Source: Alphaproteobacteria bacterium
Lineage (GTDB): Bacteria; Pseudomonadota; Alphaproteobacteria; SP197
Length of the DNA stretch: 64,000 bases
Direction: 5' to 3'
NCBI GenBank assembly: GCA_964291265.2
Contig: OZ219747.1
Location: 3,040,001 to 3,104,000, forward strand
In this document: piece by piece, positions 1 to 64,000 of the stretch
How the letters are laid out: every line of letters starts with the position of its first letter
Numbering within the stretch: position 1 is the stretch's first letter
Translations under genes and position numbers: made by a program
The notes under the pieces: generated by a model
Seen by the model: only the letters and a program-made list of their open reading frames with translations
What the model was told of the DNA's origin: nothing
Database searches by the model: none

Positions 1-41
1 CCATCAGAAGAGCAGGTCAGGATGTCCGACTTTGGCGTGAC

Positions 42-2582
42 CTGCCCATTAGTCACAAACCCTGTCATTACAAGTGCACTTTTGCCACACATTGAGGGTG
101 CCGTGAGGTAAGCGAAAGGTGTGGGTCGAGGCGCCCTTGCCTCAGCCCTCAGCCCGAGATCCAGCGCTTCACCTCGCTCTGGTGGCCGACCTGCCGGGCC
201 CGCTCGACGATGTCGGCGCCGAGCGCGAGGTGGCTGTATCCTTCCCAGACCACGTGGGCACCGGGCGGTGCGTCGTGCCGGCGCTGGAGGTACCCGCCCA
301 TGCGGGCCAGGAGGGTGATGGCGGCGCCGAGGTTGTCGGGCGCCTCCAGGCGGCGCTGCCGGGCAAAGTCCGCGATCACCGCCAGCTCGGCTTCGGAGAA
401 CAGCACCCCGGGCTCGAGCCCCGGCGTCTCGCGCCCGAGCAGGGCCAGGACCGACAGTCTCCAGGCGATGACGGCGCGCAGGGCGACGGCCCGTTCGACG
501 CGTTCCCGCGTGCGATGGGCTCCCGTCTCCACGTCGCAGCCGGACTTGAGGATGCGGAAGAACTCCTCGATGCGCCAGCGCCGCTCGTAGAAGCCGACCA
601 CTTCCCGGGCCTGGCAGGCATCGCTCACCGGCAGCGAGGTCAGGAGCAGCCATTCCAGCGGCTTCGCTCCGTCCTCGGGATCGGCGGTTTCCTGGACATG
701 GACCAGCGACAGGCGGATCGCCCGTGCGCCCGGTTCGGCGCGTCCTTCGGGAACCGGTATCTCGAGGCTCTTCCAGCGCAGGGCGCAGGGAGCGGTGCGC
801 GCGGCCCGTCCGATGAAGGCCGACTGCGACCCCGTCGCCCGCCGTACCGACAACCGCGGCACCGATACCGTCCAGGCCTCCCGGACCGGCTGTCGGCGCA
901 TGCGTTCGAACAGCTTCAATCGTCCCTTGCCGAGACTGCGGTCATGACGGGCCCGCACGAGGATGTGGATCCGCCCTTCCAGGCGCCGCCAGGCCTCCAG
1001 GACCTCGAAGGCATCGCCTTCGCGATCCATGACGGCCACGGCCCGAACCTCGTGCAATCCGTCGATCAGGGCCCCGCTGTCTTCCAGTCCCCGGACCCAG
1101 CGCTGGGTCTTGGTGTCACGGTCGTCGTCGGCGGCGCCCTCGAGCGGCGGCGCATCGAACTCGATCCGTGGCACGCCCAACGGGATGCCGTCCGCCGCCA
1201 CGGCGAGGGTCGTGTGCAGATGCAGACCGAGAGTGCCCTTGGATCCCCGGTTGCGGGAGATCACGCCGAGACCCTCGCAGGCCTGGTGCGTCGCCAGGTT
1301 GATGTCGGAGCCGTCCTGGATCAGCAGCACCGTGTCCTGTCCCTGGATCCGCTGACGGGTCCGCTTGCGATGCGGAGCGAGGATCGCCTGTGCCGAGACG
1401 GCGGCGCTGTCGGGGTGCTCAATCAGACGATCATAACCGGTCACCATCGCTGCATCTCCCCGGGCTGCGGTCACGAAGGTTTTCGAAGGCGTCTGCGCCA
1501 GCAGAGCAGCCGATTGTACAAGACGCCGACTCAGCCGGACATCGCCGAAGTCGGCTCCGGCCAGTTCCTGCTCCGCCCACCGGGTGCTGTCCAGACCCGC
1601 CCACGGCGTCAACGGCTCCACCCGGACCCCCAGCTGCCAACGCCAGTCGGTGCTGAGCGGGCGCAGCCAGACCTGCTTGACCGCCACCGGCCGGCGATGA
1701 CGGTCGCGACCGGCCGTCTGCCCGACCCGGATCCATCCACTCGCCCGGCAGCTGGCGCCGTCGTGCTCGGGACCGACATACGTTTCGATGAGTACCGGAC
1801 GCAGACCGTAGAGGGCCTCGTAGTCCCCAACCACCCGGCGCAGGCACAGGCCGAGCGCCCGCGAGGCGAGGTTGCGGCAGCGCCCAAGAGCCGGCCGGAT
1901 CAGGAAGCGCGCCAGGCCGACGATGCGGTGCCGCCCCGCCTCACACTGCGCCGGGGTCCAGCCGATCCAGCGATCCCGCGCCGCCTGCACACGGGTCGGC
2001 GCCGCACACAGGAAGCCGCCGAGAACCCCCTCGCCCGAGGTCAGGACGTAGCGGATCTGCGATCCCGCCGCCCACGTGCGCTTGCCGGCGCGGTCGGTCA
2101 CCGGCGACACCGCAAGGTCGGGGATCTGCCCCGCCTGGTCCGGGACCTCCGGCAACGGCGGCGCCGGCCGCGTCCGGGGATCCGTGCGCGGCGCCCGGTG
2201 CGCCGGCCCCGGACGCGCCGGCGGCAGCCGGATGCGCCCGGCCCGGTCCAGGGCTTCAAGCGCCGACAGGCAGCTCTGCAGGCGCAGATGTCCGCGCCCG
2301 TCGCGCAGCGCAAAGGCGGCACAGGTGGCGCGGGTTGCGGCCCAGCGGCTCGACGAGCCATCCAGGATCGGCTGCAGCCGAGCCAGGGCCTCGGGTTGGT
2401 CCAATGTTGACCGGATCGGCAGGGGAGTGTAGTCCATGACGATGGGCAGCCTGACAGGGTGCGCTGGTCTTGTCAAGCATTCGGTCCGCACGATCGCCGG
2501 GCGTGCTTCTGGCAGGCGGCGGCAGTGGCGAAGACCCCCTCTCAGTTCACTTGTAATGACACCTTTTGTGACTAATGGGCAG
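42..2582 (-). mobile_element. Complete IS4-family (IS50/Tn5-like) insertion sequence, 2541 bp
   Basis: Terminal inverted repeats: 42-80 CTGCCCATTAGTCACAAAcccTGTCATTACAAGTGcACT versus the reverse complement of 2544-2582 (35/39 identical). Flanking 8-bp direct repeat GGCGTGAC at 34-41 and 2583-2590. Single transposase ORF inside. Confidence 0.93.
149..2437 (-). CDS. IS4-family DDE transposase with N-terminal DUF4338 (DruA-like) domain
   Basis: N-half RDRWIGW...ARFLIRP...NLASRAL...YGLRPVLIETYV...ASGWIRVGQTAGR resembles DUF4338. Tn5-type N-domain WAEQELAGADFGDVRLSRRL. DDE motifs IQDGS, VMDREGD and YERRWRIEEFFRILKSG (YREK). Start taken as ATG 2437; the ORF is open to 2491. Confidence 0.88.
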   Translation of the reverse strand: MDYTPLPIRSTLDQPEALARLQPILDGSSSRWAATRATCAAFALRDGRGHLRLQSCLSALEALDRAGRIRLPPARPGPAHRAPRTDPRTRPAPPLPEVPDQAGQIPDLAVSPVTDRAGKRTWAAGSQIRYVLTSGEGVLGGFLCAAPTRVQAARDRWIGWTPAQCEAGRHRIVGLARFLIRPALGRCRNLASRALGLCLRRVVGDYEALYGLRPVLIETYVGPEHDGASCRASGWIRVGQTAGRDRHRRPVAVKQVWLRPLSTDWRWQLGVRVEPLTPWAGLDSTRWAEQELAGADFGDVRLSRRLVQSAALLAQTPSKTFVTAARGDAAMVTGYDRLIEHPDSAAVSAQAILAPHRKRTRQRIQGQDTVLLIQDGSDINLATHQACEGLGVISRNRGSKGTLGLHLHTTLAVAADGIPLGVPRIEFDAPPLEGAADDDRDTKTQRWVRGLEDSGALIDGLHEVRAVAVMDREGDAFEVLEAWRRLEGRIHILVRARHDRSLGKGRLKLFERMRRQPVREAWTVSVPRLSVRRATGSQSAFIGRAARTAPCALRWKSLEIPVPEGRAEPGARAIRLSLVHVQETADPEDGAKPLEWLLLTSLPVSDACQAREVVGFYERRWRIEEFFRILKSGCDVETGAHRTRERVERAVALRAVIAWRLSVLALLGRETPGLEPGVLFSEAELAVIADFARQRRLEAPDNLGAAITLLARMGGYLQRRHDAPPGAHVVWEGYSHLALGADIVERARQVGHQSEVKRWISG

Positions 2583-2729
2583 GGCGTGACTCCTCAGACC
2601 TGACGAGGTACCTGGGCAGTTACATCATGTTTACCACTTGATCGGTGCTGCAGCTTCGACTTACGGTGCGCGGAACGATGCTCGAGTCTCATTCCCTGCT
2701 GGAGCGAGTGCTTTTCTCGATGTCGCAGG

Positions 2730-5700
2730 ATGCCGCATAAACAAGGCACGGGGCGATTTTCTGTGAGCCTCCGGCGCTGGATGTCGGCCCACCCACTGGT
2801 CGGCGTCTTTCTGGTTGCGGTCACGGCAGCCGCCGTCCTCCTCATGACCCAGGTGGTGCAGGCGCAGTCCGCGCCGGGTGTGACAGTTTCTCCGACGCAG
2901 CTCCGCGTGACGGAGGGCAGCAGCGCAACCTACACGGTGGTGCTGGACGCGGCGCCGTCGCGACCTGTGACGGTGACGCCGTCGAGCGCCCGGAGGGTGG
3001 TGGCGACGGTCTCGGGAGCGCTGACCTTCACGGCCTCGGACTGGTCGAAACCGCAGACGGTGACGGTGCGGGGAACCCAGGACAGAGGCTCCTACGACAA
3101 CACGGTTACGGTGAGCCATGCGGTGTCGGGCGGCGGCAACTATGCGGGGGTAGGGGCGGCTTCCGTGGCGGTGACGGTGGAGGACGACGACCCGCTGTGG
3201 GACACCAGCGCCGGCAGTCTCCCCACGGTGAACGTCTGGGTGGACAACGACGGCCGGGTGTCGGGCGCGTCGTCTGCGACGGGCGACAATGTCGTTGCCC
3301 GGGTTTCGGGGACCAACCGGGTCGCGGTCACCATCCTCAACGAATCCTCCCGTGTGCTCATCAGTGTGAGAACGGTGAGTGACCGCAAGGTTCACACCGT
3401 GGAACTCGGCTCGGCCGTCATCAACGGCCTGATCCAGACCAGCCGCGGCTCGCGGCGCTACGGCGCCTGGATCGACGTCCGTGCCGCCACGCCGAGACTG
3501 ACCTCGGACCCGGACAGGACGGTGAAGATTCTCTGGGGCACGACCACGACCCGACAGTGTTTCCGTCTCCTCCTGGCCCGGGCCGGCACGGTCTACCTAG
3601 ACCGGCAGCGGAACACAGGCATAGGGGGCGATGTCAACACAATACTTGACCGCAGGACTGGCGTCGAAGTGCTGAGCGAGATTCCCGGCGTTCCGACGGG
3701 ACGCGGCATCTTCAGCATATACGTTACTTCGGGCAGAGCGGGTTACGTCTATCAGCAGAGCAACGCCAACGACGGTCCCCTGAGTCCCTGCGTTACCATC
3801 GGGCCGGGCGCGCACACCGTGACCTGGCGTTGGAAGGGCCCGTCGGGTCAGGCCGCGCTGGCCACGACTTCCACGACCGTCACGGTCGAACATGTGCTCG
3901 GCCCGCCGCAGGGTCTCACGGCCTCGCCCGGCATCGAATCGGCGGTGCTGAACTGGACGCGGCCGCCGAGACCGCTCGCGGACAGCCCTCTGCGGACCGG
4001 CTTCGGGTATCAGTATCGGCAGAAGTCGGGTTCCGGTGAGTACGGCCCCTGGACCGCCGTTCCGGGTTCGGGTCTTGCCACCGTCAGCCACAGGGTGACG
4101 GGGCTCGCGCCTGGCGTCGTGCACACCTTCGAGGTCCGGGCGGTGAACGCCGCCGGCGCCGGCCCGGCCTCGGCCGAGGTGAGCGCGACCCCGACAACGC
4201 TTCGCGGCGTGACGGTGGGCACGGGTTCACTGACGGTGCGGGAGGGCGGCAGCGGGGCCTACACGGTGGTTCTGGATGCTGTTCCGTCGGGTCCTGTGAC
4301 GGTGACGCCGTCGAGCGGTGATCGGTCGGTGGCGATGGTGTCGGGCCCGCTGACCTTCACGGCTGCGGACTGGAGCAAGCCGCAGACGGTGACGGTGACG
4401 GGGGTTCGCGACGAGGACACGGCCGACGAGGACGTCGTGGTGAGCCATGCGGTGTCGGGGGGCGGCTATGCGGGGGTTCGGGTGTCGTCCGTGACGGTGA
4501 GGGTGAGTGACACGACGCCGGTTCTGACATTGCCGACGGCGCCTGCGGCGGTGGTGGAGGGCCGGCCGATCGTGCTGACGGTGGCTTCGGACCGTCCCCT
4601 GACGGGCGGTCTGCGGGTGAACCTGACGCTGTCGGACCCGGAGACGAGCGGCTTTGCGGCCAACGACGTGGCGGGCGGTCTGACGCAGGCTGTGGAGGCG
4701 GATTTCGGGAGCGGCGGGAGGACGGCGACGGTGTCGATCCCGACGGTGGCGGACATCTCGGTGGAGGGGACGGAGAGCTATCTTGTGACCCTGAACGACG
4801 GTCCGGGCTATGCGCCGGGCGTGGCGGTCGCCGTCGCCGGCGAGCTGTCCGACGCGCCGCGGCGGCCGGAGAAGCCGACCTCGCTGAGGGCCACGGCGTC
4901 GGAAGACCGGGTGACGCTGACCTGGACCGCGCAGGCCGACCCCTCGATCCGGGGGTGGCAGTATCGGGAGCGCGTCAAGGGGTACAGCAGCTGGCTCCTT
5001 TTCCTTGGGTCGGGGGTCAAAGTGGCCCATGCGAGCGCCGGAGCCGGCGCGGCCGTCAGGGCCCGCACCATCGACATGACCCGGGAATACTCAAGCGACG
5101 GTAGCGTGAAGAATACGGTCAGGCGTGTCTACAACGGTTTTGTGCTGGAGTATCAGATCCGGTCCTGGAACGACGAGGGGGAGGGTCCCTGGTCGGACAT
5201 TGCGGAGGTCGTGACCGTCAACGCCGATTCCGGTGCCACGGTGATCGTCAGCCGGGACGCGATCGCTTTGCGCCCGGGCGACAGCGCCACATGGTCGGTG
5301 GCGATGAACAGCGTCCTCGCCGGAAAGGTCTCGCTCAGCGCCCGCGGCGCGGGCGGGGTGAGGGTGGAGCCGTCGGTGCTGACCTTCGCTGGCGGCAGCG
5401 GTCAGATCCCCCAGGAGGTGACGGTGACCGGCCTCGTCGAGGGCCGCGCCACGATCGTGCATGCATATACGGGGCTGGGGTCGACCGCCGTCAACGTAGC
5501 GAACGCGGCCGAGGTCGCGGTGACGGTGACCAGGAGCGGCGCGATCAGCCCGGTGCGCCCGGCCGGCTTCACCGCCACCGCCGGGGACAAGCGGGTCGTG
5601 CTCCGCTGGAGCGACCCGGGCGACGCGACGATCGCGAAGTGGCAACTGCGGCAGCGCCGGTCGGCAAGCAACATCGCATGGGCTCGCTTTCCATGGACCG

Positions 5701-8072
5701 ACATTCCCTCCTCCGACAAGGACACGGTGAGCCACACGGTGACGGGTCTGGACGGCGGCCGGTCCTACGACTTCCAGGTTCGCGCGGTGAACGCCGTGGG
5801 TCCGGGTCCGGCGTCGGCGACGCGGAGCGCGGTGCCGACGGGGGGCGCGAGCGTGACGGTGACGCCGATCCGCCTCACGGTGGACGAGGGCGGGACCGGT
5901 TCCTTCACGATCGTGCTGAACGAGGAGCCGACCGTCGCCAGGCTGCGGGTGGAAGCGAAGATAGACAGAACCTCTCCGCAGCACAGCTTTGCCGAGGACG
6001 GTCTCTTTTTCGAGGCCTCGACAGCAAGGGACAAATCGGACAGATACGAAACGATCTTTCTGACCTTCACCCCCGGCAACTGGAACATCCCGCAGAAGGT
6101 GACCCTGAGGGGGCTGCGGGACAGGGACGACAGGGACGACCCGATCACGGTCGTGATCGATCAAGGGCCCTCGGGGGGCCTTTGGCACAGATCGAATTAC
6201 CGGGGCATCGACATACCGAACGTGACGGTGACGATTCGTGACGCGTCGCCGGCGCTGCAGCTTCTGTCCGACCCGGCGCCGGTGACGGAGGGGACGCCGG
6301 TCCGCCTGACGGTGACGGCGGACCGGAAGCGGACCGGCACGCTGCCGGTGAACCTGACACTGTCCTCCCGGTCGTTCGGCGGCTTCGACGCTTCGGACAT
6401 CCCCGGCGCTCTGACGCAGACCTTCGAGGCGGACTTCGGCAGTACGCCGAGCCGGACGGGGACGGTGTCGATTCCGACCCTGGCGGATGCGGACACCGCG
6501 GAGGGGGCGGAGGCATACGCGATCAGGCTGAACCCGGTGGTCGGCGGCTACACGGTCGGGGACGACGTCACGGCCGAGGGGGTGCTGAACGACGGCGCGG
6601 CGGCGACCCGCCCGGCGCGTCCGACGGGTCTTGCGGCGACGGCGGGCGACGGGGCGGTGGCGCTCATGTGGGACGACCCGCAGGACGCGACGATCACCGG
6701 GTGGCAGGTGCGCCACAGCGCCATGGTCTCGGGCTGGCAGGGGGCGTCGTGGACCGATGTTCCCGATGCCGGTGCGGGCACCACGACACACAGGGTGACG
6801 GGCCTCGTCAACGACCGGGGCTACCGCTTCCAGGTGCGCGCGGTCAACCCGGCCGGCAGCAGCCTGCCGTCGGACGTTGTCGTTGCCACGCCCAACGCCG
6901 TGCCCTGCAGGATCGGGCTCGCGGGCCTTGACGGCGGGGCCATCGACGCCGGCAGGGCGACCGTTTCGTTCCAGGTCAAGGTGCCGGCGAACTGCGGGCG
7001 GATCACCGACGTGCGGCGCCAGGTCAAGACGACCGCCCAGGAGTGGAGCGACGTGCCGTGGACGCCGCTGGCCGTGCGTGCGGTGCGTGGCTGGCCGAAT
7101 GCCGGTGCGGCGCGCACCGGCAAGGAAACGGCGGAGCTGACCGTTGAGCGGGGACGCCTTGATGTCCGCGTGCGCGCCTTCAACCAGCAGGCCGCCGGGC
7201 CGGTGTCCGAGACCGCATGGGCCTGGTTCGGCGCGCCGGACGCGCCGACCGGGTTCACCGCCGCGCCGGGTGATGGACAGGTGACGCTGACCTGGAACGC
7301 CCAGCCCGACCAGGGCGTCACCGGCTGGCGCTACACCTATCGGCCGAGTGATTCGAGCGAGTGGACCACGGTCCCGGTCGCGGGCGCCGCCACCACTACC
7401 ACCACCGTCACCGGCCTCACAAACGGCACGCAATACCTCTTCCATGTCCGCGCCGTGGGACACGAGCCGGGCGCGGAGTCTGCGGAGACCAGGGCGACGC
7501 CGGCGGCGCCCGGCGCGGTCTCGGTGCCGAAGACGTTCACCGTGGGCGAGGGTGGTGGGACTGCGACGGTGCGGATCACGTCGGCAGCGGCCTTCGGCCA
7601 AAGCGTGACCTTCAATGTCCGCTATGGCGATATATCGGCGACCGGCGCCAGGGACCCGGCGGGCGGTGACTACGACAACGACGCGGCGACATCGGTGACC
7701 TTCGGTCCCGCCGAGACGGTGAAGGACATCGTCGTCCCGATTGCCGAGGACGATCTGGACGAGGACGACGAGACCTTCACGGTGACCGTCGTCGCGATGG
7801 CGGCGCTGCCGGGCGGCCTCGTTCTGGGCAACGCGACGACGACGGTGACGATCACCGACAACGACGCATCGCCGGTGCTCGACGCCATCGGGAACGTGAC
7901 GGTCAATGCCGGCCAGACAGTGGACGTCACCGCCTTGGCAACGGACGCGGACGGCGACGCGGTGACCTGGACCTGGACGCGCAAGTCCGGCGAGACGCCG
8001 GCGCTGCCCGAGGGCACGAGGCTCGACCGGGCGCGCCTCACCTTTACCCCCCCCCCCCCACGGGAGCTCTGA
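2730..8072 (+). CDS. Giant adhesin/autotransporter, N-terminal part (signal peptide, FN3 and Calx-beta/cadherin-like domains), ends just after a poly-C tract
   Basis: Hydrophobic signal ending VQA-QS. FN3 motifs (LTW...YQYR...GL...FEVRAVN). Repeated VTEGxSATYTVVL modules. Stop follows C13. Confidence 0.85.
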   Translation: MPHKQGTGRFSVSLRRWMSAHPLVGVFLVAVTAAAVLLMTQVVQAQSAPGVTVSPTQLRVTEGSSATYTVVLDAAPSRPVTVTPSSARRVVATVSGALTFTASDWSKPQTVTVRGTQDRGSYDNTVTVSHAVSGGGNYAGVGAASVAVTVEDDDPLWDTSAGSLPTVNVWVDNDGRVSGASSATGDNVVARVSGTNRVAVTILNESSRVLISVRTVSDRKVHTVELGSAVINGLIQTSRGSRRYGAWIDVRAATPRLTSDPDRTVKILWGTTTTRQCFRLLLARAGTVYLDRQRNTGIGGDVNTILDRRTGVEVLSEIPGVPTGRGIFSIYVTSGRAGYVYQQSNANDGPLSPCVTIGPGAHTVTWRWKGPSGQAALATTSTTVTVEHVLGPPQGLTASPGIESAVLNWTRPPRPLADSPLRTGFGYQYRQKSGSGEYGPWTAVPGSGLATVSHRVTGLAPGVVHTFEVRAVNAAGAGPASAEVSATPTTLRGVTVGTGSLTVREGGSGAYTVVLDAVPSGPVTVTPSSGDRSVAMVSGPLTFTAADWSKPQTVTVTGVRDEDTADEDVVVSHAVSGGGYAGVRVSSVTVRVSDTTPVLTLPTAPAAVVEGRPIVLTVASDRPLTGGLRVNLTLSDPETSGFAANDVAGGLTQAVEADFGSGGRTATVSIPTVADISVEGTESYLVTLNDGPGYAPGVAVAVAGELSDAPRRPEKPTSLRATASEDRVTLTWTAQADPSIRGWQYRERVKGYSSWLLFLGSGVKVAHASAGAGAAVRARTIDMTREYSSDGSVKNTVRRVYNGFVLEYQIRSWNDEGEGPWSDIAEVVTVNADSGATVIVSRDAIALRPGDSATWSVAMNSVLAGKVSLSARGAGGVRVEPSVLTFAGGSGQIPQEVTVTGLVEGRATIVHAYTGLGSTAVNVANAAEVAVTVTRSGAISPVRPAGFTATAGDKRVVLRWSDPGDATIAKWQLRQRRSASNIAWARFPWTDIPSSDKDTVSHTVTGLDGGRSYDFQVRAVNAVGPGPASATRSAVPTGGASVTVTPIRLTVDEGGTGSFTIVLNEEPTVARLRVEAKIDRTSPQHSFAEDGLFFEASTARDKSDRYETIFLTFTPGNWNIPQKVTLRGLRDRDDRDDPITVVIDQGPSGGLWHRSNYRGIDIPNVTVTIRDASPALQLLSDPAPVTEGTPVRLTVTADRKRTGTLPVNLTLSSRSFGGFDASDIPGALTQTFEADFGSTPSRTGTVSIPTLADADTAEGAEAYAIRLNPVVGGYTVGDDVTAEGVLNDGAAATRPARPTGLAATAGDGAVALMWDDPQDATITGWQVRHSAMVSGWQGASWTDVPDAGAGTTTHRVTGLVNDRGYRFQVRAVNPAGSSLPSDVVVATPNAVPCRIGLAGLDGGAIDAGRATVSFQVKVPANCGRITDVRRQVKTTAQEWSDVPWTPLAVRAVRGWPNAGAARTGKETAELTVERGRLDVRVRAFNQQAAGPVSETAWAWFGAPDAPTGFTAAPGDGQVTLTWNAQPDQGVTGWRYTYRPSDSSEWTTVPVAGAATTTTTVTGLTNGTQYLFHVRAVGHEPGAESAETRATPAAPGAVSVPKTFTVGEGGGTATVRITSAAAFGQSVTFNVRYGDISATGARDPAGGDYDNDAATSVTFGPAETVKDIVVPIAEDDLDEDDETFTVTVVAMAALPGGLVLGNATTTVTITDNDASPVLDAIGNVTVNAGQTVDVTALATDADGDAVTWTWTRKSGETPALPEGTRLDRARLTFTPPPPREL
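4203..7463 (+). repeat. 3261-bp internal duplication, copy 1
   Basis: Near-identical to 11059-14319 (offset 6856), with only a few substitutions such as IAKW/IATW and SNIA/SNTA. Confidence 0.95.
8047..8059 (+). repeat. C13 homopolymer causing a frameshift between the two adhesin ORFs
   Basis: TTTA-C13-ACGGGAGC. Removing one C joins 2730..26619 into one frame reading FTPPPHGSSDTYTMTVTASDG, which matches the internal repeat FTPTAPGAYAMTVTASDG. Confidence 0.92.
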
Positions 8073-8082
8073 CACCTACACG

Positions 8083-11000
8083 ATGACGGTGACCGCCTCG
8101 GACGGTAACGGCAATGCCGATACCGCCACCGTGGTCATTACCGTCGTGCGCGGCACCCCGGGGGTCACCGTGACACCGACATCGCTCCGGGTGTTCGAGG
8201 GGACCAGCGAGACGTACACGGTGGTGCTGGACGCGCCGCCTTCGGGGCCGGTGACGATCACGCTGGGCGGCGCCTCGGGGGATGTGACGGTGAACCCCGG
8301 AGGGCTGAGCTTCACGCCATCGAACTGGAGCGCGCCGCAGACGGTGCGGGTGTCAGCGGCGCCGGACCGGGACAGCAACACCGACCCGGACGTCATCCTG
8401 ACGCACCGGGCGTCGGGCGGGGGCTACGATTCGGTGAGCGTCGATCAGGTCACGGTGTCGGTGATCGAGACCAATGTCGAGATCGCGAAGCCGGTGTTGA
8501 CCGCGGTGCCGGGAGACCAACGGGTCACTCTGGTCTGGGACGCTCATGTGCTCAGCGGATGGATCTACCAGTACAGAGAGGCCGGCAGTGGGGATCAGGG
8601 CTGGAAGCCGCCCAATTGGCGGGGCGATGTCCCCGGCGGCGGCGACGTCACCTCGCATGTTGTCACGGGACTGCGGAACGGCGTGGAGTACGAGTTCCGG
8701 ATCCGAGGCCATCGTTTGTGGATCCCCGGGCCCATTTCGAACATCGCGACGGCGACGCCCTCGCCCGGGTTGACGTTGTCGAGGCATGCGCTGAGGGTGG
8801 TGGAAGGCGGCAGCGCCACCTACAAGGTGGCGCTGGACAGGATGCCGCCGGAAAACGTGAAGGTCGTGGTGGGCGTCTCTGGCGACGTGACGGCGGCTCC
8901 GGACCGGCTGACCTTCACGCCCTCGAACTGGAGCGCGCCGCAGACGGTGAAGGTGTCAGCCGGGGAGGACGGCGACACGGCGGACGACATCGTGACGCTG
9001 AGGCACACGGCGACCGGCGGCGGCTTCGACGGAACGCGGTCCCTGGGCGGCGTAGAGGTGACGGTCCGCGATACCACGCCGGGCGACCGGCGGCCAGAGC
9101 TGACGCTGCCAGGCGACCCCCTGGTGGTGACGGAGGGAGAACCGATCATCGTGAAGGTGCTGTCCGATCGGCACCTGACCGGCAAGGTCAGTGTGAGCCT
9201 GACCTTGGCGCCGATGTCTTCAAGCGGCTTCGATGCGGCGGACATCGCAGGCGGGCTGACGCAGGCGCGGGAGGCGGACTTCGGAAGCGTGCCGGGCCTG
9301 ACAGGCACGGTGTCGATCGCCACCCTGCCTGACTCGGTGGTGGAGAGCATCGAGGACTACTCCATCCGACTGAACGACGGCGCCGGCTACAGGGTGGGCA
9401 GCGACCGGAAGGCTCCCGGCTCGCTGAAGGACAACACGGGAATCGTGTCGATGCCGTCGGCGCTGACGGTGACCGAAGGGACGGACAGCGCGAGGTTCAC
9501 GGTGACGGCGTCGCGGCCCTTCGGCAGGACGATTGCCTTCCATGTTTCCTACGACCGCGGCACGGCGACGGGAGCGGCGGACCCGGCGGACGGGGACTAC
9601 GACAACGACGCCGTGACACGGGTGGTCTTCGGTCCGGCCGAGACGAGGAAGGACATTGTCATCCCGCTGTCCGACGACGGGGATGTCGAGACCGATGAGA
9701 CCATCGTGGTGGTCATCTCGCCGGTCGGGGCGTTTGTCCCCACCGGTTTCGTGCTGGGCAACCGCAAGACGACAGTGACGATCGCCGATGACGACACCGG
9801 CAGCGTGACGGTGACGCCGACACGGCTGCGGGTGCCCGAGGGCGGCAGCAACACCTACACGGTGGTGCTGGACGCGAAACCGTGGGGCAACGTCACGGTG
9901 ACGCCGTCAAGCACCGACAGAGCCGTGGCGATGGTGTCGGGCCCGCTGACCTTCACGGCTTCGGACTGGAGCGACCCGCAGACGGTGACGGTACGGGGGG
10001 TGCACGACACGGACCCCGACGCCAGCGACGCGAGCGTCACGGTGAGTCATGCGATGTCGGGGGGCGGCTATACGGGGGTTCGGGCGGAGTCCGTGGCGGT
10101 GACGGTGACGGACGACGACGCGGCGGCGGACGTTGACAGCCGCCCCTCGGTGGAGGTGGAGCTGAACAATTCGGGTGCGGTGATCGGTGCCCGGGCGAGG
10201 ACACCGCACACCGTCTCCGTCACTCTGGATACAGTAGTCCGTGCCACCATCCTGAACAGTTCTCGCGAGGTGAACCTGTTCATCCGTACCCCGCGCGACA
10301 CCGTGGGACCTTTTTCACGAGAACTGGGAACACACACGATTGAAGGCGAGCTTGCTGGTATCCCCGGCTACATCTCGCGACCGGGAGCGAAATTCAGATT
10401 TGTGTTTCAGGTAGATATTGCCCCGCCGACCCTGGTCGCGGCGGTGGACAGAACGGTGTCGGTTCCCTGGGGCCAGACCGTCAGGCAGTGCTTTGACCTG
10501 CTTGCGGTGAAGCACGGCGGCACAACCTACCTGGAGAGGCGGGCGGGCCGGCCGGCGGTGAGCGCTCATGCCTCGCTTTTGGACCGCAAAACCGGCATCG
10601 TGATGTCGACCTCCGTTCCCGGGATAGCGGAGGGCAGAGGCCTCGCCGACCTCAGCCCCTGCGTCGATCTCGGGCCGGGCGTGCACAGGGTCACTTGGGT
10701 CTGGAGAGGTCCCCACGGCGAGACGATAGACAGGCGACAATCCACGTACGTCACCGTGGTCGCCATCCCCGCCGCACCGCGAAACCTGAGCGCCTCGCCC
10801 GGCCCCGAACACGTAAGTCTGGCCTGGTCGACACCGCCGGCGGCTGCTCCTGGCGCTCGTTTCAGCTACCAGTATCGGCAGAAGCCGGGTTCCGGTGAGT
10901 ACGGCCCCTGGACCGCCGTTCCGGGTTCGGGTCCTGCGACCGTCGGCCACAGGGTGACGGGGCTCGCGCCTGGCGTCGTGCACACCTTCCAGGTCCGGGC

Positions 11001-14000
11001 GGTGGATGCAAACGGCGCTGGTGTTGCGTCCTCCGAAGCGAGCGCGATGTTGGCGACCCGCGGCGTGACGGTGGGCACGGGTTCACTGACGGTGCGGGAG
11101 GGCGGCAGCGGGGCCTACACGGTGGTTCTGGATGCTGTTCCGTCGGGTCCTGTGACGGTGACGCCGTCGAGCGGTGATCGGTCGGTGGCGATGGTGTCGG
11201 GTCCGCTGACCTTCACGGCTGCGGACTGGAGCAAGCCGCAGACGGTGACGGTGACGGGGGTTCGCGACGAGGACACGGCCGACGAGGACGTCGTGGTGAG
11301 CCATGCGGTGTCGGGGGGCGGCTATGCGGGGGTTCGGGTGTCGTCCGTGACGGTGACGGTGACGGACACGACGCCGGTTCTGACATTGCCGACGGCGCCT
11401 GCGGCGGTGGTGGAGGGCCGGCCGATCGTGCTGACGGTGGCTTCGGACCGTCCCCTGACGGGCGGTCTGCGGGTGAACCTGACGCTGTCGGACCCGGAGA
11501 CGAGCGGCTTTGCGGCCAACGACGTGGCGGGCGGTCTGACGCAGGCTGTGGAGGCGGATTTCGGGAGCGGCGGGAGGACGGCGACGGTGTCGATCCCGAC
11601 GGTGGCGGACATCTCGGTGGAGGGGACGGAGAGCTATCTTGTGACCCTGAACGACGGTCCGGGCTATGCGCCGGGCGTGGCGGTCGTCGTCGCGGGCGAG
11701 CTGTCCGACGCGCCGCGGCGGCCGGAGAAGCCGACCTCGCTGAGGGCCACGGCGTCGGAAGACCGGGTGACGCTGACCTGGACCGCGCAGGCCGACCCCT
11801 CGATCCGGGGGTGGCAGTATCGGGAGCGCGTCAAGGGGTACAGCAGCTGGCTCCTTTTCCTTGGGTCGGGGGTCAAAGTGGCCCATGCGAGCGCCGGAGC
11901 CGGCGCGGCCGTCAGGGCCCGCACCATCGACATGACCCGGGAATACTCAAGCGACGGTAGCGTGAAGAATACGGTCAGGCGTGTCTACAACGGTTTTGTG
12001 CTGGAGTATCAGATCCGGTCCTGGAACGACGAGGGGGAGGGTCCCTGGTCGGACATTGCGGAGGTCGTGACCGTCAACGCCGATTCCGGTGCCACGGTGA
12101 TCGTCAGCCGGGACGCGATCGCTTTGCGCCCGGGCGACAGCGCCACATGGTCGGTGGCGATGAACAGCGTCCTCGCCGGAAAGGTCTCGCTCAGCGCCCG
12201 CGGCGCGGGCGGGGTGAGGGTGGAGCCGTCGGTGCTGACCTTCGCTGGCGGCAGCGGTCAGATCCCCCAGGAGGTGACGGTGACCGGCCTCGTCGAGGGC
12301 CGCGCCACGATCGTGCATGCATATACGGGGCTGGGGTCGACCGCCGTCAACGTAGCGAACGCGGCCGAGGTCGCGGTGACGGTGACCAGGAGCGGCGCGA
12401 TCAGCCCGGTGCGCCCGGCCGGCTTCACCGCCACCGCCGGGGACAAGCGGGTCGTGCTCCGCTGGAGCGACCCGGGCGACGCGACGATCGCGACGTGGCA
12501 ACTGCGGCAGCGCCGGTCGGCAAGCAACACCGCATGGGCTCGCTTTCCATGGACCGACATTCCCTCCTCCGACAAGGACACGGTGAGCCACACGGTGACG
12601 GGTCTGGACGGCGGCCGGTCCTACGACTTCCAGGTTCGCGCGGTGAACGCCGTGGGTCCGGGTCCGGCGTCGGCGACGCGGAGCGCGGTGCCGACGGGGG
12701 GCGCGAGCGTGACGGTGACGCCGATCCGCCTCACGGTGGACGAGGGCGGGACCGGTTCCTTCACGATCGTGCTGAACGAGGAGCCGACCGTCGCCAGGCT
12801 GCGGGTGGAAGCGAAGATAGACAGAACCTCTCCGCAGCACAGCTTTGCCGAGGACGGTCTCTTTTTCGAGGCCTCGACAGCAAGGGACAAATCGGACAGA
12901 TACGAAACGATCTTTCTGACCTTCACCCCCGGCAACTGGAACATCCCGCAGAAGGTGACCCTGAGGGGGCTGCGGGACAGGGACGACAGGGACGACCCGA
13001 TCACGGTCGTGATCGATCAAGGGCCCTCGGGGGGCCTTTGGCACAGATCGAATTACCGGGGCATCGACATACCGAACGTGACGGTGACGATTCGTGACGC
13101 GTCGCCGGCGCTGCAGCTTCTGTCCGACCCGGCGCCGGTGACGGAGGGGACGCCGGTCCGCCTGACGGTGACGGCGGACCGGAAGCGGACCGGCACGCTG
13201 CCGGTGAACCTGACACTGTCCTCCCGGTCGTTCGGCGGCTTCGACGCTTCGGACATCCCCGGCGCTCTGACGCAGACCTTCGAGGCGGACTTCGGCAGTA
13301 CGCCGAGCCGGACGGGGACGGTGTCGATTCCGACCCTGGCGGATGCGGACACCGCGGAGGGGGCGGAGGCATACGCGATCAGGCTGAACCCGGTGGTCGG
13401 CGGCTACACGGTCGGGGACGACGTCACGGCCGAGGGGGTGCTGAACGACGGCGCGGCGGCGACCCGCCCGGCGCGTCCGACGGGTCTTGCGGCGACGGCG
13501 GGCGACGGGGCGGTGGCGCTCATGTGGGACGACCCGCAGGACGCGACGATCACCGGGTGGCAGGTGCGCCACAGCGCCATGGTCTCGGGCTGGCAGGGGG
13601 CGTCGTGGACCGATGTTCCCGATGCCGGTGCGGGCACCACGACACACAGGGTGACGGGCCTCGTCAACGACCGGGGCTACCGCTTCCAGGTGCGCGCGGT
13701 CAACCCGGCCGGCAGCAGCCTGCCGTCGGACGTTGTCGTTGCCACGCCCAACGCCGTGCCCTGCAGGATCGGGCTCGCGGGCCTTGACGGCGGGGCCATC
13801 GACGCCGGCAGGGCGACCGTTTCGTTCCAGGTCAAGGTGCCGGCGAACTGCGGGCGGATCACCGACGTGCGGCGCCAGGTCAAGACGACCGCCCAGGAGT
13901 GGAGCGACGTGCCGTGGACGCCGCTGGCCGTGCGTGCGGTGCGTGGCTGGCCGAATGCCGGTGCGGCGCGCACCGGCAAGGAAACGGCGGAGCTGACCGT

Positions 14001-17000
14001 TGAGCGGGGACGCCTTGATGTCCGCGTGCGCGCCTTCAACCAGCAGGCCGCCGGGCCGGTGTCCGAGACCGCATGGGCCTGGTTCGGCGCGCCGGACGCG
14101 CCGACCGGGTTCACCGCCGCGCCGGGTGATGGACAGGTGACGCTGACCTGGAACGCCCAGCCCGACCAGGGCGTCACCGGCTGGCGCTACACCTATCGGC
14201 CGAGTGATTCGAGCGAGTGGACCACGGTCCCGGTCGCGGGCGCCGCCACCACTACCACCACCGTCACCGGCCTCACAAACGGCACGCAATACCTCTTCCA
14301 TGTCCGCGCCGTGGGACACAATTGGAGCGACTGGTCCGCCGTGGCTGCCGTGACACCAGTGAACGCGCCGCCCTGCAGGATCGGGATCGCGGAACCCAGG
14401 GGTAGCGCCATTTCCGCCGGGGCCGAGGCCTCCCTGTCCTTCCGGGTCAAGGTCCCGGCCAACTGCGGGCGGATCACCGATATCCAGCGTCAGATCAAGA
14501 CTGTCGCCGAGGACTGGGACGATGTCTCCTGGACTCCGCTCTCCACACCGGGCGCGCGCAGTTGGCCGAACGCCAATACGCCGGCCACCGGCAAGGAAAC
14601 CGCAACGCTGGCCAATGCACAGCGCGGACGCCATGACGTCCGCGTGCGTGCCTTCAACGAGGAGGCTGGCGGCCAGGTGTCCGAGACCGCCTGGGCCTGG
14701 ATCGGGGCTCCGGATGCGCCATCCGGGTTCGCCGCCGCGCCGGGCGACGGGCGGATGACGCTGACCTGGGACGCGCAGCCCGATCAGGCCATCAGCGTCT
14801 GGCGCTACCGCTACCGGAGCGGTTCGGGCCCTTGGGTGGAGTCGGTCCTTGCGGGTTCCGTCCCTAGCTCGTTCACGATCACGGGCTTGATCAACGGCAC
14901 GGAGTATGTCTTCCAGCTCCGTGCCGAGGGCCAAGGGCCCGGCGCGTGGTCTGCGGAGGTCAAGGCGACGCCAGCGGCGCCCCGGTCGGTCTGGGTGCCG
15001 AGGACGCTGACCGTGGCCGAGGACGCCGGTGCAGTGACGGTGACGGTCACGGCGAGCGAGGCCTTCGGGCAGGGCGTCGCTTTCAACGTTACCTACGGCG
15101 GCACGGCGACCGGGGCCGCGGCCCCGGCCGAGGGCGACTACGACAACGACGCCGTCACCGAAGTTACGTTCTCTGCCACCGAGACGGAGAAGGCCATTGT
15201 CATCCCGATCACGAACGACGACGACGTGGAAGGTAACGAAACCTTCACGGTAAGCGTAACCCCGGCAGGTGGTCTGCCCGACGGCTGGACGCTGGGCAAC
15301 ACGACGACGACGGTGACCATCGCCGACGACGACAGGGCGGCGCTCGCCATCGCTGACGTGACGGCGGCCGAGGGGGCAACGTTCGCCTTCACGGTGACCG
15401 CGTCTCCGGTGCTGTCGGAGCCCGTGGGGTTCAAGTACAAGGTCACGGCGGCGAGCGGCGACACGGCGGCCGCGGGCGAGGACTTCACCGCGGTCACAAC
15501 GGCGACGGCGGCGACGATCGCAGGGGGTGAGGCAACGGCGACCATCACGGTTGCCGTGACGGATGACAGTCTCGACGAAGACGACGAGACCTTCACGGTG
15601 ACGCTGTCGGAACCGTCAGCCGGGGTGAGGATTGGCGACGCGACCGCTCGGGGCACCATCACCGACAACGACGAGCCCCCGGCGCTGGCCATCGCCGCGC
15701 CGCCGGCGGCGGTGACGGAAGGCGACAGCGGCTCCACCGACATGGCCTTCACGGTGACCCTGGACGCGGCCAGCGGGCGAACGGTGACGGTGAACCATGC
15801 GGTCGCCGGGACGGCGACGGCGACGGCGGGGACGGACTTCACCGGCGGCGCCGGCACCCTGAGCTTCGCCCCCGGCGAGACGACGAAGTCGATCACGCTG
15901 TCGGTGACCGGCGACGAGACGGACGAGGCCGACGAGACCGTGGTGCTGACCCTGTCGAACGCGCAGAACGCGACCATCGCCACGCCGACGGCGAGCGCCA
16001 CGATCACCGACGACGACGCCTCGCCGGTGCTGGCGGCGCTGACCGCCCTGACGGTGAAGGTGGGCGAGGAGGCCTCGCTGACGGCGCGCGCCAGCGACGC
16101 CGACAACGACCCCATCACCTATGCCTGGAGGCGGACCTCCGGACCGACCCTGCCCTCCGGGGCCACGCTCGATGCGGCCACGCTCCGCTTCACCCCGACC
16201 GCGCCCGGCGCCTACGCGATGACGGTGACCGCCTCGGACGGCAAGGGCAACGCCGACAGCGCGAGCGTGACCATCACGGTCAACCCGGCGACGGCGGTCT
16301 CCGTGCCGCGGACGCTCGGCGTCGCCGAGAACGCGGGCACGGCCGATATCGCGATCACCACGCCCGCGGCCTTCGGCCAGAGCGTCGCCTTCGCCGTCAC
16401 CTATGGCGGCGCGGCGACCGGGGCCAACGACCCGGCCGAGGGCGACTACGACAACGACGCCGTCACCGAGGTCACCTTCAACGCGACGGACAAGACGAAG
16501 ACCATCAGCGTGCCGATCACCGACGATGTGCTCGACGAGAACAACGAGACCTTCACGGTGACCATCGCCCTGGCCGAGGGCCAGAGCCTGCCTCGAGGTT
16601 TCGTGCTGGGCAACACGACGACGACGGTGACCATCACCGACGACGACACCCTGGCCACCACCTGGACGCTGAGCCTCGATCCGGCGACCCTGGCCGAGGC
16701 GAGCGCCACGACTCAAGTCACGCTGACGGCGACGCGCGCCGGCACGGCGACCGCGCTGGCGGCGACCGAGATCGCCGTCAGCGTGGCCGGCGGCACGGCG
16801 ACCGCGGGCGAGGACTTCACCGCGGTCACCGGGTTCACCCTCACGGTGGCCCCCGGCGCCACGACGGGCACGGCGGACTTCAACCTCGCGGTCACCGACG
16901 ACGCCCGCGACGAGGCCGACGAGACGCTGACCGTCACCGGCGTCCTCGCCGGCAACACCATCACACCGGCCAGGCTCACCATCACCGACAACGACGAGCC

Positions 17001-20000
17001 CCCGGCGCTGGCCATCGCCGCGCCGCCGGCGGCGGTGACGGAAGGCGACAGCGGCTCCACCGACATGGCCTTCACGGTGACCCTGGACGCGGCCAGCGGG
17101 CGAACGGTGACGGTGAACCATGCGGTCGCCGGGACGGCGACGGCGACGGCGGGGACGGACTTCACCGGCGGCGCCGGCACCCTGAGCTTCGCCCCCGGCG
17201 AGACGACGAAGTCGATCACGCTGTCGGTGACCGGCGACGAGACGGACGAGGCCGACGAGACCGTGGTGCTGACCCTGTCGAACGCGCAGAACGCGACCAT
17301 CGCCACGCCGACGGCGAGCGCCACGATCACCGACGACGACGCCTCGCCGGTGCTGGCGGCGCTGACCGCCCTGACGGTGAAGGTGGGCGAGGAGGCCTCG
17401 CTGACGGCGCGCGCCAGCGACGCCGACAACGACCCCATCACCTATGCCTGGAGGCGGACCTCCGGACCGACCCTGCCCTCCGGGGCCACGCTCGATGCGG
17501 CCACGCTCCGCTTCACCCCGACCGCGCCCGGCGCCTACGCGATGACGGTGACCGCCTCGGACGGCAAGGGCAACGCCGACAGCGCGAGCGTGACCATCAC
17601 GGTCAACCCGGCGACGGCGGTCTCCGTGCCGCGGACGCTCGGCGTCGCCGAGAACGCGGGCACGGCCGATATCGCGATCACCACGCCCGCGGCCTTCGGC
17701 CAGAGCGTCGCCTTCGCCGTCACCTATGGCGGCGCGGCGACCGGGGCCAACGACCCGGCCGAGGGCGACTACGACAACGACGCCGTCACCGAGGTCACCT
17801 TCAACGCGACGGACAAGACGAAGACCATCAGCGTGCCGATCACCGACGATGTGCTCGACGAGAACAACGAGACCTTCACGGTGACCATCGCCCTGGCCGA
17901 GGGCCAGAGCCTGCCTCGAGGTTTCGTGCTGGGCAACACGACGACGACGGTGACCATCACCGACGACGACACCCTGGCCACCACCTGGACGCTGAGCCTC
18001 GATCCGGCGACCCTGGCCGAGGCGAGCGCCACGACTCAAGTCACGCTGACGGCGACGCGCGCCGGCACGGCGACCGCGCTGGCGGCGACCGAGATCGCCG
18101 TCAGCGTGGCCGGCGGCACGGCGACCGCGGGCGAGGACTTCACCGCGGTCACCGGGTTCACCCTCACGGTGGCCCCCGGCGCCACGACGGGCACGGCGGA
18201 CTTCAACCTCGCGGTCACCGACGACGCCCGCGACGAGGCCGACGAGACGCTGACCGTCACCGGCGTCCTCGCCGGCAACACCATCACACCGGCCAGGCTC
18301 ACCATCACCGACAACGACGAGCCCCCGGCGCTGGCCATCGCCGCGCCGCCGGCGGCGGTGACGGAAGGCGACAGCGGCTCCACCGACATGGCCTTCACGG
18401 TGACCCTGGACGCGGCCAGCGGGCGAACGGTGACGGTGAACCATGCGGTCGCCGGGACGGCGACGGCGACGGCGGGGACGGACTTCACCGGCGGCGCCGG
18501 CACCCTGAGCTTCGCCCCCGGCGAGACGACGAAGTCGATCACGCTGTCGGTGACCGGCGACGAGACGGACGAGGCCGACGAGACCGTGGTGCTGACCCTG
18601 TCGAACGCGCAGAACGCGACCATCGCCACGCCGACGGCGAGCGCCACGATCACCGACGACGACGCCTCGCCGGTGCTGGCGGCGCTGACCGCCCTGACGG
18701 TGAAGGTGGGCGAGGAGGCCTCGCTGACGGCGCGCGCCAGCGACGCCGACAACGACCCCATCACCTATGCCTGGAGGCGGACCTCCGGACCGACCCTGCC
18801 CTCCGGGGCCACGCTCGATGCGGCCACGCTCCGCTTCACCCCGACCGCGCCCGGCGCCTACGCGATGACGGTGACCGCCTCGGACGGCAAGGGCAACGCC
18901 GACAGCGCGAGCGTGACCATCACGGTCAACCCGGCGACGGCGGTCTCCGTGCCGCGGACGCTCGGCGTCGCCGAGAACGCGGGCACGGCCGATATCGCGA
19001 TCACCACGCCCGCGGCCTTCGGCCAGAGCGTCGCCTTCGCCGTCACCTATGGCGGCGCGGCGACCGGGGCCAACGACCCGGCCGAGGGCGACTACGACAA
19101 CGACGCCGTCACCGAGGTCACCTTCAACGCGACGGACAAGACGAAGACCATCAGCGTGCCGATCACCGACGATGTGCTCGACGAGAACAACGAGACCTTC
19201 ACGGTGACCATCGCCCTGGCCGAGGGCCAGAGCCTGCCTCGAGGTTTCGTGCTGGGCAACACGACGACGACGGTGACCATCACCGACGACGACACCCTGG
19301 CCACCACCTGGACGCTGAGCCTCGATCCGGCGACCCTGGCCGAGGCGAGCGCCACGACTCAAGTCACGCTGACGGCGACGCGCGCCGGCACGGCGACCGC
19401 GCTGGCGGCGACCGAGATCGCCGTCAGCGTGGCCGGCGGCACGGCGACCGCGGGCGAGGACTTCACCGCGGTCACCGGGTTCACCCTCACGGTGGCCCCC
19501 GGCGCCACGACGGGCACGGCGGACTTCAACCTCGCGGTCACCGACGACGCCCGCGACGAGGCCGACGAGACGCTGACCGTCACCGGCGTCCTCGCCGGCA
19601 ACACCATCACACCGGCCAGGCTCACCATCACCGACAACGACGAGCCCCCGGCGCTGGCCATCGCCGCGCCGCCGGCGGCGGTGACGGAAGGCGACAGCGG
19701 CTCCACCGACATGGCCTTCACGGTGACCCTGGACGCGGCCAGCGGGCGAACGGTGACGGTGAACCATGCGGTCGCCGGGACGGCGACGGCGACGGCGGGG
19801 ACGGACTTCACCGGCGGCGCCGGCACCCTGAGCTTCGCCCCCGGCGAGACGACGAAGTCGATCACGCTGTCGGTGACCGGCGACGAGACGGACGAGGCCG
19901 ACGAGACCGTGGTGCTGACCCTGTCGAACGCGCAGAACGCGACCATCGCCACGCCGACGGCGAGCGCCACGATCACCGACGACGACGCCTCGCCGGTGCT

Positions 20001-23000
20001 GGCGGCGCTGACCGCCCTGACGGTGAAGGTGGGCGAGGAGGCCTCGCTGACGGCGCGCGCCAGCGACGCCGACAACGACCCCATCACCTATGCCTGGAGG
20101 CGGACCTCCGGACCGACCCTGCCCTCCGGGGCCACGCTCGATGCGGCCACGCTCCGCTTCACCCCGACCGCGCCCGGCGCCTACGCGATGACGGTGACCG
20201 CCTCGGACGGCAAGGGCAACGCCGACAGCGCGAGCGTGACCATCACGGTCAACCCGGCGACGGCGGTCTCCGTGCCGCGGACGCTCGGCGTCGCCGAGAA
20301 CGCGGGCACGGCCGATATCGCGATCACCACGCCCGCGGCCTTCGGCCAGAGCGTCGCCTTCGCCGTCACCTATGGCGGCGCGGCGACCGGGGCCAACGAC
20401 CCGGCCGAGGGCGACTACGACAACGACGCCGTCACCGAGGTCACCTTCAACGCGACGGACAAGACGAAGACCATCAGCGTGCCGATCACCGACGATGTGC
20501 TCGACGAGAACAACGAGACCTTCACGGTGACCATCGCCCTGGCCGAGGGCCAGAGCCTGCCTCGAGGTTTCGTGCTGGGCAACACGACGACGACGGTGAC
20601 CATCACCGACGACGACACCCTGGCCACCACCTGGACGCTGAGCCTCGATCCGGCGACCCTGGCCGAGGCGAGCGCCACGACTCAAGTCACGCTGACGGCG
20701 ACGCGCGCCGGCACGGCGACCGCGCTGGCGGCGACCGAGATCGCCGTCAGCGTGGCCGGCGGCACGGCGACCGCGGGCGAGGACTTCACCGCGGTCACCG
20801 GGTTCACCCTCACGGTGGCCCCCGGCGCCACGACGGGCACGGCGGACTTCAACCTCGCGGTCACCGACGACGCCCGCGACGAGGCCGACGAGACGCTGAC
20901 CGTCACCGGCGTCCTCGCCGGCAACACCATCACACCGGCCAGGCTCACCATCACCGACAACGACGAGCCCCCGGCGCTGGCCATCGCCGCGCCGCCGGCG
21001 GCGGTGACGGAAGGCGACAGCGGCTCCACCGACATGGCCTTCACGGTGACCCTGGACGCGGCCAGCGGGCGAACGGTGACGGTGAACCATGCGGTCGCCG
21101 GGACGGCGACGGCGACGGCGGGGACGGACTTCACCGGCGGCGCCGGCACCCTGAGCTTCGCCCCCGGCGAGACGACGAAGTCGATCACGCTGTCGGTGAC
21201 CGGCGACGAGACGGACGAGGCCGACGAGACCGTGGTGCTGACCCTGTCGAACGCGCAGAACGCGACCATCGCCACGCCGACGGCGAGCGCCACGATCACC
21301 GACGACGACGCCTCGCCGGTGCTGGCGGCGCTGACCGCCCTGACGCTGAAGGTGGGCGAGGAGGCCTCGCTGACGGCGCGCGCCAGCGACGCCGACAACG
21401 ACCCCATCACCTATGCCTGGAGGCGGACCTCCGGACCGACCCTGCCCTCCGGGGCCACGCTCGATGCGGCCACGCTCCGCTTCACCCCGACCGCGCCCGG
21501 CGCCTACGCGATGACGGTGACCGCCTCGGACGGCAAGGGCAACGCCGACAGCGCGAGCGTGACCATCACGGTCAACCCGGCGACGGCGGTCTCCGTGCCG
21601 CGGACGCTCGGCGTCGCCGAGAACGCGGGCACGGCCGATATCGCGATCACCACGCCCGCGGCCTTCGGCCAGAGCGTCGCCTTCGCCGTCACCTATGGCG
21701 GCGCGGCGACCGGGGCCAACGACCCGGCCGAGGGCGACTACGACAACGACGCCGTCACCGAGGTCACCTTCAACGCGACGGACAAGACGAAGACCATCAG
21801 CGTGCCGATCACCGACGATGTGCTCGACGAGAACAACGAGACCTTCACGGTGACCATCGCCCTGGCCGAGGGCCAGAGCCTGCCTCGAGGTTTCGTGCTG
21901 GGCAACACGACGACGACGGTGACCATCACCGACGACGACACCCTGGCCACCACCTGGACGCTGAGCCTCGATCCGGCGACCCTGGCCGAGGCGAGCGCCA
22001 CGACTCAAGTCACGCTGACGGCGACGCGCGCCGGCACGGCGACCGCGCTGGCGGCGACCGAGATCGCCGTCAGCGTGGCCGGCGGCACGGCGACCGCGGG
22101 CGAGGACTTCACCGCGGTCACCGGGTTCACCCTCACGGTGGCCCCCGGCGCCACGACGGGCACGGCGGACTTCAACCTCGCGGTCACCGACGACGCCCGC
22201 GACGAGGCCGACGAGACGCTGACCGTCACCGGCGTCCTCGCCGGCAACACCATCACACCGGCCAGGCTCACCATCACCGACAACGACGAGCCCCCGGCGC
22301 TGGCCATCGCCGCGCCGCCGGCGGCGGTGACGGAAGGCGACAGCGGCTCCACCGACATGGCCTTCACGGTGACCCTGGACGCGGCCAGCGGGCGCCCGGT
22401 GACGGTGAACCATGCGGTCGCCGGGACGGCGACGGCGACGCCGGGGACGGACTTCACCGGCGGCGCCGGCACCCTGAGCTTCGCCCCCGGCGAGACGACG
22501 AAGTCGATCACGCTGTCGGTGACCGGCGACGAGACGGACGAGGCCGACGAGACCGTGGTGCTGACCCTGTCGAACGCGCAGAACGCGACCATCGCCACGC
22601 CGACGGCGAGCGCCACGATCACCGACGACGACGCCTCGCCGGTGCTGGCGGCGCTGACCGCCCTGACGCTGAAGGTGGGCGAGGAGGCCTCGCTGACGGC
22701 GCGCGCCAGCGACGCCGACAACGACCCCATCACCTATGCCTGGAGGCGGACCTCCGGACCGACCCTGCCCTCCGGGGCCACGCTCGATGCGGCCACGCTC
22801 CGCTTCACCCCGACCGCGCCCGGCGCCTACGCGATGACGGTGACCGCCTCGGACGGCAAGGGCAACGCCGACAGCGCGAGCGTGACCATCACGGTCAACC
22901 CGGCGACGGCGGTCTCCGTGCCGCGGACGCTCGGCGTCGCCGAGAACGCGGGCACGGCCGATATCGCGATCACCACGCCCGCGGCCTTCGGCCAGAGCGT

Positions 23001-26000
23001 CGCCTTCGCCGTCACCTATGGCGGCGCGGCGACCGGGGCCAACGACCCGGCCGAGGGCGACTACGACAACGACGCCGTCACCGAGGTCACCTTCAACGCG
23101 ACGGACAAGACGAAGACCATCAGCGTGCCGATCACCGACGATGTGCTCGACGAGAACAACGAGACCTTCACGGTGACCATCGCCCTGGCCGAGGGCCAGA
23201 GCCTGCCTCGAGGTTTCGTGCTGGGCAACACGACGACGACGGTGACCATCACCGACGACGACACCCTGGCCACCACCTGGACGCTGAGCCTCGATCCGGC
23301 GACCCTGGCCGAGGCGAGCGCCACGACTCAAGTCACGCTGACGGCGACGCGCGCCGGCACGGCGACCGCGCTGGCGGCGACCGAGATCGCCGTCAGCGTG
23401 GCCGGCGGCACGGCGACCGCGGGCGAGGACTTCACCGCGGTCACCGGGTTCACCCTCACGGTGGCCCCCGGCGCCACGACGGGCACGGCGGACTTCAACC
23501 TCGCGGTCACCGACGACGCCCGCGACGAGGCCGACGAGACGCTGACCGTCACCGGCGTCCTCGCCGGCAACACCATCACACCGGCCAGGCTCACCATCAC
23601 CGACAACGACGAGCCCCCGGAGACGCCGGATCAGCCATCGGGCCTTGTGGCGACGCCGGGCGACGGCCGCGTGACACTGGTGTGGAGTGATCCGCAGGAC
23701 GCCAGCATCGTGAAGTGGCAGTTGCGCTACGGCAAGGTGGGCGAGTCGCTGAAGCGCTGGGCGGACATCGAGGGTTCCAGCGCCACGACCACGAGCCACA
23801 CGGTGACGGGTCTGGAGAACGGTTCGGCTTACCGCTTCCGGATCCGGACAGTGAAGCGTGGGAGCAAGGGCCTGCGTTCGGAAGACGTGACGGCGACGCC
23901 GTCGGCGGAGACGCCGGATCAGCCATCGGGCCTTGTGGCGACGCCGGGCGACGGCCGCGTGACACTGGTGTGGAGTGATCCGCAGGACGCCAGCATCGTG
24001 AAGTGGCAGTTGCGCTACGGCAAGGTGGGCCGGTCGCTGAAGCGCTGGGCGGACATCGAGGGTTCCAGCGCCACGACCACGAGCCACACGGTGACGGGTC
24101 TGGAGAACGGTTCGGCTTACCGCTTCCGGATCCGGACAGTGAAGCGTGGGAGCAAGGGCCTGCGTTCGGAAGACGTGACGGCGACGCCGTCGGCGGCGAC
24201 GCCGGATCAGCAATCGGGCCTTGTGGCGACGCCGGGCGACGGCCGGGTGACACTCTCGACGGCAGCGTTGACGGTGGAGGAAGGCGGCAGCGCCACCTAC
24301 ACGGTGGTGCTGAACGCGGAACCGTCAGGGAATGTCACGGTGACGGTGGGAGGCGCCTCGGGGGACGTGAGGGTGGAGCCTGCGAACCTCACCTTTACCG
24401 TGGCCGACTGGAGTGTGCCGCAGACGGTGACGGTATCGGCGGCGGAGGACGACGATGCGGTGGCGGACGCCGCCGTGACACTGACCCATGGCGCCTCGGG
24501 CGGCGGTTATGACGGTGTGGAGATCGCCTCGATCACGGTGACGGTGACGGAGAACGACGAGGCCGGTGTGACGGTTTCGGAGAGTGTGTTGACGGTGGAG
24601 GAAGGCGGCAGCGCCACCTACACGGTGGTGCTGGAAACGAAGCCGACGGGGGATGTCACGGTGACGGTGGGAGACGCCTCGGGGGACGTGAGGGTGGCGC
24701 CTTCGAGCCTCACCTTTACCGTGGCCGACTGGAGTGCGCCGCAGACGGTGACGGTATCGGCGGCGGAGGACGATGATGCGGTGGCGGATGCCGCCGTGAC
24801 GCTGACCCATGGCGCCTCGGGCGGTGGTTATGGCGGTGTGGAGATCGCCTCGATCACGGTGACGGTGACGGAGAATGACGAAGCCGGCGTGACGGTCTCG
24901 GAGAGTGCGTTGACGGTGGAGGAAGGCAGCAGCGCCACCTACACGGTGGTGCTGGAGACGGAGCCGGCGGGGGATGTCACGGTGATGCCGTCGAGTGCTG
25001 ACCTGTCGGCGGTGGCGGTGTCGGGACCGCTCATTTTCACGGCGTCGGACTGGAAGGTGCCGCAGACCGTGACGGTGACGGGGATGCTGGACGACGACAC
25101 GGACGATGTGGTGGCGGTTGTGAGCCACGCGGTGTCGGGGGGCGACTATGACGGTGTGACGGCGGATCCGGTGAGGGTGACGGTGACGGACATGACGCTC
25201 GCCTGGCAGGTTGAGCGTGCGAACCGGGTGAACGCTTCGGTGCTGCCGCAGGTGGCCGCTGCGGTGGTGTCGCAGACACTGTCGGCAGTGACGGAGCGTA
25301 TCGATGTGGCGGCGGCGGGAGATGAGGGATCCGGCTCGATGCAGTTCGGCGCCCTGCCGTCAGCGCCGGACGAGCCCGCGCGGGATTTCCTGCCGCGCCC
25401 GGAGCAATCCGGTCCCGGTCCGACCTTGGCCGAGGCGCTGGACGGGGCGTCCTTCATGCTTCCGCTGGGTGCGACCGAAGACGAAGCGATACCGCCGCGA
25501 GCGGTGATGTGGGGCCGGGGCGGGCGGGTGTCGCTGTCGGGATCGGAGCAGGGGGTGTCGTGGGACGGCGGCCTGTGGTCGGCGCAGCTGGGGGCGGATG
25601 TGCGCCTGCGGCGGAACCTGCTGGCCGGGATGGCGGTTTCCTGGTCGGAAGGCAAGGTGGACACCGGGACAGCCGACGGCGGTGGTGGCGAGGTGGATGG
25701 CACGCACGAGACGACGGTTACGTCGATCAACCCCTATCTGGCATGGCTGTCGCCGGACGGTTCGAACCTTTGGGCGAGTGTCGGCTACGGCTTGGGCGAG
25801 GTGCGGATTGCCGAAGGGGATGCGCCGGCGCGCAGGGCGGATCTGACCCAGTGGAGCGCCGCGGCAGGTGGCCGGGGAGTTCTGGTGGGGGATGCGGAGT
25901 TGATCGCCGGGGGCGTGACGCGCCTTGCAACAAAGGGTGAAGGGGCAGCGTCATGGCTGCGCACGGGAGTGGACCACGGACTGGCGGAGTTGACGGCAAA

Positions 26001-26619
26001 GACGACGCGGCTGCGGCTGCTTCTGGAAGGGTCCCATGAGCACGGGACGGCGAGTGGCGCGACGCTGACGCCGGCGCTGGAGGTGGGGGTGCGCCACGAC
26101 GGCGGCGACCTGGGTCGGGGCTTCGGGATGGAGGCGGGGGCGGGCCTGACCTGGCGCGACTCGGCGGCGGGTCTGACGGCGGAGTTGCGCTCTCGCATCC
26201 TGGCGGCGCACGAGCGCGACCGAGACGAGTGGGGGGTGAGCGCGCTGGTGCGTTTCGACCCCGAAACCGACGGGCGCGGAACCTTTGTGACCTTCAGCCC
26301 CTCGCACGGGTGGACGGAGAGCAACATCGGCCAGTTGTTCGACTATAGTCTGCCCACGGCCGCGGCCGACGCGGCGGTGGGCGACATGGATGGCCGTCTG
26401 GAGGCGGAAGTGGGCCATGGCTTCGGTCTGCCGGGTCCGGGGCCGCTGGCGGTGTTGACGCCGTATTCCGGGCTGAGCCTTGCGGAGTCGGGCGAGCAGA
26501 CAGTGCGGCTGGGCACACGCTACCGCCTGGGTGTGCTCGATCTGGATGGCGAGTTCATGCACCGGCCGGGAGTGGCGGGCGAGCAGCGCATGATGCTGCG
26601 CGGCACACTGAGCTGGTGA
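8083..26619 (+). CDS. Giant adhesin/autotransporter, C-terminal part (FN3, Calx-beta and PKD-like repeats, C-terminal beta-barrel)
   Basis: 6178-aa ORF with Calx-beta motifs (ATAGEDF, DDxxDExDETFTVTL). The last ~450 aa have a linker helix followed by amphipathic beta strands ending LRGTLSW. No signal peptide of its own, so it is a continuation of the upstream ORF. Confidence 0.88.
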   Translation: MTVTASDGNGNADTATVVITVVRGTPGVTVTPTSLRVFEGTSETYTVVLDAPPSGPVTITLGGASGDVTVNPGGLSFTPSNWSAPQTVRVSAAPDRDSNTDPDVILTHRASGGGYDSVSVDQVTVSVIETNVEIAKPVLTAVPGDQRVTLVWDAHVLSGWIYQYREAGSGDQGWKPPNWRGDVPGGGDVTSHVVTGLRNGVEYEFRIRGHRLWIPGPISNIATATPSPGLTLSRHALRVVEGGSATYKVALDRMPPENVKVVVGVSGDVTAAPDRLTFTPSNWSAPQTVKVSAGEDGDTADDIVTLRHTATGGGFDGTRSLGGVEVTVRDTTPGDRRPELTLPGDPLVVTEGEPIIVKVLSDRHLTGKVSVSLTLAPMSSSGFDAADIAGGLTQAREADFGSVPGLTGTVSIATLPDSVVESIEDYSIRLNDGAGYRVGSDRKAPGSLKDNTGIVSMPSALTVTEGTDSARFTVTASRPFGRTIAFHVSYDRGTATGAADPADGDYDNDAVTRVVFGPAETRKDIVIPLSDDGDVETDETIVVVISPVGAFVPTGFVLGNRKTTVTIADDDTGSVTVTPTRLRVPEGGSNTYTVVLDAKPWGNVTVTPSSTDRAVAMVSGPLTFTASDWSDPQTVTVRGVHDTDPDASDASVTVSHAMSGGGYTGVRAESVAVTVTDDDAAADVDSRPSVEVELNNSGAVIGARARTPHTVSVTLDTVVRATILNSSREVNLFIRTPRDTVGPFSRELGTHTIEGELAGIPGYISRPGAKFRFVFQVDIAPPTLVAAVDRTVSVPWGQTVRQCFDLLAVKHGGTTYLERRAGRPAVSAHASLLDRKTGIVMSTSVPGIAEGRGLADLSPCVDLGPGVHRVTWVWRGPHGETIDRRQSTYVTVVAIPAAPRNLSASPGPEHVSLAWSTPPAAAPGARFSYQYRQKPGSGEYGPWTAVPGSGPATVGHRVTGLAPGVVHTFQVRAVDANGAGVASSEASAMLATRGVTVGTGSLTVREGGSGAYTVVLDAVPSGPVTVTPSSGDRSVAMVSGPLTFTAADWSKPQTVTVTGVRDEDTADEDVVVSHAVSGGGYAGVRVSSVTVTVTDTTPVLTLPTAPAAVVEGRPIVLTVASDRPLTGGLRVNLTLSDPETSGFAANDVAGGLTQAVEADFGSGGRTATVSIPTVADISVEGTESYLVTLNDGPGYAPGVAVVVAGELSDAPRRPEKPTSLRATASEDRVTLTWTAQADPSIRGWQYRERVKGYSSWLLFLGSGVKVAHASAGAGAAVRARTIDMTREYSSDGSVKNTVRRVYNGFVLEYQIRSWNDEGEGPWSDIAEVVTVNADSGATVIVSRDAIALRPGDSATWSVAMNSVLAGKVSLSARGAGGVRVEPSVLTFAGGSGQIPQEVTVTGLVEGRATIVHAYTGLGSTAVNVANAAEVAVTVTRSGAISPVRPAGFTATAGDKRVVLRWSDPGDATIATWQLRQRRSASNTAWARFPWTDIPSSDKDTVSHTVTGLDGGRSYDFQVRAVNAVGPGPASATRSAVPTGGASVTVTPIRLTVDEGGTGSFTIVLNEEPTVARLRVEAKIDRTSPQHSFAEDGLFFEASTARDKSDRYETIFLTFTPGNWNIPQKVTLRGLRDRDDRDDPITVVIDQGPSGGLWHRSNYRGIDIPNVTVTIRDASPALQLLSDPAPVTEGTPVRLTVTADRKRTGTLPVNLTLSSRSFGGFDASDIPGALTQTFEADFGSTPSRTGTVSIPTLADADTAEGAEAYAIRLNPVVGGYTVGDDVTAEGVLNDGAAATRPARPTGLAATAGDGAVALMWDDPQDATITGWQVRHSAMVSGWQGASWTDVPDAGAGTTTHRVTGLVNDRGYRFQVRAVNPAGSSLPSDVVVATPNAVPCRIGLAGLDGGAIDAGRATVSFQVKVPANCGRITDVRRQVKTTAQEWSDVPWTPLAVRAVRGWPNAGAARTGKETAELTVERGRLDVRVRAFNQQAAGPVSETAWAWFGAPDAPTGFTAAPGDGQVTLTWNAQPDQGVTGWRYTYRPSDSSEWTTVPVAGAATTTTTVTGLTNGTQYLFHVRAVGHNWSDWSAVAAVTPVNAPPCRIGIAEPRGSAISAGAEASLSFRVKVPANCGRITDIQRQIKTVAEDWDDVSWTPLSTPGARSWPNANTPATGKETATLANAQRGRHDVRVRAFNEEAGGQVSETAWAWIGAPDAPSGFAAAPGDGRMTLTWDAQPDQAISVWRYRYRSGSGPWVESVLAGSVPSSFTITGLINGTEYVFQLRAEGQGPGAWSAEVKATPAAPRSVWVPRTLTVAEDAGAVTVTVTASEAFGQGVAFNVTYGGTATGAAAPAEGDYDNDAVTEVTFSATETEKAIVIPITNDDDVEGNETFTVSVTPAGGLPDGWTLGNTTTTVTIADDDRAALAIADVTAAEGATFAFTVTASPVLSEPVGFKYKVTAASGDTAAAGEDFTAVTTATAATIAGGEATATITVAVTDDSLDEDDETFTVTLSEPSAGVRIGDATARGTITDNDEPPALAIAAPPAAVTEGDSGSTDMAFTVTLDAASGRTVTVNHAVAGTATATAGTDFTGGAGTLSFAPGETTKSITLSVTGDETDEADETVVLTLSNAQNATIATPTASATITDDDASPVLAALTALTVKVGEEASLTARASDADNDPITYAWRRTSGPTLPSGATLDAATLRFTPTAPGAYAMTVTASDGKGNADSASVTITVNPATAVSVPRTLGVAENAGTADIAITTPAAFGQSVAFAVTYGGAATGANDPAEGDYDNDAVTEVTFNATDKTKTISVPITDDVLDENNETFTVTIALAEGQSLPRGFVLGNTTTTVTITDDDTLATTWTLSLDPATLAEASATTQVTLTATRAGTATALAATEIAVSVAGGTATAGEDFTAVTGFTLTVAPGATTGTADFNLAVTDDARDEADETLTVTGVLAGNTITPARLTITDNDEPPALAIAAPPAAVTEGDSGSTDMAFTVTLDAASGRTVTVNHAVAGTATATAGTDFTGGAGTLSFAPGETTKSITLSVTGDETDEADETVVLTLSNAQNATIATPTASATITDDDASPVLAALTALTVKVGEEASLTARASDADNDPITYAWRRTSGPTLPSGATLDAATLRFTPTAPGAYAMTVTASDGKGNADSASVTITVNPATAVSVPRTLGVAENAGTADIAITTPAAFGQSVAFAVTYGGAATGANDPAEGDYDNDAVTEVTFNATDKTKTISVPITDDVLDENNETFTVTIALAEGQSLPRGFVLGNTTTTVTITDDDTLATTWTLSLDPATLAEASATTQVTLTATRAGTATALAATEIAVSVAGGTATAGEDFTAVTGFTLTVAPGATTGTADFNLAVTDDARDEADETLTVTGVLAGNTITPARLTITDNDEPPALAIAAPPAAVTEGDSGSTDMAFTVTLDAASGRTVTVNHAVAGTATATAGTDFTGGAGTLSFAPGETTKSITLSVTGDETDEADETVVLTLSNAQNATIATPTASATITDDDASPVLAALTALTVKVGEEASLTARASDADNDPITYAWRRTSGPTLPSGATLDAATLRFTPTAPGAYAMTVTASDGKGNADSASVTITVNPATAVSVPRTLGVAENAGTADIAITTPAAFGQSVAFAVTYGGAATGANDPAEGDYDNDAVTEVTFNATDKTKTISVPITDDVLDENNETFTVTIALAEGQSLPRGFVLGNTTTTVTITDDDTLATTWTLSLDPATLAEASATTQVTLTATRAGTATALAATEIAVSVAGGTATAGEDFTAVTGFTLTVAPGATTGTADFNLAVTDDARDEADETLTVTGVLAGNTITPARLTITDNDEPPALAIAAPPAAVTEGDSGSTDMAFTVTLDAASGRTVTVNHAVAGTATATAGTDFTGGAGTLSFAPGETTKSITLSVTGDETDEADETVVLTLSNAQNATIATPTASATITDDDASPVLAALTALTVKVGEEASLTARASDADNDPITYAWRRTSGPTLPSGATLDAATLRFTPTAPGAYAMTVTASDGKGNADSASVTITVNPATAVSVPRTLGVAENAGTADIAITTPAAFGQSVAFAVTYGGAATGANDPAEGDYDNDAVTEVTFNATDKTKTISVPITDDVLDENNETFTVTIALAEGQSLPRGFVLGNTTTTVTITDDDTLATTWTLSLDPATLAEASATTQVTLTATRAGTATALAATEIAVSVAGGTATAGEDFTAVTGFTLTVAPGATTGTADFNLAVTDDARDEADETLTVTGVLAGNTITPARLTITDNDEPPALAIAAPPAAVTEGDSGSTDMAFTVTLDAASGRTVTVNHAVAGTATATAGTDFTGGAGTLSFAPGETTKSITLSVTGDETDEADETVVLTLSNAQNATIATPTASATITDDDASPVLAALTALTLKVGEEASLTARASDADNDPITYAWRRTSGPTLPSGATLDAATLRFTPTAPGAYAMTVTASDGKGNADSASVTITVNPATAVSVPRTLGVAENAGTADIAITTPAAFGQSVAFAVTYGGAATGANDPAEGDYDNDAVTEVTFNATDKTKTISVPITDDVLDENNETFTVTIALAEGQSLPRGFVLGNTTTTVTITDDDTLATTWTLSLDPATLAEASATTQVTLTATRAGTATALAATEIAVSVAGGTATAGEDFTAVTGFTLTVAPGATTGTADFNLAVTDDARDEADETLTVTGVLAGNTITPARLTITDNDEPPALAIAAPPAAVTEGDSGSTDMAFTVTLDAASGRPVTVNHAVAGTATATPGTDFTGGAGTLSFAPGETTKSITLSVTGDETDEADETVVLTLSNAQNATIATPTASATITDDDASPVLAALTALTLKVGEEASLTARASDADNDPITYAWRRTSGPTLPSGATLDAATLRFTPTAPGAYAMTVTASDGKGNADSASVTITVNPATAVSVPRTLGVAENAGTADIAITTPAAFGQSVAFAVTYGGAATGANDPAEGDYDNDAVTEVTFNATDKTKTISVPITDDVLDENNETFTVTIALAEGQSLPRGFVLGNTTTTVTITDDDTLATTWTLSLDPATLAEASATTQVTLTATRAGTATALAATEIAVSVAGGTATAGEDFTAVTGFTLTVAPGATTGTADFNLAVTDDARDEADETLTVTGVLAGNTITPARLTITDNDEPPETPDQPSGLVATPGDGRVTLVWSDPQDASIVKWQLRYGKVGESLKRWADIEGSSATTTSHTVTGLENGSAYRFRIRTVKRGSKGLRSEDVTATPSAETPDQPSGLVATPGDGRVTLVWSDPQDASIVKWQLRYGKVGRSLKRWADIEGSSATTTSHTVTGLENGSAYRFRIRTVKRGSKGLRSEDVTATPSAATPDQQSGLVATPGDGRVTLSTAALTVEEGGSATYTVVLNAEPSGNVTVTVGGASGDVRVEPANLTFTVADWSVPQTVTVSAAEDDDAVADAAVTLTHGASGGGYDGVEIASITVTVTENDEAGVTVSESVLTVEEGGSATYTVVLETKPTGDVTVTVGDASGDVRVAPSSLTFTVADWSAPQTVTVSAAEDDDAVADAAVTLTHGASGGGYGGVEIASITVTVTENDEAGVTVSESALTVEEGSSATYTVVLETEPAGDVTVMPSSADLSAVAVSGPLIFTASDWKVPQTVTVTGMLDDDTDDVVAVVSHAVSGGDYDGVTADPVRVTVTDMTLAWQVERANRVNASVLPQVAAAVVSQTLSAVTERIDVAAAGDEGSGSMQFGALPSAPDEPARDFLPRPEQSGPGPTLAEALDGASFMLPLGATEDEAIPPRAVMWGRGGRVSLSGSEQGVSWDGGLWSAQLGADVRLRRNLLAGMAVSWSEGKVDTGTADGGGGEVDGTHETTVTSINPYLAWLSPDGSNLWASVGYGLGEVRIAEGDAPARRADLTQWSAAAGGRGVLVGDAELIAGGVTRLATKGEGAASWLRTGVDHGLAELTAKTTRLRLLLEGSHEHGTASGATLTPALEVGVRHDGGDLGRGFGMEAGAGLTWRDSAAGLTAELRSRILAAHERDRDEWGVSALVRFDPETDGRGTFVTFSPSHGWTESNIGQLFDYSLPTAAADAAVGDMDGRLEAEVGHGFGLPGPGPLAVLTPYSGLSLAESGEQTVRLGTRYRLGVLDLDGEFMHRPGVAGEQRMMLRGTLSW
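11059..14319 (+). repeat. 3261-bp internal duplication, copy 2
   Basis: Near-identical to 4203-7463. Confidence 0.95.
15654..23620 (+). repeat. Six tandem 1323-bp (441-aa) coding repeats
   Basis: ACCGACAACGACGAGCCCCCG recurs at 15661, 16984, 18307, 19630, 20953, 22276 and 23599. Confidence 0.97.
23619..24252 (+). repeat. 288-bp FN3 tandem repeat (2 copies plus a partial third)
   Basis: ETPDQPSGLVATPGDGRVTL at 23619 and 23907; truncated copy at ~24195. Confidence 0.92.
24268..25190 (+). repeat. Three diverged 321-bp (107-aa) Calx/cadherin-like repeats
   Basis: TTGACGGTGGAGGAAGGC at 24268, 24589 and 24910. Confidence 0.88.
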
Positions 26620-26940
26620 AGGTGTCTTGCGACTGTTGCCGGGAGGGTTCCGGTTCCGAGGTGTTGCGGCATCTTTGAAGCCTTGCCTGTCCTCCGAGTC
26701 CCGTTGTCCGGGCCCTGGCGATGCCAGGATGTGAGGTTGGCATCGAGAGAGCGATGCGATAGCGCAGAGAGCCTTGCCGACAACCCGCATCGCAGCACCC
26801 GGACGATCTGGTGTGTGAGGGAGCGAACTCTTGCGCATGGCCAGGCAAACTCCGCCCAGAAGCACCACTCTGATCTGGAAACATCGAAGCCGATGTTGAT
26901 GGCTGCATAGAACGGCGGGATTTCGGCGATTTGCCGCGCT

Positions 26941-27055
26941 TTGTCAGGGTCGTGTTTCTTCCCTGTTGTCAGGTCCTATTGTCACGTCCTGTTGTCGTGG
27001 TTTGAGTGTTCGGTTGATTGTCTCATCGAGCGCCGCCGTCTTTATCCTAATTGTC
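26941..27055. repeat. Cluster of short CCT(G/A)TTGTC direct repeats in an intergenic region
   Basis: CCTGTTGTC 26962, CCTATTGTC 26975 and CCTGTTGTC 26988 (13-bp period). Related TTGTC cores at 26941, 27018 and 27051. Confidence 0.6.
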
Positions 27056-27143
27056 GTTTTGGTCCGGTTCGGTTTCCGGCGGCCTTTGCTGGAGCCATCG
27101 ACGGCAGGGAAGAGGTGGCGGCATCGGCCCATTGAAAGGGAAG

Positions 27144-27710
27144 TCAGGCGGCCCGGTCGAGTGCGCCGAGGGCATCCCGCAGGATGACGGAGGCGGCCAC
27201 GGCATCGATCCAGTGCTGGCCTTGACGCTTCCGGCCTTCGTTTTCGGCGATGATCCCTGCGGCCTCGAAGGTGCTGAGCCGCTCGTCCCACATGAGAACC
27301 GGCAGTCCGAGACCGGCCTGGAGATTGATCCCCGTCTGCCAGGCGGAGCGGGCCCGTGGTCCCTCGCTGCCATCCATGTTGACGGGGTGTCCGAGAACGA
27401 TGCCGGTGGCGCCTCTCGTGTCGACGACGCCCTGCAGATGCGTCAGGACCTCCTTCCAGCGCCGGCGCACGAGAACCCCGACCGGCGAGGCGATCATCCT
27501 GCATGCATCGCTGGCCGCGATGCCGATGCGCTTCGCGCCGGGATCGATTCCCAGAAGCGCGCCCTCCGGAGAAAACGCGAGGAAGGCTGCGACGTCCCGC
27601 TGCGGCTTGTCCGGGAGGTGCGACGCTGATAGCCTTGGCGGCGATGGGTGATGGTCAGTCACGGTTCCATCCCCGACACTGGACGCCCATATGCCATCCG
27701 GCCAGAGCAT
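27144..27710 (-). CDS. ruvX: Holliday junction resolvase-like / pre-16S rRNA nuclease YqgF
   Basis: LLGIDPGAKRIGIAASD...VLGHPVNMDGSEG...WDERLST...IDAVAASVIL. The true start is probably downstream of 27710. Divergent from gatC. Confidence 0.92.
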   Translation of the reverse strand: MLWPDGIWASSVGDGTVTDHHPSPPRLSASHLPDKPQRDVAAFLAFSPEGALLGIDPGAKRIGIAASDACRMIASPVGVLVRRRWKEVLTHLQGVVDTRGATGIVLGHPVNMDGSEGPRARSAWQTGINLQAGLGLPVLMWDERLSTFEAAGIIAENEGRKRQGQHWIDAVAASVILRDALGALDRAA

Positions 27711-27718
27711 ACCGGCAG

Positions 27719-28006
27719 ATGAAGTTTGACAAGAACACCGTCGCGCGGGTTGCTCGACTGGCGCGCATCGCGACTGGCGACACCGAATGCCGGCAGCTTG
27801 CCGACGAGATCTCGTCCATCATCGCATGGATCGACACGCTGGGCGAGGTCGATACCGACGATGTCGAGCCCATGACCGGCGTTGGTGCCATGACGCTGAA
27901 GTGGCGCTGCGACGAGGTCACGGACGGCGGCATCGCCGATGACATCACGGCCAACGCCCCGGCTTCGGTCGACGGGTGCTTTGTCGTGCCGAAGACCGTC
28001 GAATGA
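27719..28006 (+). CDS. gatC: Asp/Glu-tRNA amidotransferase subunit C
   Basis: [18 protein letters not shown]...VDTDDVEPM...NAP...FVVPKTVE; overlaps the gatA start. Confidence 0.95.
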
Positions 28007-29475
28007 CCGCGCTGACGGACCTGACGATCGCCGGCGCCCGTGATCTCCTTGCGGCAGGCGAGATCTCGGCGGTGGATCTTGCCCGTGCCCATCTCGCGGC
28101 CATGGAGCGCCACCGGGGTCTCAATGCCTTCATCACGGAAACGCCCGATCGGGCCCTGGAGCTTGCCGAAGCCTCGGACCGTCGCCGCCGGGCCGGTGAG
28201 GCCGGCCTTCTCGAGGGCATCCCGGTCGCGATCAAGGACCTGTTCTGCACGAAGGACATCCCGACGACCGCCGGATCGCGCATTCTCGCTGGTTTCACGC
28301 CCTTCTACGAATCGACGGTGAGCGCAGCCATGCTGCGCGAAGGCGCGGTCGTGCTGGGCAAGACGAACCTCGACGAGTTCGCGATGGGGTCTTCCAACCT
28401 CACGAGCTGGTACGGCCCGGCGATCAATCCCTGGCGGGCGACAGGGGACGGCAAGGCGCGGGTTCCCGGCGGCTCGTCGGGCGGGTCCGCATCAGCGGTC
28501 GCGGCGCGCATGGCGATGGCGGCGACGGGCACGGATACCGGCGGCTCCATCCGTCAGCCGGCTGCCTTCACCGGCACCGTGGGACTCAAGCCGACCTACG
28601 GGCGGTGTTCGCGGCTCGGCATCATCGCCTTCGCCTCCTCCCTCGATCAGGCCGGTCCGCTGACCCGGACCGTACGCGATGCCGCGATCATGCTGGGCGC
28701 CATGGCGGGCCACGATCCCCTGGATTCGACCTCCGTGGACGTGCCTCTCGCCGATCTCGAGGACACTCTCGAGGCCGGCGTCCAAGGCATGACGATCGGC
28801 ATTCCCGATGAGTATCGTGTCGAGGGCATGCCGGCGGTGATCGATGACCTGTGGCAACGGGGTATCGCCTGGCTCGAGAGCGCAGGCGCACGTGTGCGCG
28901 AGGTCTCGCTGCCGCACACGCGGTACGCCTTGCCGGCCTACTACATCATTGCTCCGGCCGAGGCCTCTTCGAACCTCGCCCGCTATGATGGCGTCAGGTT
29001 CGGTCTGAGATGCGAGGGCGACGATCTCGTCTCGATGTACGAGAAAACGCGGGCCAGGGGATTCGGGGACGAGGTGAAGCGACGCATCCTCATCGGCACC
29101 TACGTCCTGTCCGAGGGCTACTTCGATGCCTACTATCTCAAGGCGCAGAAGGTGCGCACGCGCATCGCCGACGATTTTCGCGAAGCCTGGACCTCGGTTG
29201 ACGCACTGTTGACACCGACCACGCCGTCGGCTGCGTTTGCCGCCGACAGTCCTCCTCGCGATCCCGTTTCCATGTATCTCAACGATGTCTTCACGGTTCC
29301 GGCGAGCCTTGCCGGCCTCCCCGGCATTTCCGTGCCGGCGGGTCTTGACGGAAACGGATTGCCCCTTGGACTGCAGGTCATCGCCCGTCCGTTCGACGAG
29401 GCGCGCCTCATGCGGGTGGCAAGGACCATCGAAGGGGCCGCCGGGTTCGACACGGCGCCATCGGGTCTGACGTGA
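28003..29475 (+). CDS. gatA: Asp/Glu-tRNA amidotransferase subunit A
   Basis: Amidase signature [40 protein letters not shown]. Confidence 0.98.
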
Positions 29476-30944
29476 TGGCGGAGCTGATCGTAAGGGAGAG
29501 CGGGCCGTTTTCCTACGTCATCGGACTCGAGGTCCACGCGCAGATCGTCTCCTCGTCGAAGCTCTTTTCGGGAGCCTCCACCGCATTCGGCGCCGCTGCC
29601 AATACCCAGGTCTCGGCCGTCGATGCGGGCATGCCGGGCATGCTTCCCGTCATCAACATGGCCTGCATAGAACAGGCCGTGCGCACCGGGCTTGCCCTGG
29701 ACGGCGCCATCAACCGGCGATCCGTGTTCGAACGGAAGAACTACTTCTATCCGGACCTGCCGCAAGGCTATCAGATCTCGCAGTACCAGCAGCCGATCGT
29801 CACGGGCGGGTATGTCGTCATCGAACTCGATGACGGCGCCACACGGTCCATCGGCATCGAGCGCCTGCATGTGGAACAGGATGCCGGCAAGAGTCTGCAC
29901 GACAGGGATCCCGACCACTCGCTGGTCGATCTCAACCGTTCGGGCATCGGACTGATGGAGATCGTCTCCCTTCCCGAACTGGCGTCGCCCGACGAGGCCG
30001 TGCGCTATGTCAGAGCCCTGAGAAGCATCCTGCGCTATGCCGGAACGTGTGACGGCAACATGCAGGAGGGATCACTGCGCGTCGACGCCAACGTGTCGAT
30101 GAGACGCCCGGGAGAAGCGCTCGGCACGCGTTGCGAGATCAAGAACCTCAATTCCCTGAAATTCCTGCAGCGGGCCATCGAGTACGAGGGTCATCGTCAG
30201 GCGACGATCCTGGACGAGGGGGGAACGGTCCGTCAGGAGACCAGGCTCTTCGACGTGGAAGCGGGCGAGACCCGCAGCATGCGCAGCAAGGAGGATGCCG
30301 AGGACTATCGCTACTTCCCCGATCCGGATCTGCTGCCGCTCGACCTCGACGAGGCATGGATAGCCAGGATCGCGGATACGATGCCGGAGTTGCCCGATGC
30401 CCGCAAGCAGCGGTTCATGCGCGATTACGGCCTGTCATCCTATGATGCCGGCGTTCTCGTGGCGGAATGCGGCAACGCGGACTTCTTCGAGGACGTCGCC
30501 CGGGGGCGCGGCAGCAAGCTGGCAGCGAACTGGGTCATGACGGAGCTCTTCGGGCGTCTCAATCACGAGGGCATCGGTGTCGCGGACAGTCCGGTCGGAG
30601 CCGATGCTCTGGGCGGCCTCATCGATCTCATCGTCGATGACACCATCTCCGGGCGCATGGCCAAGGATGTCTTCGCGGAGATGTTTGCCACCGGCAGGGA
30701 CGCCGCCACGATCGTCGAGGAACGGGGGCTGAAGCAGGTCACGGACCTGGACAGCATCGTGGCTCTTGTGGACGGCGTTCTGGCGTCCCATCCTGATCAT
30801 GTGGCCGAGTACCGTGCCGGAAAGACGAAACTTCTCGGATTCTTCATGGGCGAGGTCATGAAGGCTTCACGCGGCCGCGCCAATCCCCGGGCCGTCAACC
30901 GGACGCTGCGCCTCAGACTGGGCGACGAAAGAGCAACCCGATGA
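29475..30944 (+). CDS. gatB: Asp/Glu-tRNA amidotransferase subunit B
   Basis: [36 protein letters not shown]. Confidence 0.98.
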
Positions 30945-31558
30945 TCGACCTCTACACGGCGGCGACTCCCAACGGCCGCAAGGCCTCCATCATGCTGGAG
31001 GAGGTGGGCCTCGCCTACACCGTCCACCACGTCGACATCGGTGCCGGCGAGCAGTTCGAACCGGCCTTTCTCGGGATCAGTCCCAACAACAAGATTCCGG
31101 CGATCGTCGACAGCGAGGGACCGGGGGGCGAACCGGTCAGTGTCTTCGAATCGGGAGCGATTCTCATCTATCTCGCCGAGAAGACAGGCTGCCTCATGCC
31201 CTCCGATGCACGGCAACGTCTCGATGTGCTGCAGTGGCTGATGTTCCAGATGGGCGGTGTCGGACCGATGTTCGGCCAGGCCAATCACTTCATCAAGTTC
31301 GCCAGCGAGGATGTGCCCTACGGGAAGACCCGCTACCGCAACGAGGTGATGCGTCTCCTTGGAGTCATGGAACGGCGCCTGGCAGAGGTGCCCTGTCTTG
31401 CCGGGGACTACTCCATCGCCGACGTGGCGACCTGGCCATGGGTCATGCGTGCGGAGTGGTACGACACCGACTGGGGCCGGTTTCCGCACGTCCGTCGCTG
31501 GTACGACGCCATTGCCGAGCGTGACGCCGTCAGGCGGGGCGTTGCGGTGCCGTCATGA
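30941..31558 (+). CDS. Glutathione S-transferase family protein (YfcG-like disulfide oxidoreductase)
   Basis: [43 protein letters not shown]. Confidence 0.92.
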
Positions 31559-32039
31559 GTCTCGTTGCGCGCCCGGCGGTGAGACGGGTCCGCAGCGCTC
31601 TCGAAGCGCTGGGCAGCAGCGCCCGGGTGATCGAACTGGCGGCGACGGCGCGCACGGCCGGGGACGCGGCGGATGCCCTGGGCTGCCAGCAGGGCTCCAT
31701 CGTCAAATCACTCGTGTTCCGGGTCGCCGAAGTTCCGGTTCTGGCTCTCGTCGCCGGTGACCGCCGGGCGCACGAGACGAGGATTGCCGCGTCACTCGGT
31801 CTCGAGGGACCTGTGACGCGGGCCGACGCCGACTTCGTCAGGCAGACGACAGGATGTTCCATTGGCGGTGTCCCACCCGTGGGGCACCGGGTTCCCCTGC
31901 CTACGGTGATGGACGCCAGCCTGTGGCGTTTTCCCCTTGTCCATGCCGCTGCCGGCCACCCCACTGCGTCTTTGGCGAGACGCCCGACAACCTCGCCTCG
32001 ATGACGGGTGCGGTCGTCGACGGGGACATCGCGGCGTGA
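31555..32039 (+). pseudogene. YbaK/EbsC aminoacyl-tRNA deacylase family gene, frameshifted near the 3' end
   Basis: TARTA..AADALGC...IVKSLVF, IGGVPPVGH, AAAGHP in one frame. The expected tail HCVFGETPDNLASMTG continues in another frame; one base is missing at the C4 run 31959-31962. Confidence 0.8.
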
Positions 32040-32046
32040 CGGCGCG

Positions 32047-32718
32047 ATGAAGCGTACTCCCTGGGGATACGGGGCCGACAACGGTCCGGCGTGCTGGGCC
32101 CTGCTCGACCCCGACTACCGGCTCTGCGGCTGCGGCGCCGAGCAGTCTCCGGTCGATCTGGTGGACGCCCGCGCGGCGCGACTGCCGCCCCTTCGATTCA
32201 GCTACGGACCGGTCCGCGCGGCCATCGAAGACGCCGGCCCGACTGTCCAGTTCAATCCCGCTCCCGGTCACGGCCTCATGGTCGGTCGCCACCGCCATGA
32301 ACTCCGGCAGTTCCATTTTCACCATGGCAGCGAACACCTTGTCGAGGGCGCCAGGTGGCCGTTGGAACTGCACCTCGTGCACACGGACAGCAGGGGCGGA
32401 CTGGCGGTGGTCGGAGTCTTCATCCGCGCAGGCGAGGCCAATTCCGCGGTGGAGCGTCTGTGGATGGCCCTCGTGGACGACCCTGAATCGGTCGGGCATG
32501 TCGATATCGACCTGGCAACCCTGCTTCCGGCCACGACGAAGGCGTGGCGCTATCGTGGCTCCCTGACCACCCCGCCGTGCAGCGAGGGTGTCAGCTGGAT
32601 CATCCTGGCAGACATGCTCACCCTGTCAGCCCGTCAGGTTGCCGCGTTCACGAACTTTCGTCCGCCGAACTGCCGGCCGGTCCAGCCGTTGGGCGGGCGC
32701 CTGCTCACTGTCGGCTGA
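32047..32718 (+). CDS. Alpha-class carbonic anhydrase
   Basis: QSPVDL, QFHFHHGSEH, ELHLVH (Zn ligands), YRGSLTTPPCSEGV, RPVQPL. Confidence 0.95.
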   Translation: MKRTPWGYGADNGPACWALLDPDYRLCGCGAEQSPVDLVDARAARLPPLRFSYGPVRAAIEDAGPTVQFNPAPGHGLMVGRHRHELRQFHFHHGSEHLVEGARWPLELHLVHTDSRGGLAVVGVFIRAGEANSAVERLWMALVDDPESVGHVDIDLATLLPATTKAWRYRGSLTTPPCSEGVSWIILADMLTLSARQVAAFTNFRPPNCRPVQPLGGRLLTVG

Positions 32719-32727
32719 GTCCCTTGA

Positions 32728-33702
32728 TCAGCGGTATCCGTGGTAGTCCCGGAACCAGGCAACGAACCGCGGCATTCCCTTCTCGATGGAGGTTGACGGC
32801 TCGTACCCGAGGTCGCGGCGCGAGGCCTGAATGTCGGCGCAGGTTTCCGCGACGTCGCCTGGCTGCAGCGGGGCAAGGCGAACGTCCGCGCTGATTCCCG
32901 TTGCCTCTTCGAGCACATCGATCAGGTGCAGGATCGATTCACTGCGGTGATTGCCGAGATTGTAGATCGCGTGGGGAGGGGAGGTCTCGGGAGGCTTCGC
33001 CAGCGCCGCCAGGATGCCGGCGACGATGTCGTCGATCCAGGTGAAATCCCGGCGCAGACCGCCGTGGTTGTAGACCGTCAGGGGCCGTCCCTCGAAGAGA
33101 GCTTGCGTGAAGATCCAGGGGGACATGTCCGGGCGTCCCCAGGGGCCGTAGACCGTGAAGAGGCGCAGGCCGGTGGCCGGAATGCCGTAGAGATGGCTGT
33201 AGCATGAGGCCATCAGTTCTCCGGCACGCTTGGTGGCGGCATAGAGGGACGCCGGCCGGTCGACGCGGTGATCGACCGAGAAGGGAACGGTATCGTTGGT
33301 TCCATAGACAGACGAGGAACTGGCGTAGACGATGTGCTTCAGCCCCGTCATCGAACGGGCCAGTTCGAGGATGCCGAGCTGGCCTTCCACATTCGCCGCG
33401 GTGTAGTCGTGCGGAGCGACGAGAGAGTGCCGGACACCGGGCTGCGCCGCCAGGTGGACAATGCGGTCAATGTTCCTGGCGCCGGGATCCAGTCCGGCGA
33501 GCGCCTTGCCATCGGCAACGTCCATGCAATGGAACGAGAAGGCGGGCTCCCGGCTCAGCCGGGCGAGACGCGCCTGCTTGAGAGCGACGTCATAGTAGGG
33601 AGAGAGGCTGTCGATCCCGATCAGGTCTTCGCCACGCTCCAGAAGGGCCCGGGCCAGGTGGTAGCCGATGAATCCGGCGACACCGGTCACAAGCACCGTC
33701 AT
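32728..33702 (-). CDS. NAD-dependent epimerase (UDP-glucuronate 4-epimerase type)
   Basis: GVAGFIG, HLAAQPGVR, YAATK, FTVYGPWGRPDM. Confidence 0.93.
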   Translation of the reverse strand: MTVLVTGVAGFIGYHLARALLERGEDLIGIDSLSPYYDVALKQARLARLSREPAFSFHCMDVADGKALAGLDPGARNIDRIVHLAAQPGVRHSLVAPHDYTAANVEGQLGILELARSMTGLKHIVYASSSSVYGTNDTVPFSVDHRVDRPASLYAATKRAGELMASCYSHLYGIPATGLRLFTVYGPWGRPDMSPWIFTQALFEGRPLTVYNHGGLRRDFTWIDDIVAGILAALAKPPETSPPHAIYNLGNHRSESILHLIDVLEEATGISADVRLAPLQPGDVAETCADIQASRRDLGYEPSTSIEKGMPRFVAWFRDYHGYR

Positions 33703-34721
33703 GACGGGCCACGCGCCACGAGTCCTGCGTAGACATCCGGGTCGACATTTCCTCCGGAGATGATGGCGACGACGGTCCGCCCCTTCGCCGGAACCTCGCC
33801 GCTGATGACCGACGCCAGCGCCGCGGCGCCGCCGGGTTCGGCAACAAGCTTGAAGGATGTCAGGGCTGTCATCATCGCCCTGATGACGGCCGATTCCGTC
33901 ACCACGGTTCCCGAGTGGACGAGCTTCCGGTTGACTTCGAATGTCAGTTTGCCGGGTTGGCGGGCGAGGAGGGCATCGCAGATCGAGGAGGGTGCACCCG
34001 TGACGGACTGACGCTCGCCGCGCAGCAGGGAACGGGCCGTGTCATCCCATCCCTCCGGTTCGGCGGTATGGATCGCGCAACGGGGGAACCGGTGGCTGAT
34101 GGCAAGGGCCACGCCAGCGGTGAGACCGCCGCCACCGCAACAGGCGATGACGGCGTCCGGGGTGATGCCGAGCCCGGCGCAGGCGTCGGCGATCTCCAGT
34201 CCGACGGTGCCCTGTCCTGCCATGACCATGGGATCGTCATAGGGAGGCACAATCGTCATGCCGCGTTCGAGGGCCACGGACCGGGCGATGTCCTCGCGGG
34301 ATTCGTCATGCCTGGGGTAGGTGACGATGTCCGCACCCCAGGCGCGGGTGTTTGCCATCTTGATGGCAGGCGCATCCTCGGGCATCACGATGACGGCCGG
34401 AAGTCCCAGCATGGATGCCGCGGCGGCGACCCCCTGGGCGTGGTTGCCGGACGAATAGGCAACAACGCCGTTGTCCGTCTTGCCGCCGGCAATCCGGTTG
34501 AAGGCGCCCCTGAACTTGAAGGAACCGGTGAGCTGGAGGCATTCCGGCTTGACCAGAAGACGGCAGCCGAGGGTGTCGTTGAGCCTGGGCGATTCGAGAA
34601 GCGGCGTCATGACCGCCTTTCCGGCAAGCCGCCGGGCGGCAGACTCGATGTCCGCATATGACGGCATGCCCGGCATCAACAGCTGTCCCGCTCCGTTCAC
34701 TCCGACTCTTACCCCATTCAT
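33699..34721 (-). CDS. PLP-dependent threonine/serine dehydratase
   Basis: ECLQLTGSFKFRGA, SSGNHAQG, GQGTVGLE, EPGGA, SGGN. The real start may be ATG 34676 or 34667. Confidence 0.92.
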   Translation of the reverse strand: MNGVRVGVNGAGQLLMPGMPSYADIESAARRLAGKAVMTPLLESPRLNDTLGCRLLVKPECLQLTGSFKFRGAFNRIAGGKTDNGVVAYSSGNHAQGVAAAASMLGLPAVIVMPEDAPAIKMANTRAWGADIVTYPRHDESREDIARSVALERGMTIVPPYDDPMVMAGQGTVGLEIADACAGLGITPDAVIACCGGGGLTAGVALAISHRFPRCAIHTAEPEGWDDTARSLLRGERQSVTGAPSSICDALLARQPGKLTFEVNRKLVHSGTVVTESAVIRAMMTALTSFKLVAEPGGAAALASVISGEVPAKGRTVVAIISGGNVDPDVYAGLVARGPS

Positions 34722-34820
34722 CGCCGGCGCGCGACACCAGGGAGATGCATCCGGTCTTGTCCTTGCCAGGGATTGTCATGATGATGGTCGAGAGCCAACA
34801 ACCGGTGAGGGGGACAACGC

Positions 34821-36038
34821 GTGTCGGAAGGAATCTGGTCCCTGCCCGGCGTGGGGACACACCACCAGTCGGCCAGTGCCGGGCCCTTGACATTCGTCGG
34901 TGGCGCCGGCGACCTCGATGCGACGGGCAGGATACGGAATCCGCATGACCTGGACGCTCAGGCGCGAGGCGCCGTTCGTGCCGTCGCGGAGGCCCTCGCC
35001 ACGGAACTGTGCGCCCTGGAGGATGTGGTGCGCATCAAGGCCTACTACACGGCCGAGGTCGTTGACTGGGACGTCATCGCTGCCCTGGCGCGGCACCTGC
35101 CTTGCGATCCGCTGCCGGCGATCAGCACCGTGCCCGAACCGCTGCAGCCCTTTGACGGCCAGGTCATCCAGGTGCAGGCCATCGCCTGCCGAGGCTGGCG
35201 CGGCAGTGGGGATGTCCGTTTCTCTCGCCAGACCGTGCCGGCGGCGGTGAGCGAGAGACTTGGTCTCGAGGAGGTCACGGCGGGCCTGAGAGCCGGTGAG
35301 TTCATTGCCGTGGCCAACCGTACGGCGGTCGATGACGATGGCCGGATCCTGTCTGCGGACCCCGTCGAGCAGAGCCACGCCATCATGGCCATGCACGAGC
35401 GGACACTGGACGCCCTGGGGGCCTCGCTGCAGGACTGCGTCAAGATGGAGGGATACTACTTCGGCGCCAGCCTCGAGGATTGGGCGCCCCTGGCCAAGGC
35501 GCGCGCCAGCCATTTCCGGGAACCGGGTCCGCCGGCAACTGTGGTGCCCTGCCACCGGCTTCACCCGGAAGGAGCACGCACGAAGATCGGCGTCCTGGCC
35601 ATGCGTGGCCGCCGCGGAGGTTTCGACAAGTACATCCCGCGCCTCGATGTCTGGCCGGACCGCGTGTGGGACTGGCCCATACCCCTGCCCTACAGGCAGG
35701 CCATCTGCCTGCGTGACATGATCTGGCTGGGTGGACAGGTGCCCCATACGCCCTTCACCAACGACGGTGGGCGCGTGATGCCCGGTGATCTCGTGGCGCA
35801 GACGCGATTCACGATGTCGTTCGTGGAGGATCTGCTGAGGGGCTTCGGCCGGGGCCCGGCGGATCTCAAGCTGATGGTCTGCTACTGCACATCAACGGGC
35901 GCCAGCGATACGGGCGCCTTTCTCGACACCCTGACCGCCACCATCGGAGGGACCTTGCCACCGATCACGCTGGTGCCCAAACCGATGATGCACTCTCGGG
36001 AAAACACTGTCGAAATCTGGGGTGTTGCCCAGGCCTGA
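34821..36038 (+). CDS. Multi-domain RidA/YjgF-family protein (three tandem domains)
   Basis: Three ~130-aa units, each with a Q..(A/M)...L...(G)....D.(V/L)(K/R) core and terminal strands IQVQAIA, TKIGVLA and VEIWGVA. Confidence 0.7.
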   Translation: MSEGIWSLPGVGTHHQSASAGPLTFVGGAGDLDATGRIRNPHDLDAQARGAVRAVAEALATELCALEDVVRIKAYYTAEVVDWDVIAALARHLPCDPLPAISTVPEPLQPFDGQVIQVQAIACRGWRGSGDVRFSRQTVPAAVSERLGLEEVTAGLRAGEFIAVANRTAVDDDGRILSADPVEQSHAIMAMHERTLDALGASLQDCVKMEGYYFGASLEDWAPLAKARASHFREPGPPATVVPCHRLHPEGARTKIGVLAMRGRRGGFDKYIPRLDVWPDRVWDWPIPLPYRQAICLRDMIWLGGQVPHTPFTNDGGRVMPGDLVAQTRFTMSFVEDLLRGFGRGPADLKLMVCYCTSTGASDTGAFLDTLTATIGGTLPPITLVPKPMMHSRENTVEIWGVAQA

Positions 36039-36109
36039 ACGGGCGAGTGCCCCTTGTTCCGGCTTCCCGCGGCGACTAGTCTCCACCGGAAGCCGATCTG
36101 GAAACTGTC

Positions 36110-36997
36110 ATGATCACCGAGAAGCTGAAGGGTTCCTTTGCTGCACTCGTCACGCTGTTCCGCGATGGCAAGATCGATGATGAGGGGTATCGGAACTTCA
36201 TCGAATGGCAGATTGCCCAGGGAACCCACGGCGTGCTGGCCATGGGCACGACAGGCGAATCGCCGACATTGTCCCACGAGGAGGACATGCACGTGGTGCG
36301 CCTCGCCGTCGAGGCCGTGGCAGGACGCGTACCGGTCATGGCCGGAACCGGTTCGAACTCCACCACCGAGTGCATCATGCTGACCCGCCATGCGCAGCAG
36401 GCGGGTGCCGATGTCGCGCTGATCGTCACCGGTTACTACAACAAACCGACCCAGGAAGGCCTCTTCCGTCATTTCGAGGCGGTCAACGATGCCGTCGACA
36501 TACCCATCGTTGTCTACAACATTCCCGGACGGACGGGCATCGACATCGAGCCGCTGACAATGCAGCGCATTGCCGGTCTCTCCCATGTCGTCGGATGCAA
36601 GGAATCGACGGCCGCCGCTGACCGAGTCTCGAGGCAGCGGTGGCTGTGTGGCCGGGAGTTCATCCAGATGTCGGGCGAGGACGCTGCCGTCATCGGACTT
36701 CTCGGCATGGGAGGGCACGGGTGCATTTCCGTGACCGCCAACGTGGCGCCGGCGCTCTGCGCCAGGCTGCACGAGGCCTGGCAGGACGGCGACTTCGAGC
36801 AGGCCCGCGACATCCAGGACCGGCTCATGCCGCTTCACGAGGCGCTGTTCAGCGAGACCAGTCCCGGACCCGTCAAGTACGCGGCGAGTCTGCTCGGTTG
36901 GGGTGACGGCTCCGTGCGCCTGCCCCTGACCGCTCCGGCAGAGGAGACCAGGGTCAGGGTGAGGGACGCCATGAGGCAGGCGGGAGTTCTCGCCTGA
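36110..36997 (+). CDS. dapA: 4-hydroxy-tetrahydrodipicolinate synthase
   Basis: GTTGESPTL, YYNKPTQEG, YNIPGRT, GCKE, GCISVTANVAP. Confidence 0.97.
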   Translation: MITEKLKGSFAALVTLFRDGKIDDEGYRNFIEWQIAQGTHGVLAMGTTGESPTLSHEEDMHVVRLAVEAVAGRVPVMAGTGSNSTTECIMLTRHAQQAGADVALIVTGYYNKPTQEGLFRHFEAVNDAVDIPIVVYNIPGRTGIDIEPLTMQRIAGLSHVVGCKESTAAADRVSRQRWLCGREFIQMSGEDAAVIGLLGMGGHGCISVTANVAPALCARLHEAWQDGDFEQARDIQDRLMPLHEALFSETSPGPVKYAASLLGWGDGSVRLPLTAPAEETRVRVRDAMRQAGVLA

Positions 36998-37006
36998 CCC
37001 CATGCA

Positions 37007-37480
37007 ATGGCGGGCAAGAACATCCCGGTGGGGACGACTGTCGCCCGCAACCGCAAGGCCTTCCGCGACTATGCCATCGAGGACCGGATCGAGGCCGGCA
37101 TCGTTCTGACCGGCAGCGAGACACGGTCGCTGCGCGCCGGACGCGCCAACATCAACGGCGCTTTCGCGAGGGAACGGGATCGGGAAATCTGGCTCGAGGA
37201 CTGCCATATCTCGCCCTGGCAACAGGCGGGCCGCGACAATCATGAGCCTGAACGGCCGCGCAAGCTGCTCCTTCACCGCCGCGAGATCGAGAGGCTGGCC
37301 GGTGCCGTCAGTCGCCGCGGATACACGCTTGTTCCGCTCAGCATCTACTTCAACCCCAGGGGTGTGGCCAAGGTCGAACTTGGACTGGGGAAGGGCAAGC
37401 ATGCCCATGACAAGCGGGCGGCCATCCGGGAGCGGGAATGGAAACGCCACAAGGAACGCCTGATGCGCGATCGCGGGTGA
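37007..37480 (+). CDS. smpB: SsrA-binding protein
   Basis: [38 protein letters not shown]. Confidence 0.97.
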
Positions 37481-37487
37481 TGCCGCC

Positions 37488-37922
37488 GTGAACTGGTTGC
37501 TTGCGGCCATGGGCGGAATGCTCCTGATCTGGGCACTGGCCTGGATCGGAGTCAACGCGCGTGCCTCGACCGTGCTGCGCTGGGCCAAGTGGATCATCAC
37601 GGCGGCGATCGTCGCCGGGATCGGCGTGCTGGCGGCCACGGGGCAGTTCCGCGCTGCACTGATGACCGGTCTCATGCTGCTTCCACTGCTCCTTCCGTGG
37701 AGGAGACCGCGCGGATTCCATGGCGCACCGCGCCCTTCGGCGTCCACCATGAGCGTCGCCGAAGCCGCCGAGATTCTCGGCGTCGCCGCGGACGCCGACG
37801 AGCAGACGATCACCGAAGCCTACCGCCGGATGATGGCCGAGCATCATCCCGACAAGGGCGGTTCCGCCTGGTTTGCCCGGCGGATCAACGAGGCGAGAGA
37901 CGTCCTGATGGCGGGACGCTGA
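37488..37922 (+). CDS. Membrane-anchored J-domain (DnaJ/Pam18-like) protein
   Basis: Hydrophobic N-terminus; MSVAEAAEILGV...HHPDKGGS...INEARDVL. Confidence 0.9.
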   Translation: MNWLLAAMGGMLLIWALAWIGVNARASTVLRWAKWIITAAIVAGIGVLAATGQFRAALMTGLMLLPLLLPWRRPRGFHGAPRPSASTMSVAEAAEILGVAADADEQTITEAYRRMMAEHHPDKGGSAWFARRINEARDVLMAGR

Positions 37923-37990
37923 CGATGACGCTTAGCCCACGACTTGCAGCAAGCGATCTCCCTGCAGCAGCCTGACGGGATACTTGAGGA

Positions 37991-39310
37991 ATGCGTATCA
38001 CCATGGTGGGCGCCGGCTACGTCGGACTGGTGTCCGGTGCCTGCTTTTCGGAGTTCGGAATCGATGTTGTCTGTGTCGATCGCAATGAAGGGAGAGTGAT
38101 CCGCCTGCAGTCAGGCGAGGTTCCCATCTACGAGCCTGGTCTGCCGCGTCTGATACACCGCAATGCCGAAGCCGGGCGGCTGATGTTCACCACGGAACTC
38201 GCGCCGTCGGTGCGGGAGTCCGACGCCATCTTCATCGCCGTAGGCACACCGGGTCACCGCGGCGACGGCAAGGCTGACCTCAGCTTCGTGTTCAGCGCCG
38301 CCGAGGAGGTGGCGCGGATGATCGAACGCTACGCCGTGATCGTCACCAAGTCGACGGTTCCTGTCGGTACCGGCCGCCGGGTCGAGGAGGTGATGAGGCG
38401 GATACGCCCCCGGGCGGAGTTCGATGTCGTCTCGAATCCGGAGTTCCTGCGGGAAGGCTCGGCCGTGAGAGACTTCCTGCGTCCCGATCGCATCGTCGTG
38501 GGCAGCGAGAGCGAGCGGGCGGCGCGTCTGATGGACGAGATCTACAGTCCCCTCTTCTTCGAACGCACGCCGATCCTGCACACGTCGCGGGAGACGGCGG
38601 AGCTCATCAAGTATGCCGCCAACAGCTTTCTCGCGACCAAGATCGCCCTCATCAACGAGATGGCCGACTACTGCGAGAGCGTTGGCGCCAATGTCCTCGA
38701 TGTCGCCCACGGCATCGGTCTCGATGGCCGGATCGGTGACCGTTTCCTCCATCCCGGGCCCGGTTACGGCGGCAGTTGCTTCCCCAAGGACACGCTGGCG
38801 CTTGCCGGTGGGGCAAGGGAGTGCGGCACGCCGCTTACCATCATCGAGGCGGTGATTGCCGCCAACGCCGGCCGCAAGCGTTCGATGGCCCGGCGCATCG
38901 TGTCGCTGCTCGGCGGCACCGCGGGGAAGACGGTGGCGCTCCTCGGTCTGAGTTTCAAGCCCGACACCGATGATATCCGTGAATCGCCGAGTCTCGTCAT
39001 TGCATCGGAACTGCTCGATCGCGGAGTGGGAGTGAGGGCCTTCGATCCGGTGGCCATGGAGGCCGCCAGCAGGTCCCTGGAGGAGCTGGTGATCTGTACC
39101 GGTCCCTACGAGGCGGCAGCCGGGGCGGATGCCCTTGTCATCGTCACCGAGTGGAACGAGTTCCGCTCCCTCGACCTGGCGCGGCTCAAGTCGTCGCTGA
39201 ACCGGCCCCTCATGATCGACTTGCGCAACATGTACAGCGCCGCCGACGTCGTTGATGCCGGCTTCACCTACCACGGCATCGGTCTCGGTCATCTTGACCC
39301 GTCAGCCTGA
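37991..39310 (+). CDS. ugd: UDP-glucose 6-dehydrogenase
   Basis: GAGYVG, SNPEFLREG, GYGGSCFPKD, FKPDTDDIRES. Confidence 0.96.
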   Translation: MRITMVGAGYVGLVSGACFSEFGIDVVCVDRNEGRVIRLQSGEVPIYEPGLPRLIHRNAEAGRLMFTTELAPSVRESDAIFIAVGTPGHRGDGKADLSFVFSAAEEVARMIERYAVIVTKSTVPVGTGRRVEEVMRRIRPRAEFDVVSNPEFLREGSAVRDFLRPDRIVVGSESERAARLMDEIYSPLFFERTPILHTSRETAELIKYAANSFLATKIALINEMADYCESVGANVLDVAHGIGLDGRIGDRFLHPGPGYGGSCFPKDTLALAGGARECGTPLTIIEAVIAANAGRKRSMARRIVSLLGGTAGKTVALLGLSFKPDTDDIRESPSLVIASELLDRGVGVRAFDPVAMEAASRSLEELVICTGPYEAAAGADALVIVTEWNEFRSLDLARLKSSLNRPLMIDLRNMYSAADVVDAGFTYHGIGLGHLDPSA

Positions 39311-39355
39311 CCGATTCGCATCTGCCCTCGTGATCGGGACATGGAACGGCGAGCG

Positions 39356-39991
39356 TCACAGGTGATCGAGCACCTGCATGGAACCGCGCCAGATCATGTC
39401 GCCGGTGACCCACAGCAGCACCGCGAGTCCGATGTAGGCGATCCAGTGAAAGCGATGAAGAAGCCTCGCGATGGCGTTTGCCGCCACGGCCATCAGGGCG
39501 ATGGAAAGAACGAGACCGAACACCAGGAGGGCGTGATGTCCGTGCGCGGCGCCGCCGACAGCGAGCACGTTGTCCAGTGACATGGAAACATCGGCGACGA
39601 CGATCAGCTTGAGGGCATGCCGGATGTTTGTCGTCCTGTGGTCCCTGGCGGCGGGTCGGGTGCCCGGAACGGGCTCCGGATCGCCGACGAGCCTGGCGCT
39701 GCGAACATCGCGCCACATGCGCCAGCACACCCAGCCGAGAAGCAGTCCGCCGACAAGGAGAAGGCCGACGACGTTCAGGAGTTCAACCACGATCAGGGCA
39801 AAGCAGATGCGCAGAACGGTTGCCGCAACGATACCGAGGATGATGGCCCTGCGCCTCAGGATGGGGGGCAGGCCGGCCACAGCCATGCCGATCACGATGG
39901 CATTGTCGCCGGAGAGGACGATGTCGATGACGATGATGGACAGGAAAGCGGAGAGCTGGGTGGGGTCCGTTGGATCAAACAGGTCTGTCAC
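39356..39991 (-). CDS. TerC/YjbE family membrane protein
   Basis: IDIVLSGDNAIVIG, ADVSMSLDNVLAV. GTG start at 39991 inferred. Confidence 0.9.
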   Translation of the reverse strand: MTDLFDPTDPTQLSAFLSIIVIDIVLSGDNAIVIGMAVAGLPPILRRRAIILGIVAATVLRICFALIVVELLNVVGLLLVGGLLLGWVCWRMWRDVRSARLVGDPEPVPGTRPAARDHRTTNIRHALKLIVVADVSMSLDNVLAVGGAAHGHHALLVFGLVLSIALMAVAANAIARLLHRFHWIAYIGLAVLLWVTGDMIWRGSMQVLDHL

Positions 39992-40066
39992 GCCGCTCTC
40001 GCTCGATGGATGGTCCCGGGCGGCAACATGTGGCAAGAGGAGGGGGTTCACAAGGGGGGACCGGCC

Positions 40067-40903
40067 ATGGTCGCAGGCTGCGATGCCATCGGAAAGACCC
40101 GGGAATCGGTGGACGTGCTGGGCGTGACGCCCGCCCGCCACCTTGCCGCCACCTTCGACAGGGATGACGCCGATCTTGCGAGCGGCGGCCGGCTCCCCTG
40201 CGGCTGGACCCTGCTCTACTTTCTTGATTCTCCACCAACATCCCGCATGGGCCCGGACGGGCGCACGACCCCCGGTGAGTTCCTTCCCGACACCGGGCTT
40301 TCCCGCAGGATGTGGGCCGGCGGTTCGTTCACGTTCGAGCGCGATCTGGTTCTTGGCCGGCCGGCCCGCCAGACAGTCACCATGACCGGCGTCGAGAGAA
40401 AGAAGGGGCGCTCCGGAAACCTCTGTTTCGTCACCACGGAACACCGCACTGCCCAGGATGGCGAGGACGCCGTCATCGAGGTTCGCCATCTCGTGTTTCG
40501 TGACGCGCTCGGGGCCCACGGAGAGGCGCGGCGTGTGGCGCCGCCACAGGGGGCGGCCTGGCAGCGCAGCGTCGTCGCTGACCCGGTGTTACTGTTCCGT
40601 TTTTCCGCACTCACGTTCAACGCCCACCGGATTCACTACGATGTCGAGTACTGCCGCAGGGTGGAAGCCTATCCCGACCTTCTCGTACACGGGCCCATGC
40701 AGGCGCTCCTGTTGCTCGACCTCGCGGAAAGGACCTGTCCGGAACGCCGCATCAGGCACTTTCGCTACCGTGGAATGGCGCCGCTCTTCGCTCCGCACCC
40801 CTTCCTTGTCCGTGGAAAGCCGGAAACGGGTGGCGGCCTCGCATTGTGGATCGAGGATTCATCGGGTGGTCTGACGACTTCGGCGGAACTGGAATTCGCA
40901 TGA
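40067..40903 (+). CDS. MaoC/hot-dog dehydratase (mesaconyl-C4-CoA hydratase/HTD2-like)
   Basis: RRMWAGG, LFRFSALTFNAHRIHYD, LLVHGP. ATG 40067 follows a G-rich RBS. Confidence 0.88.
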   Translation: MVAGCDAIGKTRESVDVLGVTPARHLAATFDRDDADLASGGRLPCGWTLLYFLDSPPTSRMGPDGRTTPGEFLPDTGLSRRMWAGGSFTFERDLVLGRPARQTVTMTGVERKKGRSGNLCFVTTEHRTAQDGEDAVIEVRHLVFRDALGAHGEARRVAPPQGAAWQRSVVADPVLLFRFSALTFNAHRIHYDVEYCRRVEAYPDLLVHGPMQALLLLDLAERTCPERRIRHFRYRGMAPLFAPHPFLVRGKPETGGGLALWIEDSSGGLTTSAELEFA

Positions 40904-42321
40904 TGCCGGCAGACGACCTGCATCGGCTGACGGCGCTTGACCTCGTCCGGCATTACAGGGCCCGCGAGCTGTCACCCGTCGACGTCGCCGATGCCGTGCT
41001 CACCCGCCTCGATGACGTGGACGGGAATCTCAATGCCTTCTGCCATCGCGACGACGAGGCATTCCGGGCGGCCGCAGCCGGGTCGGAGGAACGCTGGATG
41101 AAGGGTGCGCCACTCGGTCCTCTCGACGGCGTGCCGACAAGCGTCAAGGATGTCTTCAGAATCAGGGGCTGGCCGACGCGCATGGGTTCCAAGGCGGTGG
41201 ATACCGGGCAGCCCTGGACAGAGGATGCTCCCGCCGTCGCGCGACTGCGCGAATCCGGCGCGCTCTTCATCGGCATGACGACGACACCGGAAATGGGCTG
41301 GAAGGGTGTCACCGACAGTCCGCTTCACGGCCAGACGCGCAATCCCTGGAACCTGCGCATGACACCGGGCGGTTCGAGCGGCGGCGCCGCAGCAGCTGTG
41401 GCTTGCGGCGTCGGTCCCCTGGCGATCGGCACGGACGGCGGAGGTTCGGTGCGCATTCCGGCGTCTTTCTGTGGCATTGTCGGCCTCAAGCCGACCTTCG
41501 GCAGAGTCGCAGCCTGGCCACCGGGCCTCTATGGCACGCTGTCCCATGTCGGACCGATGGCCCGGACGGTACGTGATGCGGCCCTGCTTCTCGACGTGAT
41601 CGGCAAGCCCGATGCACGCGACCCGTGGTCGCTTGCCGACGATGGCGTCGACTGTCTCGGGGAGACACGGCGCTCGGTGACCGGTTTGAGGGTTGCCTAC
41701 AGCCGTGACCTCGGTCACGTCAGAGTGACGTCCGAGGTCGCGGGGTTGGTGGATCAGGCGGTGCGTGGCCTCGGCGGTCTCGACATGGGGGTCGAGACCA
41801 TCGAATTCGACACGCCGAAGGCCGAGGAGGCCTTCCGCACCCTGTGGTATGCCGCCGCCGCTGCGGCCATCCGCACCCAGAGTCGGCACCGGCGGCGGTT
41901 TCTCGACCACGCTCTCACGAGGATTGCGGCCGAGGGAGAAACGGTCAGGGCGGTCGATCTTGTCGAGGCCGAGCGGGCACGCATGCGCTATTCGGCGGAA
42001 ATCGGCGCTCTCCTCGAACGCTTCGACCTTCTTGTGACGCCCACCTTGCCCATTGCCGCCTTCGAGGTGGGCCGCGAGGTTCCGCCAGGCTGGCCCCATG
42101 ACCGCTGGTACACATGGACGCCGTTCACCTGGCCGTTCAATCTCACCGGACAGCCGGCCCTGTCGGTGCCGTGCGGCTTCACCGCTGACGGACTGCCGGT
42201 AGGCCTTCAGATCGTGGGGCGGCGCCAGGCCGACGCCCTCGTCCTGAGGGCCGGCGCGGCCTACCAGGAACGGTTCCCGACCCTCTCGTCATGGCCCGCG
42301 GCGGGACGCGCTGCCGGTTGA
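40900..42321 (+). CDS. Amidase signature family enzyme
   Basis: VKD, PGGSSGG, GTDGGGSVRIPA, FNLTGQPALSVP. Confidence 0.93.
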   Translation: MMPADDLHRLTALDLVRHYRARELSPVDVADAVLTRLDDVDGNLNAFCHRDDEAFRAAAAGSEERWMKGAPLGPLDGVPTSVKDVFRIRGWPTRMGSKAVDTGQPWTEDAPAVARLRESGALFIGMTTTPEMGWKGVTDSPLHGQTRNPWNLRMTPGGSSGGAAAAVACGVGPLAIGTDGGGSVRIPASFCGIVGLKPTFGRVAAWPPGLYGTLSHVGPMARTVRDAALLLDVIGKPDARDPWSLADDGVDCLGETRRSVTGLRVAYSRDLGHVRVTSEVAGLVDQAVRGLGGLDMGVETIEFDTPKAEEAFRTLWYAAAAAAIRTQSRHRRRFLDHALTRIAAEGETVRAVDLVEAERARMRYSAEIGALLERFDLLVTPTLPIAAFEVGREVPPGWPHDRWYTWTPFTWPFNLTGQPALSVPCGFTADGLPVGLQIVGRRQADALVLRAGAAYQERFPTLSSWPAAGRAAG

Positions 42322-42560
42322 CATCGGCTGCGCTCAGGCATGGTCGGGCCTGTGGATGGATGGCCGGATCCGGCGAGATCACGCAGTCCGGAAAGGCCAC
42401 GAGATGCAGCGGCGCTGACCGGAAATGGCTCAGGAAATCCTCGCGGTATGGTCGGAATCGCCTTGCCTCCTGATTCTGTCCCTGGATCTGTGGAGGAATT
42501 TCTGGACTGGCGCGCCTCATCGTCTTTAATGAGCCACAGTCACACCTCGGGGGGTCGTTG

Positions 42561-43811
42561 ATGGCCGGTCGTGTTCCCGTTTGCCGACTCCGGCGCTTCC
42601 TGGCCGGCCTCGTGCTCTGCCTTCTTGCGAGTGTGACGGGTGCCGAAGCCGCCAAGGACACGACCTACTTCGTGATCGATGCCACCAACGGCAACGTGCT
42701 CGCCCAGCGCAAGCCGGACAAGGAGATGTACCCGGCCTCGCTCACCAAGATGATGACGCTCTATCTCATGTTCGAGGCACTCGAGAAGGGCACCATCACG
42801 CCCGGGACCCGGTTCACCTTCTCACGCAAGGCGAGCAATCAGGTACCGTCGAAACTCGGCATTCCCAGAGGTGGTTCGATCTCCGCCGAGGACGCCATCC
42901 TGGCCCTCGTCATCAAGTCGGCCAACGATGTTGCCGTGGCGGTCGCCGAGGGACTTGGCGGCACCGAGGAGGGGTTCACGTCCATGATGACGAAGAAGGC
43001 CCGTGAACTCGGCATGCGGCGCACGGTCTTCACCAACGCGTCGGGCCTGCATCGCCGGAGCATGATGTCGACAGCCCGTGACATGGCGGTGCTGTCCCTG
43101 CGCCTGCAGTTCGATTTTCCGGAGTACTACCCGCTCTTCTCCACCCGGTCGTTCACCTATGGCGACAGGACCTACGGGAGTCACAACAAGCTTCTGGGCA
43201 AGGTCGACGGCGTTGACGGCCTCAAGACCGGATACACCAGCGCGGCGGGGTGGAATCTGGCGGCGTCGGCCATCGTTGACGGCAGGCGCATCGTCGGAGT
43301 CGTGATCGGGGGCAAGGACCGACTTTCCCGGGACCGGCTCATGACGGACCTGATCCGGAGAGCCTTCGTGACGGCGGCTTCCGTCGACAGGGTCGTGCCC
43401 GTTCCATCGTCGCATCCACGGCGCGACGTGGCGGCGCGGTTCAGCGCCGCGCTCGACAGTGGCCGCGAGGATGACGCGCTTGTCGCGACCCTGGAGGAGA
43501 CGCTCGGGCTGGGTTCGCAAGATGTCGCCCTCGATGAGGGAAGCGCCGGCGATGATCGCAGGTGGGCCATTCAGGTAGGCGCCTTTTCCCGGCGCGACAA
43601 TGCAGTTCGCGCCAGCGTCGACACCGGCCGGGTCCTCGCGCCCTTGCTGGCTGACGACAGCGAGACCGTCCTGGCGACCGTCGAGACGGATGGGACCACG
43701 CTCTACAGGGTGCGCATTCTCAATCTCGGCGAGGGCCAGGCGCGGCAGAGCTGCCGCATTCTCAACCGCCATGATCGTCCCTGCTCGGTGATCTACGAGG
43801 GCGACTCCTGA
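42561..43811 (+). CDS. D-alanyl-D-alanine carboxypeptidase with C-terminal SPOR domain
   Basis: Signal peptide, SLTK, SAND, KTG; WAIQVGAF...LYRVR. Confidence 0.93.
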   Translation: MAGRVPVCRLRRFLAGLVLCLLASVTGAEAAKDTTYFVIDATNGNVLAQRKPDKEMYPASLTKMMTLYLMFEALEKGTITPGTRFTFSRKASNQVPSKLGIPRGGSISAEDAILALVIKSANDVAVAVAEGLGGTEEGFTSMMTKKARELGMRRTVFTNASGLHRRSMMSTARDMAVLSLRLQFDFPEYYPLFSTRSFTYGDRTYGSHNKLLGKVDGVDGLKTGYTSAAGWNLAASAIVDGRRIVGVVIGGKDRLSRDRLMTDLIRRAFVTAASVDRVVPVPSSHPRRDVAARFSAALDSGREDDALVATLEETLGLGSQDVALDEGSAGDDRRWAIQVGAFSRRDNAVRASVDTGRVLAPLLADDSETVLATVETDGTTLYRVRILNLGEGQARQSCRILNRHDRPCSVIYEGDS

Positions 43812-44038
43812 ACCATCCGGCGCGACATCGCTGCGAGCGATGGTCAGCGTTCGAGGGGCGGCATGGAACCGAGCGTATGCTGGCGAAACGCGGGACATGT
43901 GCGCAGCTGCCGCCGTCACCCTCATCATCGTCACCCCGTGAGCAAACGCTTGCGATCGATGGCACCCGACTCCTTGACGGTCCGGAGTCCGGCGCGGACG
44001 GGCGCCGGGGTCTCCTGACCGCCAGCGGCCGCTCCGCT

Positions 44039-45223
44039 TCAGGACAACCCGCGGAATTCCTCGCGGTCGTCCACTCTGCCGATCATGCGGCTGATGACAC
44101 GAGAGAGCGAGTCGGGAGTGAACTCGCACGCGTCTCCCCTGAGCATCACCAGGTTCTCGGGCTCGAAGCAAAGCGAGGTGATCGCCCTGACATCCCTCTC
44201 GCCGAGGCCCTCGAGCGCCAGATCGAATCCGCTATCGGCGAGGAAACGCCGATAGAGAGACGGCGCCTGCAGCGCCGCTGCTCCCTCCGGCCCGCCAAGA
44301 GCCGCGGCGACGGCCGAATAGGCGTCAGCTGCGGCTTCGGCCGAGTGTTCCATGGTGGCGGCAAGGGCAAGGCCGACGGCGCGTCCGTGGTGAAGTCCGG
44401 CATGGTGTCCCAGGGCGTGGCCGATGGCATGGGCGACGGCGACTCCGGTCACGTCGAAGGCGATACCGGCCAGTGCGGCGGCAATCTGGACGTGACCGCG
44501 CGCTTCGCTGCAGGCCGGATTGCGCACGGCCTCCGGGAGCCACGCGCGCAGTGTCCTGATGGCGCCGAGCGCCATGGCCGAGGACACCGGATTGCGCCGT
44601 CGACAGGTTGCCGATTCGATCGCATGGACCATGGCGTCGATTCCCGTTGCGGCAGTCAGTGGCGCCGGCAGGGTCACGGTGAGGAGCGGGTCGAGCAGGG
44701 CGAGGTCGAATCGCAGGCTCTCTCCCCAGGCCCACAGCTTGCGCTCTCCCGTGCTGAAAACCGAGGTGCGCGTCACCTCGGATCCGGTACCTGCCGTGGT
44801 GGGCACGGCGATCTTGGGAAGTCCCCCGGCAGGCACGGGCGTTCCGCCAAGGGCAAAGGTCACCGCATCCCGGCCGTCAGGTGCAAGGCAGGAGGCCAGC
44901 TTGGCGGCATCGAGCGTCGAACCGCCTCCCATGGCAACGATGCAGGCGGCCCGGCGCGACCGGGCCTGTTCCGAGATGGCATCGACGGTCTCGGCTGCGG
45001 GGTCGCTGGCGATGTCGCTGAAGACACTGCAGCCATGCCCGACCTCATCGAGAGCACAGGCGGCGCGTTCGGCAAGGCCGTTGCCGGTGTGAACAGGGTC
45101 GACCACGAGGAGGACTTCGGCGCCATCGCCGGCAAGGCGTCCGACATCGCGGCCGAGCCTTGTCAGGCGATTGTCGCCGAAGGCCAGCGGTACCGGTGCC
45201 GTGAAGCTGAATGATGGAGGCAT
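44039..45223 (-). CDS. Iron-containing alcohol dehydrogenase
   Basis: GGGSTLDAAK, PTTAGTGSE, DAMVHAIE, AHAIGH, HHG. Confidence 0.93.
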   Translation of the reverse strand: MPPSFSFTAPVPLAFGDNRLTRLGRDVGRLAGDGAEVLLVVDPVHTGNGLAERAACALDEVGHGCSVFSDIASDPAAETVDAISEQARSRRAACIVAMGGGSTLDAAKLASCLAPDGRDAVTFALGGTPVPAGGLPKIAVPTTAGTGSEVTRTSVFSTGERKLWAWGESLRFDLALLDPLLTVTLPAPLTAATGIDAMVHAIESATCRRRNPVSSAMALGAIRTLRAWLPEAVRNPACSEARGHVQIAAALAGIAFDVTGVAVAHAIGHALGHHAGLHHGRAVGLALAATMEHSAEAAADAYSAVAAALGGPEGAAALQAPSLYRRFLADSGFDLALEGLGERDVRAITSLCFEPENLVMLRGDACEFTPDSLSRVISRMIGRVDDREEFRGLS

Positions 45224-45300
45224 GGGAAGTCACAGGATGTCCGATGTCGGTTGCCTTATGATGGATGGAATCCCCTGCGTCAAACAGCCTTTCACACGTC

Positions 45301-45373
45301 ATTGTGCAGTGCACAATTATCTCTTGACGACGCCCACCAACGTGCCTATATCGGTCATGTTGCAGTGCAACAT
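45301..45373 (+). promoter_or_regulatory. Sigma70 promoter of the phasin gene flanked by two palindromic operators (likely PhaR sites)
   Basis: CTTGAC(45323)-N17-CTATAT(45346). Perfect palindromes ATTGTGCAgTGCACAAT (45301-45317) and ATGTTGCAgTGCAACAT (45357-45373), each with a TGC-N3-GCA core. Confidence 0.8.
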
Positions 45374-45405
45374 CAACGGCCAAGGAGCCAGAGAGGAGAT
45401 CAGAC

Positions 45406-45942
45406 ATGGCGAATGCCAGGACAACCGGCGAGACATCGCAGGTCGCGGGTGTGGATGAGGTGATCGAGACCGGGTTCAGGGTCTCGGAGGACGTCGTGAA
45501 GGGCAACACCGATGCCACCAGGAAGGGTTTCGAGACCATGGTCACCATGGGTCGTGATGCGTTCGACAGCGCCGCCCGGACAGGTGGCGACGACACCGTT
45601 CTCGGACAGATCAACGACATGCGGCGCGCCAACTTCGAAGCGATGGTGGAAGCCGGCGCCACGTTCATCAAGGGTGTCGAGGGATTCAACGGCCGCGTCC
45701 TCGAGATCGCCAGGAGGCGGGTTGCCGAAGGCGCCGAGACCCGCAAGGCGCTCGCCGGTGCGAAGTCGTTCGGCGAAGCGGTCGAGATCCAGCAAGGTTA
45801 CGTGCGCAAGACCCTTGACCATGCCATTCAGGACAGCATGGACATGACGACTGCCTGGCTGCGCATCGCTGCCGAGAGCGGCCAGCCGCTCGGCCAGCGG
45901 TTCACCGATGCCTGGAGCCGGGCTGTTCGCCAGACTGCCTGA
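45406..45942 (+). CDS. phaP: Phasin family protein
   Basis: RANFEAMVEAG...KALAGAKSFGEAVEIQQGYVR; GGAG RBS; position upstream of clpS-clpA. Confidence 0.85.
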   Translation: MANARTTGETSQVAGVDEVIETGFRVSEDVVKGNTDATRKGFETMVTMGRDAFDSAARTGGDDTVLGQINDMRRANFEAMVEAGATFIKGVEGFNGRVLEIARRRVAEGAETRKALAGAKSFGEAVEIQQGYVRKTLDHAIQDSMDMTTAWLRIAAESGQPLGQRFTDAWSRAVRQTA

Positions 45943-46489
45943 TTGAGCGTTCCTTTCGAACAGCGCCCCCGCAGGGTCATGAAGACCCGGCGGGAGTGTT
46001 GGCGTTCGGAAACAGGCCGGGCGGGCGGCGAGGCCTTCGAGGACGCCCGATTCCCGTGCAGGGCACGGGCTGCGATGTTCGCACTCCCCTCAGTCCATTC
46101 GAATCCACGAACGCATCGGTGGTCCTGCCGGCAGCCATCGGAATGGCGGCTGGGAGAAGAGCGCGCGTCTCCGGTAGTCTGCGAGGATTCCAGAAATCTG
46201 CCGCTCCGGTCAGCACGCACCGGATGAGTAAGCGTTCGGCCGTGCGGTGACGGCCGATTTTGGTTGGTTTTGGGATTTGCTGACAACCGTCTGAGAAAGT
46301 GCTGGCAAGCATCCTCAACCGGTGAATATCACCAACAATCATCGCGCGACCGACCGCTTACCCCGAAGCCCTATTGGCAGGAAAGGACGCCCGGGAGACC
46401 TCAAGCACGATGACCTGCAAGCGTGCGGTCTTGCCCCGGTTTTCGCTCGGCATTCTCTCAGGCGCCGTCATCCCCTCATGAGCGAACGC

Positions 46490-46876
46490 TTACCGCTGCC
46501 TGGGCCTGGCGGCCAGCACATCATCAAGACTTGGGGCGGCCAGCACCGCCTCCGCCCAGGCTTCCAGTTCGGCGGACGAGGCGTTGCGGACCCGCTCGCG
46601 GACCGCATCCGGCACATCACCGAAGCGCAAGGACAGTTGACGAAGAAGAAGTTCCGCGAGGGCCTCGCTCCGGCCTCGTTCGAGTCCCCTCTGGAGTCCC
46701 CTCTCGATACCCTCGGCTCGTCCTCTCTCGATACCCTCGGCTCTTCCCCTCTCGATACCCTCGGCTCTTCCTCTCTCGATACCCTCGGCTCTTCCCCTCT
46801 CGAGTCCCTCGGCTCTTCCCCTCTCGAGTCCCTCGGATCTTCCCTGTTCGACCCAGGTTTGTGCGATCGTGCCCAT
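46490..46876 (-). CDS. Putative internal in-frame small protein (RpnS-like antitoxin) of copy 1, 128 aa
   Basis: GGAGG-TGTTG-ATG GGC ACG inside the rpn ORF. Equivalent ORFs at 48107-48517, 49749-50051 and 51285-51575. Confidence 0.65.
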   Translation of the reverse strand: MGTIAQTWVEQGRSEGLERGRAEGLERGRAEGIERGRAEGIERGRAEGIERGRAEGIERGLQRGLERGRSEALAELLLRQLSLRFGDVPDAVRERVRNASSAELEAWAEAVLAAPSLDDVLAARPRQR

Positions 46877-47671
46877 CAACACCTCCCAATGGTCCGGCTT
46901 CGTCCGGCGCAAAGACGCCTCCAGCATGGCCGGCGTCAGGCCCTTGTGCTCGGTCATGTAGCGCACAATATGGTGCTCGAAGTCGCTCCCTGCAAGCAGC
47001 CCGTCCATGATCACGTCGAGAAGATCGGGCGGTACCTCCTCGGCAAAGGCAAACCTGAGCGCCAGAAGAGCGGACCGCACCTCGGGCGAGGTCGACGGCC
47101 GGTCCGGCGCCATCTCCCCGAGGTCGTGCACCACATAGGCGAACTCCCTGACGAACGACTTCAGCTTCTCGGGCGCGTCGATCATCTTCAGCACCGAGCG
47201 CGCCGCCTTCCAGCGCCCCCGGCCGTGATAGAAGACCAGGGGGATGATCGCCGGCAGCTTGATGTCGTTCCCGCCGCCCTCGCTCTTGCTCCGCTCGCTC
47301 TTGCTCCGCTCGATCTCGCGCCGCCAGATGTTGACCATGTATCCCAGAAGCTGGAGCGGCGTCTCGGCGTCGACGTAGCTCTTGTGTTCGAGCAGCACGT
47401 AAAGGCGCGCATCTTTGCCGTCCTTCAATCTCACCCGGAACAGCGCATCGCACTGGGTGGTACGGGCGGCCTTGTCGACGAAACTCTCCCCAACCGCCTC
47501 GAACGGCGCCTCGGGATCGAGGAGTTCAGCCACCTTCCGCGGCAGGTAGTCGGTGAGCAGAGAAGCGGCACGGGACGGTTCGGAGACCAGTGCCCGGAAC
47601 AGCGTATCGTGTCGATTCACCGGAAGTCTCACCGAGCGAGACCCCGGCGTTTCAACGGGCATCGTGCTCAC
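46490..47671 (-). CDS. Rpn/YhgA-family PD-(D/E)XK nuclease, copy 1 (DUF4351-like C-terminus)
   Basis: HDTLF, SFVD, CDALF, YVLLEHKS, LPAIIPLVFYHG, LMGTIAQTW, (GRAEGIER)n, LLRQLSLRFG...LEAWAE. Exact start uncertain. Confidence 0.92.
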   Translation of the reverse strand: MSTMPVETPGSRSVRLPVNRHDTLFRALVSEPSRAASLLTDYLPRKVAELLDPEAPFEAVGESFVDKAARTTQCDALFRVRLKDGKDARLYVLLEHKSYVDAETPLQLLGYMVNIWRREIERSKSERSKSEGGGNDIKLPAIIPLVFYHGRGRWKAARSVLKMIDAPEKLKSFVREFAYVVHDLGEMAPDRPSTSPEVRSALLALRFAFAEEVPPDLLDVIMDGLLAGSDFEHHIVRYMTEHKGLTPAMLEASLRRTKPDHWEVLMGTIAQTWVEQGRSEGLERGRAEGLERGRAEGIERGRAEGIERGRAEGIERGRAEGIERGLQRGLERGRSEALAELLLRQLSLRFGDVPDAVRERVRNASSAELEAWAEAVLAAPSLDDVLAARPRQR

Positions 47672-48106
47672 GGGTTGGAAGGGGGAAGGTGTTCGTCATG
47701 GCGGCACCCTACGCCGAACAGCACCAAGGCGGCAATCGCGGCGCCTGACCCGGGGTGAGGCCTGCCAGGCGTCAAGACCTCGATGGCGCTTGTTCCTCAG
47801 GTCGCCGCCATGCCCGTACTTCACTCGGGTGGCCTCAGCCCAAGCTATGGCCCCTCCCTATGCTGGGTTGTGGAACTGATAGAAGACCAGTGATCACCCG
47901 CGATTTTGGCAACAAACTTCAAGGTCACCAACCCGCCCTCGTCCCCGCCTTCGATACCTCAAGACCGCTTCGCTGCCTGCCGAAGCCATAGTGGCAGGAA
48001 AGGACGCCCGGGAGACCTCATGCACGATGACCTGCAAGCGTCCGGTCTTGCCCCGGTTTTCGCTCGGCATTCTCCCAAGCGCTGTCATCCCCTCATGAGC
48101 GAACGC

Positions 48107-49313
48107 TTACCGCTGCCTGGGCCTGGCGGCCAGCACATCATCAAGACTTGGGGCAGCCAGCACCGCCTCCGCCCAGGCCTCCAGTTCGGCGGCCGACGCG
48201 CCGCGCACCCGCTCGCGGACCGCATCCGGCACATCACCGAAGCGCAGGGACAGTTGACGAAGAAGAAGTTCCGCGAGGGCCTCGCTCCGGCCTCGTTCGA
48301 GTCCCCTCTGGAGTCCCCTCTCGAGTCCCTCGGCTCTTCCTCTCTCGATCCCTTCGGCTCTTCCTCTCTCGATACCCTCGGCTCTTCCTCTCTCGATACC
48401 CTCGGCTCTTCCTCTCTCGATACCCTCGGCTCTTCCTCTCTCGATACCCTCGGCTCTTCCCCTCTCGATACCCTCGGCTCTTCCCTGTTCGACCCAGGTT
48501 TGTGCGATCGTGCCCATCAACACCTCCCAATGGTCCGGCTTCGTCCGGCGCAGTGACGCCTCCAGCATGGCCGGCGTCAGGCCCTTGTGCTCGGTCATGT
48601 AGCGCACAATATGGTGCTCGAAGTCGCTCCCTGCAAGCAGCCCGTCCATGATCACGTCGAGAAGATCGGGCGGTACCTCCTCGGCAAAGGCAAACCTGAG
48701 CGCCAGAAGAGCGGACCGCACCTCGGGCGAGGTCGACGGCCGGTCCGGCGCCATCTCCCCGAGGTCGTGCACCACATAGGCGAACTCCCTGACGAACGAC
48801 TTCAGCTTCTCGGGCGCGTCGATCATCTTCAGCACCGAGCGCGCCGCCTTCCAGCGACCCCGGCCGTGATAGAAGACCAGGGGGATGATCGCCGGCAGCT
48901 TGATGTCGTTCCCGCCGCCCTCGCTCTTGCTCCGCTCGCTCTTGCTCCGCTCGATCTCGCGCCGCCAGATGTTGACCATGTATCCCAGAAGCTGGAGCGG
49001 CGTCTCGGCGTCGACGTAGCTCTTGTGTTCGAGCAGCACGTAGAGGCTTAGCATCTTGGCCGTCCTTCAATCTCACCCGGAACAGCGCATCGCACTGGGT
49101 GGTACGGGCGGCCTTGTCGACGAAACTCTCCCCAACCGCCTCGAACGGCGCCTCGGGATCGAGGAGTTCAGCCACCTTCCGCGGCAGGTAGTCGGTGAGC
49201 AGAGAAGCGGCACGGGACGGTTCGGAGACCAGTGCCCGGAACAGCGTATCGTGTCGATTCACCGGAAGTCTCACCGAGCGAGACCCCGGCGTTTCAACGG
49301 GCATCGTGCTCAC
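48107..49313 (-). pseudogene. Rpn-family nuclease copy 2, frameshifted; C-terminal small ORF intact
   Basis: At ~49048 'GGCTTAGCATCTTGG' replaces 'GGCGCGCATCTTTG' (+1 nt), splitting the gene just before YVLLEHKS. Confidence 0.88.
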
Positions 49314-49748
49314 GGGTTGGAAGGGGGAAGGTGTTCGTCATGGCGGCACCCTACGCCGAACAGCACCAAGGCGGCAATCGCGGCGCCTGACCCGGGGTGA
49401 GGCCTGCCAGGCGTCAAGACCTCGATGGCGCTTGTTCCTCAGGTCGCCGCCATGCCCGTACTTCACTCGGGTGGCCTCAGCCCAAGCTATGGCCCCTCCC
49501 TATGCTGGGTTGTGGAACTGATAGAAGACCAGTGATCACCCGCGATTTTGGCAACAAACTTCAAGGTCACCAACCCGCCCTCGTCCCCGCCTTCGATACC
49601 TCAAGACCGCTTCGCTGCCTGCCGAAGCCATAGTGGCAGGAAAGGACGCCCGGGAGACCTCATGCACGATGACCTGCAAGCGTCCGATCTTGCCCCGGTT
49701 TTCGCTCGGCACTCTCTCAGGCGCCGTCATCCCCTCATGAGCGAACGC

Positions 49749-50846
49749 TTACCGTTGCCTGGGCCTGGCGGCCAGTACATCATCAAGACTTGGGGCGGCC
49801 AGCACCGCCTCCGCCCAGGCTTCCAGTTCGGCGGCCGACGCGCCGCGCACCCGCTCGCGGACCGCATCCGGCACATCACCGAAGCGCAGGGACAGTTGAC
49901 GAAGAAGAAGTTCCGCGAGGGCCTCGCTCCGGCCTCGTTCGAGTCCCCTCTCGATACCCTCGGCTCTTCCTCTCTCGATACCCTCGGCTCTTCCCCTCTC
50001 GATACCCTCGGCTCTTCCCTGTTCGACCCAGGTTTGTGCGATCGTGCCCATCAACACCTCCCAATGGTCCGGCTTCGTCCGGCGCAAAGACGCCTCCAGC
50101 ATGGCCGGCGTCAGGCCCTTGTGCTCGGTCATATAGCGCACAATATGATGCTCGAAGTCGCTCCCTGCAAGCAGCCCGTCCATGATCACGTCGAGAAGAT
50201 CGGGCGGTACCTCCTCGGCAAAGGCAAACCTGAGCGCCAGAAGAGCGGACCGCACCTCGGGCGAGGTCGACGGCCGGTCCGGCGCCATCACCCCGAGGTC
50301 GTGCACCACATAGGCGAACTCCCTGACGAACGACTTCAGCTTCTCGGGCGCGTCGATCATCTTCAGCACCGAGCGCGCCGCCTTCCAGCGACCCCGGCCG
50401 TGATAGAAGACCAGGGGGATGATCGCCGGCAGCTTGATGTCGTTCCCGCCGCCCTCGCTCTTGCTCCGCTCGCTCTTGCTCCGCTCGATCTCGCGCCGCC
50501 AGATGTTGACCATGTATCCCAGAAGCTGGAGCGGCGTCTCGGCGTCGACCTGGCTCTTATGTTCGAGCAGCACGTAGAGGCGCGCATCTTTGCCGTCCTT
50601 CAATCTCACCCGGAACAGCGCATCGCACTGGGTGGTACGGGCGGCCTTGTCGACGAAACTCTCCCCAACCGCCTCGAACGGCGCCTCGGGATCGAGGAGT
50701 TCAGCCACCTTCCGCGGCAGGTAGTCGGTGAGCAGAGAAGCGGCACGGGACGGTTCGGAGACCAGTGCCCGGAACAGCGTATCGTGTCGATTCACCGGAA
50801 GTCTCACCGAGCGAGACCCCGGCGTTACAACGGGCATCGTGCTCAC
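49749..50846 (-). CDS. Rpn-family nuclease copy 3
   Basis: Near-identical to copy 1; 3 octapeptide repeats; EHKSQ variant. Confidence 0.92.
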   Translation of the reverse strand: MSTMPVVTPGSRSVRLPVNRHDTLFRALVSEPSRAASLLTDYLPRKVAELLDPEAPFEAVGESFVDKAARTTQCDALFRVRLKDGKDARLYVLLEHKSQVDAETPLQLLGYMVNIWRREIERSKSERSKSEGGGNDIKLPAIIPLVFYHGRGRWKAARSVLKMIDAPEKLKSFVREFAYVVHDLGVMAPDRPSTSPEVRSALLALRFAFAEEVPPDLLDVIMDGLLAGSDFEHHIVRYMTEHKGLTPAMLEASLRRTKPDHWEVLMGTIAQTWVEQGRAEGIERGRAEGIERGRAEGIERGLERGRSEALAELLLRQLSLRFGDVPDAVRERVRGASAAELEAWAEAVLAAPSLDDVLAARPRQR

Positions 50847-51284
50847 GGGCTGGAAGAGGGAAGGTGTTCGTCATGGCGGCACCCTACGCCGAACAGCACC
50901 AGGGCGGCAATCGCGGCGCCTGACCCGGGGTGAGGCCTGCCAGGCGTCAAGACCTCGATGGCGCTTGTTCCTCAGGTCGCCGCCATGCCCCCGTACTTCA
51001 CTCGGGTGGCCTCAGCCCAAGCTATGGCCCCTCCCTATGCTGGGTTGTGGAACTGATAGAAGACCAGTGATCACCCGCGATTTTGGCAACAAACTTCAAG
51101 GTCACCAACCCGCCCTCGTCCCCGCCTTCGATACCTCCAAGACCGCTTCGCTGCCTGCCGAAGCCGTATTGGCAGGAAAGGACACCCGGGAGACATCATG
51201 CACGATGACCTGCAAGCGTCCGGTCTTGCCCCGGTTTTCGCTCGGCATTCTCCCAAGCGCTGTCATCCCCTCATGAGCGAACGC

Positions 51285-52355
51285 TTACCGCTGCCTGGGC
51301 CTGGCGGCCAGCACATCATCAAGACTTGGGGCAGCCAGCACCGCCTCCGCCCAGGCCTCCAGTTCGGCGGCCGACGCGCCGCGCACCCGCTCGCGGACCG
51401 CATCCGGCACATCACCGAAGCGCAGGGACAGTTGACGAAGAAGAAGTTCCGCGAGGGCCTCGCTCCGGCCTCGTTCGAGTCCCCTCTGGAGTCCCCTCTC
51501 GAGTCCCTCGGCTCTTCCCCTCTCGATACCCTCGGCTCTTCCCTGTTCGACCCAGGTTTGTGCGATCGTGCCCATCAACACCTCCCAATGGTCCGGCTTC
51601 GTCCGGCGCAAAGACGCCTCCAGCATGGCCGGCGTCAGGCCCTTGTGCTCGGTCATGTAGCGCACAATATGGTGCTCGAAGTCGCTCCCTGCAAGCAGCC
51701 CGTCCATGATCACGTCGAGAAGATCGGGCGGTACCTCCTCGGCAAAGGCAAACCTGAGCGCCAGAAGAGCGGACCGCACCTCGGGCGAGGTCGACGGCCG
51801 GTCCGGCGCCATCTCCCCGAGGTCGTGCACCACATAGGCGAACTCCCTGACGAACGACTTCAGCTTCTCGGGCGCGTCGATCATCTTCAGCACCGAGCGC
51901 GCCGCCTTCCAGCGACCCCGGCCGTGATAGAAGACCAGGGGGATGATCGCCGGCAGCTTGATGTCGTTCCCGCCGCCCTCGCTCTTGCTCCGCTCGATCT
52001 CGCGCCGCCAGATGTTGACCATGTATCCCAGGAGCTGGAGCGGCGTCTCGGCGTCGACGTAGCTCTTATGTTCGAGCAGCACGTAGAGGCGCGCATCTTT
52101 GCCGTCCTTCAATCTCACCCGGAACAGCGCATCGCACTGGGTGGTACGGGCGGCCTTGTCGACGAAACTGCCCTCGACCGCCTCCGGCTGCGCCTTGGGG
52201 TCGAGGAGGTCAGCCACCTTCCGCGGCAGGTAGTCGGTGAGCAGAGAAGCGGCACGGGACGGTTCGGAGACCAGTGCCCGGAACAGCGCATCGTGCCGAT
52301 TCACCGGAAGTCTCACCGAGCGAGACCCCGGCGTTTCAACGGGCATCGCGCTCAC
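51285..52355 (-). CDS. Rpn-family nuclease copy 4
   Basis: Near-identical; 2 octapeptide repeats; distinct DPKAQPEAVEGS patch; one fewer SKSER unit. Confidence 0.92.
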   Translation of the reverse strand: MSAMPVETPGSRSVRLPVNRHDALFRALVSEPSRAASLLTDYLPRKVADLLDPKAQPEAVEGSFVDKAARTTQCDALFRVRLKDGKDARLYVLLEHKSYVDAETPLQLLGYMVNIWRREIERSKSEGGGNDIKLPAIIPLVFYHGRGRWKAARSVLKMIDAPEKLKSFVREFAYVVHDLGEMAPDRPSTSPEVRSALLALRFAFAEEVPPDLLDVIMDGLLAGSDFEHHIVRYMTEHKGLTPAMLEASLRRTKPDHWEVLMGTIAQTWVEQGRAEGIERGRAEGLERGLQRGLERGRSEALAELLLRQLSLRFGDVPDAVRERVRGASAAELEAWAEAVLAAPSLDDVLAARPRQR

Positions 52356-52889
52356 GGGTTGGAAGAGGGAAGGTGTTCGTCATGGCGGCACCCTACGCCG
52401 AACAGCACCAAGGCGACAATCGCGGCGCCTGACCCGGAGTGAGGCCTGCCGGGCGTCAAGACCTCGATGGCGCTTGTTCCTCAGGTCGCCGCCATGCCCC
52501 CGTACTTCACTCGGGTGGCCTCAGCCCAAGCTATGGCCCCTCCCTATGCTGTGTTGTGGAACTGATAGGAGACCAGTGATCACCCGCGATTTTGGCAACA
52601 AACTTCAAGGTCACCAACCCGCCCCCGCCTTCGATACCTCAAGACCGCTTCGCTGCCTGCCGAAGCCGTATTGGCAGGAAAGGACGCCCGGGAGACCTCA
52701 TGCACGATGACCTGCAAGCGTCCGGTCTTGCCCCGGCATTCGCTCGGCACTCTCCCAGGCGCCGTCATCCCCTCATGAGCGAACGCTTACCCGGATGACG
52801 GCGGTGAACAGCGACCGGCGTCTGGCCTGTTGTCTGCATTGCGGGTATGATCGATTCTCCAGACTTCGTCATGCGTCCGATGGTGCCAC

Positions 52890-53216
52890 ATGAGTGACGA
52901 CAATCGCCGGAACAGTGATGGCAGCGGGACCGGTGTCGCGACCCGGGTTCGGCAGAAGACGCGGAAGCCCTCCATGTACAAGGTGCTTCTGCTCAACGAC
53001 GACTACACGCCGATGGAGTTTGTCGTTCACGTGCTGGTCAGGTTCTTCCACAAGGGCCCCGAGGAAGCGGCTCGAGTCATGCTTCACGTGCACCGTCATG
53101 GTGTCGGCCTGTGCGGCGTCTATCCCTTCGATGTCGCCGAGAGCAAGGTGACGCAGGTCATCGACTTTGCGCGGCTCCACGAACACCCCCTGCAGGCCAC
53201 GCTCGAAAAGGAATGA
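52890..53216 (+). CDS. clpS: ATP-dependent Clp protease adaptor
   Basis: [31 protein letters not shown]. Confidence 0.98.
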
Positions 53217-53223
53217 GCCCTTC

Positions 53224-55554
53224 ATGATCTCCTCCAAACTCGAACACACACTGCGCAAGGCCCTGGAACACGCCAGCATGCGATGCCACGAGTACGCCAC
53301 GCTCGAGCATCTGATGCTGGCGCTGACCGAGGACGAGGATGCGGTGGCGGTGCTCAGGGCCTGCAATGTCGATCCCGAGCGTATCCGCACCGAGGTCGAG
53401 CACTTCATCGATCACAGTCTTGATTCCATCACCCTCGAGGAGGCCGTCGAGGCGAAGCCCACCCAGGGCTTCCAGAGGACCCTGCGCAGGGCGGTGGCCC
53501 ACGTCCAGTCATCGGGGGCGGGCGAGGTGACCGGGGCAAACATTCTCGTGGCGATGTTCTCGGAACGGGAGAGTCATGTCGTCTGGTTCCTGCAAGAGCA
53601 GGACATGACGCGGCTCGATGCCGTGAGTTACATCAGCCATGGCGTTTCGAAGGTTCCGGGACAGTCGGAACCCAGGGTGGTGCGTGGAACCCAGGAAGAC
53701 GAGGAGGATGTTCGCCAGGGAGACGCGGCGCTCGAAGCCTACTGCGTCAACCTCAACGAGAAGGCGAAATCCGGCAGGACCGACCCCCTGGTCGGGCGGC
53801 AACGGGAGGTGGAACGCACCATCCAGGTGCTGTGTCGGCGCACCAAGAACAACCCCCTCCTTGTTGGCGATCCGGGGGTGGGCAAGACGGCGATCGCCGA
53901 AGGCCTCGCCCGGAGAATCACCGAGAACGATGTGCCCGAGGTGCTCGCCGGGTGCACGATCTGGGCCGTGGACATGGGGGCGCTGCTTGCCGGAACACGC
54001 TACCGGGGCGATTTCGAGGAGAGGCTGAAGTCGGTCATGTCCACGCTTGAAGCCGATCGCGACGCCATCGTCTTCATCGACGAGATTCACACGGTCATCG
54101 GTGCGGGTGCCGCGTCCGGTGGATCGCTGGACGCGTCCAACATGCTCAAGCCCGCCCTGCAGAGCGGCACGCTGCGGTGCATGGGATCGACCACCTACAA
54201 GGAATTCCGTTCCGTGTTCGAGAAGGATCGTGCCCTGTCGCGCCGCTTCCAGAAGATCGATGTGGCGGAACCCTCCATCGGCGATGCGGTGAAGATCCTG
54301 CGTGGACTCAAGCCCTGCTACGAAGAGTTCCACGGCATCCGCTACACCCACGATGCCATCAGGACGGCGGTGGAACTCTCCGACCGCTACCTCCATGATC
54401 GCAGGTTGCCCGACAAGGCGATCGACGTGATGGACGAGGCCGGCGCGGCACAGATGCTGGTGCCGAGGAGCCGGCGTCGCAAGAGCATCGGTGTGGCCGA
54501 TGTGGAAGCGGTCATCGCGCGCATGGCGCGCATTCCGCCAAGGAAGGTGTCGCGCCGTGACCGGGCGTCCCTGATCGAGCTTCCGGTGCAGCTCAAGGGC
54601 GTTGTATTCGGACAGGACCAGGCGATCGACGCGCTGACCGATGCCATCAAGCTCTCCAGGGCGGGCTTGCGGGAAACGGAGAAGCCTGTCGGCAGCTACC
54701 TCTTCAGCGGACCGACTGGCGTCGGCAAGACCGAGGTGGCGCGGCGTCTTGCCGAGTTCTCGGGCATGGAGCTCGTTCGTTTCGACATGTCCGAGTACAT
54801 GGAACGGCACACCGTATCGCGGCTGATCGGCGCTCCGCCGGGCTATGTCGGATTCGACCAGGGCGGACTGCTCACCGATGCCGTGGACCAGAATCCCCAT
54901 GTCGTCCTTCTGCTCGACGAAATCGAGAAGGCCCACCCTGACCTCTTCAATGTCCTTCTCCAGGTGATGGATTACGGCAAGCTCACCGATCACAACGGCA
55001 AGAAGGTCGATTTCAGGAACGTCATCATCATCATGACGACAAACGTGGGAGCCAGTGAACTCGCGAGATCGCCGATGGGATTCGGCAGGGCGACGCGCCG
55101 GGGTGAGGACACGGAAGCCATCGAGAAGCTGTTCACGCCGGAGTTCCGGAACCGCCTTGACGCGATTGTCCCCTTCGCCTCGCTGACGCGCGAGACTGTC
55201 GGCCATGTCGTCGACAAGTTCATCGGCGAACTCGGCACGCAGCTTGCCGAACGCAAGGTCTCGATCTCGCTGTCGCCGGAGGCGAGGGAGTGGCTTTGCC
55301 GCCACGGCCATGACGAGACCTACGGCGCCAGGCCCCTGGCGCGCGTGATCCAGGAACATGTCAAGAAGCCGCTGGCCGACGAACTCCTGTTCGGCGGTCT
55401 TGTCGGCGGCGGGCATGTCACCGTGACCGTGACCGACGACGACTCCCTTGGTTTCGAATTGCAGGTGCGGGAATTCCTCACGGAGTTCGGCGGGGGTGAT
55501 GACGCACCGGCAAAGGCAACGGGAAGCCGCGGTTCAGGCCTGCCGGAAGGGTGA
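53224..55554 (+). CDS. clpA: ATP-dependent Clp protease ATPase subunit
   Basis: HEYATLEHL; two Walker A motifs GDPGVGKT and GPTGVGKT; RFDMSEY; downstream of clpS. Confidence 0.98.
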   Translation: MISSKLEHTLRKALEHASMRCHEYATLEHLMLALTEDEDAVAVLRACNVDPERIRTEVEHFIDHSLDSITLEEAVEAKPTQGFQRTLRRAVAHVQSSGAGEVTGANILVAMFSERESHVVWFLQEQDMTRLDAVSYISHGVSKVPGQSEPRVVRGTQEDEEDVRQGDAALEAYCVNLNEKAKSGRTDPLVGRQREVERTIQVLCRRTKNNPLLVGDPGVGKTAIAEGLARRITENDVPEVLAGCTIWAVDMGALLAGTRYRGDFEERLKSVMSTLEADRDAIVFIDEIHTVIGAGAASGGSLDASNMLKPALQSGTLRCMGSTTYKEFRSVFEKDRALSRRFQKIDVAEPSIGDAVKILRGLKPCYEEFHGIRYTHDAIRTAVELSDRYLHDRRLPDKAIDVMDEAGAAQMLVPRSRRRKSIGVADVEAVIARMARIPPRKVSRRDRASLIELPVQLKGVVFGQDQAIDALTDAIKLSRAGLRETEKPVGSYLFSGPTGVGKTEVARRLAEFSGMELVRFDMSEYMERHTVSRLIGAPPGYVGFDQGGLLTDAVDQNPHVVLLLDEIEKAHPDLFNVLLQVMDYGKLTDHNGKKVDFRNVIIIMTTNVGASELARSPMGFGRATRRGEDTEAIEKLFTPEFRNRLDAIVPFASLTRETVGHVVDKFIGELGTQLAERKVSISLSPEAREWLCRHGHDETYGARPLARVIQEHVKKPLADELLFGGLVGGGHVTVTVTDDDSLGFELQVREFLTEFGGGDDAPAKATGSRGSGLPEG

Positions 55555-56715
55555 CAGTTCGCGTCCGATGTAGTCGGCCTGTTCCGCGATGTGATGTCCC
55601 TCCTCGGCAAAGAACCGGGACACCGCGTCGTGCATGCTGCGATTGGCAAACCAGTGAACCGACCGGGTGGTGACCGGCATGTAACCACGCTGGACCTTGT
55701 GGCCGCCCTGGGCGCCGGCCTCGACCCGGGCAAGGCCGTTGCAGATGGCATGCTCGATCGCCTGATAGTAGCAACATTCGAAGTGAAGCATCCGGTGATC
55801 CTCGATGCAGCCCCAGTGGCGGCCGAAGAGAGTCGATGAACCCCTGACGTTGAGGGCGCCAGCGATCCAGCGGTGATCCCGCCGGCACATGACGAGGAGG
55901 ATATTGTCGGGCATGCGCTGGCCGAGCTGCTCGAAGAAGGCGCGGGTGAGGTAGGGAATGCCCCACTTGCGGTTGCCCGTATCGCGGTAGAAGCCGTAGA
56001 AGGCATCCCAGATCTCGCTTGTCAGCGCCTTGCCGGTCAACCGGTGGATCGAGATGTCACTGGCCGCGACCTCGCGGCGCTCGCGCCGGATGGCCTTGCG
56101 CTTGCGCGAGGACAGGCTGGCCAGGAAACCGTCGAAGGACGCGTATTCCCTGTTCTCCCAGTGGAACTGGATACCGGTCCGCTGGAGGAAGCCGAGACGG
56201 GCGACCACGCGCGATTCCTCCGATGTCAGGAAGTTGATGTGGGCCGACGAGACTCCGGCGTTCTTCGCCAGGTTGACAATGGCGGAGGCCAGGGCACGCT
56301 GCCGTGCCTCGTACGTCGATGCCTGTGCTTCTCCGGTCAGCAGCCTCGGTCCGGTGACCGGGGTGAACGGCACCGCGACGAGGAGTTTGGGGTAGTAGTG
56401 TCCGCCGGCACGTTCGAAGACGTCGGCAAGCCCCTGATCGAAGACATACTCCCCCATCGAATGGCTCTTGAACCAGGCGGGAGCGGCGCCGACGAGCCGT
56501 TGGCGGGAGTCCTCGAGAAGGACATGTGCGGGGCCCCAGCCCGTTTCGGGGCATGCGGAACCGCTGTCCTCGAGACAGGCGAGAAAGTCATGGAGGACGA
56601 ACGGATTGTCGGTGCCAGCGAGGCGGTCCCACGCATCCCGGCTGACGTCGTGGATGCTGTTGATGCAGCGTGCGCTGTAACGTTCCTGCCCGCCGGTATC
56701 TGATCCTGGAGCCAT
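55534..56715 (-). CDS. GNAT/FemAB-like protein (DUF482 type)
   Basis: KSHSMGEYVFD, YYPKL..AVPFTPVTGPRL, LHFECCYYQAI, EAGAQGGHK. ATG 56715 follows GAGGA. Confidence 0.92.
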   Translation of the reverse strand: MAPGSDTGGQERYSARCINSIHDVSRDAWDRLAGTDNPFVLHDFLACLEDSGSACPETGWGPAHVLLEDSRQRLVGAAPAWFKSHSMGEYVFDQGLADVFERAGGHYYPKLLVAVPFTPVTGPRLLTGEAQASTYEARQRALASAIVNLAKNAGVSSAHINFLTSEESRVVARLGFLQRTGIQFHWENREYASFDGFLASLSSRKRKAIRRERREVAASDISIHRLTGKALTSEIWDAFYGFYRDTGNRKWGIPYLTRAFFEQLGQRMPDNILLVMCRRDHRWIAGALNVRGSSTLFGRHWGCIEDHRMLHFECCYYQAIEHAICNGLARVEAGAQGGHKVQRGYMPVTTRSVHWFANRSMHDAVSRFFAEEGHHIAEQADYIGRELSPFRQA

Positions 56716-56908
56716 CCTGTCCTCGGTTGTGGTGGCCCGTTCCGCCGTGATGTGACCGATCGGGCGGCGCAGCGCCGCCGACAGCGGCCTGGCAGGATGG
56801 ATTGTCAGGTGATGCACCGGCATAGTAAAGTGCCCGGCGCGAGAGGGCTCTAGACGACACGAGCGAATCACCGGGCCCTGATCGGTTGACGTTCAAGACA
56901 ACACCTCC

Positions 56909-58762
56909 ATGGCTTCAGACCGGACCCGAACCAGGCGTCGCATCGATATCGAGTTCGACGGCCGATACAACATCGACGTTTCGCGGGTTGACGCCGGGGT
57001 GCTGTGGCGAATCACGGCCATGGCGTTCCGCAACCGCTGGCGCATGGTGCTCGGCATCGTTGCCGCGTTCGCCGCGGGTTTCTTCCAGCTGTTCGTCCCG
57101 CAGTTCCTCGGGCGTGCGGTGGATGAGGCCCAGGGCCTGCTGGGAACCGAAACCGGCCGCGACATCGCAGGCGAGGCGCTGGCGGAGACCGCGGCGCTGC
57201 TGGTCGCCGCCAGCGTGCTGCGCGGCCTCTTCACCATGGTGCAGAACTATCAGGGCGAATCGGTGGGCCAGATCATCGGCCATGACCTGCGCATGGCCTA
57301 TTACAGGCAACTGCAGACCTTGAGCCTGTCGTGGCACGACCGGGTTCACTCCGGTGAACTGATGACAAGGGGAATCCTCGACATCGAGGGCGTGCGCCTC
57401 TGGGTGGATACCGGAATCCTGCGTTGCGTGCTGTTGTCGACCCTGATCGCCGGAGGCTCCATCCTGCTGGTTCGCATCGATCCGGTGCTGGGACTGCTGG
57501 CCCTCGGGTTCGTTCCCGTCATTGCCGTGATGGCCTCGGGCGCCCGCCTGAGACTGCGTGACGCCTGGCTCGCCTTGCAGGAGGAACTCTCGCAGCTTAC
57601 CAAGGTGATGGAGGAGAATCTCGGCGGAATTCGCGTGGTTAGGGCCTTTGCCTCGACAGCTTACGAATTGATTCGCTACGACGCCATCGCCGCACGCGCA
57701 CTCGCCTTGTCGCATCGCCGGATAGCCTTGTTCGTGCGCTCCAGCACGCGCATGACATTCATTTTTTTCGCCGCCATGGGCCTCGTCCTGTGGGTGGGGG
57801 GAGAGAAGGCGATGGCCGGCGAGATCACGCTGGGCCAGCTCGCCGAGTGCCTTGCCTTCATGGCCATCCTGCAGATGCCGGTGCGCCAGATCGGCTGGAT
57901 GATCAACTCCGTCGCCCGCGCCTCGACCTGTGGCGGACGTCTCTTCAACGTGCTGGACCTCGAACCAAGCGTTGCCGATCACCCGGATGCCCGACCGCTC
58001 GAGGTGCGCGAGGGCGTCCTCAGGTTCGAAGGGGTCGACTTCGCCTACCCCGCCTCGGCGCGCGACAGGCGCACGTTGAGCAGCATCGATTTCGAGGTCG
58101 CTCCCGGCAGGACACTCGGCATTGTCGGCCCTCCCGGCAGCGGCAAGAGCACCATTGGACAGTTGGCCGGCCGGTACTACGACGTGACCGCCGGACGCAT
58201 CACCATCGATGGCGCCGACATTCGCTCGGTGACACTCGCAAGCCTGCGCCGGCAGGTCAGCATCGTGCCGCAGCAGCCATTCCTGTTCACCGCAGGCATC
58301 GATCACAATGTGGCTTACGGCGATCCCTGGGCGGGCAGGGCGGCCATCGAGCATTCCGCCGCGGCGGCCCAGCTCCACAACTACATCAGGAAGCTGCCGA
58401 CCGGATACTCCACCCTGGTCGGCGAACGGGGGGTGTCGCTGTCGGGAGGCCAGCGCCAGCGCCTGTCCATCGCCCGCGGTGTCCTGCCGGAGAGTGCCGT
58501 GATCGTGTTCGACGATTCAACGGCAGCAGTGGACGCGGCCACCGAACAGCGCATCCATCAGGCACTGCATGACCTGACCCGCGAGCGCGCCGTCATCATC
58601 ATCGCACACCGCCTGCGTTCGCTGCTCCATGCCGACGAGATCATTTTCCTGGAGGAGGGGCGGATCGTCGAGCGCGGGTGTCACGAGGACCTGCTGACGC
58701 TCGAAGGACGCTATCGCGCTCTCTGGGACCTGCAGGCCAGCGGCGGGAGCGCACGGTCGTGA
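56909..58762 (+). CDS. ABC exporter TMD-NBD half transporter (degenerate Walker B)
   Basis: TM domain; GPPGSGKS, LSGGQ, IVFDDS. Confidence 0.93.
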   Translation: MASDRTRTRRRIDIEFDGRYNIDVSRVDAGVLWRITAMAFRNRWRMVLGIVAAFAAGFFQLFVPQFLGRAVDEAQGLLGTETGRDIAGEALAETAALLVAASVLRGLFTMVQNYQGESVGQIIGHDLRMAYYRQLQTLSLSWHDRVHSGELMTRGILDIEGVRLWVDTGILRCVLLSTLIAGGSILLVRIDPVLGLLALGFVPVIAVMASGARLRLRDAWLALQEELSQLTKVMEENLGGIRVVRAFASTAYELIRYDAIAARALALSHRRIALFVRSSTRMTFIFFAAMGLVLWVGGEKAMAGEITLGQLAECLAFMAILQMPVRQIGWMINSVARASTCGGRLFNVLDLEPSVADHPDARPLEVREGVLRFEGVDFAYPASARDRRTLSSIDFEVAPGRTLGIVGPPGSGKSTIGQLAGRYYDVTAGRITIDGADIRSVTLASLRRQVSIVPQQPFLFTAGIDHNVAYGDPWAGRAAIEHSAAAAQLHNYIRKLPTGYSTLVGERGVSLSGGQRQRLSIARGVLPESAVIVFDDSTAAVDAATEQRIHQALHDLTRERAVIIIAHRLRSLLHADEIIFLEEGRIVERGCHEDLLTLEGRYRALWDLQASGGSARS

Positions 58763-60618
58763 CCGCCGGACGCAAGCCCGGTCTTGCCGTGGTCGGAGCC
58801 CAGGCGTCGCGCGACGAGGAACTCTTCGGTCGCGCCTTCGATCGCTGGGTCATCGCGCGTTTCCTGACGCACCTGGCGCCTTACCGCGCGCGGATTGTCT
58901 TCGCGGTGGTCGCCGTCCTCTTCTTCGTTGCCACCCAGCTCATGGTGCCGCTCATCATACGCTGGACAATCGACGAGGCCCTGGCGGCAGGGGACGGCGC
59001 CCGCGTGCTCCTTGTCGTCATCATGGGTGTGTTCTTCGGCGTCGTCGTCGTCAACTACGTGTCGATGTTCCTTCTCGAGAGCATTGTCGGGCGCATCGCC
59101 GGTCACCTGCTGTTCGACCTGCGCCGGGCCATGTACGCCCACCTGCAGGTCGTGTCCCTGGGGTTCATGGACCAGACGGAAGTCGGTCGGCTGATGTCGC
59201 GCCTGCAGGGAGACGTCTATGCCCTGCAGGAGTTTCTCGAGTCCTCGATCTTCGCCATCGGCGATCTGGTTCTCCTCGTGGGCATCATCACGGTCCTCCT
59301 CGTGCTGGATGTCCGGCTTGCCTCCCTGACGCTCGCAGTCCTGCCGATCCTGGTTGTCGTGCGCATGGTCTGGCTCCCCATGGCTCGCCAGGCGTTCCTG
59401 CATGCCCGCGAGACCAGCAGCGCCGTCAATGCGGCCCTGGCCGAAAACGTTCATGGCATCCGGGCCATACAGGAGCTCGGCCGTGAGGGTGTCAATCTCG
59501 ATCTCTTCGAGGAGATGACGGCCGACAATCGCAACGCCCACATGAGGGCATCACGCCTTGCCAACGTCCTCATCCCCGTGGTCGATCTCCTGACCGGCTG
59601 CGCCATGGCGATCGTTGTCGTCATCGGCGGACGACTGGTGCTGGACAACAGCCTCGACATCGGCGTCATGGTGGCTTTCCTCTTCTACGTCCAGCGCTTC
59701 TTCGATCCCATTCGATCGCTCTCCATCCAGTACAGCATCATGCAGCGTGCCATGGCGGCCGGACAGCGTATCTTCGAGGTCCTCGATGTGGACGTGGAGG
59801 TGCGTGACAGACCGGACGCCATCGAGCTCGACCGCAGCAACGGCGCCGTCGAATTCGCCAACGTCACCTTCGGATACGTCGAGGACCAGCCCGTTCTCAA
59901 GAATGTGAGCTTCGGGGTGAAGGACGGTGAAACCGTCGCCCTGGTCGGGCCGACCGGTTCGGGGAAGACCAGCGCCATGGCCCTGATTCACCGCTTCTAC
60001 GACGTCTGGGAGGGCTCCGTCAGGGTCGGCGGCCACGATGTCCGCGATGTCGCCCAGGAGTCTCTCGGTCGTCACGTGGCCATGGTCCTGCAGGAACCCT
60101 ATCTGTTTACCGGGACGGTCTTCGAGAACATCCGCTACAACAGGACCGGCGCCAGCCGGCATGCGGTGGCTGAAGCGGCGCGCGCGGTCGGAGCCCACGA
60201 CTTCATCATGAATCTGCCGAAGGGATACGATACCCTGCTGGATCAGGGTGCGGTGACCCTGTCACTCGGCGAGCGCCAGTTGCTGAGCTTTGCCAGGGCC
60301 CTGGTGGCCGATACGCCCATTCTCGTGCTCGACGAGGCAACGGCAAACATCGACAGCTACACGGAACAGAGGATCCAGCAGGCCCTTGCCCGGCTCCTCG
60401 AGGGGCGCACCGCCCTCGTGATCGCCCACCGCCTGACCACGATCAGGGGAGCGGATCGCATCATCGTGCTGCAGGACGGCCGCGTCATCGAGGAAGGGGC
60501 CCACGACGCTCTCATGGCCTCCGGTGGTCTCTACAGCATGCTCTATCGCATGAACTACGCCAGTTTCGACGATATCGGCGACGCTGGCGGCATGATGTCA
60601 ACGATCGAGGGCACCTGA
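58759..60618 (+). CDS. ABC exporter TMD-NBD half transporter (heterodimer partner)
   Basis: GPTGSGKT, LSLGERQ, LVLDEAT; GTGA overlap with the upstream gene. Confidence 0.93.
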   Translation: MTAGRKPGLAVVGAQASRDEELFGRAFDRWVIARFLTHLAPYRARIVFAVVAVLFFVATQLMVPLIIRWTIDEALAAGDGARVLLVVIMGVFFGVVVVNYVSMFLLESIVGRIAGHLLFDLRRAMYAHLQVVSLGFMDQTEVGRLMSRLQGDVYALQEFLESSIFAIGDLVLLVGIITVLLVLDVRLASLTLAVLPILVVVRMVWLPMARQAFLHARETSSAVNAALAENVHGIRAIQELGREGVNLDLFEEMTADNRNAHMRASRLANVLIPVVDLLTGCAMAIVVVIGGRLVLDNSLDIGVMVAFLFYVQRFFDPIRSLSIQYSIMQRAMAAGQRIFEVLDVDVEVRDRPDAIELDRSNGAVEFANVTFGYVEDQPVLKNVSFGVKDGETVALVGPTGSGKTSAMALIHRFYDVWEGSVRVGGHDVRDVAQESLGRHVAMVLQEPYLFTGTVFENIRYNRTGASRHAVAEAARAVGAHDFIMNLPKGYDTLLDQGAVTLSLGERQLLSFARALVADTPILVLDEATANIDSYTEQRIQQALARLLEGRTALVIAHRLTTIRGADRIIVLQDGRVIEEGAHDALMASGGLYSMLYRMNYASFDDIGDAGGMMSTIEGT

Positions 60619-60625
60619 ATCCGGT

Positions 60626-62248
60626 TCAACTGCCGGCGGCAAGGTCCCGGATGTCGGTGACCACGTGAATGAGCGCCGGGCCGTCGAGAGCGAGAGCCTC
60701 ATCGAAGGCCGGTGCGAATTCCGCGGTGCGCTCGACACGCCAGGAAGGCGCCCCGTAGGCCACGCCGATGGCCTGGAAATCCGGGCTTTCGAGAGCCACG
60801 GCGATGGTGTTCCGAGGGCCGGCGTAGCGTTGCTGGTGCATGAGGATCGTGCCGTAGTGTCCGTTGTCGCAGACGATGGCAATGACCTTGAGGGTATTCT
60901 CGACGGCGGTCGTGAGTTCCTGGCCCGTCATCATGAAACCGCCGTCTCCGGCAAAGGCGACAACCCGGGCGGCGGGCCTTGCAAGCGCTGCACCAAGGGC
61001 AGCCGGCACACCATAGCCCATGGCGCCCGACATCGGCCCGGCCTGGCTTGCCGGCAACCGGTAGCGAAAGTGGCGCTGCACCCATGTGGAGAAGTTGCCG
61101 GCGTCATTGGCGATGACATGATCGACTGATGCGAGCCGCCGGTTCACGTGACGGACGACCTCGGTCAGGTCGACGGCACCCCTGGCCGCCGGCGCTGCCT
61201 CCTGGAATCGCCTCCAGGCGTGCCTCAGGCCGGCACGCCATGCGGGCTGGGCGGGGCTCGCCCCGGCAAGCCTGTCGGCGATGGCATCGAGGGCCGGTCC
61301 GACATCCGAAACCAGGCCAAGCCGGGGACGCAGGGCGTGGACGGTGGCAGCGTCGGGGTGGATGGCGACGAGAGGCTTCGATCCGTCCCTGAAGCGGAAG
61401 TCGGCGGAACTGATGGCATCGAACCTGGCTCCGGCGACCACCACGAGGTCCGCCTCGTCCCAGGCGTCATCCAGGTAGGCCGCGCGGCCCGTGGCAAACG
61501 ATCCCGCATAGGCCTCGTGTTCGTTCGAAAGACAGTCCTGGCAGCGGAATGCCGATACCACTGCGGCCCCGGACTGCCGCGCCAGGCGGTCGAGCTGGGT
61601 GTGGACCGCTTCGTGGCGCACCATCTCGCCCGCCAGAAGGAGAATGCGGTCGGCCCTTTCGATCATCGATGCAGCGCGCTCCAGATCTTCCTCTGATGCC
61701 CTGGTCGCGGACTTGCCGACCGGTGCCGCCATGACGGGGGTTCCGGCCTCGCCGAGGGTGATGTCCTCGGGAAGGACAACGACCACCGGCCCCGGTCTAC
61801 CGGCGGCGGCGACCGAAAGGGCGCGTGCCGTCGCGTCCGCCACCTCCGCAGCGCCGGCAGGTTCGATCACCGCCTTGGCAACGGCGCCGAAGAAGGAGGT
61901 GTAGTTGATTTCCTGGAATGCCTCGCGGCCGATTTCGTGGGTCGGCACCTGGCCGATGAAGAGAACCACGGGCACGCTGTCCTGAGCGGCCGTGTGAACA
62001 CCGATGGCGGCGTTGGTCGCACCGGGGCCGCGGCTGACCAGAACAATGCCCGGGTGTGCCGAAATCTTGGCGTAGCCGTTGGCGGCGAAGGCTGCGCCCG
62101 ATTCGTGGCGATGGGTGATCAGGCGGATGGTGTTGCCGTGGCGGCGCAATGCCTCGAGAACCGCAAGGTAGCTTTCGCCAGGAACGCAGAATGCCGCTGT
62201 GACACCATGTTCGAGAAGGGTGGCGACAAGCGCCTCACCGCCGTTCAC
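60626..62248 (-). CDS. Thiamine pyrophosphate-dependent enzyme (acetolactate synthase large subunit-like)
   Basis: VPGESYL, RHESGA, SRGPGATN, GAMGYG, GDGGFMM...DNG. GTG start 62248 inferred. Confidence 0.9.
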   Translation of the reverse strand: MNGGEALVATLLEHGVTAAFCVPGESYLAVLEALRRHGNTIRLITHRHESGAAFAANGYAKISAHPGIVLVSRGPGATNAAIGVHTAAQDSVPVVLFIGQVPTHEIGREAFQEINYTSFFGAVAKAVIEPAGAAEVADATARALSVAAAGRPGPVVVVLPEDITLGEAGTPVMAAPVGKSATRASEEDLERAASMIERADRILLLAGEMVRHEAVHTQLDRLARQSGAAVVSAFRCQDCLSNEHEAYAGSFATGRAAYLDDAWDEADLVVVAGARFDAISSADFRFRDGSKPLVAIHPDAATVHALRPRLGLVSDVGPALDAIADRLAGASPAQPAWRAGLRHAWRRFQEAAPAARGAVDLTEVVRHVNRRLASVDHVIANDAGNFSTWVQRHFRYRLPASQAGPMSGAMGYGVPAALGAALARPAARVVAFAGDGGFMMTGQELTTAVENTLKVIAIVCDNGHYGTILMHQQRYAGPRNTIAVALESPDFQAIGVAYGAPSWRVERTAEFAPAFDEALALDGPALIHVVTDIRDLAAGS

Positions 62249-62252
62249 GGGA

Positions 62253-62720
62253 TCAGGAGATCTCGGCCACGGCCTCGACCTCGGTCGCAACGTTGAGCGG
62301 CAGGGAGGCACAACCGACCGCAGCCCTCGCGTGGTGCCCCCTGTCGCCGAACACCTCGACCATCAGATCGCTGGCGCCATTGATGACCTTCGGATGATCG
62401 CGAAAGTCCTCCACGGCATTCACGAACCCGCCGAGTCTGACGATCCTGACGATCCGGTCGAGGTCACCGCCACAGGCAGCCCTGAGCTGGGCGATGACAT
62501 TGAGCCCGCACAGGCGCGCTGCTGCATAGCCTTCCTCGAGAGTGACACCCGCGCCGAGCTTGCCCTGGTGTTTCAGCGTGCCGTCGGCAAGGGTGATCTG
62601 CCCGGCCACGAACACGAGGTTGCCAGCCACTGTCCAGGGCACATAATTCGCCGCCGGGGCGGCTGCCTCGGGAAGCCTGATGCCGAGTTCGGCCAGGCGT
62701 GCATCGATCTTGCCGACCAT
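62253..62720 (-). CDS. RidA/YjgF family protein
   Basis: PAANYVP, VAGQ, LGGFVN, NGASDL, HARAAVG..SLPLN. Confidence 0.93.
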   Translation of the reverse strand: MVGKIDARLAELGIRLPEAAAPAANYVPWTVAGNLVFVAGQITLADGTLKHQGKLGAGVTLEEGYAAARLCGLNVIAQLRAACGGDLDRIVRIVRLGGFVNAVEDFRDHPKVINGASDLMVEVFGDRGHHARAAVGCASLPLNVATEVEAVAEIS

Positions 62721-62780
62721 TTCCGTTCCCTTTCCGAGTTCGAGCTGTCGCCAGATCGTCTGACATAAAGGAATCCATGC

Positions 62781-63659
62781 GTGAGCGTCAACGAGGCAAG
62801 GCGCCCGGCCATGGTGGCGGGCGTGCTCCTGGTCGCCGCCGGAGCCGTCTGCTACGGACTGCTGCCGCGGCCCCTGGAGATCCTGAGGGACGAGGGAGTT
62901 GGCTCGACCTCATCACTCCTGGTCCGATTCGGGGTTTCCATCGCGGCCCTTGCCGCCATCGTTGCCTGGCGACGATGCTCCGGCGGTTCCCTGCGCGCGC
63001 CTTTCCTTGCCGGTCTCGGTATCGGAGCCGCCACGATCTTTCTTTTCGAGGGCTACGCACGACTGCCGGCTTCCACGGCAATTCTCGTGTTCTACACCTA
63101 CCCGGCCTTCACGTTCGTCCTGGCGGGTCTCCTGTTCCGGGCCGGCATGGAATGGCGCATGGTCCTGGCCATCGCCCTCGTCCTGGGCGCAGCCGCACTC
63201 ATCGTCGCACCCGGCAATCTCGAGGCCACGCCGCTTGGTGGCGTGCTGATCACCTTCGGCGCGCCCCTTGGATACGGACTCTATCTCGCCTGCCTGGGCG
63301 TGGCGGACGGCCATGTCCTGTGGCGCACGCTCGTCGTCAGCATGGCTGCGCTCATGGTCACCCTGGCCTGGCATCTGGTGTCGGATGCTTCCCTGGCCTG
63401 GCCGGTTTCGACGAAGGGCTGGATCTCGCTTGGCTGGGTCGGCCTTGGCACCGGGATCCTGGCAACCTGCCTGGTGGTGGCCGGCACCGCGATGGCCGGG
63501 AGCGGACGCTCCGCCGTTGCCGGTTCGGCCGAACTCGTCACCGTGCTCTTCACCGGCTGGCTGCTGTTCGGCGAACCCCTGCACTGGGAGGCCGTGGTCG
63601 GTGCGCTCGCGATCCTGACGGCCATTGTCGTCAGCCTGCCGCGTGCCTCCCGGCGATGA
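62781..63659 (+). CDS. DMT/EamA family transporter
   Basis: About 10 hydrophobic segments; LVFYTYPAF, ELV...GWLLFGEPL. Confidence 0.87.
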   Translation: MSVNEARRPAMVAGVLLVAAGAVCYGLLPRPLEILRDEGVGSTSSLLVRFGVSIAALAAIVAWRRCSGGSLRAPFLAGLGIGAATIFLFEGYARLPASTAILVFYTYPAFTFVLAGLLFRAGMEWRMVLAIALVLGAAALIVAPGNLEATPLGGVLITFGAPLGYGLYLACLGVADGHVLWRTLVVSMAALMVTLAWHLVSDASLAWPVSTKGWISLGWVGLGTGILATCLVVAGTAMAGSGRSAVAGSAELVTVLFTGWLLFGEPLHWEAVVGALAILTAIVVSLPRASRR

Positions 63660-64000
63660 TGGTGAAGATGCGGTTGAACATCGTCCATGTCAGGCGACCG
63701 GTGTTGGTGTTCAGTCGCGAGCAGTGGTAGCTGTCGACGAGGACGATGCCGCCCGGGAGTCCATGGACGGCGCCATGGGCAAACGGGAAGGCGGAACGCC
63801 TGGCGCCGATGGCATCGAGAATGGCCAGGTGAGCGAGGCCTCCGAGGGCGAGGATGGTATCGAGGCACGGGAGTGTCTCGATCTCCCGCGAAAGGAAGGG
63901 GTTGCAGGAACGGATTTCCGCGGCAAGCGGCCGGTTCCCGGGCGGAACACAACGCACGGCGTTGGTGATCCGGCAGTTCACCAGCTCCAGACCGTCATCC
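63631..64000 (-). CDS. Uracil-DNA glycosylase (family 5/UdgB-like), 5' end outside the window
   Basis: ITNAVRCVPPGNRP, LALG, F.HG, SYHCSRLNTNTGRLT. Confidence 0.9.
   Translation of the reverse strand, partial: DDGLELVNCRITNAVRCVPPGNRPLAAEIRSCNPFLSREIETLPCLDTILALGGLAHLAILDAIGARRSAFPFAHGAVHGLPGGIVLVDSYHCSRLNTNTGRLTWTMFNRIFTIIAGRHAAG

Follow-up and report, generated by a model that had tools for sequence, protein, structure and literature searches.

The closest described relatives of the genes treated here are the Rpn/YhgA proteins, which form RpnL/RpnS toxin-antitoxin pairs (Zhong et al., 2023, PMC10400941; Kingston et al., 2017, PMC5350276). Zhong et al. described tandem duplication of rpn, saw the genes bordered by neither inverted repeats nor target duplications, and predicted ‘hitchhiking’ (PMC10400941). 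The locus studied here lies in a window of 64,000 nucleotides of an alphaproteobacterial genome (contig OZ219747.1, positions 3,040,001 to 3,104,000). It resembles the known systems (PMC10400941, PMC5350276) in its PF04754 and PF14261 domains, in an internal start with a strong ribosome-binding site (predicted here), in variable four-residue repeats, and in tandem arrays that have no duplications between units. It differs from the rpn genes of Zhong et al. in that its ends are defined, with exact 8-bp duplications at six sites.

Several mobile systems are also comparable. The single-ORF ISBst12 group of IS66 (PMC12898284) is alike in its GTAA-type ends, its 8-bp duplication and, in the helper element described below, one PF03050 ORF. 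In contrast, our cassette has no transposase and takes its left end from the helper and its right end from a MITE. MITE-flanked class 1 integrons and IR148-mcr-5, moved in trans (PMC10969869), likewise carry cargo between non-autonomous ends. Here, however, what is carried is a toxin-antitoxin nuclease of predicted anti-phage function, the stop codon of the gene comes from the MITE, and internal direct repeats permit tandem amplification inside the element. The tIS66 transporters, such as ISPa75-fosZ (PMC12888890), use IS66 ends (GTAAGCGT...) to deliver a passenger gene to numerous targets, but they retain their own transposase whereas the window's rpn cassette encodes none. Our literature search, which left most subscription papers outside its reach, found no description of an IS66- or MITE-bounded rpn.

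We believe, with a probability of about 80%, that the window holds a transposase-free, IS66-ended rpn cassette that was likely moved in trans by a resident single-ORF IS66, and that its array likely grew by homologous recombination.

The element and its insertion site

The rpn element has IS66-type ends and is 6,563 bp long. It is bounded as follows:

45406..45942, + strand: phasin gene (PF09361), flanking host gene
46220..46227, + strand: CCGGATGA, the left of the two target-site duplicates (8 bp), read from the sequence; the empty site of G001 and of G016 has it once
52791..52798, + strand: right copy of CCGGATGA, likewise read
52890..53216, + strand: clpS (PF02617), flanking host gene, with clpA next

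The terminal GTAAGCGTTCG begins at 46228 (+) and 52790 (−), and the 23-nt terminal arms are 78% complementary. The initial annotation had proposed IS66-type ends with an exact 8-bp duplication around the rpn array and no transposase within, and had looked to an empty site between phaP and clpS with a single copy of the duplication. All of this was borne out. A tblastn search with the resident IS66 transposase as query found none inside the element, and the Pfam matches of the scanned ORFs there were Rpn domains and nothing else. The phaP-clpS site of the congeners G001 and G016 is empty. The chance that two random 8-mers in this genome match exactly is 7.5e-5, and genome-wide 40 of 194 end pairs show a duplication (at most one mismatch) against 0.24 expected. 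The sequence supports the view that the element is a non-autonomous, IS66-derived and MITE-bounded cassette.

Internally, the element consists of a 134-bp deleted IS66 and four rpn units (spacings 1617, 1642, 1536 and 1502 bp) between 131-bp direct repeats:

46228..46361, + strand: internally deleted resident IS66 of 134 bp, its left end (~81 bp) fused to its right end (~53 bp); from BLAST to the genome and comparison with the IS at C2:927480-929703
46363..46493, + strand: 131-bp repeat 1 of five, a ~55-bp spacer and a shortened IS66-type MITE (~46417-46493)
47790..47935, − strand: decayed IS5-like left end and gene start, upstream of rpn; 71-77% identity to nine other genomic sites
47980..48110, + strand: 131-bp repeat 2, internal IS66-type end
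49622..49752, + strand: 131-bp repeat 3, internal IS66-type end
51158..51288, + strand: 131-bp repeat 4, internal IS66-type end
52660..52790, + strand: 131-bp repeat 5, carrying the right end used in transposition

The left 81 bp of the element are 87-91% identical to the left end of the helper IS66, and an 11-mer is common to both ends. The right end of the deleted IS66 is mutated in the window copy (GTAAGCGGTCG), and the MITE of repeat 1 terminates in an intact end. Besides its terminal position, the right-end 11-mer occurs at 46493, 48110, 49752 and 51288, in each case supplying with its TAA the stop codon of an rpn. Internal and terminal right ends together number six, including the mutated IS66 right end at 46361. 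The terminal ends had been recognized in the initial annotation, but these six right ends, a frameshift in unit 2 and the mosaic nature of the units had been overlooked. The remnant upstream of rpn, which we take to be IS5-like from our reading of the neighbouring ORF, is present in every unit. It is a possible promoter source for rpn. A promoter scan gave one weak site and assigned none to rpn, and an Rfam search of the window gave no match.

Sibling cassettes and a resident helper

Six sites in this genome carry an rpn cassette flanked by an exact 8-bp duplication that differs from site to site: the window element, three single-rpn copies of the same element (E1-E3) and two older rpn cassettes. 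Further copies with different duplications had been anticipated, and five were found, each with its own exact 8-mer. At a seventh rpn cassette the flanking 8-mers match at 6 of 8 positions. No partner ends with a duplication lie within 30 kb of older cassettes at C2:1901801 and C2:3581632. Copy E3 contains a nested IS of a different kind. A precise empty site for E2 exists in three of the five congeners searched, and in a contig from run X3 the E2 flanks are joined by 63 other letters in place of the cassette. The flanks of E1 and E3 are not conserved in the five congeners searched for empty sites.

The matching autonomous IS66 that had been predicted is present, but it is of the single-ORF type and not tnpABC. 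This helper encodes a 594-aa protein (PF03050, 1.7e-48), shares the element's left end and has 22 copies at >85% identity, two of them uninterrupted. The genome holds 40 duplication-bounded elements. The same kind of 8-bp duplication flanks 20 helper copies and 10 MITEs without genes. The element's right end is that of the MITE family, not the helper's own. From the common 11-mer and the 8-bp duplications, we infer that the helper may recognize both ends. Genome G000 contains 116 IS66-type ends, compared with three or fewer in 30 of 32 other genomes of the family. As the helper, sibling insertions and empty sites are known, mobilization in trans is open to direct testing.

These findings make it very improbable that the element is an autonomous ‘Rpn transposon’ with IS66-like ends, mobilized by Rpn itself. 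Its left end comes from the resident IS66, and duplications of the same 8-bp kind arise at IS66 copies and at MITEs that carry no gene. Rpn is the sole intact gene inside, but E1 and E3 reached separate sites despite a common nuclease-killing frameshift. Family annotations name a putative or ISNCY transposase, with matches below the curated cut-offs, and RpnA raises RecA-independent recombination (PMC5350276); congener rpn copies, however, are without such ends. The IS66-ended rpn cassette gives the hitchhiking predicted by Zhong et al. a concrete example. They saw no ends or duplications behind the spread and multiplication of rpn, and here the vehicle is named to the base.

Growth of the array

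The initial annotation had the array amplified by transposition, and this part of it found no support. The units share internal direct repeats, are mosaic and have no target duplications between them, which fits the tandem duplication of Zhong et al. Because the four units are recombinant mosaics, recombination rather than transposition is the most likely builder of the array. Identity is 97.1-98.1% among array units and 97.0-98.5% between array units and dispersed copies. Of 276 informative site pairs, 178 do not fit a single tree, and at least 12 recombination events are indicated.

We propose the following model. An rpn gene would have come to lie between direct copies of an IS66-type MITE. 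The resident IS66 may have inserted beside rpn, and an internal deletion may then have removed its transposase, so that its left end pairs with the MITE end beyond rpn. The deletion junction occurs four times in the genome, always in an rpn cassette (0/4 without rpn), and neither a free 134-bp nor a free 266-bp head MITE was found in the genome. The helper transposase would then have copied the cassette to at least four sites. At the window site, four units could have arisen through exchange at the 131-bp repeats, either by unequal crossover or by a unit circle integrating again, and gene conversion may have mixed them later. The tetrad count of each copy would then have diverged by slippage in the 12-bp repeats. 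If these genes behave like E. coli rpn, an intact copy would yield both a toxic PD-(D/E)XK nuclease and an antitoxin translated from the internal start, and a frameshifted copy would yield the antitoxin alone.

Alternatively, the array may be an accretion site into which unit circles, released from dispersed cassettes by recombination between the two 131-bp repeats of each, integrated one by one instead of being duplicated in place. We regard this as possible but doubtful. It accords with array units that are no nearer each other than they are to dispersed copies, with unit 2, which has the frameshift of E1 and E3 and clusters with these two at 80/89 support, and with unit 4, an outlier. However, the same mosaic is expected from duplication followed by gene conversion, and the recombination events blur ancestry. 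No circle was seen in the contigs examined, though such contigs could show one poorly.

The order of the units rests on the assembly, since short-read contigs cannot span the 131-bp repeat, and no contig of the four runs spans the array. Even so, there is very little likelihood that four units are an assembly artefact of a single-unit element. The units differ by 2-3%, each has a repeat count of its own, and private alleles occur among them. Both outer junctions are bridged in run X1, where the unit pieces lie at ~6-7x flank depth; this approximate value agrees with a genomic total of seven units. Contigs of runs X2 and X3 reach 27-30 letters into the ends of the window, where a bridge call needs 31, and coverage of run X4 was too low for use.

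The rpn genes and their distribution

The four units contain the following genes:

46490..47671, − strand: rpn copy 1, intact, 393 aa from GTG (PF04754, 4e-41, and PF14261)
48107..49313, − strand: rpn copy 2, with a frameshift near 49050 ahead of the E-H-K motif
49749..50846, − strand: rpn copy 3, intact, 365 aa (Pfam)
51285..52355, − strand: rpn copy 4, intact, 356 aa, the most divergent unit (Pfam, copy comparison)

Thus, the array was correctly described as four units between the ends, but only three of its genes are intact because unit 2 is frameshifted. The same frameshift recurs in E1 and E3. Predicted internal RpnS starts lie at 46876 in copy 1 (128 aa, 15 tetrads; GGGAGGTG precedes the internal ATG), 48517 in copy 2 (136 aa, 17 tetrads; this part is intact), 50051 in copy 3 (100 aa, 8 tetrads) and 51575 in copy 4 (96 aa, 7 tetrads). 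The predicted RpnS of copy 1 matches PF14261. All three intact products match PF04754 (141-147 bits against a gathering cut-off of 21) and PF14261; NCBIfam Rpn models match at scores under their cut-offs. An AlphaFold model of copy 4 has a pLDDT of 86.8. Foldseek returned nothing at E ≤ 0.001, the best matches being restriction-type nucleases at E ≥ 0.03, and a PDB sequence search gave no match at E ≤ 1. Residues D19, D72, E92 and K94 are invariant across 27 homologues. The spacing of D19/D72/E92 matches that of RpnA D11/D63/E82, with K94 and Q104 at the places of Q84 and R94 (mapped by spacing, with RpnA unaligned). These proteins have E-H-K in place of the E-x-Q of RpnA, and RpnA-Q84K is inactive (PMC5350276).

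It is unlikely that the rpn genes are inert passengers of an IS66/MITE burst in an insertion-rich genome, mobile as described but with no role in defence or addiction. Ten cargo cassettes have these ends. In four of them the cargo is something else: an endonuclease of Mrr type, a fibronectin-III protein of 1785 aa, an RTX-repeat protein accompanied by another transposase, and a cargo with no Pfam match. This is as inert passengers would predict, but rpn occupies the other six, and the 134-bp deleted IS never occurs without it. No PADLOC defence model matched, and three of the seven young copies (≥97% identical) are frameshifted. On the other hand, dN/dS is below 1 in 28 of 28 pairs (0.19-0.49 among intact young copies, 0.47-0.67 between young and older copies). 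The frame is complete and intact in 8 of the 13 near-full-length copies examined, and GGGAGG is kept 5-8 nt upstream of ATG-GGC-ACG, the predicted RpnS start, in all 13. Given the frameshifted young copies and the values against older copies, selection on rpn appears moderate. Tetrad counts in the young copies are 7, 8, 8, 12, 15, 17 and 22. Seven near-identical copies that differ in repeat count offer a natural panel for the proposed role of repeat number in toxin-antitoxin specificity. More tentatively, the system might be a self-diversifying toxin-antitoxin bank, in which ends disperse the genes, repeats stack them and 12-bp slippage varies the antitoxin, giving many insulated RpnL/RpnS pairs with frameshifted copies as spare antitoxins; the same MITE-flanked cassette would also have crossed between distant alphaproteobacteria. 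We consider this extended scenario speculative and rather improbable.

The suggestion that such cassettes offer a general mechanism for expansion of the Rpn family was not upheld. IS66-type ends were absent around rpn in 17 congener stretches and flanked it, without a duplication, at 1 of 21 loci in other genomes searched; the end profile was built from G000 ends and would miss other IS families. The rpn copies of G041 have no defined ends and have in common a promoter-length region and the stop, nothing more. As most rpn loci elsewhere lack these ends, and the same ends carry other cargo here, this is not a family-wide mechanism: the IS66-ended cassette accounts for the rpn expansion of one lineage, not of the whole family. 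A metagenome scan yielded one partial locus, and a distant alphaproteobacterium has one related MITE-flanked rpn.

Ends, layout and empty sites of the phaP-clpS element

The IS66-ended rpn cassette lies among genes for phasin, clpS and clpA. The inverted IS66-type ends and exact 8-bp duplication that the initial annotation had placed around an Rpn array were confirmed.

Features of the element (bare coordinates refer to the window)
G000:C2:3040001-3104000, the window in its genome, G000
46220-46227 and 52791-52798, target-site duplication CCGGATGA
46228 and 52790, terminal GTAAGCGTTCG, facing inward from each

Two random 8-mers match exactly with a probability of 7.5e-5, and the 194 end pairs of G000 include 40 with a duplication, where 0.24 would be expected; thus, the CCGGATGA duplication is not due to chance. 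The element holds four units, 1.5-1.6 kb in length, that each carry one minus-strand rpn. The proposed four-gene array therefore stands as four rpn units, of which three have intact products (matching PF04754 and PF14261); unit 2 is frameshifted near 49050, ahead of the E-H-K motif, with the part encoding RpnS, the predicted internally started antitoxin, intact. The first 134 bp of the element are the left 81 bp of a resident IS66 fused to its right 53 bp. As a 131-bp segment (a spacer and a shortened MITE) follows this deleted IS66 and again each unit, in five copies total, the element can be written [deleted IS66][repeat]([rpn unit][repeat])x4. GTAAGCG at the end of this segment's MITE provides the rpn stop codon; rpn copies lacking this MITE terminate ...CAC TGA. 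In addition to the tetrad repeats of the antitoxin, a second repeat of 15 bp (ERSKS / RSEIG) varies in number between copies within the nuclease domain (47280-47310 and equivalents), and a further decayed IS66-type end is found at 43680, ~2.5 kb left of the element.

We aligned the phaP-clpS loci of 11 relatives. The anticipated empty site, a single CCGGATGA between phaP and clpS, is present in G001 and G016. G013 has CCGGAAGA at the corresponding position, G004 and G011 have a small deletion covering the insertion site, and the other six loci are too diverged or partial. For E2, a single-rpn sibling, a precise empty site occurs in three of five congeners; a search of five congeners for conserved flanks of E1 and E3 found none. 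Among four read runs, all from one study, X1, possibly the source sample, spans the two junctions in the window. An X3 contig joins the E2 flanks, which are ~1.5% diverged, with 63 other letters in place of the cassette. Unit pieces reach ~6-7x flank depth in X1 and 2-3x in X3, a depth that is not a copy number and is a hint at most.

Sibling cassettes, other cargo and the probable helper IS66

Copies with different 8-bp duplications, expected of a mobile cassette, were found, as was a matching IS66.

rpn cassettes with IS66-type ends, and the helper, elsewhere in G000
C1:38865-40833, E1, one rpn unit, duplication GGATCATC
C2:64403-66252, E2, one rpn unit, duplication TGCGCCAG
C2:1597656-1601907, E3, one rpn unit and another nested IS, duplication GACGGACC
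C2:3000318-3002132, older cassette, ~88% identical, duplication TGCGGGAC
C2:3017695-3020824, older cassette, ~88% identical, duplication CCTTTCCG
C2:1938854-1944117, older cassette, ~88% identical, duplication matching at 6/8 bases
C2:927480-929703, helper IS66, one 594-aa PF03050 protein

G000 has 19 rpn-like loci. Its 40 duplication-bounded elements comprise 20 with the helper transposase, 10 MITEs (115-127 bp), 6 with rpn and 4 with other cargo. Thus, gene capture by IS66-type ends is general in this genome, with rpn the most frequent cargo. An Mrr-type restriction endonuclease gene (PF04471; L112:288-1508, G000:C1:217609-219144) has the same ends and an exact duplication, CCGGCGGG, and is a second defence-like cargo. 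Of two further end-bounded cassettes, L114 (C2:3323751-3329400; duplication with one mismatch) encodes a 1785-aa protein with fibronectin type III repeats, and L115 (C2:3544634-3549609; exact duplication) encodes an RTX calcium-binding repeat protein next to a PF21804 transposase.

Zhong et al. (PMC10400941) and Koonin (PMC10400984) describe rpn without flanking repeats or duplications, arrays formed by tandem duplication, and hitchhiking as probable. Our locus resembles these in array formation and differs in that its hitchhiking vehicle is defined. Both the movement of MITE-flanked cassettes in trans (PMC10969869) and tIS66 passengers (PMC12888890) are already known; in the literature searched, we found no description of IS66- or MITE-bounded rpn. 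The locus is a concrete case of rpn hitchhiking that is real, well supported and testable, yet local in scope.

With its single ORF, its imperfect ends and its 8-bp duplication, the helper fits the ISBst12 group of the IS66 family as described in PMC12898284. It has 22 copies above 85% identity, two of them uninterrupted; 12 of the 22 matches begin at residue 59. At ~codon 58, many copies carry a 660-bp insert with GTGTG at its start and a match to group II intron family RF02005 (G000:C2:1876928-1879810 and similar; L059:3578-3802). Insert-bearing copies have 8-bp duplications of their own, so either their movement took place in trans or splicing of the short intron restores the transposase. 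G000 contains 116 occurrences of the end 11-mer; among 32 other genomes of the family, 30 have three or fewer, so the burst of IS66 ends is lineage-specific.

Growth of the array and its cargo

No duplications were found between the four units, which are 97.1-98.1% identical to one another and 97.0-98.5% to E1-E3. With the repeat region and gapped columns excluded, 178 of 276 informative-site pairs are incompatible with one tree, at least 12 recombination events are required, and conflict is lower between near than far sites (permutation p = 0.015). E1 and E3 share the frameshift of unit 2. The simplest reading of these patterns is that the array was built by recombination at repeats together with gene conversion; units may have been duplicated in place or accreted as circles, and the data fit either. 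G041, a distant alphaproteobacterium, has rpn tandems without these ends, so rpn arrays do not require the cassette. The G041 tandems hold three and two copies (G041:C2:1147893-1151968 and 2739557-2742284), and one junction has an end-like motif, CCGAACGCTTAC, upstream of rpn.

D19, D72, E92, H93, K94 and Q104 are invariant across 27 homologues. The catalytic residues of RpnA are D11, D63, E82, Q84 and R94, and its Q84K variant is inactive (PMC5350276); judged by spacing, the basic residue and Gln appear to be swapped in the cassette Rpn. Its predicted structure is confident (pLDDT 86.8), and the best fold matches are restriction-type nucleases, none at E <= 0.001. GGGAGG ahead of the internal ATG is kept in 13 of 13 copies examined. 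The seven young copies (four units and E1-E3) have 15, 17, 8, 7, 22, 12 and 8 tetrads; in RpnC a single extra tetrad abolishes neutralisation (Zhong et al., PMC10400941). By a simple method with small counts, intact young copies give a dN/dS of 0.19-0.49 when compared with one another; comparisons with older copies give 0.47-0.67. By analogy, the cassette Rpn may be toxic and act in defence.

rpn beyond G000

rpn matches occur in 8 of 22 congeners, at no more than ~56% identity over full length, and no IS66-type ends were found around rpn in 17 congener stretches. One of 21 further loci has IS66-type MITEs: L075 (OZ219791.1, in G041), where rpn lies between two direct MITEs with outer ends intact and no duplication. 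Its DNA is 77-80% identical over ~1.7 kb to the older G000 cassettes; ClpS of G041 is 61% identical. In a midpoint-rooted DNA tree of 20 nuclease regions (partial copies excluded, no clade test), L075 clusters with the complete set of 13 G000 copies (support 100/100) and separately from the remaining copies of G041. Horizontal transfer of MITE-flanked rpn between the two lineages, in either direction, is likely. The inner flanks of L075 (GATTGAAG/GATCGAAG) resemble a single MITE target that was copied through tandem duplication, which suggests a possible origin of the MITE-rpn-MITE arrangement.

A 37-kb stretch of G009 (C2:713000-750000; L043-L045) contains a cluster of about nine whole or partial rpn copies; its repeats are rearranged, and it lacks IS66-type ends. 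The Candidatus Binatia rpn L089 (OZ220487.1) has 78% DNA identity to the alphaproteobacterial L090 and groups with G041 copies, which suggests cross-phylum transfer.

Follow-up and report, generated by a model that had tools for sequence, protein, structure and literature searches.

Four rpn genes as probable passengers of a composite transposon bounded by IS66-family MITEs in an alphaproteobacterial genome

Introduction

Genes of the rpn family have long been annotated as transposases and reach tens of copies. The available text of PMC10400941 describes them as having neither terminal repeats nor target duplications, and no autonomous transposition. How such genes multiply, and why four of them should be strung between insertion sequence ends, are the questions raised by a locus in the window, a stretch of 64,000 nucleotides from an alphaproteobacterial genome (contig OZ219747.1). 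Between positions 46228 and 52790 there is one left end of the IS66 type, together with five inward-facing ends and a target duplication of 8 bp. We consider it quite probable that these 6.56 kb form a composite transposon which lacks a transposase, is bounded by MITEs of the IS66 family and holds four rpn passengers. It was likely moved in trans by the IS66 transposase of the genome and likely gained its units by recombination. Its terminal repeats and target duplication contradict the published description.

Results and Discussion

Boundaries of the element

An 11-mer end motif occurs six times in the window, once on the plus strand at 46228 and five times on the minus strand, with tips at 46493, 48110, 49752, 51288 and 52790. 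The expectation is 0.01 occurrences, and six were reached in none of 100 shuffles. An identical stretch of 8 bases adjoins 46228 and 52790, and congener G001 has an empty site with a single target copy at this locus. Between its ends the element has rpn frames only and is devoid of a TnpC of its own. An 8-bp target duplication was also looked for at the internal unit junctions of the array, and none was found.

The preliminary description saw one left end and five right ends. The motif counts and positions bear this out, but the five repeated ends are tips of a separate 77-bp decayed MITE of the IS66 family and not right ends of the left-hand element. A further end-like motif (46351-46361) is indeed present and is the true right end of the left-hand IS66 MITE.

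Table 1. Features of the rpn element and its surroundings (positions are those of the window).
Feature	Position	Strand	Remarks
Phasin gene	45406..45942	+	flanking, outside the element
Target duplication, left copy	46220..46227	+	8 bp; present once in the empty site of congener G001
134-bp MITE, an internal-deletion form of the genome's IS66	46228..46361	+	opens with a left end (from 46228) and closes with a right end (to 46361); outer left end of the element
54-bp spacer piece	46363..46416	.	found beside each copy of the 77-bp MITE
77-bp MITE	46417..46493	-	deletion form of a free ~123-bp IS66-family MITE; intact tip 46493 at the stop of rpn 1, decayed far end 46417
rpn 1	46490..47671	-	PF04754 and PF14261; open frame of 393 codons counted from the first GTG, real start possibly at 47620
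Predicted internal antitoxin RpnS of rpn 1	46490..46876	-	128 aa, GGAGG site ahead; function inferred from the available text of PMC10400941
Upstream spacer	47672..47979	.	rpn leader and decayed third MITE family (arms 47790-47805 and 47900-47916)
131-bp direct repeat	47980..48110	-	54-bp spacer and 77-bp MITE (48034-48110)
rpn 2	48107..49313	-	+1 frameshift near 49050, before the EHK motif; predicted RpnS 48107-48517 (136 aa) still open
131-bp direct repeat	49622..49752	-	MITE 49676-49752
rpn 3	49749..50846	-	open; predicted RpnS 49749-50051 (100 aa)
131-bp direct repeat	51158..51288	-	MITE 51212-51288
rpn 4	51285..52355	-	open; recombination with older paralogues in its 5' part; predicted RpnS 51285-51575 (96 aa)
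131-bp direct repeat	52660..52790	-	MITE 52714-52790; MITE tip is the outer right end of the element
Target duplication, right copy	52791..52798	+	8 bp, same bases as left copy
clpS gene	52890..53216	+	flanking, outside the element

MITE pieces and the stop codon in the tip

The region 46228-46493 had been taken for a single 266-bp MITE. It is resolved into the 134-bp MITE, one separating base, the 54-bp spacer and the 77-bp MITE, has no target duplication of its own and is not found alone in the genome. None of the four end pairs spaced 240-300 bp apart in the genome has a target duplication, and among 40 relatives the piece gives only weak matches to IS ends, in two of them. The first 81 bp of the 134-bp MITE have 86-91% identity with left ends of IS66 and the last ~53 bp have 91-94% with right ends; the spacer around this MITE belongs to a fifth unit, which is truncated. 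At the RNA level the 77-nt MITE at the 3' end folds no better than shuffled sequences (z -0.39), and an Rfam search of 45000-54000 gave no match.

As had been noted, every rpn gene of the window takes its stop codon from the insertion sequence terminus: all four frames end CG/G TAA, where TAA represents bases 2-4 of the MITE tip. Among the 16 rpn 3' ends of the genome, 12 have this joint while four have a native CAC TGA. We read the joint as one old event at the native TGA which was inherited by 12 copies; five independent captures of a stop are ruled out by the same single joint being present in all 12. A functional need for the fusion is ruled out as well, as the rpn forms of the distant genome G041 keep their native stops. 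When the tip is read, one of its three frames yields TAA at once, and of 124 tips 20 are preceded by a long open frame, half of which (10 of 20) are not rpn. It had been proposed that the gene was captured by fusion to an IS end, but an older MITE-bounded form with native TGA exists and thus the fusion did not capture rpn. Homologues with the same 3' sequence and no association with a left end or target duplication were not encountered: outside the genome no tip was found at the stop in three overlapping sets of rpn 3' ends (0 of 29, 0 of 27 and 0 of 8), and the same stop junction is present in none of 22 cases in congeners.

Growth of the array

The units along the array have lengths of 1617, 1642, 1536 and 1502 bp. 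They differ from one another at 20-39 of 1398 columns, while unit 2 differs from a dispersed single copy at 15, and each unit has private differences. Of the informative site pairs among units, 146 of 231 are incompatible, and adjacent sites are more compatible than shuffled ones (p 0.0017). This mosaic supports the earlier suggestion that the repeated ends would allow expansion insofar as units have recombined. The array likely grew and was shuffled by recombination with dispersed copies; the mosaic itself could also stem from gene conversion without a change in copy number.

An independent case is found in G041, which carries an older MITE-bounded rpn as well as an array of three genes with IS66 tips; the stops are native in all of them. 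No target duplication was found around this array or around the G041 single. In tree tests, where groups were named after the tree had been seen and frameshifted and short copies were excluded, a clade of G000 with near congeners was not rejected (p 0.057), and a clade of the G041 rows was rejected (p 3e-6). A metagenome scan yielded one partial locus.

Translocatable units of IS26 give head-to-tail units and provide a model for an array that is built by the transposase. Applied to the same passenger element, a MITE tip would attack a site upstream of rpn on the sister chromosome, or would form a one-ended circle, so that IS66 transposase generates the head-to-tail units. Both unit junctions of the G041 array fit, as they lie exactly where an IS66-type tip is joined to the rpn leader. 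In the window, however, tip and rpn meet at one old joint that all 12 copies share, while the joint that is new to the repeat unit falls within the spacer beside the third MITE family and not at an IS66 tip. As the internal junctions are also devoid of an 8-bp duplication and the units are mosaics of dispersed copies, we regard a transposase-built array as improbable and prefer growth by recombination.

Sister elements and IS66 relatives

In the insertion sequence sharing the ends of the element there is just one frame, an IS66 transposase (PF03050, E 1.6e-51; NF033517 over its cut-off), and the genome has 12 intact frames of this type. Terminal inverted repeats starting with GTAAGCG are common to the element and an IS66, and PMC12888890 prints an IS66 end sequence of this type. 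Exact 8-bp duplications were found for 20 left/right end pairs of IS66 and for four pairs of a left end with a MITE tip around rpn; 8-bp repeats are also given for IS66 in a table of PMC3281130, as far as that source is available.

A survey of other rpn loci had been suggested, and those of the genome do have the same junction together with left ends and target duplications, which supports the view of rpn as cargo between IS ends. Three one-gene sister elements each have a perfect 8-bp duplication, and one sister element carries a 2.4-kb insert which is another, nested insertion sequence. In total, seven rpn-bearing elements have perfect or near-perfect 8-bp duplications, and older MITE-bounded forms are present in the same genome. 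For the sister at C2:64403, an empty site with one target copy occurs in three of the five congeners searched. Run X1 has both of its junctions, while in another strain a contig of run X3 crosses the site with 63 other letters in place of the element, which may be a deletion scar. The empty site of an older element, again with one target copy, is located inside an intact insertion sequence of G004. For the sisters C1:38865 and C2:1597656 and the element at C2:3017695, the flanks are not joined in the five congeners. An upstream partner for C2:1901801 was looked for within 4 kb and none was found, and the target copies of C2:1938854-1944117 match with two mismatches. Overall, comparison of these copies suggests that rpn likely spreads as passive cargo between borrowed IS66 ends.

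One may ask if the order was the reverse, the array having come first and the one-gene elements being sub-elements or collapsed products for which internal tips served as the other right end. The C1 single looks like unit 2 in its 5' part joined to unit 1 in its 3' part and has the same frameshift, and all internal tips of the array are intact. But in all three singles position 17 of the outer end has a derived base and the tail has a haplotype of its own, both absent from the five array copies, and thus the singles probably did not come out of the array as it now stands. The proposal that sub-elements with zero to four genes transpose is matched by the three one-gene elements but not by any element with zero, two or three genes, none of which was found in the genome. 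Precedence of the array is therefore unlikely, even more so than its construction by transposase, and we retain the one-gene unit as the starting point.

The rpn genes and the integrity of the array

The rpn proteins match PF04754 with E 4e-41 and 1e-42, over the gathering score, while NCBIfam Rpn models match below their curated cut-offs. The PD-(D/E)XK motifs HDxLF, CDALF and LLEHKS (D22, D75, E95 and K97 of rpn 1), with catalytic residues assigned from motif and spacing and not from an alignment to RpnA, are present in rpn 1, 3 and 4. In rpn 2, EHK is lost through the frameshift, which is common to two dispersed copies. A putative internal start consisting of GGAGG and ATG was found in seven of seven units; the predicted products have 96-156 aa with DUF4351, and stand-alone small genes in one congener start at the same motif. 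The count of four-residue repeats varies between the four predicted antitoxins. Each rpn gene likely codes for an anti-phage toxin with a predicted built-in antitoxin. PADLOC gave no matches for three proteins, and a search of solved structures gave no real match.

Could Rpn itself act as transposase, in a new autonomous element (old annotation has "ISNCY") that owns these ends? A lone gene flanked by inverted ends and a target duplication does look like an insertion sequence, and an NCBIfam model named ISNCY transposase matches weakly, far below its cut-off. However, 20 elements of an IS66 with a DDE transposase have the same ends and 8-bp duplications, as do free MITEs without rpn, and the nuclease is frameshifted in two of the three singles. 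The available text of PMC10400941 also reports no evidence for autonomous transposition, and we consider a transposase function very improbable.

Four read sets, which are contigs from one study, were compared with the assembly; the coverage of X4 was too small for use. The depth of the spacer contig in X1 is 5.7x flank compared to 5.5 expected from the assembly; values of 3.9x in X2 and 2.3-3x in X3 are a hint of fewer units and not a copy number. The element is not unique to this assembly. That the four-unit array is an artefact assembled from dispersed copies is hardly credible: no record spans the array, but private differences mark each of the units, X1 contigs agree with both junctions to within 0-1 differences and the spacer depth fits the seven assembled copies.

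Proposed origin of the element

An ancestral rpn ending CAC TGA was already located between two copies of a ~123-bp IS66-family MITE; this is the first step, and older MITE-bounded forms are found both in the genome and in G041. A MITE tip, whose junction is seen, would then once have landed in the native stop, by insertion or by a tip-mediated adjacent deletion. The frame would have ended one codon later by the TAA of the tip itself, so that the C-terminal antitoxin stayed whole. Given the permuted order of MITE, spacer, rpn, MITE and part of a spacer, a tandem duplication would have placed the MITE on both sides of rpn. An IS66 may then have inserted in the next spacer and shrunk to the 134-bp MITE, which would provide a fresh left end. 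With this left end and the outermost MITE tip as its limits, the unit would subsequently have inserted at four places, and all four products with their 8-bp duplications are found. The four-gene array, whose mosaicism is observed, may have arisen by unequal crossover or by uptake of single-unit circles, with the 131-bp repeats and the 1.5-kb units as substrate. By homology, each gene would yield a toxic PD-(D/E)XK nuclease and an internal antitoxin.

More speculatively, and we would sooner doubt than accept it, rpn toxin-antitoxin genes and IS66 MITEs may form a self-renewing cycle. Each tandem duplication of rpn and MITE would make a new composite transposon, decayed ends would be replaced by fresh ones, and single-gene circles would shuttle and build arrays. 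A unit-specific repeat length of the antitoxin would give each unit its own specificity and the array the nature of an addictive accordion, and the same vehicle would have taken rpn between distant symbiont-like lineages. Such a cycle, if true, would account in general for the multiplication of rpn genes that are not themselves transposases.

The evidence comes from only two genomes. Defined ends, seven elements with duplicated targets, empty sites and a difference in presence within the group amount to a concrete vehicle for rpn, which explains the misleading IS-like look of rpn loci. In one genome the vehicle has survived in several successive generations, and a second genome has a parallel case, so that two short ends and a single transposase suffice to test the steps directly. 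Natural variants for the specificity of repeat length between toxin and antitoxin are likewise available in the array.

Comparison with known systems

One-ended carriage of genes, with head-to-tail units split by one IS end, is known from translocatable units of IS26 and from alternative right ends of ISEcp1. In contrast to these, the alternative ends described here are true decayed MITEs, and nothing at the internal junctions points to joints freshly made by a transposase. The rpn element also resembles mobile insertion cassettes and transposable modules, as far as described in the available text of PMC3281130, in the non-autonomous carriage of adjacent genes.

A close parallel is TIME-COMP, or integron mobilization unit (PMC13367494, available in part), where two MITEs bound passenger DNA, there is no own transposase and the target duplication lies outside the outermost ends. 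Directly repeated MITEs are proposed there to swap cargo via circles and homologous recombination. TIME-COMP is derived from Tn3, has duplications of 5-6 bp and carries resistance genes, whereas the rpn element has IS66-family ends, an 8-bp duplication, two different MITEs as ends and an internal tandem array. The accessible part of that paper knew of no case other than TIME in Enterobacteriaceae. The tIS66 elements with passenger genes (ISPa75; PMC12888890, in its accessible part) share ends of the GTAAGCG type and a passenger between ends of related but different elements; they keep their own transposase, while the rpn element has none. With Rpn/YhgA-like toxin-antitoxin genes, according to the available texts of PMC10400941 and PMC5350276, the passengers share the PF04754 nuclease, the DUF4351 tail, a predicted internal ribosome site, variable four-residue repeats and tandem arrays.

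A literature search, whose coverage excluded most subscription papers and ISfinder, gave no report of an rpn bounded by IS66 MITEs. MITE composites, IS66 passengers and rpn arrays are each already known.

Ends and target site of the element

The neighbours of the element are a phasin gene on one side and clpS on the other, and an 8-bp duplication flanks it. In congener G001 the site is empty: the flanks are joined there and the 8 bases occur once. Other close congeners likewise lack an element before clpS, their intergenic DNA being too diverged for the site to be read. The preliminary description had reported six end motifs, a further motif at window 46351-46361 and rpn stop codons within the tips, and all of these were confirmed in the sequence; six copies of the motif in the window are far beyond chance expectation.

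The left part of the element is a deletion form of the IS66 of this genome (Table). The five repeated ends had been taken for right ends of this left-hand element. They are instead the tips of a separate 77-bp MITE, which has a far end of its own, now decayed, and is distinct from the 134-bp IS66 deletion; alignment identifies this MITE as a deletion form of a free IS66-family MITE of about 123 bp. The unit-separating repeat of 131 bp consists of the 77-bp MITE and a 54 bp spacer. Every spacer (window 47790-47916 and equivalents) contains a decayed copy of a third MITE family of about 130 bp, the end of which coincides with the junction to the rpn leader; the genome has at least 8 further relatives of this copy.

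Table. Elements and element parts in the source genome (C1, C2: contigs)
Feature	Position	Target duplication	Basis or remark
Internal deletion of IS66, 134 bp	window 46228-46361		comparison with the IS66 of the genome
One-gene sister	C1:38865-40833	exact	
One-gene sister	C2:64403-66252	exact	
One-gene sister	C2:1597656-1601907	exact	another IS nested in its 134-bp MITE
Older element	C2:3000318-3002132	exact	host IS uninterrupted in congener G004
Older element	C2:3017695-3020825	exact	if one extra base in end allowed
Older element	C2:1938854-1944117	2 mismatches	

Parent IS66 and one-gene sister elements

In the genome searched (4.83 Mb, 2 contigs), a single IS accounts for 39 left ends and as many right ends (39), with exact 8-bp duplications in 20 pairs. 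The only long frame of this IS codes for an IS66 transposase and is open in 12 copies. The free MITE is represented by 26 pairs of inward-facing ends at a spacing of 110-135 bp, seven of them with an 8-bp repeat. In most of the 2883-bp IS66 copies, the transposase is preceded by the 5′ portion of a group II intron (RF02005) (retrieved locus L031:434-658; G000:C2:1876928-1879810 and sister copies), and these copies have spread together with this fragment (99.4-99.5% identity). Others contain 1.26 kb of inserted DNA at IS position 1715/1716. Some pairs of IS66 ends that have exact 8-bp duplications enclose 8-21 kb (e.g. G000:C2 934847-955759, 2684627-2692842, 3290744-3298766, 760043-767862).

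Three one-gene sister elements have the same build as the window element, each with its own duplication. Of the five congeners searched, G004, G001 and G005 have no element at the C2:64403 site and a single target copy there; the flanks of the C1:38865 and C2:1597656 sisters were not joined in these five. The IS nested in the latter (L087; G000:C2:1597760-1600204) is a second multi-copy IS, one frame of which resembles by eye a DNA adenine methylase, and the same junction occurs as a loose end in contig set X2.

Contigs were also available from four public sequencing runs of one study, of which X1 may be the source sample. X1 contigs match the window element at its two junctions and the C2:64403 element likewise at both, and X2 and X3, with flanks about 98-99% alike, contain the window element junctions. 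One X3 contig spans the C2:64403 site without the element (L090:2403-4258); in its place are 63 unread letters and then the final four bases of the target, so that the site has either a different small insert or a scar. In X1, the spacer is covered 5.7 times as deeply as the flank versus 5.5 predicted by the assembly, which fits seven units and is not a copy count. It is well supported that rpn is a passenger and that the element has transposed in the past.

The rpn cargo

By domain search, the array genes combine PF04754 with a DUF4351 tail, and genes 1, 3 and 4 retain intact catalytic motifs. All seven units contain an internal GGAGG-ATG; the predicted small products of the array measure 128, 136, 100 and 96 aa. 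According to PMC10400941, small Rpn proteins from an internal start act as antitoxins, with a specificity that depends on the number of repeats, and by analogy those of the array are putative antitoxins. Stand-alone small rpnS-like genes are found beside rpn in congeners (L027, L023, L026, L009), starting at the same internal ribosome-site motif. A 37-kb stretch of congener G009 (L021-L022; C2:713000-750000) contains at least 9 rpn genes or gene fragments, which run in either direction, have native stops and lack IS66 ends.

The stop codon in the MITE tip

The rpn 3′ ends of the genome, 16 in total, comprise four with the native CAC TGA, five with a full-length MITE, decayed tip and TAG stop, and seven of the window type. 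As the tip lies two bases past the last native codon in all 12 tip-bearing ends, the joint is one old event, inherited by these copies, and not a separate stop takeover per gene. This event replaced the native stop and added one residue. Homologues elsewhere did not provide the refutation that had been proposed: none outside the source genome has the tip at its stop (0/29, 0/27 and 0/8 in overlapping sets), and junction DNA was matched in 0 of 22 congeners. The coincidence of stop and tip is cheap, since one of the three tip frames yields TAA; survival of the joint would follow from a need to preserve the complete C-terminal antitoxin (by analogy with PMC10400941). The joint may have been made by insertion or by tip-mediated deletion, which are indistinguishable because no target copy is left at the far side of the stop MITE.

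Origin of the array

The array units differ from each other at 20-39 of 1398 columns versus 15-41 from the dispersed singles, and are no closer to each other than to the latter. Among informative site pairs, 146 of 231 are incompatible (clustering test p 0.0017), and the frameshift of unit 2 is common to two singles. Units 3 and 2 have opposite states at 9 of the 13 sites separating two single-element types, with a switch between the 5′ and 3′ parts, a post hoc pattern in seven sequences; such a switch would be expected from circle uptake or unequal crossover. Recombination as the route to the array is moderately supported, and it is possible that gene conversion alone produced the mosaic. The idea that the singles are sub-elements cut from the present array is disfavoured, because all singles carry common end alleles that are missing from it; the anticipated elements with zero, two or three genes were not found in the genome.

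Older bounded forms

The rpn copies with a full-length stop MITE are likewise bounded by ends (Table), and three of five have an extra short IS66 left end outside the decayed tip. The oldest form occurs in the distant genome G041 (L106:4453-6647) and consists of rpn, with its native stop, between two stretches of IS4 debris, with a MITE outside each. Here the MITE occupies a single 8-bp site in an IS4 element, the two halves of which lie in permuted order on either side of rpn; fragments of this form persist in the source genome. The window type shows this permutation too, reading MITE, spacer, rpn, MITE, part of spacer, which suggests that tandem duplication repeatedly converted one neighbouring MITE to a flanking pair.

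The rpn coding DNA of the source genome is 83-90% alike to the L106 copy; its clpS-clpA region is 71% alike to that of G041 and 92% to that of congener G001. In the tree, the Rpn proteins of the source genome group with the L106 copy (support 98/99). On these sequence comparisons, horizontal transfer of rpn between the two lineages is likely.

G041 also has an independent three-gene rpn array (L127:1263-6195, G041:C2) with genes 96-98% alike, native stops and an IS66-type tip at both unit junctions (nested ends); a terminal duplication was looked for and none was found. Repeat numbers differ among its small proteins. A two-gene array in G041 is devoid of IS66 ends, and thus rpn arrays do not need them.

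Comparison with known elements

According to PMC10400941, rpn genes have neither terminal repeats nor target duplications, and for Cas12a-linked rpn the part seen of bioRxiv 2021.08.16.456562 gives only 9-bp inverted repeats nearby. In the open papers searched, which include parts of PMC5350276, PMC3281130 and PMC3184786, no report of IS66-MITE-bounded rpn was found. Like the window element, tIS66 (PMC12888890) has IS66 ends, but the window element has no transposase. The window element works like TIME-COMP (PMC13367494), but falls outside that class by its Tn3 criterion. It is a real and novel variety of MITE-bounded composite transposon.

What the first reader, a model, noticed from the sequence alone, without database searches (positions are those of the whole stretch)
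46490..51575. Gene-within-gene RpnS-like antitoxins with four different repeat lengths
Seen: each copy has GGAGG-N5-ATG in frame (ATG at 46876, 48517, 50051, 51575), giving 128, 136, 100 and 96-aa proteins. They differ mainly in the number of 24-bp GRAEG(I/L)ER repeats (6, 7, 3, 2), while the nuclease parts are near-identical. Known: enterobacterial Rpn proteins are neutralised by internally translated C-terminal small proteins starting at a similar MTIA motif. Inference: a VNTR-tuned helical length diversifies toxin-antitoxin pairing or phage sensing within one array.
Basis: partly seen in the sequence, partly recalled or inferred. Interest (0 to 1): 0.7.

Follow-up and report, generated by a model that had tools for sequence, protein, structure and literature searches.

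The report
Rpn toxin-antitoxin array riding IS66 ends
Four tandem copies of a known nuclease gene, each likely making its own built-in antidote, sit inside a transposase-less mobile cassette found at four places in this genome, which gives a concrete route by which genes described as lacking transposon ends likely spread.

Summary
In detail: four rpn copies, each with GGAGG-N5-ATG giving 128, 136, 100 and 96 aa. Two corrections: the length unit is 12 bp (14, 16, 7, 6 units), and copy 2 is frameshifted in its nuclease part. Zhong 2023 showed internal RpnS starts, repeat-number specificity and tandem arrays; Koonin 2023 proposed per-copy phage targeting.

The array lies in a 6,563-bp element with IS66-type inverted ends and an exact 8-bp target duplication. 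Three single-gene copies elsewhere have their own 8-bp duplications, relatives show the empty site, and an IS66 transposase element with matching ends is abundant. In a Candidatus Binatia genome the same rpn clade rides IS630-type ends at 9 of 10 loci. Both papers say rpn genes lack such ends; I found no report of this in the searches run.

Internal translation is supported by sequence and a predicted RpnS-RpnL complex, but not measured. Selection for different repeat numbers is not shown: broken copies vary as much. The scan noted other nuclease-carrying hitchhikers in other genomes, none with Rpn. Verdict: new variant of a known kind, moderate interest.

The parts
46228..52790 (-). Whole transposase-less cassette (6,563 bp) bounded by IS66-type terminal inverted repeats beginning GTAAGCGTTCG
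   Evidence: none of the 86 PF03050 matches in the genome lies inside it
46220..46227 (+). Target-site duplication, left copy (CCGGATGA)
   Evidence: single copy at the empty site in G016 and G001
52791..52798 (+). Target-site duplication, right copy (CCGGATGA)
46228..46361 (.). 134-bp miniature IS66 (both ends of the 2,883-bp IS66-family element joined); supplies the cassette's downstream end
   Evidence: the sister copy at C2:66118-66252 matches the two ends of the 2,883-bp element at 94% over 54 nt and 86% over 81 nt, and this copy at 94%
52660..52790 (-). Upstream end: ~131-bp direct repeat, a worn copy of a ~122-bp IS66-type MITE
51158..51288 (-). Direct repeat at the junction of units 4 and 3; its first bases give copy 4's stop codon
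49622..49752 (-). Direct repeat at the junction of units 3 and 2
47980..48110 (-). Direct repeat at the junction of units 2 and 1
46362..46493 (-). Direct repeat after copy 1, abutting the miniature IS66
46490..47671 (-). rpn copy 1, 393 aa, intact (PF04754 + PF14261)
46490..46876 (-). Predicted RpnS 1, 128 aa; GGAGG at 46882-46886; 14 tetrad units at about 46676-46843
48107..49313 (-). rpn copy 2, frameshifted near 49050 (codon 89/90); same allele at G000 C2:1601468 and C1:40394
   Evidence: allele present in contigs of runs X1 and X2
48107..48517 (-). Predicted RpnS 2, 136 aa; GGAGG at 48523-48527; 16 tetrad units at about 48293-48484
49749..50846 (-). rpn copy 3, 365 aa, intact
49749..50051 (-). 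Predicted RpnS 3, 100 aa; GGAGG at 50057-50061; 7 tetrad units at about 49935-50018
51285..52355 (-). rpn copy 4, 356 aa, intact
51285..51575 (-). Predicted RpnS 4, 96 aa; GGAGG at 51581-51585; 6 tetrad units at about 51471-51542
45406..45942 (+). Phasin gene, host gene left of the insertion (not part of the element)
   Evidence: PF09361
52890..53216 (+). clpS, host gene right of the insertion (not part of the element)
   Evidence: PF02617

Best explanation
This is a tandem array of four Rpn-family nuclease genes inside a transposase-less cassette with IS66-type ends and an 8-bp target duplication; each gene likely makes an internally started antitoxin, and the cassette is likely moved by an IS66 transposase encoded elsewhere in the genome. 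Shown: the ends, the duplications at four loci, the empty site, the copies and their lengths. Inferred, step by step: (1) ribosomes start at the internal GGAGG-N5-ATG and make RpnS. (2) RpnS pairs in parallel and in register with the same helix of the full-length protein, a glycine every fourth residue at the interface, so by analogy with E. coli RpnC only a partner of equal tetrad number would block the nuclease. (3) An IS66-type MITE landed at the 3' end of an rpn gene, a second copy upstream plus a miniature IS66 downstream made a movable unit, and it transposed to at least four sites. (4) Recombination between the ~131-bp direct repeats and between copies built the array from already different units. 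(5) Slippage and unequal exchange change the tetrad number quickly; the different lengths are most simply the product of that mutability, with private toxin-antitoxin pairs as the likely consequence.
For: Ends and duplications: exact 8-bp duplications at 4 of 4 cassette loci; flanks unique in the genome. Empty site with one CCGGATGA in G016 and G001; clpS follows the phasin gene in 8 of 11 congener loci and 0 of 11 hold rpn. The C2:1597656-1601907 copy splits an open frame that carries DUF3644. Donor: 116 exact GTAAGCGTTCG against 1.9 expected, 26 of 59 inward-facing end pairs with an 8-bp duplication (25 exact), a 2,883-bp element with a 555-aa PF03050 ORF. Second case: IS630-type ends around rpn at 9 of 10 loci in OZ219754.1. 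Internal start: Met in 112 of 113 homologues; ATG in 75 of 75 aligned loci, Glu codon GAG in 75 of 75 against 892 of 1,074 elsewhere in these genes, GGAG or GAGG in 74 of 75; GTG behind GGAGG in G011; stand-alone duplicates in 4 of 8 rpn-positive congeners. Pairing: score 0.67, best control 0.00, a mark reached by 116 of 157 solved and 2 of 215 mismatched pairs; runs agree in at least 97% of contacts; partner pLDDT at least 88. Recombination: 146 of 231 informative site pairs are incompatible, and array units are no closer to each other (97.3-98.6%) than to dispersed copies (97.1-99.0%). Mutability: broken copies have 16, 7, 21 units.
Against: Translation, toxicity, neutralisation and movement were not measured. 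The SD is encoded by Trp-Glu-Val, and Trp and Glu are nearly invariant, so part of its conservation may be protein-level. Met112 (99 of 115) and Met158 (109 of 115) are also conserved, and the 75 loci hold only 37 distinct contexts from related genomes. No sigma-70-like internal promoter was found. These proteins have Lys where E. coli RpnA has Gln84, and RpnA-Q84K is inactive; a reciprocal Gln at the Arg94 position may compensate, which is inferred. In this genome constraint on the nuclease part is weak (pN/pS 0.39 for 4 intact cassette copies, 9 synonymous against 10 non-synonymous codons; 0.64 for 5 older copies) and 3 of 7 cassette copies are frameshifted. The complex score may reflect likeness to the solved RpnAS dimer. 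Most relatives have no such ends: a generic scan flagged 10 of 77 loci, all apparently chance, though it also missed the Binatia ends, whose duplication is shorter than its 5-bp minimum.
Confidence: 0.72

Rival explanations
1. One reading: the tetrad numbers within the array are diversified by selection, so that each copy is a separate anti-phage sensor or avoids cross-neutralisation, and the array is a defence battery.
For: Repeat number sets RpnS-RpnL specificity and RpnP2 blocks T-even phages in E. coli (PMC10400941). All four intact cassette copies differ in length. The nuclease part is under clear purifying selection in the Binatia copies, pN/pS 0.11, 23 synonymous against 7 non-synonymous codons in 9 copies.
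Against: Distinctness is what random draws give: p = 0.52 for the 4 intact cassette copies, 0.69 for all 7, 0.16 for 10 Binatia copies, 0.91 for 9 G009 copies (crude uniform null, low power). Broken copies vary as widely. The locus lies between phasin and clpS, not in a defence island. No meaningful PADLOC match.
Confidence: 0.25
2. Selfish addiction module: the one-gene toxin-antitoxin protects the cassette against loss, and a new tetrad number makes a copy individually addictive because resident antitoxins cannot rescue its deletion.
For: Recurrent packaging between unrelated IS ends. All 17 matches to the IS630-type end in G061 lie at or within the rpn loci, and 9 of 10 copies keep an open nuclease frame under purifying selection. 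The direct repeats make pop-out of a unit easy, yet no repeat without rpn was found in this genome. Toxin-antitoxin pairs on Tn3 transposons are known (PMC7157771, search listing only).
Against: No excess of distinct lengths. Frameshifted copies stand at 3 of 7 positions, two of them single-gene cassettes, so an intact toxin is not needed to persist. Weak constraint in this genome.
Confidence: 0.15
3. Decaying passenger: the genes are being copied by an IS66 expansion and are losing function; the internal start is an inherited leftover and the repeats drift.
For: 3 of 7 cassette copies frameshifted, several other rpn remnants in the genome, pN/pS 0.39-0.64, heavy IS load.
Against: 9 intact nuclease frames in this genome keep the CDALF, EHKS and PLQLLGY motifs; all tetrad changes keep the frame; relatives are under purifying selection.
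Confidence: 0.2
4. Rpn itself is the transposase of the element (the old 'transposase_31 / ISNCY' annotation).
For: rpn is the only gene in the cassette. In G061 no transposase gene with the same ends was found among three DDE_3 loci checked. Rpn promotes RecA-independent recombination (PMC5350276, abstract listing and passages).
Against: The ends and the 8-bp duplication are those of IS66 elements without rpn in the same genome (22 such pairs). The same protein clade sits between unrelated IS630-type ends elsewhere. Two of the three dispersed cassettes carry a broken rpn.
Confidence: 0.03
5. The array or the frameshift is an assembly artefact.
For: No contig spans the array in the runs laid; only parts of it were laid.
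Against: Units differ by 28-42 substitutions and share alleles with distant loci. The left junction is bridged without differences in X1. The frameshift allele is in X1 and X2 contigs, and interior contigs have about 5.7-6.7 times the flank depth in X1 (depth is no strict copy number and X1 may be the source sample). Tandem rpn units occur in other genomes (L084, L138).
Confidence: 0.04

Closest known systems
Rpn (YhgA-like, PF04754, COG5464) gene-within-gene toxin-antitoxin systems; Zhong et al. 2023, PMC10400941 (main text parts 1-4 of 5 read; supplement searched for six terms) and Koonin 2023, PMC10400984 (whole text read)
   Same: Domain make-up, internal SD and start at the homologous Met, four-residue repeats starting 12 residues after that Met in a long helix, stand-alone small-gene duplicates in relatives, tandem arrays, many copies per genome.
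   Different: Distant clade (31% identity to a Serratia plasmid Rpn) with Lys/Gln where RpnA has Gln84/Arg94. Very long repeat tracts (up to 21 tetrads). Above all it is flanked by terminal inverted repeats and target duplications at several sites, which both papers state rpn genes lack; Zhong et al. only proposed hitchhiking.
Mobile insertion cassettes and MITEs (PMC3129680, passages read); IS66 family, single-ORF ISBst12 group (PMC12898284, passages) and passenger-carrying tIS66 (PMC12888890, passages)
   Same: GTAA-type inverted ends (ISPsko1 ends begin GTAAGCGTCC), 8-bp duplication, no transposase inside, cognate transposase elsewhere, passenger gene.
   Different: Built from two kinds of MITE, not by internal replacement of one IS. 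The upstream MITE is repeated on both sides of the cargo, so the cargo can amplify in tandem inside the ends. The cargo is a predicted one-gene toxin-antitoxin.
Toxin-antitoxin pairs carried by Tn3-family transposons (PMC7157771, search listing only)
   Same: A toxin-antitoxin module travels as transposon cargo.
   Different: Those are two-gene systems on Tn3 elements (recalled); here one gene lies on a non-autonomous IS derivative and has a variable repeat that would set specificity.

Membership tests
Rpn / YhgA-like toxin-antitoxin (PF04754) | Transposase_31 domain over Pfam cut-off plus C-terminal DUF4351 | tested here: met
   141-147 bits against 21, and 36-37 bits against 25, in 3 of 3 intact copies
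Rpn / YhgA-like toxin-antitoxin (PF04754) | Acidic catalytic residues (RpnA D11, D63, E82) | tested here: met
   D22, D75, E95 align with D9, D61, E81 of a Serratia Rpn and are conserved in 94 of 95, 104 of 104 and 111 of 112 homologues. The mapping from Serratia to RpnA numbering is inferred. Copy 2 separates the first two from the third.
Rpn / YhgA-like toxin-antitoxin (PF04754) | Gln84 / Arg94 pair of RpnA | tested here: inconclusive
   Swapped to K97 / Q107, both near-invariant in this clade; Q84K alone inactivates RpnA. Fold matches to NucS (Z 6.3, rmsd 3.3, 103 aligned) and Shedu (Z 5.5, rmsd 4.0, 111 aligned) are middling.
Rpn / YhgA-like toxin-antitoxin (PF04754) | Internal ribosome-binding site and start codon at the homologous position | tested here: met
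   Sequence level only:
Rpn / YhgA-like toxin-antitoxin (PF04754) | Separate translation of RpnS | not testable with these tools
   Needs ribosome profiling or proteomics
Rpn / YhgA-like toxin-antitoxin (PF04754) | Four-residue repeats, variable in number, 8-20 residues after the internal Met, in a long helix | tested here: met
   Start at residue 12; 6-21 units; Met-to-core distance is 3 mod 4 in 89 of 90 homologues; predicted helix 257-313
Rpn / YhgA-like toxin-antitoxin (PF04754) | RpnS binds RpnL through the repeat helix | tested here: inconclusive
   The model supports it but does not show it: 0.67 against best control 0.00; mark reached by 116 of 157 solved and 2 of 215 mismatched pairs; may reflect likeness to the solved RpnAS dimer
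Rpn / YhgA-like toxin-antitoxin (PF04754) | Toxicity of RpnL, repeat-matched neutralisation, phage defence | not testable with these tools
   Bench tests needed
NCBIfam TIGR01784 subfamily and enterobacterial RpnA / ISNCY equivalogs | Score over curated cut-off | tested here: not met
   22.5-29.8 bits against 52.1; 30-41 against 583. Not filed under these narrower models.
Non-autonomous IS66 derivative (mobile insertion cassette) | Terminal inverted repeats shared with an IS66 element | tested here: met
   compare the ISPsko1 ends
Non-autonomous IS66 derivative (mobile insertion cassette) | 8-bp target-site duplication | tested here: met
   Exact at 4 of 4 loci; empty site in G016 and G001; 8-bp repeat reported for ISDge4
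Non-autonomous IS66 derivative (mobile insertion cassette) | No own transposase; cognate transposase elsewhere in the genome | tested here: met
   No PF03050 match in the window cassette; 555-aa PF03050 ORF in the 2,883-bp element with matching ends. The C2:1597656 copy holds a different, nested 2.45-kb IS.
Non-autonomous IS66 derivative (mobile insertion cassette) | Mobilisation in trans shown | not testable with these tools
   Inferred from four insertion sites
Autonomous element with Rpn as transposase | Ends specific to rpn elements and shared across the protein clade | tested here: not met
   The ends belong to IS66 here and are IS630-like in G061

The most novel reading that the evidence does not exclude
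Rpn genes of this clade are recurrent, selected cargo of transposase-less elements built from unrelated IS families. The tetrad repeat works as a self-renewing lock-and-key code: each new repeat number makes a copy that resident antitoxins cannot neutralise, so every copy becomes individually addictive or an independent phage tripwire, and MITE-derived direct repeats let the cassette collect differently keyed units into one movable array.
Probability: 0.2. Interest if true: 0.7.

Novelty: new variant of a known kind. Interest (0 to 1): 0.4.

Why it matters
How rpn genes spread, and what drives their repeat variation, were left open in 2023. Here the route is visible: defined ends, target duplications, an empty site and a donor transposase, with an independent capture by another IS family in a second genome. 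It qualifies the statement that rpn genes lack transposon ends without making Rpn a transposase. The seven near-identical cassette genes are also a natural panel. Four are intact with 6, 7, 11 and 14 tetrads and three are broken with 7, 16 and 21, so cross-neutralisation, rescue in trans by a broken copy of equal length, and addiction against defence can be tested directly. The parts (Rpn systems, passenger cassettes) are each known, so the interest is moderate.

Tried and rejected
No RNA holder listed, so nothing on expression. No sigma-70-like promoter or terminator in 51200-52900; 0.2 and 0.7 expected. No solved relative by sequence. Foldseek gave nothing at E <= 0.001 and VIA-align nothing at Z >= 8; the RpnAS structure 7TH0 is not among the listed rows. 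PADLOC gave only weak matches. NCBIfam FliH and Pfam Yae1_N hits come from the glycine repeats and are below cut-off; rejected.

Empty site for the C2:1597656 copy: its flank was not found in 5 of 5 congeners searched. The cassette's downstream end matched only weakly (74-78%) in 2 of 22 congeners. X2 and X3 contigs run 27 bases into the end at 46228, under the 31 needed to count as bridging.

Test for over-distinct lengths: not significant in 4 of 4 sets. Generic end-plus-duplication scan of 77 related loci: 10 flagged, apparently chance; it missed the Binatia ends. L083 has rpn between two IS66-type MITEs but no duplication, and L080 lacks a detected end pair. A donor transposase with the Binatia ends was not found among 3 of 17 DDE_3 matches checked.

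Literature: eight searches (listings only, except the papers named as read) showed no report of rpn inside inverted-repeat elements. The library lacks most subscription papers and ISfinder was not available, so absence from print is not established. In Zhong 2023 I read supplement passages and legends only; Fig. S1B and Dataset S1 were not seen. PMC95320 was not held. Rfam found nothing in the window.

Full report
Observation. The minus strand holds four head-to-tail units of 1.5-1.6 kb, 97.2-98.2% identical. Each has a PF04754 domain and a C-terminal DUF4351. The internal ATGs, the GGAGG five bases upstream, the lengths 128, 136, 100 and 96 aa and the octapeptide counts 6, 7, 3 and 2 are as reported. 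The true unit is 12 bp, with 14, 16, 7 and 6 copies; in homologues the distance from this Met to the C-terminal core is 3 mod 4 in 89 of 90. Copy 2 is frameshifted near 49050. The same allele is at two other loci and in contigs of runs X1 and X2; all X3 depth at that place lacked the extra base. It is a real allele. It also brings an ATG at 49054 into frame behind an AAGGA, which could give a product lacking D22 and D75 (untested).

Internal start. The Met aligns with the M of MTIAQ in a Serratia Rpn. It is Met in 112 of the 113 homologues with a residue there, of 115 aligned after leaving out five from this genome. In 75 of 77 related loci the position could be aligned: all 75 have ATG, all use GAG for the preceding Glu (other Glu codons 892 of 1,074), 55 have GGAGG and 74 have GGAG or GAGG. 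A congener gene in G011 has GTG behind GGAGG, which points to selection for a start codon and not for Met, and a stand-alone duplicate there shares sequence from only 17 nt upstream of its ATG. Stand-alone duplicates were seen in 4 of the 8 rpn-positive congeners, of 22 searched, from a subset of their loci. The long form's candidate starts have no SD. Against this: the SD is spelled by conserved Trp-Glu codons, two other Met are also conserved, the 75 loci hold 37 distinct contexts from related genomes, and no promoter was found.

Structure. AlphaFold2 (pLDDT 89) gives a nuclease-type domain, a helical linker, one helix from 257 to 313 and a small helical bundle. Fold matches to PD-(D/E)XK enzymes are middling. 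The complex of copy 4 with its own residues 261-356 scored 0.67 against a best control of 0.00. That mark was reached by 116 of 157 solved and 2 of 215 mismatched pairs; runs agree in at least 97% of contacts and partner pLDDT is at least 88. The model is a parallel, in-register helix pair in which glycines 272 to 296, every fourth residue, meet their twins; the interface also includes residues 232-245 of the long chain. A partner of different length could not keep both ends in register, which would explain length specificity. This is a prediction, may echo the solved RpnAS dimer, and no mismatched pair was modelled.

What is already known. Zhong et al. (PMC10400941) showed internal translation, toxicity, neutralisation that needs an equal repeat number, stand-alone small genes, tandem arrays and phage defence. 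Koonin (PMC10400984) wrote that repeat variation will prevent inhibition in trans and that copies may target different phages. Both papers state that rpn genes lack flanking repeats and target duplications; Zhong et al. suggest hitchhiking.

The vehicle. The array lies between inverted ends at 52790 and 46228, both starting GTAAGCGTTCG, with CCGGATGA on each side. Three single-gene versions, at C2:64403-66252, C2:1597656-1601907 and C1:38865-40833, each have their own exact 8-bp duplication. Congeners G016 and G001 have the phasin and clpS genes adjacent with one CCGGATGA; 8 of 11 loci show the adjacency and 0 of 11 hold rpn. One copy splits a DUF3644 frame and another lies in a worn DUF4143 gene. 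The 11-mer occurs 116 times against 1.9 expected; 26 of 59 inward-facing pairs have an 8-bp duplication, 22 of them outside the rpn cassettes; a 2,883-bp element with these ends encodes a 555-aa IS66 transposase. Such ends, 8-bp repeats, single-ORF members and passengers are described for IS66, and cassettes moved in trans are a known class. The downstream end is a 134-bp miniature of that element. The ~131-bp direct repeat on both sides of each rpn is a worn ~122-bp MITE; five older rpn copies or remnants carry that MITE only at their 3' end and four have none. This suggests the order of assembly but does not prove it.

How the array formed. Array units are no closer to one another (97.3-98.6%) than to the dispersed copies (97.1-99.0%), and 146 of 231 informative site pairs are incompatible. 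The copies therefore recombine. Unequal exchange through the direct repeats, or pop-out and reintegration of unit circles, would stack already different units; neither intermediate was seen.

A second case. In the Candidatus Binatia record OZ219754.1, 9 of 10 rpn loci lie in 1.6-1.7-kb elements with ~27-bp inverted ends, CTA on the left in 8 of 9, and a DDE_3 transposase remnant. The IS630 reading of a TA/CTAG target is recalled. All 17 matches to the end pattern are at or within those loci. Nine copies have open nuclease frames with pN/pS 0.11. Other genomes show tandem units (L084, L138) or rpn between two IS66-type MITEs without a duplication (L083). In most of the 77 loci no ends were found, with a scan of limited sensitivity.

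Is the length variation selected? Not shown. The three broken copies have 16, 7 and 21 units, although recombination can reshuffle alleles. Lengths are no more distinct than uniform draws (p 0.16-0.91; weak test). Constraint on the nuclease in this genome is modest (pN/pS 0.39 and 0.64, few sites). The neighbours are housekeeping genes. The clade has Lys and Gln where RpnA has Gln84 and Arg94, and Q84K alone inactivates RpnA, so activity needs a test.

Verdict. It works like an Rpn toxin-antitoxin and meets every family feature testable here except the inconclusive Gln/Arg pair and the binding model; it falls below the narrower NCBIfam models. It is packaged as a non-autonomous IS66 cassette that has amplified its cargo in tandem. 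I did not find this packaging in eight literature searches, which cover only part of the literature. Earlier notes of this scan describe other nuclease cargo on such elements in other genomes (unchecked), none with Rpn. New variant of a known kind; interest 0.4.

Noticed in passing
L001:313-537 (G000 C2:1876928-1879810): The 2,883-bp IS66-family element holds a group II intron match (RF02005, 170 bits) and no long ORF besides the transposase; a 2,264-bp element with the same ends has no Rfam match.
   Followed up: partly
L053-L054 (G009 C2:710000-750000): A cluster of at least nine rpn genes, several alternating with porin genes in ~3-kb tandem units beside two integrases; predicted RpnS lengths 67-95 aa. 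Porins are common phage receptors (recalled).
   Followed up: partly
L061:2790-6954 (G000 C2:1938790-1942954): An older rpn copy directly follows 2,739 bp of the IS66 element, replacing its last 144 bp, and ends in an IS66-type end: a transposase-plus-rpn arrangement without a matching duplication.
   Followed up: partly
L058:1752-4202 (G000 C2:1597752-1600202): A second, 2.45-kb IS with GTAACTGCCCAGG ends is nested in the miniature IS66 of one cassette, with its own 8-bp duplication.
   Followed up: partly
window 47279-47324, 48920-48965, 50454-50499: A second variable repeat (15 bp, ERSKS) inside the nuclease domain, one unit shorter in copy 4.
   Followed up: no
window 8083-26619: A 6,178-aa ORF with internal repeats about 1,323 bp apart and 288- and 321-bp tandem repeats, after a 1,780-aa ORF at 2730-8072; likely giant surface proteins (not annotated).
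   Followed up: no
L125:3829, L147:3658: Two relatives have the conserved Trp codon just before the internal start changed to TGA, ending the long form while leaving a purine-rich site and the small ORF.
   Followed up: no
G000 C1:279000-279123, C2:1509751-1509872, C2:2585829-2585951: Free ~122-bp IS66-type MITEs with their own 8-bp duplications, the family from which the cassette's direct repeat derives.
   Followed up: yes
L152:312-1408 (G061): A CRISPR-like repeat array next to an IS630-type element.
   Followed up: no
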